Shown here: positions 1 to 32,000 of the stretch, piece by piece
Layout of the letters: each line of letters starts with the position of its first letter
Numbering within the stretch: position 1 is the first letter of the stretch
DNA from: Promethearchaeum syntrophicum
GTDB lineage: Archaea; Asgardarchaeota; Lokiarchaeia; Sigyniarchaeales; Promethearchaeaceae
Reading direction: 5' to 3'
DNA: 32,000 nt
Assembly: GCF_008000775.2 (NCBI RefSeq)
Contig: NZ_CP042905.2
Span: 2,610,001 to 2,642,000, forward strand
The notes under the pieces: model-generated
What the model saw: the letters and a program-made list of their open reading frames with translations, nothing else
Told to the model about the DNA's origin: nothing
The model's database searches: none
Made by a program: the position numbers and the translations under genes

Positions 1-1
1 A

Positions 2-247
2 TCGTTCTTAACTTCTTTGAATGTTCCTTTCAAATGTAGAACCCATAAATTTAGGCATTCAATTTCAAGATTTAGAAGAGCAAATAACTTTTCTCGTGGA
101 GATCGAGAAACATTAAGTAATCATTCAAGTTTATCTTTGGAAGATCGAATATATGCAAAAATTCCGATTGAAAAAAGAATAAAAATATATGATGAATGTT
201 TTCCCAAAGAATACAAAGCATTACTGTTACATATTGATTCGCTTTGA
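2..247 (+). CDS. 3' end of a hypothetical CDS entering from the left window edge
   Basis: The frame is open from base 2 to the TGA at 245-247. The track start at 17 is TTG. No recognisable motif. It lies just outside the putative attL. Confidence 0.3.
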   Translation, partial: SFLTSLNVPFKCRTHKFRHSISRFRRANNFSRGDRETLSNHSSLSLEDRIYAKIPIEKRIKIYDECFPKEYKALLLHIDSL

Positions 248-289
248 ATACTATAACATTCAGATGTCATGTATCTTCGCGAAATACCT

Positions 290-318
290 ATTTCACGTAG
301 AATCCTATAGTTCTAGAT
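290..318. repeat. Putative attL (left copy of the bounding direct repeat)
   Basis: ATTTCACGtagaaTCCTATAGTTctaGAT matches 11642-11670, with cores ATTTCACG 8/8 and CCTATAGTT 9/9. It overlaps the imperfect palindrome CGCGAAA-TACCTA-TTTCACG at 278-297. Confidence 0.5.
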
Positions 319-400
319 AACATTTAGAAATATTTTTTTCTTAGACAAGATAAAAATTGAAAAAAATATTGATTTATCTTGGCTAATTTTTTTTTCATTA

Positions 401-415
401 ATTTTGTGGGAAATT
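401..415. repeat. 15-bp perfect direct repeat ATTTTGTGGGAAATT, left copy, bracketing the GGTAGCAA iteron field
   Basis: Identical 15-mer at 401-415 and 903-917. Confidence 0.8.
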
Positions 416-479
416 ATTTTTTGGATTTAGTAACAGAAATTATTTTTTAATTTTTATTTCCTGATTTCTTAAAAAACAT

Positions 480-905
480 GGTAGCAATGGTAGCAATGGT
501 AGCAACTTTTTTTTCCATCTAAAACTGTTTAGTATGGGATAAAAAAATTAAATTATAATACGATAATGAAATTTATGTTAAAAAAATACTAAATTTGTTT
601 AGGTATTGAAGTAATATTCTTCTAAAAATAGTTCTTGAGAATTCGAAAAAATATTAAAATTGGTAGCAATGAAAGTAACAATGGTAGCAATTTCTAATTT
701 TGTTACTAAATGTTACTATTTGCTACTTTTTTTTGGTAGCAATTTTTCTTTCTAATACACTTTATTTTTAATTTATTTTTGATAAAATTGTTTATTTTTA
801 TAGTTGCTACCATGCTACCATAAATTTTTAAATTTTTTTTCCCAGATATTTTTCAAACAATATTTATCTTTTTGGAAATCGGTAGACAAAACTATTGGTA
901 GTATT
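480..905. repeat. Iteron field of about 10 copies of GGTAGCAA(T) and close variants, in both orientations
   Basis: Three tandem 9-bp units at 480-506 (GGTAGCAAT GGTAGCAAT GGTAGCAAC). Further copies at 662-670, 683-690 and 735-743. Reverse copies TTGCTAC(C) at 720-726 and 804-811 and ATGCTACCA at 812-820. Variants GTAACA/TGTTAC at 675-716, GGTAGACAA at 881-889 and GGTAGTATT at 897-905. Confidence 0.8.
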
Positions 906-917
906 TTGTGGGAAATT
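903..917. repeat. 15-bp perfect direct repeat ATTTTGTGGGAAATT, right copy
   Basis: Identical to 401-415. Confidence 0.8.
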
Positions 918-1013
918 TTCTTGAAATCTTCCCTTTAGTTATTTTATAATCATAAGAAAATAAATCAAAAATGTAGAAGAAATTGAACTGTTTTCAATCT
1001 TTAAATTTTCAAA

Positions 1014-4000
1014 TTAATTCATAATCGAAAAAAAATCTCCTTTCTCTTGAAGATATTTCTCGTTAATCCATTTTTCAAAAAGTAAACTTAAATTGTCTTC
1101 GGTTAGATTTGGTTTCCTGGCTATTGTCTCCCAAATATCTTCAAAAGTAAATCTGTTTTGATTATTTTTCGCAAATTCTTTTATAAATTCCTTTATTTCT
1201 ACTTGAATTTCTTTGGATAAAATATTTTTAGATATTGAATTTAAAGTAATTCCATCATCATCTTTCTTGATTTCTTCCATTTTAGAATCTGGGATTTTAT
1301 TTCCAGTTAACTTCCGATATTCTAAATTTACTCCCCTTTTTGACTTTCCACATGATTCCCATCGAAAGTTTACAGTAATTTTTACTTCAGGATCAATTTG
1401 TTCAAAATATTCTCCTAATTGAGGTAAACTCCTAAAAATTCTAAACGATTTTCTTCTTGCATAATCATTATACTCTCCTAAAAAACGGTGTGTTAAATAG
1501 ATCACTTCTTTTATCCGATCAACCATTAAAATCGGAATTTTTGTTTCATAATTATACTCGCTTTCTATAAATGATAAAATTGCATAAAGATCTTCTTTCT
1601 TTTTTTCTATTGTGGCATCTTCAAACTCTTTAATAAAATCAAGTAAATGATCTGACTTATTTTCTAAGAACTTATCTAAAATTATATTTGGATATTCAGG
1701 GAGATATTTATTAAAAATAAATTTCCAAATTGACAAACTAACAAGTATGAAGGCATTTATTGTAATTCTTCTTGGATCCGATAAACGAATATTATTGGAT
1801 TTACATAATTGAGCAATATATTTTCTCTTCTCCAATATAATATATTCTAAAACATCCAAATCATTTCTTATTTTTACTTGATCTTTTTTATCAATCCCGA
1901 ATTTTCCAAAATCTTTAATATATTTTATTGCTTCGGAAAGAAATAGATATCCACACGCTTTTGAATCTTTTATTGAATAAGAAATGTCTTCAAATATTGA
2001 AGCATATTTTTCATAATTAGAATTTTTTTTATGGCGGGTTAGAACTGTTCTCCCTTCCCGAAATGCATCATCCATATTAAGCCAATCAATTGTATTGGCA
2101 GTGCCCATTATTGTGCAATTAATATTAGTAAAAACTAACTTTCGATCTCTGGTCATTGTCATAGAATCTTCCATATTAGTTGTATATGATTTTAATTGAT
2201 TAATTATTTGAGATGTCTTTTTTATATAATCAATTTCATCAACATAAAGTGGCAAAGTGCTACCACTCAAGAATTCAGGAAGTCTTGCAGGTGAATCAAT
2301 ATTTTTTCCATCTCTTGGATTTATTCCATAGAATATTCTATTAAGCAGATCAAATAATGTTGATTTTCCCACTCCACCCATTCCAACAGCAAAATATCCA
2401 GGAAAAACATCAATTTTTTTTTTTTTTTGAGAAAGGGCTTTAAAAAAAGGAGCAATACCTGTAAAACCAAAAATTACAAGTGCAAAAACAAGATCCAATT
2501 TTCCTTCGATTATTAGGAGATTATAATAATTTAATATTATTTTTCGAATTTCTTCTTTTTCATTTTCATCATAATTCGATTTTGGAACGAATATTTCTGT
2601 GTTTTTTAATTGGTCAATTATTTTTTCTTGAATAGCGTTTAAAGGAATTATTTGGGTTAATTGAGGAATAACTAAAACCAATTTTTTTGTTTCATCTAAA
2701 TGAATACCCACACATGAGAAAACCCGTTCAGAAGTAAGATTCTTGTTTCTTTGAATTTCTCTTAATAGATTTACTACTGCTTCATCTAAACCCTCTTTAC
2801 TTACAATTATATTTTTATCTCCTTTTTTGATTTGTTCTAAAATCGAATCCAAAGAACCGATGAAACTATTTCCCCCAATAATCACTTCATAAAGTTGCAT
2901 ATCATCATCGTTTACATACAGTTTCACCAATTGTAAAGGAGATTCAGTCAATCGCTTCTCAAATACTATATTATTTTCCTTATTATCGTATCCTCTTTTC
3001 CAGATTCCTTCATCATCATTTTCCCAATATAATGTTCTCCTTCCAGTTCTTTCTATAAAATATTGAATTTTTTCGCTGGATTGTTTTATTACTTCAAGAT
3101 AATTTAGGGAAATAGTAGGTTCATTATAATTTCCATATTTTAAAATACCATATCCTTTTACTTTTGTCCCGATTTGAAGATTCATTCCTTCAAAAAACTC
3201 AATATTTTCATCTACAGTAATTAAAATTTCTTTAAATTCCCTAATTTTTGATTTTATATCGCTAACAATTCGAATGTTTAGTGATTTAATTTTTTTCCCT
3301 GATTTGATTTGATCAGATTCAGGTTTTGAATATTTATATTTGATTGATGGAATACTATTTATTTTTCCTTCTAATACAATGTAATTATCAAAATCCCCCA
3401 CAACAAAATTTGAAAATTTATTATAATAAGGGAATATGGAAGAATCTTCAAAATAAATGATATTTTTATTTGAATTTGTCTTAACTCTAACTATTTCTTT
3501 CATAGTGCGAATAAAAGACCTGGAGTTTTCAGTAATTTTTTTCGTTATAGAATGCCTGGGGATCTTCCAAAGAGTATAATCATTTATTTTATTGGGAATA
3601 ATTAGATCTACGATTTTTTTAGTAATCGAATTCAGATCCCCACTATAAAATTCTGCACCTTTAGATAAAAACTCCAAATCTTGTATTAAATCTCTTTCAT
3701 TTTGAACAATAATTACCTTTCTCCCATTTTTATCTGTCATTGATAATGATTCTGGATATACTTCACAATCTTTGCCTTGATCATTTTCATCAATCGAAGC
3801 CTCTATTGTAATCTTGTCATATTTAAACAGATTAAATGTTCTATAATCTTGAATATCCCTTAATTTAAAACCATAGTCTAAAATACGAGATTCTTTTAAA
3901 ATATCCGAAATTCTGTGATTGAATTGAACTTTAAAATTTTTTTGGAATTTTTTAAATTCTTTAATTCTTCTCTCAGGAGTTAGATCCCCAAAGTCTAAAA

Positions 4001-4055
4001 TCAAATTTAAATAACAATTGTTTTCCCTGATCTTATTTTCTGATATTTGAACCAA
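1014..4055 (-). CDS. Replication protein with a superfamily-3 (D5/P4-type) helicase domain and a C-terminal winged-helix-like tail
   Basis: Walker A FAVGMGGVGKSTLFDLL, Walker B LPLYVDEIDY and an SF3 motif C-like IMGTANT. The ~540-aa N-terminal part has no primase motif I can recognise. The start codon is TTG, with no ATG for ~100 codons. Confidence 0.7.
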   Translation of the reverse strand: MVQISENKIRENNCYLNLILDFGDLTPERRIKEFKKFQKNFKVQFNHRISDILKESRILDYGFKLRDIQDYRTFNLFKYDKITIEASIDENDQGKDCEVYPESLSMTDKNGRKVIIVQNERDLIQDLEFLSKGAEFYSGDLNSITKKIVDLIIPNKINDYTLWKIPRHSITKKITENSRSFIRTMKEIVRVKTNSNKNIIYFEDSSIFPYYNKFSNFVVGDFDNYIVLEGKINSIPSIKYKYSKPESDQIKSGKKIKSLNIRIVSDIKSKIREFKEILITVDENIEFFEGMNLQIGTKVKGYGILKYGNYNEPTISLNYLEVIKQSSEKIQYFIERTGRRTLYWENDDEGIWKRGYDNKENNIVFEKRLTESPLQLVKLYVNDDDMQLYEVIIGGNSFIGSLDSILEQIKKGDKNIIVSKEGLDEAVVNLLREIQRNKNLTSERVFSCVGIHLDETKKLVLVIPQLTQIIPLNAIQEKIIDQLKNTEIFVPKSNYDENEKEEIRKIILNYYNLLIIEGKLDLVFALVIFGFTGIAPFFKALSQKKKKIDVFPGYFAVGMGGVGKSTLFDLLNRIFYGINPRDGKNIDSPARLPEFLSGSTLPLYVDEIDYIKKTSQIINQLKSYTTNMEDSMTMTRDRKLVFTNINCTIMGTANTIDWLNMDDAFREGRTVLTRHKKNSNYEKYASIFEDISYSIKDSKACGYLFLSEAIKYIKDFGKFGIDKKDQVKIRNDLDVLEYIILEKRKYIAQLCKSNNIRLSDPRRITINAFILVSLSIWKFIFNKYLPEYPNIILDKFLENKSDHLLDFIKEFEDATIEKKKEDLYAILSFIESEYNYETKIPILMVDRIKEVIYLTHRFLGEYNDYARRKSFRIFRSLPQLGEYFEQIDPEVKITVNFRWESCGKSKRGVNLEYRKLTGNKIPDSKMEEIKKDDDGITLNSISKNILSKEIQVEIKEFIKEFAKNNQNRFTFEDIWETIARKPNLTEDNLSLLFEKWINEKYLQEKGDFFSIMN

Positions 4056-4335
4056 ATTTTTTCCCTACCTTTGTTAAAATGTTTTGTTGACGTATTATGA
4101 TAATCAAATAATTTCTTCTATCCTTCTTTTCAAAATGGTGGTTATATTCAATTTCACCTTTCCGTTCCTTCCGATAACGCCTTATAGCATCTTCTTCATA
4201 CTCCCAAATCTCATCTTCTTTTATGAAGTGATTTGCAGGGTAGATTACTTTCCAACTAAATTGTAATCTTTCGACAATATTTGGTTCGATCCCTCTAATT
4301 TTTTGAGTCTTTTTTTTTTTCGAATTATAAATCAA
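4033..4335 (-). CDS. Hypothetical protein (100 aa, TTG start, no ATG anywhere in the frame)
   Basis: The ORF start overlaps the upstream stop as TTGA. Its 3' end overlaps the Rep start by 23 nt. It sits in the same-strand gene chain. Confidence 0.4.
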   Translation of the reverse strand: MIYNSKKKKTQKIRGIEPNIVERLQFSWKVIYPANHFIKEDEIWEYEEDAIRRYRKERKGEIEYNHHFEKKDRRNYLIIIIRQQNILTKVGKKFGSNIRK

Positions 4336-4529
4336 GCAGAATCACTCCTTCTTTTTTCAATATCAAATACATATCGGAGATCTTCTAACTTCTTGACTTT
4401 ATTATTAGCGTCTTTCTCGTCAAAACAGGCTACTCTTTTATGTTTGATTCCATCGGAAGATCTCTCCTTCCAAATAACATAAAAACTTACTAACGAATTA
4501 TTTTCCCTTTCAGGTTTTATTTGAGTCAT
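4332..4529 (-). CDS. Hypothetical protein (65 aa from ATG MTQIKPE...)
   Basis: I prefer the ATG at 4529 over the upstream track start. It is part of the same-strand operon. Confidence 0.4.
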   Translation of the reverse strand: MTQIKPERENNSLVSFYVIWKERSSDGIKHKRVACFDEKDANNKVKKLEDLRYVFDIEKRRSDSA

Positions 4530-4633
4530 TTTTTTTCTTCTCTCCTTACATTTTAAAAAATAACCCCCCGAATCGACAAAAATAGAATTAAACAAAACGA
4601 GCAAATAAATTTATAACTTTTAGCCCGATTTAT

Positions 4634-4864
4634 TTATTTGATTCCTAAATTTTTGTTTGTTCTGGGGATCACTCGATTTGAGGAAAATTGACTTTCTTGG
4701 CGGATGGTTTTTTTCCTCAGATCTCCTTTTATCGAATTAAAATTCGGTGGCTTTGCGTATATCTTTTCATACATTTCCATTAGAGCCGTTTTCTTTGCTG
4801 TGAGAATTTCAATCTCGCGTTCCGTTTCATAAATTGCTTCCCATTCTTTTGATTTTCCTTCCAT
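4634..4864 (-). CDS. Hypothetical protein, 76 aa
   Basis: ATG start in the same-strand chain downstream of the RHH ORF. No motif recognised. Confidence 0.4.
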   Translation of the reverse strand: MEGKSKEWEAIYETEREIEILTAKKTALMEMYEKIYAKPPNFNSIKGDLRKKTIRQESQFSSNRVIPRTNKNLGIK

Positions 4865-4888
4865 TTTAGTTTTCTCTCCGAAATTCTA

Positions 4889-5041
4889 TTATTTAACTAT
4901 TAGTAATTGCTCAGAAGAATCCAAATACTTTTCCAATAAGGAATTACAAAGTTTTGATACATTATACGGCCCTTTTTTGAGTTTCTCATAGAGTTCCGTA
5001 TCTATATATACTGTGGTTTGAGTTTTATTTTCATTCGACAT
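4889..5041 (-). CDS. Ribbon-helix-helix (CopG/Arc-like) DNA-binding protein, 50 aa; below the ORF-track size cutoff
   Basis: My translation is MSNENKTQTTVYIDTELYEKLKKGPYNVSKLCNSLLEKYLDSSEQLLIVK. It shows a beta-strand (TTVYID), helix 1 (TELYEKLKK) and helix 2 (NVSKLCNSLLEKYL). A GGTG motif lies 9 nt upstream of the ATG. Confidence 0.5.
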   Translation of the reverse strand: MSNENKTQTTVYIDTELYEKLKKGPYNVSKLCNSLLEKYLDSSEQLLIVK

Positions 5042-5050
5042 ATTTTTTTA

Positions 5051-5100
5051 CACCTTTTTTTAAAAGAGTTATCTACTATCTCTCTAAGAGTATATAATAC
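5051..5100 (-). promoter_or_regulatory. Candidate TATA box plus SD for the RHH-to-Rep operon
   Basis: On the minus strand, GTATTATATA (5091-5100) lies ~55 nt upstream of the ATG. GGTG (5051-5054) lies 9 nt upstream of the ATG. Confidence 0.35.
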
Positions 5101-5271
5101 CTGACATTTTTTTTTCAAAAATATCAATATTATTTATTAAAATTTAATCATTTAGAATATAAATATATTTTCCATCGAGATTTACTAAATTATTCAATAA
5201 TTATTTACCACTCAATAATTCTCGTAATGATTGGTTGTATTACAACATTTCAAAATGTATCTCGAGATTTT

Positions 5272-5339
5272 TTTTGGTATACGAGATTTGTTCCCGTATT
5301 ACGACTTTTTGAATCACGAGATTTGTCCGTATTTCATTT
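5272..5339. repeat. 68-bp perfect direct repeat, copy 1
   Basis: TTTTGGTATACGAGATTTGTTCCCGTATTACGACTTTTTGAATCACGAGATTTGTCCGTATTTCATTT is identical to 5486-5553. Confidence 0.9.
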
Positions 5340-5420
5340 GAATTTAAATGTCTTTCTTTATTTGCTTATTTGAATCAATAAAATCTTCGTTTTTTGAATT
5401 TTGAGTAATATATAATATTT

Positions 5421-5456
5421 CTCGTAGGCTTTCTCGTAGGCTTTCTCGTAGGCTTT
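5421..5456. repeat. Tandem 12-bp repeat x3 (CTCGTAGGCTTT), located between the two 68-bp repeats
   Basis: CTCGTA starts at 5421, 5433 and 5445. Confidence 0.9.
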
Positions 5457-5485
5457 TACATAATAAAAAAATAAAAATGTTGTAG

Positions 5486-5553
5486 TTTTGGTATACGAGA
5501 TTTGTTCCCGTATTACGACTTTTTGAATCACGAGATTTGTCCGTATTTCATTT
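5486..5553. repeat. 68-bp perfect direct repeat, copy 2
   Basis: Identical to 5272-5339, offset by 214 bp. Confidence 0.9.
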
Positions 5554-6005
5554 AAATTTAGATTTTTTTATTAGTTTAGTGATTTAGATTAAAAATCATT
5601 TTAATTTCTTGATTTTTGGATTATTGAGTATATTATTCTCGTAGTCTCTCTCTCGTAATTTTTTTAATATTGGTTGTAGTCATTGTCGCAGTTTTTGTAT
5701 CTCGATTTTTTAGTTGTATTACGACTTTTTTTATACGAGATTTCTAAATGTATCTCGAGATCTCGTAATACGAGAAATAAAAAACAGATTTTTAGAATTT
5801 GTTGTAATACAACATTTATTTTTGTCGGGAAGGGAGAAATACTCCTCATTATTTTCAAATCCCTTTATTGTTATGTATAGACTATGATGTAACATAGCAA
5901 AATCTGTGAACAAATTAAGATATGAAAAGAATAAGATAAAATAATAAATACAAATAAAAAAATGGTGAAAATGGTTTTTGTCGCATAATATTGAAAAGAA
6001 AAAAA

Positions 6006-6512
6006 TCATTCGTTCTTAGTTTTTTTATTTTTAATTTCTTTAAATTTCTTTATTGCATTTTTTACACAACCTGAACATAATACAATTAAATTATCGTGGT
6101 TAAAAGCTAGTTCAGGATATTGAAAAGGTGATTTTTTATGGATAACACAAGGTATTTCGGTTTCATGATGACAACCTTCAAATAATTCAAAATCTCGTTC
6201 ATCTCCATAAATTCGGTTTTCGTTAAAAAGGATTTCAAATTTAATTCCTTCTTCTTCGATGTTTTTTTCTATATCATTCTTTTTAGGAAGCAGATTTAAT
6301 AAAATCTCACAATCACAGAAAGCACTTTGAGATTTAAAAAATTCTAATGTTTTATCGATATTGTATTCAGGAAGATATTCTTTCATATATTCAACTGTAT
6401 TAAAAAAATCATTTTTACAAACTATTGTTGACATTTTTAATGCTAAATGACTGTATAAATTTTTAAAGGCAATATTATCTAGTTCCAGATGTTTTGGTTT
6501 ATTTTCATTCAT
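6006..6512 (-). CDS. Hypothetical protein with a possible C-terminal HNH-like (beta-beta-alpha-Me) motif
   Basis: ATG start. GCHHETEIPCVIHKK ... NHDNLIVLCSGCVKN resembles the HNH pattern HH...N..N..LC..C, but the last His is absent. There is also a CDCE motif in the N-terminal half. Confidence 0.45.
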   Translation of the reverse strand: MNENKPKHLELDNIAFKNLYSHLALKMSTIVCKNDFFNTVEYMKEYLPEYNIDKTLEFFKSQSAFCDCEILLNLLPKKNDIEKNIEEEGIKFEILFNENRIYGDERDFELFEGCHHETEIPCVIHKKSPFQYPELAFNHDNLIVLCSGCVKNAIKKFKEIKNKKTKNE

Positions 6513-6549
6513 TTTTCTTCACTTTTATTTAATATTCTAAAAAAAAAAC

Positions 6550-7221
6550 TTATAATAATATATCTGTCAATTGTTCATAATCTTTTTTACCAATTTCATT
6601 CAAAAAACAAGCAATTTCTTCTCTCAAAGTTCTTTCATGATAAATTGCACGAATTTTAAAATATAGAATTGTTTTTTCACTAAGAACTTCTTCATATTTT
6701 TCATTCTTCTCATCCATTAGATCTAATGTAAACCCTCTAAATTTTCGTTCATCTATAAGGGATTGTCTTTTATTTGTCTTAGAATTACTCATCCCAGGAG
6801 AATTTTTTAACATATCAATTATTTTTTGAAGAACTTCTTTTCTAGGAGACATGATCTCTACTGGTTGAAATTCTTTCTCTAAATCAGAACTTTTTATTGA
6901 ATACAATATTTCGGGAGGGTGTTTTTTTAACGATTCTAAACCTTCTTGTTCCGCATTGTAAAATTCTTCTATATCGACATTAGAAGAATATTTTCCTGAA
7001 ACAGATTGAATTTCCTCTTCCAAAATATTCATTAATTCTTCCAGGTTAAAATAACAATTCAACTTTTTTCCTTTTATTTCAGGGTGAAACACAAAATTTA
7101 TAGAGCAATTTATTACCTCTTCATTTTTCTCTAAATAAGAGTCAGTTTCACCATGATTAAATACACAATTGGATTTACAAAGGGGAAAATCGTTTGATTT
7201 TTCTTTTAGTTTTTCATTCAT
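6550..7221 (-). CDS. Hypothetical protein (223 aa from ATG MNEKLKEK...)
   Basis: Long clean ORF. I prefer the ATG at 7221. No motif recognised. Confidence 0.5.
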   Translation of the reverse strand: MNEKLKEKSNDFPLCKSNCVFNHGETDSYLEKNEEVINCSINFVFHPEIKGKKLNCYFNLEELMNILEEEIQSVSGKYSSNVDIEEFYNAEQEGLESLKKHPPEILYSIKSSDLEKEFQPVEIMSPRKEVLQKIIDMLKNSPGMSNSKTNKRQSLIDERKFRGFTLDLMDEKNEKYEEVLSEKTILYFKIRAIYHERTLREEIACFLNEIGKKDYEQLTDILL

Positions 7222-7333
7222 AATTATCACCACATGATAGTAATACTCTATTATCAATATCGATAATAGAATATTAATTATAGATTGTCAATAATAATAT
7301 TTAATTGTTTGTGTTGGTTATATATGATTAATC

Positions 7334-7555
7334 ATGGTTCCTAGAAAAAGTAGTATAAATGAAACGGTTGAATCTATTTTCTTTAAATTATCATCAGAAA
7401 CTCCAAAGACTATAACAGATTTAGTTAGAGAAACCAAATATCATCATAACACTATTCGATCTTATTTAGAACTTATTGAATATATTCAATCCCAACCTAA
7501 ACTTATTTTAGAAAGAACAGGTCATTCTTACCAAGTAAAAATAGAAAAAAATTAA
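7334..7555 (+). CDS. Small winged-helix-turn-helix DNA-binding protein
   Basis: TITDLVRETKYHHNTIRSYLELIEY looks like an HTH, followed by a wing-like ERTGHSYQVKIE. 73 aa. Confidence 0.5.
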   Translation: MVPRKSSINETVESIFFKLSSETPKTITDLVRETKYHHNTIRSYLELIEYIQSQPKLILERTGHSYQVKIEKN

Positions 7556-7581
7556 TTTTTTAATTATCTGAAATTGTTTTC

Positions 7582-7607
7582 AATGCTAACAAGATCATGT
7601 TAGCATT
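7582..7607. terminator. Perfect 10-bp stem / 6-nt loop hairpin between convergent genes, followed by a T-run
   Basis: AATGCTAACA-agatca-TGTTAGCATT, then TTGATTTTT. Confidence 0.45.
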
Positions 7608-7640
7608 TTGATTTTTAGATTACCTGAATTAAATTAATCT

Positions 7641-7901
7641 TTAATTTTTTAAATTCAAAAGTTTATTTGATTCCTTAAACCATTTATATTTTTCTTTTTT
7701 TTCGGGGATTTTCTCTTTTTGTAAATTAAATTCAGGACAATACTTAGAATCTTGAAATTCGCAATTATTACAAGATATTTCGGTCATATTGCAATATGAA
7801 CAACGATTACAATATCGAACACAAAGGCAGGTATTTTCATTTTTAGTAATAGAAATATGAATTGTCTTATTACAACAAACAGATCGAATTTCTTCCACCA
7901 T
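7641..7901 (-). CDS. Cysteine-rich (10 Cys in ~60 aa) putative metal-binding protein
   Basis: CC..., CLC, CNRC, YC, SCNNC and YC spacing. ATG start. The gene ends 21 nt from the integrase stop side, on the same strand. Confidence 0.45.
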   Translation of the reverse strand: MVEEIRSVCCNKTIHISITKNENTCLCVRYCNRCSYCNMTEISCNNCEFQDSKYCPEFNLQKEKIPEKKEKYKWFKESNKLLNLKN

Positions 7902-7921
7902 TTATTTCATCTCTTAAATTT

Positions 7922-8602
7922 TTATTTGAACATTTTTCCCGTTATTTTTTTAATTTCGATATAATCCAGGTTATCAATTTCAAAAAGATATTTCATTGTA
8001 GTTCTAATAGAACTATGACCGAGTAATTTTGAAATATCGTTAATGGGAAGACCATTTTTAATAAGAAAACTTGCATAAGTTCGCCTTAAACTATGGCTTC
8101 CTATATTATAACCTATAGAAAGGCATTGTCGAGCATATTTATTAATAAATCCGATAACCGAATTTTTTAAAAATGAACCATGTTTATTTGACTGGAAAAC
8201 ATATCCAGTTTTTCTATTTCCAATAGAATTTTTTATATCTCTAACTAATTCTTTCGGAATTGGAATCCTTCTATTACTTGAAAGTGTTTTAACTCGGAAA
8301 GATTTTAAATATTTAGTGGCATTCCTGGACTGAATTAAAACAAAACCGTTATACAAATTTAGTTGAGAAATTCCCATATTGCATAATTCACTAACTCTTA
8401 AACCTAATCCCATTTGTGTTTTAATCATTAAAGCATGTTTAAAATTTTGTTTTTCTGCAATTTGAAGTAATTCCTTTCTTTGATTTTGATTTAAAGCAAA
8501 TTTAATTTTTCGAATTTTATAAGAATTTTTTATTCCGGGATTAACCTGATAAACCGAAGGAATTAAATTTGGTGAGCCGGATAGATTATTTTCAGAAATC
8601 AT
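7922..8602 (-). CDS. Tyrosine recombinase / integrase (minimal, 226 aa)
   Basis: Catalytic signature: LGLRVSEL (Arg I), HSLRRT (His-x-x-Arg II) and LGHSSIRTTMKYL (His plus the Tyr nucleophile). There are only ~45 aa N-terminal to the catalytic domain. Confidence 0.85.
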   Translation of the reverse strand: MISENNLSGSPNLIPSVYQVNPGIKNSYKIRKIKFALNQNQRKELLQIAEKQNFKHALMIKTQMGLGLRVSELCNMGISQLNLYNGFVLIQSRNATKYLKSFRVKTLSSNRRIPIPKELVRDIKNSIGNRKTGYVFQSNKHGSFLKNSVIGFINKYARQCLSIGYNIGSHSLRRTYASFLIKNGLPINDISKLLGHSSIRTTMKYLFEIDNLDYIEIKKITGKMFK

Positions 8603-8760
8603 ACGTTTTCAAACCTTATCATTCGTTCTAAGGGTATTTTTTAGATATTTAAGGTAAGAGTAATCATAATTAACTCCTACAATAGTTATTATTTTTTCAT
8701 CCATAAAAAGTTTATACTAGTATATACTTTTTTAGAAACAAATATAATAATTCATAGTAA

Positions 8761-9054
8761 ATGATCGAATCCCTGAATATTCAGAAAAATCAAGGAGAAT
8801 TTTATAAATTTGATTATACTTCCATTATTTCTCAGGCTATTCAATACTTAATTAATACTTCAAAATCTCAAACAATTTCTTTTACTTGCAAATCCTTAAA
8901 GAAAAGAGTGAGAGAAGAATCAGGAATTGTATTATCTGGATGTAAAATTCGATTTGGTTTATACGAATTACTTTCAAAATATCGAATAAAAATCGATAGA
9001 AGTAGGCAAAAATACAGATATTTTTTGGATAATCCAATATTCAAAATGAACTAA
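8761..9054 (+). CDS. Hypothetical protein, 97 aa
   Basis: ATG start, divergent from the integrase. Its last 28 nt form the start of the 182-bp tandem repeat. Confidence 0.35.
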   Translation: MIESLNIQKNQGEFYKFDYTSIISQAIQYLINTSKSQTISFTCKSLKKRVREESGIVLSGCKIRFGLYELLSKYRIKIDRSRQKYRYFLDNPIFKMN

Positions 9055-9395
9055 ACAAATGAAGTAATGTTTACTAAATACATTCCGTTTTTTAAAAATA
9101 TTAGAAAAATTTCAATCGAATGTATTAAAGAATTGACTCTACATCTTTAATATTTATTTGAACAGTTTTCCCGTTATTTCATTAATGGCAAAAACATATC
9201 AATTAATTGGATAATCCAATATTCCAAATTATCGGATCAAAAGAAGTAATGTCTATTAATTACTCCCCTTTTTTTCAATAATTAGAAAAATTTTACAAAA
9301 TGTGCTAAGGAGTATAATTTTCTTCTAAAAACTTTCATATTATCAATTTTTCCACTATTTCTTTGATGGCAATGACAGGTCAATGAATCAATCAA
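9027..9395. repeat. Degenerate tandem duplication, unit ~182 bp; each unit ends with a segment resembling the integrase 3' end
   Basis: GGATAATCCAATATTC starts at 9027 and 9209. 9153-9186 matches 7921-7954 (33 nt with 3 mismatches). A weaker third copy lies around 9338-9375. Confidence 0.7.
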
Positions 9396-10109
9396 AAGAA
9401 AGTTTTTTTTTTGATGCTTGGATTTTTTATTATAAAAATTAAAATTATATCAGAAAATCAATAAAAACACCTAGACAAACAATTGAATGATGAAAAACTG
9501 AACAAAAATAACTTTTAAATGGAACAATTTTGTTCAATAATATTATAAAATCTGACTAAATTTGTTCAATTTTCGATAAAAGTATTATATTACCCTCCCC
9601 CCATCTTTGCCATTGCCATATTTTTTTGCCATATATGTGATATATTTTTCTAAATTTTCTGAAAGTGTTCAACATCCCATATCTTCTTTTTATTTAGGGG
9701 GGATGTGTGTTTTTCTCTTTATTTTGTATTCTTTTTAGGTTGGCTAACCTATTTTAAGTCATCTGACTTAATTATAGAATATTAATATGCGAAATCATCT
9801 TAACGTTTACCCATATTTTTTATTTTTTACTTTACCAGGTAAAAATTTCTGATATTTTGAATTAAATTAACTCATGTTTCGAATTCAAAATGAACGATAC
9901 GGTTCAAAGTGGAGAATGATATTTAGGGGAGATTAGTTGAGAAATAGATGATTATTTTTATCATGTTCAATAATGTTCTCTCAAATATCCAAACAAAAGA
10001 AGTAAAAGATTTATTGCATACACTAGACAACATTCAAGAAATATAATATTTAATTGGAAAAAATCCAAATAATTTATTCTTATTAGGAAAATATTCAAAA
10101 TTGAATCAT

Positions 10110-10123
10110 GGACAGCATTGTCC
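10110..10123. promoter_or_regulatory. Palindrome GGACA-gcat-TGTCC (operator-like), site 1
   Basis: Context is ATGGACAgcatTGTCCT. A related site lies 63 bp downstream. Confidence 0.35.
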
Positions 10124-10172
10124 TAAACTCCTTAAAACTCATCAGTAAGTAAATGTTTTATAATATTTTTAT

Positions 10173-10185
10173 GGACAATTTGTCC
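10173..10185. promoter_or_regulatory. Perfect 13-bp palindrome GGACAA-t-TTGTCC (operator-like), site 2
   Basis: Context is ATGGACAAtTTGTCCT. Confidence 0.35.
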
Positions 10186-10433
10186 TTTGTATGTTTTTTA
10201 AAATATTTTGATAAAAAAAGACATTCTCTAACTCATATTTTTGGCTACTATCATAGAGATCAATAGTAGAAAAAACTCAAAAACGAACAACCCCTCTCTT
10301 TTCTTTTAAAATTATATTTTATACCTGGAGTAAAAATTATAATTTTTTAGTGGATCCATTAATTTTCCAAAAATACCATATTTGGCAAAAACAAGAAAAA
10401 ACTAGGAAATCAGGGAATTACCGATTTTAGTAA

Positions 10434-10748
10434 TTAAGAGATAATTACTTTTTTTCGTAATTTCCAATTATTTTTTAATATTATTGCAGGACCAAAAACA
10501 TGAACTTCTTCTGGTTCTAATTGAACTTCAAAGCCTTCAATATCATCATGAATACTTTTCAAATAAAATGGAATCGGAGTATCCACACAATGCCTACTTG
10601 AATTACAAAAATCAATATTTGATAATAATAATTCTATATCCTGAGATACTTTTGATAATTTTTTTCTGATATTATTTCTCATTTTTGCTTCGTATTCAGG
10701 ACTTATTTTTTTTCCTTCTAAAAATTCGCGTTCGGTTTTTGATAACAT
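10434..10748 (-). CDS. Hypothetical protein (104 aa from ATG MLSKTEREFLEG...)
   Basis: AAGGTG lies 6 nt upstream of the ATG at 10748. The track start at 10757 is GTG, inside that SD. Confidence 0.45.
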   Translation of the reverse strand: MLSKTEREFLEGKKISPEYEAKMRNNIRKKLSKVSQDIELLLSNIDFCNSSRHCVDTPIPFYLKSIHDDIEGFEVQLEPEEVHVFGPAIILKNNWKLRKKVIIS

Positions 10749-10758
10749 ATTTTTCACC

Positions 10759-11112
10759 TTAAACTTCTTTCATCCATTCTGAAAGGTTTGATAAGAAATT
10801 TCCAAATACATTAACGTTTGAAAACATGTCCTTAACTTCCAGTTCTAACATTCTCATATTTGAAGTTTTATCGCCTTTTCCCCCAATTGCAATTTTCTTT
10901 AATCCCCTTAAAGTATCAATAGACATTTTGAATGGATTAATCTCATATTTACCTTTCTTTTGGAAGTGTGGTTTTATTTCTTCCGAAATTTTCTTTTTTG
11001 CTTTAATACCAGGAAGAGTATTTTTTTTCTTTGTTTGTAATCTTTCTTGTTCTAACCTTTCTCTTTCTTCCAGTTCTAATTTTGCTTTTCTTAATTTATC
11101 TGCAATATTCAT
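10759..11112 (-). CDS. Hypothetical basic coiled-coil protein (117 aa from ATG MNIADKLRK...)
   Basis: AAGGAG lies 10 nt upstream of the ATG at 11112. The stop of the upstream gene is 1 nt before this ATG. Confidence 0.45.
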   Translation of the reverse strand: MNIADKLRKAKLELEERERLEQERLQTKKKNTLPGIKAKKKISEEIKPHFQKKGKYEINPFKMSIDTLRGLKKIAIGGKGDKTSNMRMLELEVKDMFSNVNVFGNFLSNLSEWMKEV

Positions 11113-11113
11113 T

Positions 11114-11422
11114 TTAATCAATCTCCTTTTCAATTTTTTCCATTGCCTTAAAGTCTTGTTCGGAAGTTAATTTTAAAAACGGTTCTATTTCTATTGCTTT
11201 TTCAAAGAGTTTCAAAATTTGATTTAATGATTCTTTAATTTCATCATTCACTTTACTATTCACTTTACTTTCTGCTTTACTTTCAGTTGGATTATTTCTG
11301 TCTTTAATTCGTTTAATTGTTCTACTAGAAACACCTAATTTCTCGGTTGTTTCTATATATGTATGATTCTTTAGATAATCCAACACTTTCTTATCATTTT
11401 CTTGATTTATTTTGCGAGGCAT
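11114..11422 (-). CDS. Helix-turn-helix DNA-binding protein, 102 aa
   Basis: The N-terminus DYLKNHTYIETTEKLGVSSRTIKRIKDR is a typical HTH. It is the first gene of a three-gene minus-strand unit next to attR. Confidence 0.5.
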   Translation of the reverse strand: MPRKINQENDKKVLDYLKNHTYIETTEKLGVSSRTIKRIKDRNNPTESKAESKVNSKVNDEIKESLNQILKLFEKAIEIEPFLKLTSEQDFKAMEKIEKEID

Positions 11423-11450
11423 ATTTTTTTCACTAATTAATATTAAAACA

Positions 11451-11489
11451 CTTTACTTATTTAAGTATTTTGAATAATCATAAGTAAAG
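11451..11489. promoter_or_regulatory. 10-bp perfect inverted repeat CTTTACTTAT / ATAAGTAAAG in the promoter region of the HTH gene (operator candidate)
   Basis: The arms are at 11451-11460 and 11480-11489 with a 19-nt spacer. An extra AGTAAAG lies at 11494-11500. Confidence 0.35.
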
Positions 11490-11540
11490 CGAAAGTAAAG
11501 TCTTTTTGAATGGATTTTGAATGATTTGGGAATAAAGATA

Positions 11541-11653
11541 TTTGCGTGAAATTTTTAATTCAAATTTAAAGGAAATTTTTTCTTGTGATAAATATCATAA
11601 TTAAAGCCAATAAATAAGGGGGTATTAAGAATAAACCAGCAATTTCACGCAAA
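11541..11653. repeat. 13-bp perfect inverted repeat TTTGCGTGAAATT / AATTTCACGCAAA separated by 87 nt; the right arm overlaps the putative attR
   Basis: The arms are at 11541-11553 and 11641-11653. Confidence 0.7.
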
Positions 11654-11670
11654 ACCCTATAGTTTGGGAT
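11642..11670. repeat. Putative attR (right copy of the bounding direct repeat)
   Basis: ATTTCACGcaaaaCCCTATAGTTtggGAT matches 290-318 (23/29). Both copies are followed by AAATATT within ~15 nt. Confidence 0.5.
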
Positions 11671-11843
11671 GTTATCTAAATATTAAATTACAAAGGAAGA
11701 AGAAATCGAATAAAATCATATCATAAATTGATTTAAGATCAGAAATAATCAGAAAAAAATATACATAATGGGATCAAATACAGATTATAAAAATTATCAA
11801 AAATAATCCCCTTCTGGATTCAAGTAAATTTAGATTATTTTTT

Positions 11844-12428
11844 CTATTTAAGCATTCTATTACCAATTTCATTGAAAAGTTCTTCTACACCATTACTATT
11901 CAAAGCAGATGTCTTAATAAAGTAATCAATATTGAAATCGTTTTTACACTGTTCTATTTCATCTGGAGAAATTGCTATAGAATTATTTGAAACTAAATCT
12001 TCTTTTGTTCCTACTAAGAAGAATTTTACATTCTTATTCCCCCATACACCCCCTTCTTTTAAAATATCAATCCAATCATATAATCTCTTAAGAGTAGGAA
12101 GCCTAGCTAAATCAAAACATAAAACTACCCCTTCAGCACCCCGAACATAATCCTTCAATATAAACCTAAATCGTTCCTGCCCTGCAAAATCCCAAAGTAA
12201 CAAATTAATATGATTAATATTTTTCTCATCAGTTTTTTCAATTTTTTTCATGAAAAAATCTGATCCTATTGTCATTTTGGTTGAATCTACAAAGATATTA
12301 CTAACGGTTCTATGCAATAAAGTAGTTTTTCCAACTCCTCCTTCCCCAAGTATCACTATTTTTTTCTGGATGTTTCGAATAACTTTTTGATCTTCGCTCA
12401 CTGTAAGTTGATTGATATTTGATTGCAT
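11844..12428 (-). CDS. Rab/Ras-like small GTPase
   Basis: G1 GEGGVGKTT, G2 MTIGSDF, G3 WDFAGQERF, G4 GTKED (NKxD variant) and G5 TSAL. No C-terminal Cys prenylation motif. I prefer the ATG at 12428 (the track start at 12437 is TTG). Confidence 0.85.
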   Translation of the reverse strand: MQSNINQLTVSEDQKVIRNIQKKIVILGEGGVGKTTLLHRTVSNIFVDSTKMTIGSDFFMKKIEKTDEKNINHINLLLWDFAGQERFRFILKDYVRGAEGVVLCFDLARLPTLKRLYDWIDILKEGGVWGNKNVKFFLVGTKEDLVSNNSIAISPDEIEQCKNDFNIDYFIKTSALNSNGVEELFNEIGNRMLK

Positions 12429-12697
12429 TGTTATCAAGGAGATAGTTAGTAAATTGACATTTATTATAGCTTTATTGAAAAAATTCTATGAATAATTTGT
12501 AAATATTGTGAATAATTATTCGTTTTTTCTCCGTGAAATGCTTAATTTCAGAAATTTCGATAAATGAAGCATTTTCTACAAAAGTGTTAAGGATGATATT
12601 TACGTTTGAAAAATGTATAATTATTGATAGAAGTATAGAAATTAGACGGTATATCATTTTTTTATACACAAAACAAAACCTTCGGATCAAACTAAAA

Positions 12698-15600
12698 ATG
12701 AAATCTAAACATATTATGCTTTCTTATTCTAAAATATTTTTCAAATCAGCAAGTTTTCTTATAATTTTACTTGTAACCTTTTCTCAATATTCAATTTTAC
12801 ATTTTGATAATTCTAATTCAAACCAATCTTTTGTAAATAACGAAGATGATTTAACAAACATCAATAAAAACGCACCGCAATCGGCTCAAGATTTTATAGA
12901 TTTCGAGAATGCCCCATTGTTATTCCGTATTCATGAGAAAGGTTATATAGATGATAGAGTTGCTGCAAATTTATGGTATGAAGGATTCCTCCATAGCGTT
13001 GATTATATGTGTTATTTATCAATTAACAATGGGGAAGTTTGGGCACTAGAACAATTCAATGTTGTAAAAAGTTTAACAAACTTGACAGAATTTGTTGATG
13101 GAGATTTTACACGGCAACTAGTAGCTGAGTCAATAGTCCAACACCCAGAAGAAGATGTTTATGTAAAAAATCAGATAAAACTTTATCCAGATGAGGAATT
13201 TTTTGTGATGACATATATGATTTGGAGTGAAACAATTAATATAACGAGTGCAGAACTTTTTTTTTATAATGATCTGGATATTGATGAAACATTCAATGAT
13301 GATAATGCTGATTACGATCCTTCGACAGAATTAATTTACTCTTCCGATAAGTTCACTCATACATCCTTAGGGTGGATTTCAACGTATCCTATTTCTTCAT
13401 GGGATTTAGGACCCTATACTATAATAGAAGATAATGTTATAAATGATGCTTTAGGAGAAACAATCTCAGATTATGGAGATATTTCCTTAGCAACAAAATA
13501 TGAAAAGAAAAATTTCAATGAAAATGAAACTTGGGTTGTTCCCCTAATTTATGGATTTGCAACATCAGAAGCAGATCTTTATACAAAAACAGTTGATATT
13601 AAGAATCAATTTATTGATGATTTCTCAGTCTTAGATTTTACAGCAAATCTAACAGATAATCCTTCGGTAAATGCAACAATTTTAAATGGAGGCCAAAATG
13701 AATTAACACGAAACGTTAGCGTTTTTAGAAATGGAACATACCTTCAAAGCCAAGAGATTACATTATTACCAGGTGAACTTGATACTAATGTAACTTTTGA
13801 TAATCTATTACTTAATCCTGGTGAATATAATGAGATAACTGTTTTAATAAATGATATTATTAATGATTATCAGCCGAATAATGAAATTTCTCACACTTAT
13901 TTATATCAAGAAAGATTTAGAATTAATATTAAAGATCTTGATGGATTTGATGTAGAGGGATTGAATGTTTCTTTATATCATAATGTTTCTAAAGCATTGA
14001 TCCATTCAGCATTTACCGATGAATTTGGTAATGCAACTTTTGTTGATCTTCCAGAAAATAATTACACTCTAAAAGCATATGCTCCTTGGATGAATGAAAA
14101 CCATCAATTAATTTATGAAGAAAATTTTACTTACCCTGATGTGGGAGATTTTTATCAAATTCAATCCAATTTAACTACATTGATACTCCATATTATGGAT
14201 GTTGAAGATAATTCAGTAGAAAGTGCATCTATCGATATATATGAGAATTTTGAACCTGAAACTATTATATGGTCAGGATTAACTGATCAAAATGGCAATA
14301 TAACTTTTCTATTTTTAAATCAGACATATGATATTAATGTTACATACTTCAATTATGAAAAATCATTATTATTAGAACCAATATTAGATCTAAGCCTAAT
14401 AGAAAAAACTAACCGAACTCATCAAGTTTCATTAACTAATTTAACATTTCATCTTAAAAATAGAAATATTGCTAGTCCAACAAATTTAACTGGTGCAAAA
14501 CTTGAATTTTATGAAAAAGTTAATTCAACTTCATTCGGGAATTATATTGGTTTTGATTTAGTAGATTTGATTGAAAATGTAAGTATTTACTGGGATGCGC
14601 GTATAAATTATTCAATTCGAGTTATTTTTTTTGGTGGATATTGCCCAATCGGAGACCCAGAAGCGGAATCATTAAATTTTACAGAATCTCCATACAACTC
14701 ATATTATTATCTTGTTTTTAATGTGTCTATAGAGGATTATGATTATTTAACAGAAATTATTTCTTTTAATTTACCACCAATCATTTATACTTGGGAGGAT
14801 AATATAGATTTTAAATTTATGATAAATGTGTCGGGTCCTGACTATGAAGGACCAAAATATGCGGATGAGACATTTATCAGAATCCAAAACCAAAACTTTG
14901 AAACTGTTTATGATGGGAATGCCACAAATATAGATGGTCAGCTGGGAAACCATAGTTTTGTATTAAACACTTCAAGCGGAATTTTTACATCTGATAATCC
15001 TGAAACGTATTTTTTAAGAATATTCGCACAAATCGAAAGTTATGATAATCCAGCATCTATTTTACTTCCATTTAGTATTTACAATATCACCACAGATATG
15101 GATTTGCATTCTTCATCTGAAACCTTATATTGGAAAGATAATTTCACGATTTCAGCTAATTATTTTAATGCGCTAGATAACGAGAAGATAATAAAAGATG
15201 GATATGCCACTGTATCTTGGGGCCAAAATTTTATAAATTACCCCATGCAAAATCTAGGAAACGGTACATATACAATTGAGATAAATTCATCAATAGGTTC
15301 TCCAGGTAATAGCATTGTTAACGTGAAATGTTATAGAGAAAACTATAATGTACAAGAAAGGAAATTTTATTTAAATGTGATGGAAGTCCCAACTACCGTG
15401 AATGGCTCAATTTTATTTGGTTCTGGTCATTCTCAATTTGTTTCTACCCAAAATTTAACGTTAGATTATAATTTTATTGATTCTTATCGAAATATTTCAA
15501 TTCCTGATCTTTCTCCAATGTATTCGATAATTAATTCAGAAACTGATGAGCAGTATACTGGATATTTAACAACTAATGAATCTGGTTTTTATTCATTTGA

Positions 15601-16591
15601 TCCTAAATCATCCTTGTTACCAATTGGGACATATCACGGTTTAATAGATTTTAGTTTAGAAAATTATCAATCAAGTTATGCGAGTGTTCAACTTGATATA
15701 CTTCCTATACCTTTATCTTTAACACTTGAAGGGGGAACAAGTGAAGTTGAAAATGATCTTGAAATATCCCCTGATTACAATATTGAAAGAGGGGAACAGT
15801 TCTATTTTAGTTTAGATATATTAGATATTTATGATAATCCAGTTGAAAATTGTACTATTACATATATATTAAAATTCACAGAAGATAACGAAACCAAGAA
15901 AGGAGATCTTCTAACAGACAACATGGGACACTACTTTGGAAATTTTCCAGAATTATCAAGAATTGGATTATATTCTTTATCATTAACAGTTAGTAAAGCA
16001 AATTATACAGAGGAAACTTATCAATTTTATATTGATGTTGAATATGAAACCCCTATTGGTGATATTCCTCTTCCGTATTTAATTGTAGGCGCAATGATGT
16101 TATTGATAGCAATTTCTGCGGTTGCAGGATATGCGGGTATTAAGAGAATTAGAATTCCTAAATATATCAAAGATCTTACAAAACTTGAGAAAATCCTTAA
16201 AAACACAAATAATGTTCTTCCCGAGCGATATCCGACTCGGATTGAACAATTAGAGGAAAAATATGGAAATAGATGGGTCCAGATAGATTTTAAATTCCCT
16301 CTACAACCACATATTGATGATATTAAAATTTTTATCAATACATATCAAGCAATAACGGGAAAATTATTCTTGAAAGAAGAAGCAAAGCAATTTTTAGATG
16401 ATTTAGTGATATATTCTGAAGAAGAAATTAAACGTCGTCTTGAAGGAGAAAGAATTTTTGGTGAAAACCTTTCAAAATTAATGGAAATTATACTTAATTA
16501 TATCCAAATTACAAATACTCAGCACGATCTTAAAACTGATTCCAGCATAGTTAAAGATGATTTTGATCTAGAATTTGGAGATGAAAAATAA
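12698..16591 (+). CDS. Giant type-I-like surface protein: N-terminal signal/anchor, ~1090-aa sequon-rich ectodomain with carboxypeptidase-regulatory-like beta-sandwich repeats, one C-terminal TM helix and a 149-aa cytoplasmic tail
   Basis: The start MKSKHIMLSYSKIFFKSASFLIILLVTFSQYSIL is hydrophobic. I count 41 N-x-S/T sequons by hand. CarboxypepD_reg-like segments lie at about 13915-14090 and 14186-14356. The TM helix LPYLIVGAMMLLIAISAVAGYAGI (16070-16141) is followed by KRIRIPKY. Confidence 0.75.
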   Translation: MKSKHIMLSYSKIFFKSASFLIILLVTFSQYSILHFDNSNSNQSFVNNEDDLTNINKNAPQSAQDFIDFENAPLLFRIHEKGYIDDRVAANLWYEGFLHSVDYMCYLSINNGEVWALEQFNVVKSLTNLTEFVDGDFTRQLVAESIVQHPEEDVYVKNQIKLYPDEEFFVMTYMIWSETINITSAELFFYNDLDIDETFNDDNADYDPSTELIYSSDKFTHTSLGWISTYPISSWDLGPYTIIEDNVINDALGETISDYGDISLATKYEKKNFNENETWVVPLIYGFATSEADLYTKTVDIKNQFIDDFSVLDFTANLTDNPSVNATILNGGQNELTRNVSVFRNGTYLQSQEITLLPGELDTNVTFDNLLLNPGEYNEITVLINDIINDYQPNNEISHTYLYQERFRINIKDLDGFDVEGLNVSLYHNVSKALIHSAFTDEFGNATFVDLPENNYTLKAYAPWMNENHQLIYEENFTYPDVGDFYQIQSNLTTLILHIMDVEDNSVESASIDIYENFEPETIIWSGLTDQNGNITFLFLNQTYDINVTYFNYEKSLLLEPILDLSLIEKTNRTHQVSLTNLTFHLKNRNIASPTNLTGAKLEFYEKVNSTSFGNYIGFDLVDLIENVSIYWDARINYSIRVIFFGGYCPIGDPEAESLNFTESPYNSYYYLVFNVSIEDYDYLTEIISFNLPPIIYTWEDNIDFKFMINVSGPDYEGPKYADETFIRIQNQNFETVYDGNATNIDGQLGNHSFVLNTSSGIFTSDNPETYFLRIFAQIESYDNPASILLPFSIYNITTDMDLHSSSETLYWKDNFTISANYFNALDNEKIIKDGYATVSWGQNFINYPMQNLGNGTYTIEINSSIGSPGNSIVNVKCYRENYNVQERKFYLNVMEVPTTVNGSILFGSGHSQFVSTQNLTLDYNFIDSYRNISIPDLSPMYSIINSETDEQYTGYLTTNESGFYSFDPKSSLLPIGTYHGLIDFSLENYQSSYASVQLDILPIPLSLTLEGGTSEVENDLEISPDYNIERGEQFYFSLDILDIYDNPVENCTITYILKFTEDNETKKGDLLTDNMGHYFGNFPELSRIGLYSLSLTVSKANYTEETYQFYIDVEYETPIGDIPLPYLIVGAMMLLIAISAVAGYAGIKRIRIPKYIKDLTKLEKILKNTNNVLPERYPTRIEQLEEKYGNRWVQIDFKFPLQPHIDDIKIFINTYQAITGKLFLKEEAKQFLDDLVIYSEEEIKRRLEGERIFGENLSKLMEIILNYIQITNTQHDLKTDSSIVKDDFDLEFGDEK

Positions 16592-17730
16592 TGCCAATTG
16601 GAATATGTTTATGGGAGTGGGATACACGTAGTGGTGCAGAGATATTAGGAACTTGGCCAAGAGATGTTAAGTTAGAAAATAAGACTTTAATGCAATTATA
16701 TTCTCAGCATTTATATAGTGCGAAAGCCGATATTGTTTCTATGTATGTAGGATCTTTAAATGTGTTAAGTATCTGGACCGGATCAATCCACAATTACTTT
16801 TTGACAATTTTATTACACCAAGATGAAGATCCAGAGAATTATTCAGATATTATTTCTGATTCTATGTATTATTTGGTTCCTTATATCCAGAAAGATATAT
16901 ACAAAACATTATTACCTTCGATATTCCAACGTTTTAAAGAATATCCAGATACAAACCTGGAACAAAGGCGAGCTATTTTATATTCAAATGAATTAAACAG
17001 ATCAATTTTAAATCTCTTGCAAGAAGAGGGAGTTTATTATAAAGATGAATTAAAAATCTGGCTTGAAGATTCTTTGAAAAAAAAGGCATTTAATTATGAA
17101 ATGGCTATTGAAAGATTGATTCATAATGATTTAATAAAAGTTTCCTCTGTGAAAGGTGTTGAAGGAACTTATGTGTTTTTAATAAATGACATAGCTTTAC
17201 TTAGAGCACCTCCGCTTGATTTAATTCGAAATTTTCAAATAAAAGGTGATTTGAACCTAAATGATGACATACTTTCCAAAATTCGAAAGTTTTTTCAATT
17301 TTATAAACCATCAGAAAGGGACAATCTTCAGATTTTGAAATTCATGGGTGATACAAATTACTATAAAATATTAAATTTCCTCAGGAAAACAAATGCTAAT
17401 GAATCTACTTTAAAAAAACTTACAATACACGGCGTAGATAATGTCTTCTCATTGATAAATGATTTAGAAAATTTAGATATTGTTGATCATGTAAAAAATA
17501 AAAATGAAGATACAATATATTTCTTAAAATCAGATATAATTATTGATAAAATGACCCCAAAATTTATGATGCGTAGATTATATGATATGAATTATGAAGG
17601 TAAAAAAAATCCTAAGTTAATTCAGAGTTATATTAAAATTTTAAAAGAAAGTTTTTATGAAAATCAAATAAAAAAAGGTAAATTTAAAAAAATAGATGAA
17701 GGTATAGTTTTGGAGGATGTATCTTCGTGA
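16591..17730 (+). CDS. Hypothetical protein: longin-like N-terminal domain plus two winged-helix-like repeats
   Basis: The ATG overlaps the upstream TAA (TAATG), and GGAG lies 10 nt upstream. The N-terminus follows a beta-beta-alpha-beta-beta-alpha pattern (IGICLWEWD / AEILGTWP / TLMQLYSQHLYS / IVSMYVGSLNVLSIW / YFLTILLH / YSDIISDSMYYLV). wH-like segments include NYEMAIERLIHNDLIKVSSVKGVEGTYVFL and NYYKILNFLRK...LINDLENLDIVDHVKNKNEDTIYFL. Confidence 0.6.
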   Translation: MPIGICLWEWDTRSGAEILGTWPRDVKLENKTLMQLYSQHLYSAKADIVSMYVGSLNVLSIWTGSIHNYFLTILLHQDEDPENYSDIISDSMYYLVPYIQKDIYKTLLPSIFQRFKEYPDTNLEQRRAILYSNELNRSILNLLQEEGVYYKDELKIWLEDSLKKKAFNYEMAIERLIHNDLIKVSSVKGVEGTYVFLINDIALLRAPPLDLIRNFQIKGDLNLNDDILSKIRKFFQFYKPSERDNLQILKFMGDTNYYKILNFLRKTNANESTLKKLTIHGVDNVFSLINDLENLDIVDHVKNKNEDTIYFLKSDIIIDKMTPKFMMRRLYDMNYEGKKNPKLIQSYIKILKESFYENQIKKGKFKKIDEGIVLEDVSS

Positions 17731-18590
17731 TTCATGAACTTATGATTGTATCCCAAGGAGGGTTATGCATATATTCCTATGAGTTTACAGAAATGCAAGT
17801 TAATCCTCAATTGGTAGCGGGATTTACTACAGCAATTGATACATTTTCCGAATCTCTTTTAGAAAGAAAACAGAATATTGATTCTCTTCAAATGACTAGT
17901 TTAAACCTAAAAATTTCGAGATTTCTTCATGATGCATTATCGATGATTATTTTTTTTAATAAATATGATAATATTGATGTCATAAATTCAATAATGATAG
18001 ATTTACAGACTCAATTTATCGAATCCTTTGGGAATTATGATCTTGAAGATTTTTTTCAGACCTCAATTCTTAAACCCTTTGACAATGTAGCAATTCCATT
18101 ATGTAACATGCATGTTGATATTGGAATGTTAAGTGTTCAATCAACATATAAATCTAAACTATGGGAACTAATCGTAAATATAAATAATAGTAGACCTAAT
18201 GAATCTTCAAATCCTGAACAAATCAAAAAAGAATCAAATACTATTGATTATATTTGCCCAAATCTTCCAAATTGTGATATTTTAATATGGAATCTTGATT
18301 TGGAAGCTGCAGAAATGAATCAAAGCATCTTTCATAATAAACAAATTTTTATTATTGTCATTGAACCCGATTTCGATTTTATTCAGAAATATATTCCAAT
18401 AATTGAAATTTTGAAAAAAAATCATAACGAATCTCTTATGATTGGTGTAATGATGACAGAAAGTGGAACAATAACAAAGAACAATATCGAAAAATTACTT
18501 CAAATCAATATTTTTGAATTAAGTATTAATGAACCGTCAGCAAAGGAGAATCTTGCAGATATAATATATAATTGCGTTCTTGGAATATAA
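17727..18590 (+). CDS. Hypothetical protein: longin/roadblock-like N-terminal domain plus a degenerate Ras-like (pseudo-GTPase) C-terminal domain
   Basis: The GTG start overlaps the upstream TGA (GTGA), and GGAGG lies 10 nt upstream. The N-terminus reads LMIVSQGGLCIYSYEF...PQLVAGFTTAIDTFSESL. The C-terminus aligns by eye to the Ras fold: ILIWNLDLEAAE (cf WDTAGQE), LMIGVMMTES (cf LVGNKxD) and ELSINEPSAKEN (cf ETSAK..N). No intact P-loop. Confidence 0.6.
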   Translation: MIHELMIVSQGGLCIYSYEFTEMQVNPQLVAGFTTAIDTFSESLLERKQNIDSLQMTSLNLKISRFLHDALSMIIFFNKYDNIDVINSIMIDLQTQFIESFGNYDLEDFFQTSILKPFDNVAIPLCNMHVDIGMLSVQSTYKSKLWELIVNINNSRPNESSNPEQIKKESNTIDYICPNLPNCDILIWNLDLEAAEMNQSIFHNKQIFIIVIEPDFDFIQKYIPIIEILKKNHNESLMIGVMMTESGTITKNNIEKLLQINIFELSINEPSAKENLADIIYNCVLGI

Positions 18591-18609
18591 TCTAAGGGTG
18601 AATATTTAT

Positions 18610-19728
18610 ATGAATAATGATTTTGAATCCAAACAAGAAATAAATAACATTTTTCTTTTAGATTTAGGTAGTTCTTTAACAAAAATAGGATTTTCATCTA
18701 ATATATATCCTAGTATAATATGTGATAGTTCTTATGGAATACCACGAATTCATGATGCAGGAAATAATTTAGAAAAAACTCAAAAAATTTATTGTGAAGA
18801 TTTAAATAATTCCACAATTTCGATAAAAAGGATAAATCTATTTACTTATTCTCAACCCAATAATTTAGAATCCATTTTTGAATTCGTTGAGCATCTATTT
18901 AATAAAATGTCCTTACCAACTAAAAACGAAGGATTAATCATTGCTTATTCAAATGAATGGTCGAATTTTTTTCTTTATCAATTACAAGCGTTTTTATTTC
19001 AGCGATTCAATTTTTCATCTATTTTACCAATTAAAACTGATTTCTTATCCCTAATCTCGCATAAAGTAAAAACCGGAGTTGTTCTTGATATTGGTCATTC
19101 TTATTCAAGAGTTATTCAATTTGATAAAGGAAAACCTCTAACAACTGCTGGATTTAAAACAAATGTTGCAGGAAAATTAATTCAAGATTATTTAATAAAA
19201 TTATATAATAATTCACATCCCTATTTACAATCACCGATTTTTGAGCCTCTAATTTCCAGTATTATTAGAGAAAAATGTTTACTTACCTTTGATATCGATA
19301 AATTACTTTCAGATCAATATTTAGATGAGATAATCTCTGAAGAAATTGAAATATCTCAGTTTAAAGAAATATTGATGTTAGGAATTGAGAAATATCTTGC
19401 CCCTGAGGTATTATTTCATCCAAAACTTGCTAATTCAAAAAATTTATCAGTTGATTCCTTAATAATTCAAAGTTTAAAAGAGTGTCATCTATCTTTACGC
19501 AGTAAAGTTTATTCAAATATTATTCTAGCTGGAGGAGGATGTGCATTTAAAAATTTTAAAGAACGACTACTTTCAATATTCTCAAAAATTCCGATGTTAG
19601 CCAATTCAAATATTTTAATTCACTTTGATCCGAGTTTAACTGTCTGGAAAGGAATGTTAGTAGCCGCTAATTCAAATTACTATGGGAAAAATGCTCAGAC
19701 ACAAAATCAATTCTTCGCTAAATTATAA
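18610..19728 (+). CDS. Divergent actin-family (Arp-like) ATPase
   Basis: LDLGSSLTKIGF (phosphate-1), GVVLDIGHSYSRVIQFDKG (phosphate-2), NVAGKLIQDYL, APEVLFHP, IILAGGGCAFKNFKERL (adenosine) and VWKGMLVAA. I prefer the ATG at 18610 with GGTG 9 nt upstream over the TTG at 18580. Confidence 0.85.
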   Translation: MNNDFESKQEINNIFLLDLGSSLTKIGFSSNIYPSIICDSSYGIPRIHDAGNNLEKTQKIYCEDLNNSTISIKRINLFTYSQPNNLESIFEFVEHLFNKMSLPTKNEGLIIAYSNEWSNFFLYQLQAFLFQRFNFSSILPIKTDFLSLISHKVKTGVVLDIGHSYSRVIQFDKGKPLTTAGFKTNVAGKLIQDYLIKLYNNSHPYLQSPIFEPLISSIIREKCLLTFDIDKLLSDQYLDEIISEEIEISQFKEILMLGIEKYLAPEVLFHPKLANSKNLSVDSLIIQSLKECHLSLRSKVYSNIILAGGGCAFKNFKERLLSIFSKIPMLANSNILIHFDPSLTVWKGMLVAANSNYYGKNAQTQNQFFAKL

Positions 19729-20279
19729 ATTATTATTCCTTGCTAAAAATATGATTTAATTAATTCATCTAAATCTTCTAAGACACTATTTTCTCTTTTC
19801 TTTTGTGTTTTTTTAAGCAATTTTTTTGATTTACGTGTATTTGAATTAATTTTTTGTTTTTTAGGCAATTGGGTCTTTAAAATTAGTCTACATTCTCCAA
19901 TTCAAATGGAACTTCTTCTGGTTTTCATTTTAGTTTTAAACTCTTATTAAAATTTCATTAATTTCACTCTTTCGGTCCAATATTTGTTTTTCAATCATGT
20001 TTAGAGCAATTTTAAGAAGAGCAACTTGAGAACTATATATGTTATGTGCATTATGACTTGAATAAAATTTAAGATTTGATTCAAAAAGATGTTTTTTTCG
20101 ATTTAATTTGTGAGTTATTTGAGAATATTTGCAAAAGAACGAAAAATACACTTTATTGGGTATATGTAGAATTTTTTTCATCATTCATACTTCATCACTT
20201 AATTGCTATATATATAATTATCTTCTGATTAAGAAGGAGAAAAAAAAAGGGAAATGTGAAAAAAATGGGGTTATAATAA

Positions 20280-21419
20280 TCATACAGCAAATGAGAATAA
20301 AATACCTATAATGGTAAAGTAAACAATCGCGATTTCTGTAGGTACATACTTCTTCTTCTTATAAAATAGCATATTTACAATAGAAGTAACCAGAATTATC
20401 ACACCAGTGAGTATCCACATACCCGTTGTTGATAAATCAATTAAAGCATGTGGAATTTGATATAGAACTTCTGCCATGAAATATGTAAAGAAGGGTTGTC
20501 TTCCAAATGCCAGTAAATAACCAAGATTCCATTTCATTTTTTTATCAAAAAACACAAATAAAAGTAAGGATAAAATTATTACTCCAAGAGATATCAAACC
20601 AAAACTAAAAGTTGAAATTCTTTTACTAGGTTCCCAACCAGGTATTAAACCAAGTAATAAGCCCACAACCAAATTAATTGCACCCAAAATGGCCATATTT
20701 GTATATTTTTTTTTTGGAGAATGTTCTGTATTAAAAATATAATCCCCAAGAGAAGCAGCAACAACTACAACACCAGAAAGTGTAAAAAATGTACCGAAAA
20801 TCCCACCATGCCACGTTAGACTTGCATAATATCCTATCGGGGTAAAGATTAAAAGAATTTGGTATAATAACATCCAGATATAAGCCGCAATTAATCGAAA
20901 TTTCGGGTCCTTAATACATATAAACGGTAGGGCAACCAATGTTGCTAATCCTAAGGAATGAAGAACATCCCATCTGGGAATTATAAAACCTGCTTCAATT
21001 TTATATTCAAATAACACACCAAAATCAAAGGAAAATTCCACCAACATCAATAGATAACCTAAAAGTAACAATAAAACACCCTTTAATACTACCCTAAGGA
21101 TTGCATTTGATGTATTTTTTTGATCTTTCCGTTTAGTGAAGGACAACACAAAAGATAATCCCAAAATAAACATAAATGCTGGAGTTCCAATATCAAAAAG
21201 GGTCATATAAGTTGCAGTTTCATCAGGATGTTGAGTTAAAAAGAATAGAAATGATCCTTCGGAAACAAAATCTTCCCATGGTTCTACCAATGTTATACAA
21301 AGAAGTAGCATAATTAAACCACGAGCTTGATCAATCCAACGCAATCTTCGACTATCTTCCTTTATTGGTAATGTAAAGGAGATTTTTTTTTTTGGTCTCA
21401 ATTCTTCTTCAACTGTCAT
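20280..21419 (-). CDS. Polytopic membrane protein, HGSNAT-like / DUF1624-DUF5009-type acyltransferase
   Basis: RLRWIDQARGLIMLLL, then H...TLFDIGTPAFMFILGLSF, fits the family N-terminal signature. I count about 10 hydrophobic segments. Confidence 0.5.
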   Translation of the reverse strand: MTVEEELRPKKKISFTLPIKEDSRRLRWIDQARGLIMLLLCITLVEPWEDFVSEGSFLFFLTQHPDETATYMTLFDIGTPAFMFILGLSFVLSFTKRKDQKNTSNAILRVVLKGVLLLLLGYLLMLVEFSFDFGVLFEYKIEAGFIIPRWDVLHSLGLATLVALPFICIKDPKFRLIAAYIWMLLYQILLIFTPIGYYASLTWHGGIFGTFFTLSGVVVVAASLGDYIFNTEHSPKKKYTNMAILGAINLVVGLLLGLIPGWEPSKRISTFSFGLISLGVIILSLLLFVFFDKKMKWNLGYLLAFGRQPFFTYFMAEVLYQIPHALIDLSTTGMWILTGVIILVTSIVNMLFYKKKKYVPTEIAIVYFTIIGILFSFAV

Positions 21420-21870
21420 AAACGCACACCTAATTTATCATATTAGATTTATGTTATATATAATTTGATCGCTTTCTAATCAACGAAAAAAATTAATATT
21501 TTCAATCAATTGGAATTTCGTTGATATCAAAAAGTGATAATTTTTTCTATTTTTCGCATTTTTTTTATTTAATAAATCAGGTATGATGCAGATAGCATAA
21601 AGAAGGTAGAATATCGAGACAAGATCTACGAATTCTGCTATAATAAATAAAGAAAAGCATAATTGGAAGATAGTACATTTTTCAAAAAATAATAAAGCAT
21701 ATCCCCGAGGGATTACCTTTTTTTAAATAGAGAACGACATATTCCAGAGATATTACCGACAAAAAGTACTATTTTGATGTTATTTAGATCATGCTGACCT
21801 TTAGAAATTGCCAAATTTTTTTTTTGATCCCTCTTTATAATAATTATACAATAATATTCGTTAAGATATT

Positions 21871-22092
21871 ATGGAAGTTGATAAAAAAATGGCTAAATGT
21901 CCTGAATGTGGTGGGGAAATGATTGGAAAAATGAAACGAAAGATTTGTGAGACTTGCGGGCTCGCTTTAACCCCCACAGAATATGATCGTGAATGGAGAA
22001 GAATTCATTCAAGCAAGTATACAAAAGATGAAGATCCCGAATCGAAACGTAAAAGAGAGTACTTAGATTGGTATGAATCTAGCAAAAATTAA
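21871..22092 (+). CDS. Small zinc-ribbon protein
   Basis: CPECGG...CETCG. A TATA-like TTTATAATAA at 21834-21843 suggests a near-leaderless mRNA. The start could instead be the ATG at 21889. Confidence 0.55.
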   Translation: MEVDKKMAKCPECGGEMIGKMKRKICETCGLALTPTEYDREWRRIHSSKYTKDEDPESKRKREYLDWYESSKN

Positions 22093-22241
22093 ATGATTTC
22101 AGATAATCGGAGGTTTTCCGACCCGCTAAGAACCAATTTTTTTTCTATCTTAATAATTACATATATTATGAATTATCTTTAAATATTGTATTAGTAATAT
22201 TTAGGTATAAGCCCGTTTCTTTATATTATAGGTGTAAAATA

Positions 22242-23435
22242 ATGGATGAGGATATATTTGAAAAAATACTAAGAACTGAATCAGTTTTCAAAGATCAAGC
22301 CACTTTGGGACAAGCTTGGGTACCGAAGAAAAATCAAAAACTTCTCGCTCGAGATTCAGAAATTAAGAAACTCACAGCAATTCATCGTCCAATTATCGAT
22401 ACTGAAGGTTCCTATTCTGTTAATACTCTTGTTTTAGGAATTGGTGGAATAGGAAAGACATTAACTGTTCGTTTTTTTGGGAGAAGATTTCGCGAAGCAG
22501 TTCTCAAACGGGATATTAAACTTACGATTGAATACTACGATTGTTTACAACATCGGACTAAAAGTTCAATATTGAGAAATATTTCTGAAAGATTACATTA
22601 TAGCGCAGGTCATGGGTATTCCGATAATGAGATAATGGAACAAATTTTGAAAGAACTGAGAAAACGTGAAGAATCTCTTTTAATTATTTTAGATGAAGTT
22701 CATAATTTGTCTTCAGATGATATTCTTGCTTTATTTAATGCATCAATTGGTTTTGGAGAAGCCAATACTCGATTTTGTATCATCGCGATTTCAAGACCTA
22801 CAGACTGGTACAAAGTAGACAATGAAAAAATTTCAAGCAGAACTCAAGATATTCTTAGAATGGAACAATATTCTAAAGATGAAGCTATGGAGATTATGAA
22901 ATATAGAAGGAATTTGGCTTTTCGTGAAGGAGTTTTGGAAGATGATAACTTAGAATTAATTACCGATATAGTTACAGAAAATAAAAATATGAGAATTGGA
23001 ATAGATATGATGAGAGCTTGTGGGATTCGGGCAGACGAACATGGGTTATCATCAATTAATAGTGAGATGATTTTAGAATCTCGAAATTTGATAAATCCAA
23101 CCTTTCGCGCAGATGTAATTGATAATTTACGCCTTCATGAACAAGTTGCACTATGGTCTGTAGCAAAATCATTGCTTAATAGTGGAGAACCTTATACTAA
23201 AGTTGAAGAAACATACGAAATCTATCAAATGTTATGTGAGGATCTAAAAATTAAACCACACGTGAGTATGAGTTTTAGAAAATACATTCGCAATCTAGCA
23301 GATGTAAAAGCGATTCATAAAGATTATTTAAATCCAACGATAGAAAAAAAAGGACGCCAATTAGAAATTAAATTGACTGATATTAGTGCAGATAAGTTAT
23401 GTGAATATTTTGAAAAGAATATTCCTCATGAATAA
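22242..23435 (+). CDS. cdc6: Orc1/Cdc6 replication initiator (AAA+ with C-terminal winged helix)
   Basis: Walker A LGIGGIGKTLTV and Walker B LLIILDEVHNL. Overall length and layout are typical of archaeal Orc1/Cdc6. Confidence 0.85.
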   Translation: MDEDIFEKILRTESVFKDQATLGQAWVPKKNQKLLARDSEIKKLTAIHRPIIDTEGSYSVNTLVLGIGGIGKTLTVRFFGRRFREAVLKRDIKLTIEYYDCLQHRTKSSILRNISERLHYSAGHGYSDNEIMEQILKELRKREESLLIILDEVHNLSSDDILALFNASIGFGEANTRFCIIAISRPTDWYKVDNEKISSRTQDILRMEQYSKDEAMEIMKYRRNLAFREGVLEDDNLELITDIVTENKNMRIGIDMMRACGIRADEHGLSSINSEMILESRNLINPTFRADVIDNLRLHEQVALWSVAKSLLNSGEPYTKVEETYEIYQMLCEDLKIKPHVSMSFRKYIRNLADVKAIHKDYLNPTIEKKGRQLEIKLTDISADKLCEYFEKNIPHE

Positions 23436-23455
23436 GTCAAAATAAAGAATGATTT

Positions 23456-24451
23456 TTATCGATCTTTTTTTCCTGTTAAAGGATTAGTATCGGGATCAGC
23501 AAAATAATCAAAATCATAATGGATTTGATTAATACGAATAAGTTCGGTTAGCATCTGGATCACTGCTTGCATATTAGGACGATCTGCGGGTTCAAATTGC
23601 GTTAATCGCTCAACAATTTCATTATAACTTTCTGGTAAGTACCAATTGATTTCTTTAGGATGTAGAACCCAAGAGTCCTTATCTAAGAGTTCTGAATCTT
23701 CTCGCATGATCCCGCCTGTAAAAACAAAGTACATCAAATGGGCAAGATAATAAATATCAGAAGCTGCTACAGGTATGTACCCAAAACGTACCTCGGGAGG
23801 AGCCCCCTTTTGAGTGATTGGGATATCTCGTAGCATTTCATCAGACATAAAAGGTTTAGGAGTATATTGAATCCAATCAGGCCCAACATGCTTAGAAATG
23901 CCCCAATCAATTAGGACTGGAATGAATTCTCCATGTTCTTTTCCCTTTTGAATGATTATATTTTCTACAGAAACATCCCTATGGACAATATTTTCTTTGG
24001 TGTGGCAATAATCTAATAATTTTGCAATAGGGATGAAAATTTCTCTAACCATACTCGCAAGGTCGAGATGCTTCATTCCTCGGCTTTTTTGAATAAACTC
24101 CAAATAAAAATCTAAAAAAGTCATACCTTCAATGTAATTCAGAACAATATAATACTCTGGAGTTTGATATTTAATTTTTTTTTCATAATGTAAAACTTTC
24201 ACACAATTATAACCAGACCGAGCCTGAGCTTGAGTATTTAAAATCTCATTTTCCCAATACTCCTCACAATCATTACTCCTTGTATATTTATCATAAAATT
24301 GTTTATAAAGAAAATCTTTTATTGCAACTTTTTTCTTAGTTTCACGCTCAATTGCCAAATAAACAGTTGATAGTCCTCCTTTACCTAAAACTTTTTGAAC
24401 ATCAAAAATAATTTTGTCAATTTCTATAGGCTTTCCAACCGTTATTGGCAT
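23456..24451 (-). CDS. Hanks-type Ser/Thr protein kinase
   Basis: GKGGLSTVY...VAIKDF, HRDVSVENIII, DWG (DFG variant), APPE and ...PADRP. AAGGAG lies 9 nt upstream of the ATG. Confidence 0.85.
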   Translation of the reverse strand: MPITVGKPIEIDKIIFDVQKVLGKGGLSTVYLAIERETKKKVAIKDFLYKQFYDKYTRSNDCEEYWENEILNTQAQARSGYNCVKVLHYEKKIKYQTPEYYIVLNYIEGMTFLDFYLEFIQKSRGMKHLDLASMVREIFIPIAKLLDYCHTKENIVHRDVSVENIIIQKGKEHGEFIPVLIDWGISKHVGPDWIQYTPKPFMSDEMLRDIPITQKGAPPEVRFGYIPVAASDIYYLAHLMYFVFTGGIMREDSELLDKDSWVLHPKEINWYLPESYNEIVERLTQFEPADRPNMQAVIQMLTELIRINQIHYDFDYFADPDTNPLTGKKDR

Positions 24452-24488
24452 ATAGTTCTACTCCTTAATATAAAAAGACAAATTATAC

Positions 24489-25214
24489 TTAATTATAATC
24501 CCATTCCCCTCTACAATTCTTGCAATAGTATTTTTTTGCGTATTTTTTAATTGGTGCATAGGAAATAATCTTATTTTTATTCTGTTGCTCTTGGAAGTGT
24601 TGTTCTCCACAATGAGGACATTTAAGAACTCCATCTTCAGGATATGGGATAGATTTTATTGTTCCGTGTTCAACTTTATCGGGAATTTTCTTTTGTGAAA
24701 TTTTTTCAACTGGTCTTTTTTCCAATATGTCCGATGGCTTTCTTGGAATGATTTTTTCTGGCTCAGAAACAAAAGATTTTCTAGGACGATCTGGAAATTT
24801 CTCCTTTTTTTCCAATTCGGCTTTGGGAGTACCAGAATAATCCTTTCCTAATTTTCCCAGAATAATCTCAATTTTAGATTCTATTGATGCATTCTGTTGA
24901 CCAAGATTAAACATTCCTTTTTTCAATTGTTCCATTAGTTTTTCAGGGCTTAATGGTTTTTTCGTTAATTCTTCAATTTTGTTTTTTAATGACTCATTTT
25001 CTTCTAATGATTTTTTATATCTCTCTTTTTGCTCTCTCAATTCATCAGATAAATCAGGGTATGTAGGAATTTTTGGTTCTTTTTCTAATTTTTCAATCTT
25101 CTCTTTGAGTACGGTAATTTCCGACATAAATTTTTTAACTTGATCTCGAAGTGCGTCTTTTACTTGGGTGAGCTGGGCTAGTTCGGTTTCTTTAATTTTT
25201 ATTAAATCTTCCAT
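24489..25214 (-). CDS. Coiled-coil protein with a C-terminal zinc ribbon
   Basis: The N-terminal ~100 aa are heptad-rich. The C-terminus has CPHCGEQHF...CKNCRGEW. It ends 37 nt upstream of the kinase gene on the same strand. Confidence 0.6.
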   Translation of the reverse strand: MEDLIKIKETELAQLTQVKDALRDQVKKFMSEITVLKEKIEKLEKEPKIPTYPDLSDELREQKERYKKSLEENESLKNKIEELTKKPLSPEKLMEQLKKGMFNLGQQNASIESKIEIILGKLGKDYSGTPKAELEKKEKFPDRPRKSFVSEPEKIIPRKPSDILEKRPVEKISQKKIPDKVEHGTIKSIPYPEDGVLKCPHCGEQHFQEQQNKNKIISYAPIKKYAKKYYCKNCRGEWDYN

Positions 25215-25300
25215 ATATAATTGACTCCCTATAAAATTTTATATATAATACTTAAATTTGGGACTGAATAAGTTATATATTTTTGCAGATTAAATAAAAA

Positions 25301-27994
25301 TTATAATATTTGACTTAGTAAATCGCTTAGATCGTTAATTGAAAATGGTTTAGGTAAGACTCCATTAAAACCATATTTTTTATAATCAGCCATTATTGGA
25401 TCATTTGAGTAGCCAGAAGAAACAATTACTTTAACACTACTATCAAAATTTCTTAGATTTTTTATAGTTTCTTTTCCGCCGAGACCCCCAGCTATTGTTA
25501 AATCCATAATAACACAACTAACTTCTTTTTGAGAATCTTTCAAGTTCCGATACACTTTTAGAAATTCTTTACCCTCACTTGTAATAATTACGTTATATCC
25601 TAAACGATTCAATAATTTCAAGAAAAGGGTTTGAATAAAATTTTCATCATCCATTACAATAATTGTTTTGCCTTTTCCCTCTAAAAGGGGTTTTTCTTTC
25701 ATTTCGGTATTTTCTTTTGTTTTTGTTGAAGATGCTGGCAATAATATATAAAATATAGAACCTTGTCCACTCACAGAGTCAACGGTAATTTTTCCACCAT
25801 GATTTTTCATTATCGAATAGCAAACTGAAAGTCCAAGACCAGATCCCTTTTGTTTAGTTGTAAAATAAGGATCAAAGATTTTAGTTAAATATTCATCTGG
25901 AATACCAATACCTTGATCCATAATCGAAATTTGTACAAAATATTTACCAGAAAGAGATGGTTCATCTATAGATTCTTCAATAACAACATTTTTTGCCTCA
26001 ACTATCACATTCCCCCCATTCGGCATCGACTGATCTGCATTTATTACGATATTATTAATAACTTGACTTATTTGTCCTTCATCGATATCAACATTCCAAA
26101 GATCTGGGGCAATTCGAATGAAACTTTTAGATTTAGAGCCTCGAAGAGCGAAATGAATGGTTTCTCCAATCAAAGATTTGATTGAAATAATTTTTTTTAT
26201 CGGAGTTCCACCTTTTGAGAAAGTTAACAGTTGTTTTGTTAGCTTATTTGCGCGGTATGTAGCATTAATGGTTTGATCGATAATGTTAGAGAGATTAGAT
26301 GTTTTATCTTTAACTTCTATTTGTGCAATGGATAAATTTCCGAGGATGGCAGTTAAGATATTATTAAAATCGTGGGCAATTCCACCTGCTAAGATACTAA
26401 TAGATTCCATTTTTTGAGTTTTTAAAATTTCTCTTTCTAATTTCTTCTTTTCATCATTATCTCGAATAACTATAACTGATCCAATAGTTTTTTCAGATTT
26501 ATCTAAGATTGGACTTCCTTTAATAGCAATTTCCTTCTTTTTATCATATTTATTCGTTAATATTAGGTTATCTGAAAGTTCAAATTTTGGTAATTTATTG
26601 AACTCAAACCTCTCATTAGATATTGTATCAGTAATATTCAAAATTTCATTAATATCCCGAGTTAATGTTTCATTCTGGTTATATCCGGTTAATTCTTCCG
26701 CTACTTTGTTATATATTACTATTTTACCATCAATATCTGTGGTTATAACTCCATCCCCAATACTTGCAAGGGTTACTGATAGTCGTTCTTTTTCTTCTTC
26801 TAATTGTTTTTCTGCATCTTTTCGTTCTGCAATATCTTTTGTATGTAATAAAATTGAATTCGGAGGGACATAAGCAAAATGCGCTTCGAGGATTGAGGTT
26901 TTTCCAGTTGAAAGAAATGTAAAGGTAAATTCTGAACTATGACTTGTCTTTTCTTTAAAAGTTTTTATCATTACTTCAAAAATATTATTATATCCTCTTT
27001 CAGTAAAAAATTGACTTGCTTTCATACCGATTAATTTTTTTAATTTCCCTTCAGTATATCGATCAGCAGCTTCATTTATTCTTACAAGTTTAAAATCTTC
27101 CCCAATATAATCCCAGGCGTATGTTGGGAGAGGATAACTATTAAAAAGCTGTTTATACATCTCATTTTTTTCTACGGTAACCCTTTCAATTAATTTTCGT
27201 TCAGTAATATCCCGAACTATCGCTTGTAAAAATTTTTTGCCTTTTAATTCTATAAGGTTCAATGTTACCTCTGCAAAAAAGGGAGTTCCATCTAAAGTTG
27301 AATGAAGCCATTCAAAAAATTGCGGTTCTCCTGAGAACGCTTTTGTAATATAGATTAAAGCTTTTTCTTTTGAATCAATTCCATCAGGTTGAAATTCTGG
27401 AGAAAATTTATATGGAGGATGGTTTATTATTTCATCTCTTTTACAGTTGAATAAATCGAGGGTCTTTTGATTACAATCAATGAAAATATCGTTATCCATT
27501 AAAAATATTGCATCATTAGCAGTTTCAAATAGAGTATGGTATTTTCTCTCCATATCCCGTATTTGTGTTATCTCAGTGATTATTGCCATGCTTCCAATTA
27601 AATTTCCTTTAGAATCATATAAACCACTTGCAGAAATGATGACATATGCTATTCTATCATCTTTGGTCTTAAACGCGATCTCATATTTACTAACGTCTTT
27701 GCCACTTTCTCGTTCATAAGTTTCTTTTCTAAATAGGTCCTTAAATTCTTCAGAGATGAAATCAATTACTTTGAATCCAATTAATTCATTTCTAGAATAT
27801 TTAAGAAGTTCACTGAATCTATCATTAATATATATAAGCTTATCTTCTTTATCACTAATTGCAATCGATTCATTAACAAATTCAAAGATATCTTTAAATT
27901 TTAACTCAAATTCTCTTAAAATATATTGTTCATTAATTTCTTTGTTAATAAAAGGAGTTCTTTTCTTTCCCTTTTTTTTCCGATCTCGATCCAA
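25301..27994 (-). CDS. Cytoplasmic hybrid sensor histidine kinase (four PAS-like domains, HisKA, HATPase_c, receiver)
   Basis: H-box [18 protein letters not shown]-box [16 protein letters not shown]-boxes DQGIGIP and GSGLGLS. Receiver motifs are [20 protein letters not shown] and LPKPF. TTG start with GGGGT 8 nt upstream. Confidence 0.9.
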
Positions 27995-28074
27995 TTAGAG
28001 TTACCCCAATAAACTTAGATTAATGTGAAAACCTAAATTTTTATTTTATTTATAATGATGTTTTAATATTAATT

Positions 28075-29814
28075 CTAATAAGTTGGATGTTTTAATATAG
28101 GAATTTTTCTCCCCATTCCAAATGCTTTTTTATTAATTTTTATAGTTTGCACTAATTGTGAACGTTTAAATTCAGATCGTGTATAAAGGTGCTCGATATA
28201 ATTAACCAATTCAGAATTTTTTCCAGTTTTTATTATTTCTCTTGGAGATAGACCTTCATCTATCCTTAATGCTAAGATTTCATCTAAAATTTTATAAGGA
28301 GGGAGATTATCTTCGTCGATTTGATTTTCTTTTAGTTCAGCTGAAGGAGGTTTTGTTATAATATTATATGGAATTATTTCATTATTTTTATCTCGATTAA
28401 TCCAATTTATTACTTGGTACAACTGGGTCTTGTAAAGATCTCCAGGAACATTTTTCCCCCCATTTGTATCACCGTAAAGAGTGCAATAGCCTGTAGCGAT
28501 TTCAGATTTATTGCCAGTGGATACTAAGAGCGCATTAAATTTATTTGAATAATACATCAAAATAAGCCCTCTTAATCGGGATTGTAAATTTTGATTTGCC
28601 AAATCATGATCTTGATCCGAACTCTCACGTTCAAAGGCTTGTTCAAGCTGGATTTCGAATAATGAATGAGATTCTTTAATTGGAACAATGATGTATTCAA
28701 TGCCTAAATTTTTACATAATTCAATAGAATCATCTAAAGAGCCCTTTGAAGAAAACCTTGAAGGCATCAAAATTGCAGTTACATTATTTTTACCAACTGC
28801 TTTTACTGCAATATAAGTGGTAAAGGCGGAATCAATTCCTCCACTAAGACCTATAACTATTCTTTTAAAAACTCCTGTTTTGTAATAATAATCGCGCAAA
28901 TTCATTGATAATGCCTGAATAATTTCTTCATTAACATTGAGTAGTGGAGAAATAGGATTTTTTTCTAGATTATCTTTAAGATGTTGTGGTATTCTATTAA
29001 GATCAGCTGCAAAAATCTCGCGAGATTTGCTAGAAATATTGAAAAATATTAATGATTCTTTACAGAATGCTGCGCGGTGTTTCAATTCCCCGTTTTTATC
29101 AATAATAAAGCTTCTTCCATCGAATACCAATTCATCTTGACCACCGATTAAATTTAAGTAGGCAATTGGGATTTGATATTTGTTTGCTTTTTCTTTGATT
29201 AGATCCTCTCTTTCTTTCTGTTTTCCGATTGTATAAGGTGATCCGTTAATGCTAATTATTAATTCCGCTCCATTTTCTATTAGTTTCTCTGTAACATTAA
29301 CTTGATATTCATTTTCCCATAAATCTTCACAGATTGCAATGCCTAATTTTAGTCCTTTGATTTCATAGGGGATAAAGTTGTCACCTTCCCAGAAATATCT
29401 TTTTTCATCGAAAACATCATAGGTTGGAATTAATCGTTTAGATGGGCTATCACTAGAAATTTCACCATTTGATAAAATATAGGCAACATTTCGGTATTGA
29501 GGATGATGGCTTGGATCCGATTCAATATCAAAACCTCCGATAATCATCGTTATATCTGGATATGATTTGGAAATTTCCATTAAAATTTCCTTTTCAGATT
29601 CAATAAAATCATGATCAAAAAGTAAATCTTGTATTGGATACCCGGTAAGAGCCATTTCTGGAAATACTAAGAGATGAATTTTATTTATTCGTGCAATTTC
29701 TGCAATTTCGAGAATTTTTTTTTTGTTCTCCCGTAAGTCCGCAACAATAAAATTTATTTGGGCGAGCATTACTCTAATTTTATCAGTTTTCTTCAAATTA
29801 GACAATTCAGACAT
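28075..29814 (-). CDS. nadE: Glutamine-dependent NAD+ synthetase (CN-hydrolase domain plus PP-loop synthetase domain)
   Basis: FPEMALTGYP and AICEDLWEN (nitrilase-type Glu/Cys), plus GLSGGIDSA (the SGGxDS PP-loop). Confidence 0.9.
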   Translation of the reverse strand: MSELSNLKKTDKIRVMLAQINFIVADLRENKKKILEIAEIARINKIHLLVFPEMALTGYPIQDLLFDHDFIESEKEILMEISKSYPDITMIIGGFDIESDPSHHPQYRNVAYILSNGEISSDSPSKRLIPTYDVFDEKRYFWEGDNFIPYEIKGLKLGIAICEDLWENEYQVNVTEKLIENGAELIISINGSPYTIGKQKEREDLIKEKANKYQIPIAYLNLIGGQDELVFDGRSFIIDKNGELKHRAAFCKESLIFFNISSKSREIFAADLNRIPQHLKDNLEKNPISPLLNVNEEIIQALSMNLRDYYYKTGVFKRIVIGLSGGIDSAFTTYIAVKAVGKNNVTAILMPSRFSSKGSLDDSIELCKNLGIEYIIVPIKESHSLFEIQLEQAFERESSDQDHDLANQNLQSRLRGLILMYYSNKFNALLVSTGNKSEIATGYCTLYGDTNGGKNVPGDLYKTQLYQVINWINRDKNNEIIPYNIITKPPSAELKENQIDEDNLPPYKILDEILALRIDEGLSPREIIKTGKNSELVNYIEHLYTRSEFKRSQLVQTIKINKKAFGMGRKIPILKHPTY

Positions 29815-29945
29815 TATTTATAAAATAGATTTGTAAGATTAAATTCTTTCTAAAATTTGGGATACATTTCCCACAGTATTAAATTAGCAAAAGAATTTAT
29901 TCGGTTGAAAGATAAATTTAATTGATCAATTTGAACCAACCACAG

Positions 29946-31253
29946 ATGTCTGAACTTTTTAAATCAAGAAAACCTTCCGCTATTAGAGCTGCTCAAATTC
30001 AATTTCAAAAACGAAAGGATAATGTAGAAGCTATCAATGTTGCTATAGGAAATGTAAGTCTCCCAATGCATCCTGCATTAATTAACCGTATGAAAAATTT
30101 AGCAGCTGAAGATAGCCCATATAAAAATGGTGTTGTTAAGTATACTGCAACAGTTGGCTTAAAAGAAACGAATGATGCAATCCTAAACATAATTGCTGCT
30201 TCTGGGTTTAAAACAGAAAATTTACATAGTCAAATCACAGATGGCGGAAGTCATGCAATGGAATTAGTAATTCTAGGGACTTGTGGATCAGCAGGTTCTA
30301 ATGAAAAACCATTATTACTAATTGACGCTGCTTACACTAATTATCTTGCGATGGCAAACAGAACAGGAAGATCAACTATTTCTATTACCCGCCAGCTTAT
30401 GGAAAATGGCAAATTTAATTTACCAAAAATATCTGAAATTGAAGGTATAATAAAAGAACATAAACCGGGAGCTTTATTGATTATTCCTTATGATAATCCA
30501 ACTGGCCATTTTTTAAACCATGAAACTATGGTTCATTTAGCGAAATTATGTGTTAAATACAATATCTGGATGATTAGTGATGAAGCTTATCGAGAATTAT
30601 TTTATTTGGATACAGAGCCTGCCAGTATTTGGCGATTAACAGATTCAGAAGTTCCAGGTATTGAAGGTAGAAGAATTAGCATAGAAACTGCAAGTAAAGT
30701 TTGGAATTCTTGTGGCTTACGGATTGGAGCTCTTGTAACTGATAATGAAGAATTCCATGAAAAAGCAGTTTTTGAGCAAACAGCAAATCTTTGTGCTCCT
30801 GCTATTGCACAATATATATTTGGAGGGTTAGCTCATGAATCTCATGAAGATTTACAACTTTGGTTTGATAAGCAAAGAACTTATTATAAAAAACTGAGTA
30901 AAAGGTTTACCGAAGATTTTGCCGAAATGATGCCTGGAGCAATCGTTTCAAGCCCGGATGCCGCTATATATTCAGTCGTTGATGTAAGAAGAATAGCTAA
31001 ACCAGGTTTTGATGCTGTAAAGTTTGTTGAATATTGCACAACACAAGGGAAAGTCGATTTAGAAGGTAATGGAAAACACCAAACTTTGCTAGTTGCACCA
31101 ATGGCAGGATTTTATAGCACAAAAGAAGGTGTTTACAATCCAGGAAAAACTCAAATGCGATTTGCCTATGTTGAAAACCCTGAAAATATGAAGATTGTTC
31201 CCGAATTATTTGTTACTCTTTTCTCGCAATATGAAAAACAAAAGGAGAAATAA
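29946..31253 (+). CDS. PLP-dependent aminotransferase, class I/II
   Basis: YDNPTGH, SDEAYREL and TASKVWNSCGLRIGAL (PLP-lysine region). I prefer the ATG at 29946 over the TTG at 29922. Confidence 0.8.
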   Translation: MSELFKSRKPSAIRAAQIQFQKRKDNVEAINVAIGNVSLPMHPALINRMKNLAAEDSPYKNGVVKYTATVGLKETNDAILNIIAASGFKTENLHSQITDGGSHAMELVILGTCGSAGSNEKPLLLIDAAYTNYLAMANRTGRSTISITRQLMENGKFNLPKISEIEGIIKEHKPGALLIIPYDNPTGHFLNHETMVHLAKLCVKYNIWMISDEAYRELFYLDTEPASIWRLTDSEVPGIEGRRISIETASKVWNSCGLRIGALVTDNEEFHEKAVFEQTANLCAPAIAQYIFGGLAHESHEDLQLWFDKQRTYYKKLSKRFTEDFAEMMPGAIVSSPDAAIYSVVDVRRIAKPGFDAVKFVEYCTTQGKVDLEGNGKHQTLLVAPMAGFYSTKEGVYNPGKTQMRFAYVENPENMKIVPELFVTLFSQYEKQKEK

Positions 31254-31326
31254 TTTTAGGGAAACTTCAAAATATATATTTTATTAGATCATCTTTTTTA
31301 TGTTATTAATCCATTATTAATGCATT

Positions 31327-31734
31327 ATGACTAAAACTTATCCAATTGAATTTTCTAAAGAAGAAGATATAATTTATATAGGTTTGGATGTTGCTGATTT
31401 CGATAGAGCAAAGAAATTTTACCGAGAAATATTTAATTTTGAGATTACCTTTGATGCGGGAAAGGATATTGGATGGTGTGAATTAGAACTCCCTGTAAAA
31501 GGTATTAAACTTGGTTTAAGTTCCAATGATAACAAAAAAATCAAACAAGGATCTACAACTATGGGTATTAACGTAGAAGACATTGAAAAAACAAAAAAAT
31601 ATTTGGAATCTAAAGAAGTTTATACCACAGATATTAGAGATCTACCAGACTTGGTTTCACTTTTCGATATGAAAGATTCTGAAGGAAATTTAATTCAAAT
31701 ATTAGGAAAGCCACGAATAACTTCAAAAAAATAA
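31327..31734 (+). CDS. VOC / glyoxalase-bleomycin-resistance family protein
   Basis: YIGLDVADFDRAKKFYREIFNFE fits the N-terminal VOC module, and the ~135 aa size is typical. Confidence 0.65.
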   Translation: MTKTYPIEFSKEEDIIYIGLDVADFDRAKKFYREIFNFEITFDAGKDIGWCELELPVKGIKLGLSSNDNKKIKQGSTTMGINVEDIEKTKKYLESKEVYTTDIRDLPDLVSLFDMKDSEGNLIQILGKPRITSKK

Positions 31735-31962
31735 ATTTCAAATTCAATCATTTTTTCCTTTGTGATAATTTCAACTACTTTTATATCTAAAATGATATAA
31801 TTAAAAAGACTTCTATTTAAGTCGATTTTTATCTTAGCTCTTGGCTTTTCCCGATTTTCACAAAATAAAGAGAAATATGAATTTTAGTATTAAGATTAAT
31901 ATAGTAGAAAGCAATAAAGATCATTAACTATTTTCAAACAAAAATTTTCATTCGGGGGGAAA

Positions 31963-32000
31963 TGGATTTGAGAATTTCTAGAAATAACAAGAAAGAGTTA
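31963..32000 (+). CDS. Possible 5' end of a CDS running off the right edge
   Basis: The ATG is preceded by GGGGGG. Only 12 codons are visible. Confidence 0.2.

Follow-up and report, generated by a model that had tools for sequence, protein, structure and literature searches.

A four-gene operon of Promethearchaeum syntrophicum that may link a giant surface protein to its own actin homologue

In P. syntrophicum MK-D1, we read the genes DSAG12_02896-02899, with roughly even confidence, as an extended form, confined to one clade and comprising four genes, of a two-gene Lokiarchaeial (Promethearchaeota) cassette that is itself widespread; this form would link a surface protein to a private actin homologue. 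One gene of the core cassette would encode a giant surface protein, anchored by one C-terminal transmembrane (TM) helix, whose ectodomain evolves fast and offers many sites for N-glycosylation. On the basic, conserved tail of this protein would dock the acidic cytosolic product of the second, translationally coupled gene, which has a longin and two winged-helix (wH) domains. In the MK-D1 clade, the tail would have been extended by a helical segment of ~70 aa and by an acidic end, DDFDLEF, and the operon by a longin-pseudoGTPase and a dedicated divergent actin. Together, the two longin proteins would build a platform on the tail that works independently of nucleotide, modelled on longin/roadblock dimers that hold a G domain. 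By recruiting or anchoring the actin homologue beneath the surface protein, this platform would tie an outward-facing adhesin or receptor to an actin-like polymer of its own, so that it could be positioned, clustered or made to bear force, for instance on protrusions or where cells touch. We infer that the 379-aa protein binds the tail and pairs with the 287-aa protein, that the actin homologue is recruited and polymerises, and that the system controls an actin-like filament. Taken together, the operon is likely to represent a membrane-to-cytoskeleton link in a cultured Asgard archaeon, a close relative of eukaryotes.

The window analysed comprises 32,000 nucleotides of the MK-D1 genome, and reading it showed that all five genes in question (DSAG12_02895-02899) are present, with the junctions originally described for them (TAATG, GTGA and a 19-nt gap). 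The features are as follows.

11844..12428, minus strand: Rab-like small GTPase DSAG12_02895 (open reading frame, 194 aa counted from ATG)
12429-12697: intergenic region between the GTPase and giant genes (269 bp)
12577..12697, plus strand: conserved promoter-proximal region (alignment with three close relatives; putative promoter)
12698..16591, plus strand: giant type-I surface protein DSAG12_02896 (1297 aa, ATG 12698, stop 16591)
16076..16144, plus strand: single C-terminal TM helix of DSAG12_02896 (~aa 1127-1149, ...LIVGAMMLLIAISAVAGYAGI..., hydropathy scan)
16145..16588, plus strand: conserved 148-aa cytoplasmic tail of DSAG12_02896 (tail alignments; three parts)
16591..17730, plus strand: DSAG12_02897, 379 aa (predicted longin, two wH domains and a basic C-terminal helix)
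17727..18590, plus strand: DSAG12_02898, 287 aa (longin, ~aa 1-120; Ras-like pseudo-GTPase domain, ~aa 126-287)
18610..19728, plus strand: DSAG12_02899, 372 aa (divergent actin-family ATPase)
19790..19865, plus strand: cluster of oligo-T runs past the last gene (putative terminator)

The giant-gene start is conserved among relatives and agrees with the revised GenBank model QEE17064.2. A TAATG overlap (16589-16593) joins this gene to the 379-aa gene, which is in turn joined to the 287-aa gene by a GTGA overlap (17727-17730), whilst the 19-nt gap before the ATG at 18610 contains GGGTGA; judging by this spacing, DSAG12_02896-02899 are probably co-transcribed. Alignment with the three close relatives revealed conservation from ~12577 to the giant-gene ATG, including an invariant TGATATTTACGTTTGAAAA block, and unalignable sequence further upstream. 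A TTTTTATA-like box lies ~35-45 nt 5' of the ATG. Runs of at least six T number 4 in the 207 nt downstream of the operon, as compared to 8 in the 7 kb operon. Oligo-T runs also occur inside the operon and weigh against a single transcript.

DSAG12_02896 displays an N-terminal hydrophobic signal, the 148-aa tail and one C-terminal TM helix, which is placed alike in every cassette partner. Its ectodomain is sequon-rich and of beta-sandwich type (Pfam CarboxypepD_reg, 7e-10), with 41 N-x-S/T sequons against 16.8 +/- 3.6 in shuffles. Searches of Pfam and PDB returned no match for the tail, which consists of a basic juxtamembrane RIPKYIKDLTKLEKILKN...YGNRW..ID motif common to all cassettes, a clade-specific segment of ~70 aa (FI..YQ.ITGKL.LKEEAKQ.LDDL.IYSE.EIK.RLE...LMEIILNYI) and the acidic DDFDLEF terminus. 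Mean pairwise identity is 71% for the 379-family, 52% for the tail and 28% for the whole ectodomain, and a tail HMM revealed that 94 of 99 tail-motif ORFs directly precede a 379-family gene. In-frame fusions of tail and 379-type adaptor, the latter always C-terminal, occur in five genes from four MAGs (L058, L072, L078 with two, and L083). The 379-family is acidic (median pI 5.2; wH segments 5.3-6.3), above all in its longin domain (family median pI 4.3), and this charge complementarity to the basic juxtamembrane tail may also count towards binding. The original idea that the tail recruits a longin protein is thereby supported by tail conservation, gene pairing and fusion, in the form of a predicted docking site on the tail for the first of the two longin proteins.

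The core cassette, a giant type-I surface protein gene followed by a 379-family gene, was found at 223 loci, nearly all in Promethearchaeota; about 100 of 106 379-family genes lie 0-4 nt after a giant gene homologous to DSAG12_02896, whose product has 1200-1950 aa and one C-terminal TM helix. Conservation of the four-gene arrangement beyond MK-D1 was borne out by its neighbourhoods: the same order stands between unrelated flanks in L001 (66% identity), L007, L009, L014, L011-13 and L087-89, and is conserved down to ~40% identity. Because it recurs with such flanks in at least five further lineages, it reflects more than chance. The four-gene operons, with longer tails of 146-159 aa, form one clade in the NJ tree built from 91 379-family proteins; the four-gene set is a derived clade within a much larger two-gene family. 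At 13 loci, forming a sister clade, an active longin-Arf-like GTPase accompanies the cassette. GTPase-like and actin genes are both missing from most cassettes, and the actin link is therefore a clade-specific add-on. We found no earlier description in the literature of an operon of a surface protein, two longin proteins and an actin.

The 379-aa protein has no Pfam or PDB sequence match, and its best sequence-profile match is the archaeal HTH regulator PH1932 (E 0.027). Its AlphaFold2 model (pLDDT 86) displays a bb-a-bbb-a domain, then two a-a-a-b-b winged helices, and Foldseek with this model returned longin/roadblock domains, GATOR1/SEAC and Fuzzy chains, and ArsR-type wH domains, with weak E-values (one match <=1e-3) and low full-chain TM-scores. 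The protein therefore models as a longin plus two winged helices, as first proposed, in an NPRL2/3-like architecture, the longin call coming from the model and these weak matches. For the 287-aa protein, the C-terminal half gave 194 Foldseek matches at E<=1e-3, almost all of them small GTPases, and relatives that are distant but full-length are fusions of Pfam Fuz_longin_1/Clat_adaptor_s with Arf/Ras; these results agree with its earlier description as longin/roadblock-like plus degenerate Ras-like. G1, G3 and G4 are replaced by S.QS.YK, WN.D.E and TESG, and such degenerate motifs make it a pseudo-GTPase. The GTPase link that the cassette family conserves is to longin-Arf-like fusions, a different family from the Rab-like GTPase; these are active in one clade, whereas that of MK-D1 has the degenerate 287-aa version. 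The N-terminal domain of the 287-aa protein is modelled with low confidence (pLDDT 34-60); relatives of this longin domain match Pfam Intu_longin_1 and Fuz_longin_1, and distant ones Clat_adaptor_s, Sybindin and, weakly, SRPRB. Profile comparison of the N-terminal domains of the two longin proteins showed no similarity.

DSAG12_02899 was correctly recognised as a divergent actin/Arp-like protein (Pfam Actin 2e-27; matches to actins at ~1e-24 with the sequence alone and at 4e-41 with a profile). Colinear with actin, it keeps the motifs for phosphate-1 (LLDLGS..TK), phosphate-2 (VLDIGH) and adenosine (GGGC), whilst it has other residues where actin has Q137 and H161. Its subfamily has only 12 members (clusters), followed by a gap to 22% identity, and every member of known context sits in the four-gene operon.

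The original prediction also placed DSAG12_02895 in the module, with the longin pair as GEF or GAP for this Rab-like GTPase, relaying surface signals to the actin homologue. Its Rab/Ras-like identity stands (Pfam Ras 2e-36; best PDB matches Rab11B, Rab1a and a Thorarchaeota Rab; GenBank name 'Rab family GTPase'). Intact P-loop (GEGGVGKT) and switch II (WDFAGQE) motifs, beside a TKED variant of NKxD at G4, favour such a relay, as do the divergent adjacency across the 269-bp spacer, the regulation of GTPases by eukaryotic longin dimers (PMC3747258) and cassette L053, whose divergent upstream GTPase gene is, however, of the longin-Arf family. Yet in the three closest relatives, which are 85-87% identical and syntenic downstream, the gene upstream of the giant gene is CMD, DUF3368 or TIR-NLR, and nucleotide synteny with all three starts at 12576, inside the supposedly shared intergenic region. 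The Rab-like gene is absent from this position in L087, L088, L089, L001, L007 and L009, no more distant four-gene operon examined has an adjacent Ras gene, and generic Ras genes at other cassette loci lie 2.6-8 kb away. Integrase and small HTH genes in the region upstream further suggest a variable or mobile segment. We therefore rejected a five-gene module, since the adjacency is missing in both near and distant four-gene operons; on these comparisons DSAG12_02895 is no conserved part of the module and appears to be a chance, strain-specific neighbour, and the GEF/GAP relay is improbable.

An unlikely reading that nevertheless deserves weight is sorting, in which the longin-wH protein reads the tail as a signal, as sigma and mu subunits of AP complexes, likewise of longin fold, do with the tails of their cargo, and a longin-(pseudo)GTPase switch sends the surface protein to protrusions, vesicles or blebs, with the actin homologue as track or force. 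MK-D1 does form vesicles and protrusions (PMC7015854), and short conserved acidic/leucine tail motifs (e.g. LGLSLEDILG, DDFDLEF), the Clat_adaptor_s, Sybindin and SRPRB matches and the active Arf-like GTPase beside one cassette clade all fit; however, no coat, tether or SNARE-like gene occurs within the neighbourhoods examined, the 287-aa protein has lost its G motifs, and covalent adaptor-tail fusion suits a permanent complex more than transient sorting. The same fusions weigh against signalling to DNA, whereby the tail would sequester a transcription regulator (anti-sigma/sigma-like) until ectodomain engagement frees it, as they would block release without proteolysis. Two wH domains, the PH1932 profile match, ArsR/SmtB-type repressors among the Foldseek matches and one-to-one genetic pairing with a membrane protein speak for this idea, but the acidity of the family and its wH segments, and the wH repeats beside the NPRL2/3 longin domain, which have no established DNA role (PMC3747258), leave it improbable. 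Translational coupling and the weak SRPRB matches could alternatively indicate a chaperone or targeting device (SR-alpha SRX plus SR-beta-like) for insertion or folding of the giant protein. This is very improbable: giant proteins carry ordinary N-terminal signal sequences, the tail is the last part to emerge, post-translocation, the adaptor is C-terminal to the tail in fusions, and the actin homologue would have no obvious role.

Amongst known systems, the surface-anchored actin platform that we favour can be compared to NPRL2/NPRL3 (Npr2/Npr3) of GATOR1/SEACIT, which share with the 379-aa protein an N-terminal longin followed by at least two winged HTH repeats (PMC3747258); GATOR1 and SEAC chains are among its best Foldseek matches, and NPRL2 and NPRL3 act as a longin pair beside a G domain, as the two MK-D1 proteins would. 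In contrast, the 379-aa protein has no profile match to Pfam NPR2/NPR3, genes of its family go together with, and are in some cases fused to, that of a transmembrane surface protein, and the operon has no DEPDC5-like partner or Rag-type GTPase. NPRL2-like longin proteins of Asgard archaea are reported by Liu et al. (10.1101/2020.10.19.343400), the accessible part of which does not mention a surface-protein/longin/actin neighbourhood. Asgard longin/roadblock-small GTPase modules include a LAMTOR1-like/Rab-like/DENN operon, longin-GTPase fusions and Rag-like GTPases. The 287-aa protein is distantly related to, and colinear with, the longin plus Arf-like GTPase fusions, an active member of which flanks the sister cassette clade, but it has no G1, G3 or G4 motifs, and the operons described for such modules have neither the giant membrane protein nor the actin homologue of the MK-D1 module.

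The tri-longin GEFs Fuzzy-Inturned (CPLANE) and Mon1-Ccz1 are a further comparison, with Fuzzy as one of the top Foldseek matches of the 379-aa model and CPLANE stably holding an atypical small GTPase (PDB 7q3e, titled 'CPLANE-RSG1 complex'). They have three longin domains each, however, against one per MK-D1 protein, and full-chain superposition with the 379-aa model gives an rmsd of ~20 A and a TM-score of ~0.25. Like the Asgard ARPs, DSAG12_02899 is an actin-fold Lokiarchaeon protein divergent from eukaryotic actin; in Lokiarchaeum ossiferum, three ARPs without a known role accompany a single Lokiactin (PMC9834061), whereas the tiny DSAG12_02899 subfamily is, in every known context, operon-linked to a surface protein. 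Foldseek, Pfam and PDB detected no homology of tail or adaptor to talin, kindlin or AP subunits past the generic longin fold, and we consider integrin-talin/kindlin and cargo tail-AP recognition as possible functional analogies only. With these systems, the module would share a type-I membrane glycoprotein whose cytoplasmic tail is short and conserved, an adaptor in the cytosol dedicated to it, and a protein of the actin family.

The five proteins under study are identical to DSAG12_02895 to DSAG12_02899 of Promethearchaeum (Prometheoarchaeum) syntrophicum MK-D1, which has a 4.32-Mb chromosome; G+C of the window is ~27%. In GenBank, 02895 is named 'Rab family GTPase', 02896 'carboxypeptidase-like regulatory domain-containing protein' and 02897-02899 'hypothetical'. 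Re-inspection of the window bore out all the ORFs, the spacer and the junctions of the original prediction.

Genes and junctions of the locus
11844-12428, minus strand: Rab-like GTPase gene, 02895
269 bp: spacer between the GTPase gene and the giant gene
12698 (ATG) to 16591, plus strand: giant surface protein gene, 02896, 1297 aa
16589-16593: TAATG junction of the giant gene and the gene of the 379-aa protein, 02897 (overlap, gap of 0 nt)
17727-17730: GTGA junction of the 379-aa and 287-aa (02898) protein genes
18610 (ATG), after a 19-nt gap with GGGTGA: junction of the 287-aa protein gene and the actin-like gene (02899), the latter ending at 19728

The mechanical ORF of the giant gene starts at GTG 12533, and its 1352 aa correspond to the older GenBank model QEE17064.1. 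Alignment revealed that ATG 12698 and the preceding ~120 bp are kept in relatives, and the better predicted start is this conserved ATG, as in the revised 1297-aa model QEE17064.2. Oligo-T runs cluster just past 19728 (4 in 207 nt versus 8 in the 7-kb operon). An antisense ORF of 103 aa within the giant gene (16027-16338, minus strand) is presumably a chance product of the AT-rich sequence.

The order of giant, 379-like, 287-like and actin-like genes recurs in several places amid unrelated flanking genes, confirming that the four-gene operon is conserved beyond MK-D1.

Four-gene operons in other genomes
L001/L002: 379-like protein 66% identical
L007/L008 and L009/L010/L015: 287-like protein 38-40% identical
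L014: same gene order
L011-L013 and L087-L089: close relatives

The Rab-like GTPase, which the original prediction counted as a member of the module, does not belong to this conserved set. The protein itself matches Pfam Ras (2e-36) and, among solved structures, comes closest to Rab11, Rab1 and a Thorarchaeota Rab. L087, L088 and L089, which are the three closest relatives (85-87% identity), have a CMD, DUF3368 or TIR-NLR gene in front of the giant gene. Synteny by blastn with all three starts at 12576, exactly where alignment conservation begins, and, in the longest relative, continues to 28516; upstream of 12576 the window has nothing in common with these relatives, nor is there an adjacent Ras gene in the more distant four-gene operons L001, L007, L009 and L014. 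We conclude that the GTPase is a neighbour peculiar to this strain, on the far side of a rearrangement breakpoint. A phage-integrase-family gene (7922-8602, minus strand; Pfam 7.6e-27) and three small genes (10434-11422, minus strand), one of them HTH_28, lie upstream of it, and no tRNA gene was found within the window; everything to the left of 12576 has the look of a variable segment that is specific to the strain and may have integrated. Downstream, synteny with the three closest relatives extends over four genes.

Genes downstream of the operon
20280-21419, minus strand: multi-pass membrane protein, weak HGSNAT_cat/Acyl_transf_3 match
22242-23435, plus strand: Orc1/Cdc6 gene
23456-24451, minus strand: eukaryote-like Ser/Thr protein kinase
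25301-27994, minus strand: large PAS-histidine kinase-receiver hybrid

The HGSNAT-like gene is also convergent behind the operon in L088 and L089, not in L001, L007 and L009, and a role of its product in modification of surface glycans is speculative. The Orc1/Cdc6, kinase and PAS hybrid genes showed no operon link in more distant genomes. In two of the close relatives the giant gene is predicted as two ORFs (L087 4872-8865, 412+882 aa; L089 1271-4923, 577+599 aa), for which frameshift, pseudogenisation or assembly error are possible.

The module is real, and wider than originally proposed. A profile scan of species-representative genomes revealed 223 loci of the 379 family, nearly all in Promethearchaeota MAGs; a scan of viral contigs found none, and the cassette is thus not obviously carried by viruses or mobile elements. 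When 87 stretches (the window and 86 loci) were surveyed by ORF and HMM, ~100 of 106 379-family genes lay 0-4 nt behind the gene of a 1200-1950-aa protein with an N-terminal signal, one C-terminal TM helix and a tail, often as tandem cassettes. Our definition of a cassette is the gene of a type-I giant protein whose tail bears the motif [RK]IPx[FY][IV]K...W..[LI][GD][LI] and, immediately after, a 379-family gene; the window locus is such a cassette, by alignment of its tail motif and the 0-nt gap with TAATG overlap. Across the survey, 94 of 99 tail-motif ORFs are followed by a 379-family gene. Four tail-motif ORFs without a separate 379-family gene, together with a gene of L072, are in-frame fusions in which the 379-family domain directly follows the tail, for example '...LGLSLEEIFG...KPIGLILMKWDERIGTEI...'; these five genes come from four MAGs (MAG names WORC5, DZ2S.393 and DZ1M.447).

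In-frame fusions of tail and 379-family domain
L058: 1-2133
L072: 2-3652
L078: 2-2995 and 3155-11092
L083: 2-2800

Gene fusions are classic evidence of physical or functional coupling, and here the pairing of tail and adaptor is strict, with occasional fusion. In pairwise comparisons of 53 complete two-gene cassettes, the 379 family averaged 71% identity, the tail 52%, and the ectodomain 31% in its membrane-proximal part and 28% over its whole length. Four 379-family genes that form a small clade (L040 4377-5489, L041 4352-5455, L046 3550-4653 and L066 4282-5385) lack an upstream giant gene; what precedes them, at a distance of 78-205 nt, is an ORF of 210 aa in which no TM helix was detected, and a normal cassette follows ~4.5 kb further on. 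Cassette contigs also occur in two MAGs labelled bacterial (L030, Nanopelagicaceae bacterium; L069, Hyphomicrobiales bacterium), most likely through binning contamination by Lokiarchaeial contigs.

The giant protein of the window begins with a signal-like N-terminus and crosses the membrane once, by a TM helix at about aa 1127-1149, which leaves a tail of 148 aa; its N-x-S/T sequons number 41, versus 16.8 +/- 3.6 in shuffles. Its tail can be aligned with 7 long and 69 short tails, and gave no significant Pfam or PDB match in sequence searches. Short-form tails of 76-81 aa have in common [RK]IPx[FY][IV]K...SLLYPSKEE...GDKW..LGLSL.DILG, while tails of the window clade (146-159 aa) read RIPRYIKDLTKLEKILKN...YGNRW..ID and continue with ~70 additional aa and DDFDL.F.

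The 379-aa protein has no Pfam family at E<=1, and none of relevance was found at E<=10 among 38 family members. An AlphaFold2 model built on a 38-sequence alignment (pLDDT 86, pTM 0.81) displays an N-terminal b-b-a-b-b-b-a domain (E4-11, E15-22, H30-43, E47-53, E56-62, E69-76, H81-100), two a-a-a-b-b winged-helix units at ~134-206 and 242-321, and a C-terminal helix. Foldseek placed a chain from the yeast SEAC-EGOC complex first (7.9e-4), followed by Fuzzy (3e-3) and chains of human GATOR1 complexes (5e-3 to 2e-2); the longin domains of Ykt6, VAMP7, Sec22b and Lst4 and a Thorarchaeota roadblock reach a probability of 0.97-0.99 with E values of only 0.02-0.08. The predicted longin and winged-helix folds were thereby recovered; since full-chain TM-scores are low, the assignment is made at domain level. 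The family is acidic (median pI 5.2, and 4.3 for its longin domain). NPRL2/NPRL3 have arginine-finger GAP activity on Rag GTPase in complex with DEPDC5; in the 379 family, R13 of the longin domain is invariant, and the neighbourhoods inspected showed no DEPDC5-like gene. The published NPRL2/NPRL3 architecture consists of a longin domain plus two or more winged HTH repeats (PMC3747258), and the modelled 379-aa protein likewise appears to combine an N-terminal longin with two such repeats. Domain order is alike; the 379 family has no match to the Pfam NPR2/NPR3 profiles and no PDB sequence match to Nprl2/3.

For the 287-aa protein, the original prediction of a longin plus degenerate Ras-like domain holds at the level of fold and distant homology, and not by direct matching: the protein and its family members have no direct Pfam match, and the protein no PDB sequence match. 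In its model the first 112 residues are poor, while region 126-287 is fair (pLDDT ~70-84) and gives 194 Foldseek matches at E<=1e-3, almost all to small GTPases (Rac, Rab, Cdc42, Rho and Rag; TMt up to 0.63), pointing to a C-terminal Ras-like G-domain fold. A search of 1.84 billion representatives with the family profile found only 12 close relatives, along with full-length colinear distant relatives (E 4e-13 to 7e-6). The latter combine an Arf/Ras/Roc GTPase with an N-terminal domain that is colinear too, and in several of them this domain matches Fuz_longin_1 (best 2e-8) or Clat_adaptor_s; by transitive homology, the N-terminus of the 287-aa protein is a probable longin domain of Fuzzy/Mon1/AP-sigma type, its own model being of low confidence there. 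The G domain is degenerate: active relatives have GxxGVGKT, WDxxGQ and NKQD, versus S.QS.YK[ST] and WN.D.E in register in the 287 family, with NKxD absent. As intact motifs (G1 GxxxxGK[ST], G3 DxxG, G4 NKxD) are missing and their replacement is conserved across the family, we file the protein as a putative longin-pseudoGTPase. Comparison by hhalign found no similarity between the N-terminal domains of the 379 family and the 287/longin-GTPase family, so the two do not emerge as paralogous longins. We also considered membership of the tri-longin GEFs (Mon1-Ccz1, Fuzzy-Inturned), which was rejected because each operon protein has only one longin domain.

In a neighbour-joining tree of 91 distinct 379-family proteins, all four-gene operons fall in one clade. 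Within a second cassette clade a convergent gene encodes a 345-350-aa protein, and two further loci have a member of this family behind the cassette, in the orientation of the cassette. In this well-conserved family an Arf-like GTPase stands between a ~120-aa N-terminal domain, which weakly matches the 287-family profile, and a helical extension of ~90 aa at the C-terminus; the G motifs of the GTPase (GFSGVGKTT, WDFAGQEQ, GNKQD) suggest an active enzyme. All 13 longin-Arf-like genes seen in the surveyed loci flank a cassette, the versions in L062 and L080 being longer (441-476 aa).

Longin-Arf-like genes
Minus strand: L021 2442-3497; L022 11003-12043; L023 17329-18366; L033 8359-9405
Minus strand: L055 16811-17851; L064 53-1105; L082 4153-5193; L085 4569-5606
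Minus strand: L053 1-458
Plus strand: L059 11258-12070; L062 6669-8099; L080 3408-4733

The longer tail, the pseudo-GTPase and the actin were gained together, in a clade-specific manner.

The predicted divergent actin/Arp-like identity of the 372-aa protein was upheld by its Pfam Actin match (2e-27) and its colinearity with actin over residues 14-357. Phosphate and adenosine motifs are kept; all subfamily members share D18/G20, G162 and G308-310, and at position 160 the 372-aa protein has D, where some members have N. Bit scores against solved actins are ~90, and the nearest eukaryotic actin in a large protein database is only 22% identical. Lokiactin is a close sister of actin (PMC9834061), and on this low similarity a Lokiactin identity of 02899 was rejected. 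From its sequence, we treat it as an ARP-like divergent actin. The subfamily comprises only 12 clusters, all members of known context sit in the four-gene operon, and a metagenome scan with its profile found one close relative, the rest being generic actins.

These observations can be joined in more than one way. In the mechanism that we propose, the acidic longin-winged-helix protein would bind the basic juxtamembrane tail and pair with the longin-pseudoGTPase, and the complex would anchor or nucleate the private actin homologue, which it may contact through the extra tail segment or acidic end. More broadly, Lokiarchaeia might possess a native, pre-eukaryote transmembrane coupling device, in which hypervariable adhesins or receptors act through a constant tail and an NPRL2-like longin adaptor on a clade-dependent output, either a longin-Arf-like GTPase switch or a pseudo-GTPase with a private actin filament; taken as a whole, this reading is tentative and rather doubtful.

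Under the original prediction, the longin proteins would regulate the divergently encoded Rab-like GTPase; the two are neighbours in MK-D1, and the GTPase gene is absent beside the operon in close and distant relatives alike. Another rival is a membrane-tethered transcription factor that is subsequently released: the 379-aa model also matches ArsR/SmtB/CadC winged-helix proteins, and the family profile matches the HTH of PH1932 (E 0.027), next to the longin matches of the same protein. The constant tail might alternatively direct sorting, or the cytosolic partners might act in biogenesis of the giant protein. The observations of the original prediction stand, and its interpretation only in part.

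To our knowledge, Asgard longin/roadblock proteins, small GTPases and actin relatives are abundant and almost none is tied to a concrete cellular partner. This locus offers a genetically hard-wired partner set (glycoprotein tail, longin-winged-helix adaptor, longin-(pseudo)GTPase and actin paralogue) in a cultured organism, MK-D1, with natural fusions and ~220 paralogous or orthologous cassettes as comparative data. It bears on the way in which trafficking and cytoskeletal 'eukaryotic signature' proteins of Asgard archaea join the membrane and the cell-cell contacts of eukaryogenesis models, and makes binding, localisation and polymerisation experiments definable for the long-standing question of the membrane link. 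Cryo-ET of Lokiarchaea has shown complex surface densities (PMC9834061), for which the locus also supplies candidates.

The module appears undescribed: a literature search by locus tags, accessions and concept found no description of the cassette, its coverage being incomplete and an earlier description possible. Imachi et al. (PMC7015854) list 02895 among Rab-like ESPs, and their putative S-layer proteins are PKD-domain proteins of a family different from 02896. Structures of Asgard Rab, roadblock and longin proteins have been solved (Tran et al., PMC10933270), and L. ossiferum has complex surface proteins and three ARPs of unknown role (Rodrigues-Oliveira et al., PMC9834061). From Asgard archaea, Liu et al. 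(10.1101/2020.10.19.343400) describe longin proteins of the NPRL2-like type and an operon of LAMTOR1-like, Rab-like and DENN genes, with most ESP genes lacking conserved neighbourhoods. We file the present operon as a variant on this Asgard longin/GTPase module theme; its parts are known fold families, and the combination of surface protein, NPRL2-like adaptor, longin-(pseudo)GTPase and actin is new. If the coupling device is real, it would prefigure in function the integrin-like linkage of receptor, adaptor and cytoskeleton, or cargo-tail/adaptor recognition.

Follow-up and report, generated by a model that had tools for sequence, protein, structure and literature searches.

Two proteins with longin-type domains encoded between a giant surface glycoprotein and a divergent actin in Promethearchaeum syntrophicum: a candidate tail-bound adaptor

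The Asgard archaeon Promethearchaeum syntrophicum carries two neighbouring, unannotated genes, here called ORF A and ORF B, that lie between a giant surface glycoprotein gene and a divergent actin gene in a conserved operon, suggesting that their products are adaptors and not regulators of a Ras gene. Our preferred reading, to which we give a probability of about one half, is that A and B together make up a longin adaptor on the tail of the surface protein and tie that protein to an actin-like protein of its own, through physical contacts that we infer. An initial annotation had placed the two ORFs correctly in the window (the whole 32,000-nucleotide stretch of DNA that was analysed) and had left out the genes that truly travel with them, those for the giant surface protein and the actin homologue. 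The genes of the four-gene operon, in order, are:

12698..16591, + strand: giant type-I surface glycoprotein, first gene of the operon (DSAG12_02896; CarboxypepD_reg, 7e-10)
16591..17730, + strand: ORF A, 379 aa, longin domain and two winged helices (QEE17065.1 / DSAG12_02897, annotated 'hypothetical')
17727..18590, + strand: ORF B, 287 aa, longin-type domain and predicted pseudoGTPase domain, GTG start
18610..19728, + strand: divergent actin-family protein (ARP-like), 372 aa from the ATG at 18610, last gene of the operon (PF00022, 2e-27)

The TAA of the giant gene and the ATG of A overlap by 1 nt, the TGA of A and the start of B overlap by 4 nt (GTGA), and the actin gene begins 19 nt past the B stop, after a gap that holds a GGGTGA ribosome-binding site. 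The order giant gene, A, B and actin is kept in 11 distinct loci (the window, L001/2, L003/4, L007-10, L083, L086/7, L088 and L089), with A and B adjacent in 11 of 11 and the actin gene immediately 3' of B in all of them. This cassette is conserved down to about 22% identity in B and about 43% in A; the genes upstream of it are different in each locus. From the 4-nt overlap and the adjacency in the 11 loci, a pairing of A with B is plausible. The actin-like protein itself is divergent: its PF00022 score is only 96 bits, and its match with eukaryotic actins, at about 91 bits, runs over the full length.

The giant ORF is open from a GTG at 12533, and its probable start is the ATG at 12698 (MKSKHIM..., a hydrophobic N-terminus), which lines up with the start of the giant gene in L083. 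The protein has about 1,300 aa, is predicted to have type-I membrane topology and is rich in N-glycosylation sequons, with 41 N-x-S/T in the ectodomain against 16.7+-3.6 in shuffles. Its C-terminal part reads as follows:

16064..16120, + strand: single C-terminal TM helix (hydropathy scan), aa 1178-1196 when the giant ORF is numbered from 12533
16121..16588, + strand: cytoplasmic tail, 156 aa, homologous across loci (phmmer, 80 ORFs; alignment)

A conserved RIPxYIK motif occupies the juxtamembrane part of the tail.

A supposed client of the pair had been seen in a divergently encoded Ras GTPase:

11844-12437, - strand: Ras-family gene (PF00071, 2e-36)

This gene lies 4.1 kb from A, with the giant gene in between, and within an 820-bp segment in whose place an 84%-identical relative has 32 bp. 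In the five other cassette loci whose upstream DNA could be read, no GTPase gene was found in that position. The indel and these five loci show that the arrangement is not conserved. A dedicated role of A-B in the regulation of the Ras gene nearby is thus not supported.

The AF2 model of A (pLDDT 86, pTM 0.80) and Foldseek bore out the fold calls that had been made by eye, a longin domain and two winged helices:

16591..16950, + strand: longin domain, aa 1-120 (AF2 element order, pLDDT 76-92 in blocks; Foldseek longin matches)
16612..16659, + strand: b1-b2 hairpin motif, aa 8-23, WEWDTRSGAEILGTWP, with W10, D11, R13, G15 and P23 nearly invariant
16957..17208, + strand: winged helix 1, aa 123-206, acidic (AF2 secondary-structure elements)
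17314..17553, + strand: winged helix 2, aa 242-321, acidic (AF2; PH1932, a wHTH protein, is matched weakly in a profile search, E 0.026)

Residues 4-120 follow the longin order b-b-a-b-b-b-a-a (E4-11, E15-22, H30-43, E48-53, E56-62, E69-76, H81-100, H105-120) and, unlike roadblock and profilin, have no N-terminal helix. The roadblock order a-b-b-a-b-b-b of MglB, Ragulator and Rag does not apply, as the first element of A is a strand from residue 4 on and the last two are helices. Foldseek matched the domain with a probability of at least 0.99 to the longin domains of Ykt6, Sec22b, VAMP7 and Lst4. The best whole-chain fold matches were GATOR1/SEACIT subunits (E 4.5e-4 to 1e-3), Fuzzy and C9orf72, these matches to longin GTPase regulators having marginal E-values and TM-scores of about 0.2; wHTH proteins were also matched, with longin-type folds ranking above them. 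In sequence searches, neither A nor B matched any Pfam family at E<=1 (NPR2, NPR3, folliculin, C9orf72-like and DENN included) or any NCBIfam entry, and a PDB profile search found no family of the longin GAP complexes (GATOR1, folliculin or C9orf72-SMCR8).

Among 97 members of the A family, the hairpin W10-D11-x-R13-x-G15-[A/T]16 keeps W in 97, D in 84, R in 89, G in 92 and P in 97. The glycine of the GP motif is thus present in 92 of 97, and its proline is absent. The b4-b5 loop (TG[PS]xxx) has no arginine; the conserved one, R13, belongs to the b1-b2 loop. Its retention even where the G domain of B is dead hints that A may have kept a trans action on other GTPases. In the same 97 proteins the median net charge is -1 for winged helix 1, -2 for its putative recognition helix and -4 for winged helix 2, and the recognition-helix positions are poorly conserved. 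The acidity of the winged helices fits protein binding, not DNA binding.

A belongs to a family found across the Asgards, with 222 loci in GTDB Asgard genomes. A homologous giant ORF lies upstream on the same strand in 90 of 92 distinct A genes, mostly with a gap of -1, 0 or +2 nt, and 78 of 79 upstream giant ORFs have a TM helix near the C-terminus and a homologous tail. In five genes from three other Asgard MAGs, ectodomain, TM helix, tail and A are read in one frame, the initiator Met of A being replaced. Paralogous giant genes each come with a separate copy of A, often in tandem arrays. These data show that A is a member of an Asgard-wide family, composed of a longin domain and two acidic winged helices, whose genes nearly always abut the 3' end of giant single-pass surface-protein genes. 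At 11 loci of a specific A subfamily, an intact longin-GTPase of about 346 aa (a 120-aa N-extension followed by an Arf-like domain) is encoded 8-120 nt from A, in either orientation.

B is read as follows:

17727..18101, + strand: longin-type N-domain, aa 1-125, GGLCIYSYEF...NPQLVAGFTTAIDTFS (homologous N-domains score above the Pfam Fuz_longin_1 cut-off)
18108..18587, + strand: degenerate Arf/Ras-like G domain, aa 128-287 (Foldseek against PDB small GTPases; alignment with intact relatives)
18123..18155, + strand: G1/P-loop remnant, aa 133-143, GMLSVQSTYKS (alignment with intact relatives)
18288..18305, + strand: G3/switch II remnant, aa 188-193, WNLDLE for WDxxGQ (alignment)
18453..18464, + strand: G4 remnant, aa 243-246, MTES for NKQD (alignment)

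The AF2 model of the N-terminal half has low confidence (pLDDT about 50), with b3 and b4 not formed, and the hairpin turn is a plain GG. The tentative assignment of this half as a longin domain rests on transitive homology: the B profile reaches proteins whose N-domains score above the Fuz_longin_1 gathering cut-off of 26.1 bits (P0105, 34.9 bits; P0099, 28.9 bits). The C-terminal half (128-287, pLDDT about 80) is modelled as b1-a1-b2-b3-a2-b4-a3-b5-a4-b6-a5, with a six-stranded sheet in Ras order. It matched 279 PDB chains at E<=1e-3 in Foldseek, and almost every one of the best 50 is a small GTPase (RhoE, Sec4, Rac, Rab5), with TM-scores on target of 0.53-0.70 and about 10% identity. The by-eye call of a degenerate Ras-like domain was right in this respect. 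It had also declared G1, G3 and G4 lost, which holds for G3 (W188-N-L-D-L-E) and G4 (M243-T-E-S), whereas G1 keeps K142. Against GxxGVGK[ST], the P-loop S136-V-Q-S-T-Y-K142-S has both glycines replaced and a bulky Tyr at K-1, so that only the Walker lysine is left of GxxxxGK[ST]. S136, Q138 and S139 are invariant in close homologues (A1/A2) and variable over all cassette loci (L088, L086). A 'G5-like SAK' at 271-273 had been misplaced; it lies at the start of helix a5, and the true G5 S-A aligns to S266-I267. G1, G3 and G4 are degenerate in the B of every cassette locus, which has neither G3 DxxG(Q) nor G4 NKxD.

When its profile was searched against a library of 1.8 billion proteins, B was matched over its full length (positions 1-283 or more) by P0090 (3e-13), P0095 (9e-8), P0098 (3e-7) and P0105 (2e-6), and likewise by P0103, P0108 and P0111, all seven within E 3e-13 to 9e-6. 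G1, G4 and G5 are intact in these relatives, as is G3 in all but P0090 and P0108, and their Pfam Arf scores are 22-80 bits (40-80 in all but P0090). They match longin models, Robl_LC7 in just one and weakly, and give sub-threshold matches to the sigma-adaptin (Clat_adaptor_s) and SRPRB models. Since these distant relatives are intact fusions of a longin domain and an Arf-like GTPase, B is a pseudoGTPase offshoot of a described Asgard family, a dead member whose loss of catalysis is predicted from its motifs. This ancestry had been missed. Descent from a GTPase family makes B a former switch, rather than a regulator to which a Ras-like domain was added.

Asgard fusions of a longin domain to an Arf/Rag-like GTPase have been described as the 'LG' architecture (Tran et al. 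2024, PMC10933270; Liu et al. 2020 preprint, 10.1101/2020.10.19.343400). B resembles them in the order of predicted N-terminal longin and C-terminal small G domain and in its full-length homology to intact members, and differs from them in that B and its cassette orthologues lack G1 (except the Lys), G3 and G4, and in that B is locked in an operon. As a rule, GTPase genes of MK-D1 do not share an operon with longin or roadblock genes (PMC10933270). B is not in the MK-D1 GTPase catalogue (supplement, PMC10933270), where the neighbouring Ras GTPase is listed.

The analogy that had been drawn with SR-alpha/SR-beta, Rag-Ragulator and MglA-MglB is a poor one, as the order is longin and not roadblock, and the G domain is of Arf/Ras type and not of SRP type. 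No SRP54-type NG domain follows the longin domain as in SR-alpha; the intact relatives of B are of Arf/Ras/Roc type, and its fold matches are Rho, Rab and Ras. In Myxococcus, MglA-MglB and MreB work at gliding 'focal adhesions', where a Ras-like module and a roadblock/longin-superfamily partner link an adhesion machine that spans the envelope with an actin homologue, a conceptual likeness to A-B. MglB is a roadblock homodimer and MglA a live switch, and that system, unlike A-B, is not known to include a giant single-pass glycoprotein or a gene fusion; its proteins are not family-level homologues of A and B. PseudoGTPase domains serve as scaffolds in CENP-M and p190RhoGAP, and among the Foldseek matches of A is a complex of the AAGAB pseudoGTPase domain with the longin fold of sigma-adaptin (PDB 9ddt). 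B shares with such scaffolds a kept G-domain fold, the loss of nucleotide motifs and, if it pairs with A, a longin-fold partner, but the origins are independent, the pseudoGTPase domain of B being fused to its own longin domain and coming from Arf-like archaeal GTPases.

In GATOR1 NPRL2-NPRL3, FLCN-FNIP and C9orf72-SMCR8, as with A-B, two unlike subunits with longin-type domains are encoded or used as a set. A is also of NPRL2 size, with winged-helix-type domains after the longin domain, and its best, though marginal, fold matches are GATOR1/SEACIT chains. In longin GAPs a GP motif precedes b2 and an arginine finger is catalytic (PMC12290439); the W-D-x3-G spacing in the hairpin of A equals that of W33-D34...G38 in C9orf72 (numbering from PMC12290439). 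Unlike these complexes, A has no Pfam or PDB-profile membership, G-A/T in place of GP and no NPRL2/FLCN-type arginine; the pair has no DENN, a dead G domain in B taking the place of the DENN/CTD, and is linked to a surface protein and actin, not to Rag/TOR components.

By analogy with these complexes, A-B could be, as in the initial annotation's model, a heterodimeric longin platform with GAP or GEF activity in trans on free small GTPases, such as the divergent Ras/Rab-like protein. The whole-chain fold ranking of A agrees with it, as do the nearly invariant W-D-x-R-x-G hairpin, spaced like the essential WD/GP region of C9orf72, the conservation of R13 despite a dead B, and the many small GTPases of MK-D1, the Ras neighbour among those catalogued. 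We consider it unlikely, given the marginal E-values and low TM-scores of the same folds, the missing GP proline and b4-b5 arginine, the lack of a Pfam NPR2, NPR3, folliculin or DENN signal in A and B, the Ras-segment indel and the five GTPase-free upstream regions. It also leaves the strict linkage to the giant protein and actin unexplained.

The strict coupling of A to the giant gene and the tail-A fusions would also suit an adaptor for biogenesis or sorting, in which A, with B or a live longin-GTPase, reads the tail as cargo and steers insertion, trafficking or membrane placement. This would be a minimal analogue of Arf, longin-fold adaptor subunits and a cargo tail, or of SR-alpha/SR-beta, with actin merely for positioning. 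An own copy of A per giant paralogue is expected of a one-to-one chaperone or adaptor, and the live partner GTPase is Arf-like; the adaptin and SRPRB matches of the B relatives are near threshold, but below it. A lasting in-frame fusion of adaptor and cargo is odd for a recycling sorting factor, and the loci read hold no linked coat-like or translocon genes. The data do not separate sorting from anchoring, and we regard the sorting role as doubtful. That A is a transcription regulator, with a sensor-like N-domain and two wHTH domains that pass a surface signal to gene expression and with B as an accessory, is very improbable: the fold matches to CodY, the Phr heat-shock regulator and CadC, and that of winged helix 2 to PH1932, which is ArsR-like, point that way, yet longin-type folds rank above them, the winged helices and especially their putative recognition helices are net acidic in the 97 members and vary at the recognition positions, and A would be held at the membrane when fused to a membrane tail.

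In the tail-bound adaptor that we favour, A and B would be two cytoplasmic longin-domain subunits of the operon. A would dock onto the cytoplasmic tail of the giant protein and may pair with B through the longin domains, like eukaryotic longin heterodimers; the two domains have no detectable sequence homology to each other (hhalign probability 0.7%), which neither excludes nor supports heterodimerisation. The former G domain of B, presumably no longer cycling nucleotide, would serve as a fixed interaction module that joins the actin-like protein of the operon to the tail complex, so that the cytoskeleton could be anchored or nucleated under the surface protein. The majority of A-family loci have neither B nor the actin gene, which suggests that the actin link belongs to one lineage only and that A must have a core job for which actin is not needed. 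The occurrence of an A-type partner beside an intact longin-GTPase in other Asgards suggests that the ancestral version was probably switchable and that the version here is hard-wired.

ORFs A and B are the second and third genes of a four-gene operon in a window of low GC content (~27%):

12533-16591, + strand, giant surface-protein ORF, 1,352 codons, probable start at 12698
16591-17730, + strand, ORF A, 379 aa
17727-18590, + strand, ORF B, 287 aa, GTG start
18610-19728, + strand, actin-family gene with a GGGTGA ribosome-binding site, 19 nt after the B stop

The TAA of the giant ORF overlaps the ATG of A, and the TGA of A is overlapped by the GTG of B. In Promethearchaeum (Prometheoarchaeum) syntrophicum MK-D1, the product of ORF A is on record with an identical sequence as a 'hypothetical protein' (QEE17065.1, DSAG12_02897). 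Neither A nor B matched any Pfam or NCBIfam family, and every homologue with a source name is labelled 'hypothetical'. The giant protein has a hydrophobic N-terminus, a CarboxypepD_reg/Ig-like ectodomain rich in N-x-S/T sequons (41, against 16.7 ± 3.6 expected), a single TM helix (aa 1178-1196) and a cytoplasmic tail of 156 aa. The actin is full length and very divergent (PF00022 96 bits; eukaryotic actins ~91 bits), and in the usage of Rodrigues-Oliveira et al. it counts as ARP-like and not as a Lokiactin.

The order giant protein-A-B-actin is conserved in 11 distinct loci (the window, L001/2, L003/4, L007-L010, L083, L086/7, L088 and L089), across which identity falls to ~43% for A and ~22% for B. 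Actin directly follows B in every one of these cassettes, and the G motifs of B are degenerate in all of them. In a neighbour-joining tree the cassette-type A proteins fall together, but midpoint rooting does not resolve them as a clade. Upstream of the giant gene, gene content varies by lineage (FGGY kinase, DHH, toxin-antitoxin, APH kinase), and no GTPase was found in the five other cassette loci where this DNA could be read. This bears on the initial annotation, which suggested a divergently encoded Ras-family GTPase (WP_147663982.1, a plain 'G' protein in the tables of Tran et al.) as the possible client of an A-B complex. Window positions 11757-12576 (820 bp), which hold this gene, correspond to 32 bp in L083 (84% identical), while the flanking 124 bp and the 5' region of the giant gene align with L083. 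The Ras gene therefore belongs to an indel specific to one lineage and is no conserved partner. Because the sequence aligns on both sides, this gene-sized indel, which lies in the giant gene's promoter region, is recent. On synteny and the indel, we reject this neighbour as the client of A-B. The features around the cassette are:

7922-8602, tyrosine-recombinase (Phage_integrase) gene
11844-12437, minus strand, Ras-family gene
20280-21419, minus strand, multi-pass HGSNAT-like membrane acyltransferase
22242-29814, by synteny with L083: Cdc6/Orc1, Ser/Thr kinase, PAS histidine kinase/response-regulator hybrid and NAD synthase

The block downstream of the cassette is syntenic with L083 and the upstream side is not: window 1-11633 has no similarity to the DNA upstream of the L083 cassette. 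It contains a DUF2695 gene, a 1,013-aa ORF without Pfam match and many small hypothetical ORFs. The stretch may represent a mobile element that integrated here, or else a variable island; a tRNA gene was sought across the window and none was found. A C9orf72-like Pfam match of a small ORF at 11114-11422 was weak (E 0.048) and was treated as noise. The giant gene, one ORF in the window, was called as two (412 and 882 aa) at L083 4872-8865, reflecting either a frameshift/pseudogene or an assembly error.

An AF2 model of A built on 44 homologues (pLDDT 86, pTM 0.80) has the longin order b-b-a-b-b-b-a-a at residues 4-120. Two winged helices come next (123-206 and 242-321), joined by a short linker that is itself helical, and further helices form the C-terminus. 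This order, together with Foldseek matches to longins, bears out the earlier description of A as a longin with two winged-helix units. The top Foldseek PDB matches were SEAC/GATOR1 chains (9h4q_T at 4.5e-4, 8adl_S, 9v0j_A and 7t3a_C), for which the search, made without chain names, did not tell NPRL2 from NPRL3. Lower-ranked matches were Fuzzy, C9orf72, longins (Ykt6, Sec22b, VAMP7, Lst4), roadblocks and some wHTH regulators. Searched by sequence and by profile, PDB yielded only a weak wHTH match for A. The modelled longin-WH-WH architecture is most like that of NPRL2-type subunits, a resemblance rather than membership because the Foldseek E-values are marginal and whole-chain TM-scores are ~0.2. 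The A family is highly conserved, with at least 95% identity at 63 positions, and its conserved hairpin reads M-P-[VI]-G-…-W10-D-x-R13-x-G15-…-P23. C9orf72 has the same W-D-x3-G spacing (W33-D34…G38-P39, numbering of PMC12290439); the A hairpin differs in lacking the proline, and there is no arginine at the b4-b5 position of A.

The AF2 model of B was poor over residues 1-125 (pLDDT ~50) and good over residues 128-287 (~80), where the elements follow the exact Ras order. Foldseek with this half retrieved 279 PDB chains at E<=1e-3, and among the best 50 of these nearly all were small GTPases (TM on target 0.53-0.70, ~10% identity). PDB sequence and profile searches with B found nothing. Against a set of 1.84 billion representatives, the B profile matched 87 proteins, part of which share the N-domain only. 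Several N-domain-only and several full-length relatives matched Pfam longin models, and two exceeded the Fuz_longin_1 gathering score (P0105, 34.9 bits; P0099, 28.9 bits), so that the N-half of B is a probable longin, by transitive homology only. An hhalign comparison of the A and B profiles detected no homology between their longin domains. Full-length relatives of B are 280-330 aa long and score up to 80 bits with Pfam Arf, and most have intact G1, G3 and G4. Their motifs align with B as follows:

G1: GxxGVGK[ST] in intact relatives; S136-V-Q-S-T-Y-K142-S in ORF B
G3: WDxxGQ in intact relatives; W188-N-L-D-L-E in ORF B
G4: NKQD in intact relatives; M243-T-E-S in ORF B
G5: S-A in intact relatives; S266-I267 in ORF B

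From this alignment, B is a pseudoGTPase derived from Asgard fusions of a longin with an Arf/Rag-like GTPase. The loss of G3 and G4 had been correctly recognized from the sequence; that of G1 was nearly so, in that the glycines are gone and the lysine, K142, survives. The SAK previously taken for a G5-like motif lies five residues away from the residues that align with the true S-A. Close homologues of B are invariant near the former pocket at G133, S136, Q138, S139, K142, W146, W188, N189 and E193, so the former nucleotide site probably still does something. We infer that it is now a binding surface, since a P-loop without glycines (Tyr/Leu/Ile at K-1) and the loss of NKxD should leave the domain unable to bind guanine nucleotides.

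The closest semi-intact relative, P0090 (L084 8001-8903), has intact G1 and G4 and a degenerate G3 (FDLNT for WDxxGQ), and may be an evolutionary intermediate. It lies outside any cassette beside JAB and ThiF genes (ubiquitin-like system), unrelated neighbours that gave no clue to the origin of B. Other fusion partners of the B-type longin N-domain are multi-pass membrane domains (in P0093, P0094 and P0100) and, in P0096, a prenyltransferase alpha-alpha toroid domain (PF00432 5e-30).

When GTDB genomes were scanned by pattern, 222 loci encoding A came up, in records of Promethearchaeia and of Hermod-, Hod- and Odinarchaeota; the analysis covered the 76 retrieved loci plus others fetched. A same-strand ORF precedes 90 of 92 distinct A genes, mostly at gaps of -1 (45), 0 (19) or +2 (10) nt, and the other two genes lie at contig ends. 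Among 79 upstream proteins long enough to use, 78 have a C-terminal TM helix and, after it, a homologous tail (median 90 aa across A-family loci; 156-169 aa in the cassette lineage). The pairs often occur in tandem arrays of two (L006, L013, L018, L020, L023, L035, L036, L041, L049, L061, L063 and L079), with ectodomains that carry differing adhesin-like domains (Laminin_G_3, Pentaxin, CarboxypepD_reg, Big_1). This suggests surface proteins that diversify as a family while their cytoplasmic partner stays constant. Two contigs with typical Asgard A-family genes, L025 (DATKTW010000037.1) and L064 (CAZOBD010000420.1), are titled bacterial MAGs (Nanopelagicaceae and Hyphomicrobiales) and were probably mis-binned. 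Five genes in three MAGs encode ectodomain, TM helix, tail and A as one polypeptide, all in frame:

L053, 1-2133
L067, 2-3652
L073, 2-2995
L073, 3155-11092
L078, 2-2800

In these fusions, a tail of ~95 aa runs into a full A domain whose initiator Met is replaced by Lys or Thr (…KPIGLILMKWDERIGTEI…). Such fusions could in principle be assembly artefacts, but three observations speak against this: two of the MAGs have two fusions each, the Met is replaced, and the fusions are monophyletic, forming one clade of the A family. We take them as the strongest pointer to a role of A at the receptor tail.

At 11 loci, an orthologous protein of ~346 aa is encoded 8-120 nt from the 3' end of one particular A subfamily, convergently at nine and co-directionally at two. 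It comprises a 120-aa N-extension (starting MLRQ[VI]YI…), then an Arf-like domain that is intact (Pfam Arf 66-73 bits), and ends in a helical tail. This longin-GTPase flanks the giant gene at two further loci, and the single-domain GTPases of the same loci are 2.6-8 kb away. The loci with the ~346-aa GTPase beside A are:

L016-18, L028, L050/L076, L054, L057, L059, L075, L077, L080 and L082

An A-type protein beside a longin-GTPase is thus a recurring theme, and the window cassette is the version with a dead GTPase and an added actin.

We propose that A binds the cytoplasmic tail of the giant protein and would pair with B through their longin domains, as eukaryotic longin heterodimers do. The dead G domain of B would serve as a constitutive adaptor to the dedicated actin paralogue, thereby coupling the surface glycoprotein to the cytoskeleton. 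More broadly, giant protein, A and longin-GTPase may form an archaeal receptor-to-cytoskeleton coupling system, in which some Asgards keep the GTPase live and the Promethearchaeum lineage has a dead one together with a private actin paralogue. An NPRL2/C9orf72-like A would sit at the receptor tail and regulate the fused GTPase or be regulated by it; as output, an actin-related protein would be assembled or anchored locally beneath a specific surface glycoprotein. We put the chance of this whole scheme at about one in five.

The heterodimeric GEF/GAP platform of the initial annotation, in which A-B acts in trans, keeps some weight since R13 of A is conserved even in cassettes with a dead B. Yet it has lost its proposed client, and it leaves the strict linkage to a surface protein and an actin unexplained. 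Of the likenesses invoked for it (Rag-Ragulator, MglB, SR-alpha), the roadblock/MglB reading is ruled out by topology and that of SR-alpha by G-domain class. A further rival to the coupling scheme has A acting as an adaptor in the biogenesis of the giant protein or in its handling as cargo. That A is a transcription factor is unlikely: across 97 family members, both winged helices carry a net acidic charge, as do their putative recognition helices, which argues for binding of protein rather than DNA.

Asgard longin-GTPase fusions and 'NPRL2-like longins' have been published (Liu et al.; Tran et al., PMC10933270), as have FLCN/SMCR8-type Asgard longins with GP and Arg motifs. As a rule, according to Tran et al. 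(PMC10933270), the GTPase genes of MK-D1 do not share operons with genes for longins or roadblocks. B is absent from the MK-D1 GTPase tables of that survey, which the cassette presumably escaped because B can no longer be recognized as a GTPase from its sequence. In the searchable literature we found no description of a pseudoGTPase branch of the longin-GTPase fusion family, of the A family as obligatory partner of giant single-pass surface proteins, or of a four-gene operon ending in an ARP; searches on the locus tags and accessions and on Asgard pseudoGTPase found no papers.

Eukaryote-like genes for longins, small GTPases and actins abound in Asgard archaea, but since they mostly lie dispersed in the genome, hardly any has a known partner (PMC10933270). 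Here a longin-winged-helix protein, a GTPase-derived longin, an actin paralogue and a giant glycoprotein share one conserved operon in the cultured MK-D1, and the giant-protein/A pairing (222 loci, tandem arrays, fusions) is a large Asgard-specific family pair. A cultured organism and specific, testable partners make the finding of above-average interest. The four-protein hypothesis is directly testable and addresses three matters: the connection of Asgard surface structures to the cytoskeleton, the role of one Asgard ARP, and the use of longin-GTPase modules before there were eukaryotic endomembranes. If true, the coupling system would give prokaryotes a counterpart to the signalling of eukaryotes through adhesion receptors, small GTPases and Arp/actin, and one enigmatic Asgard ARP a concrete function.
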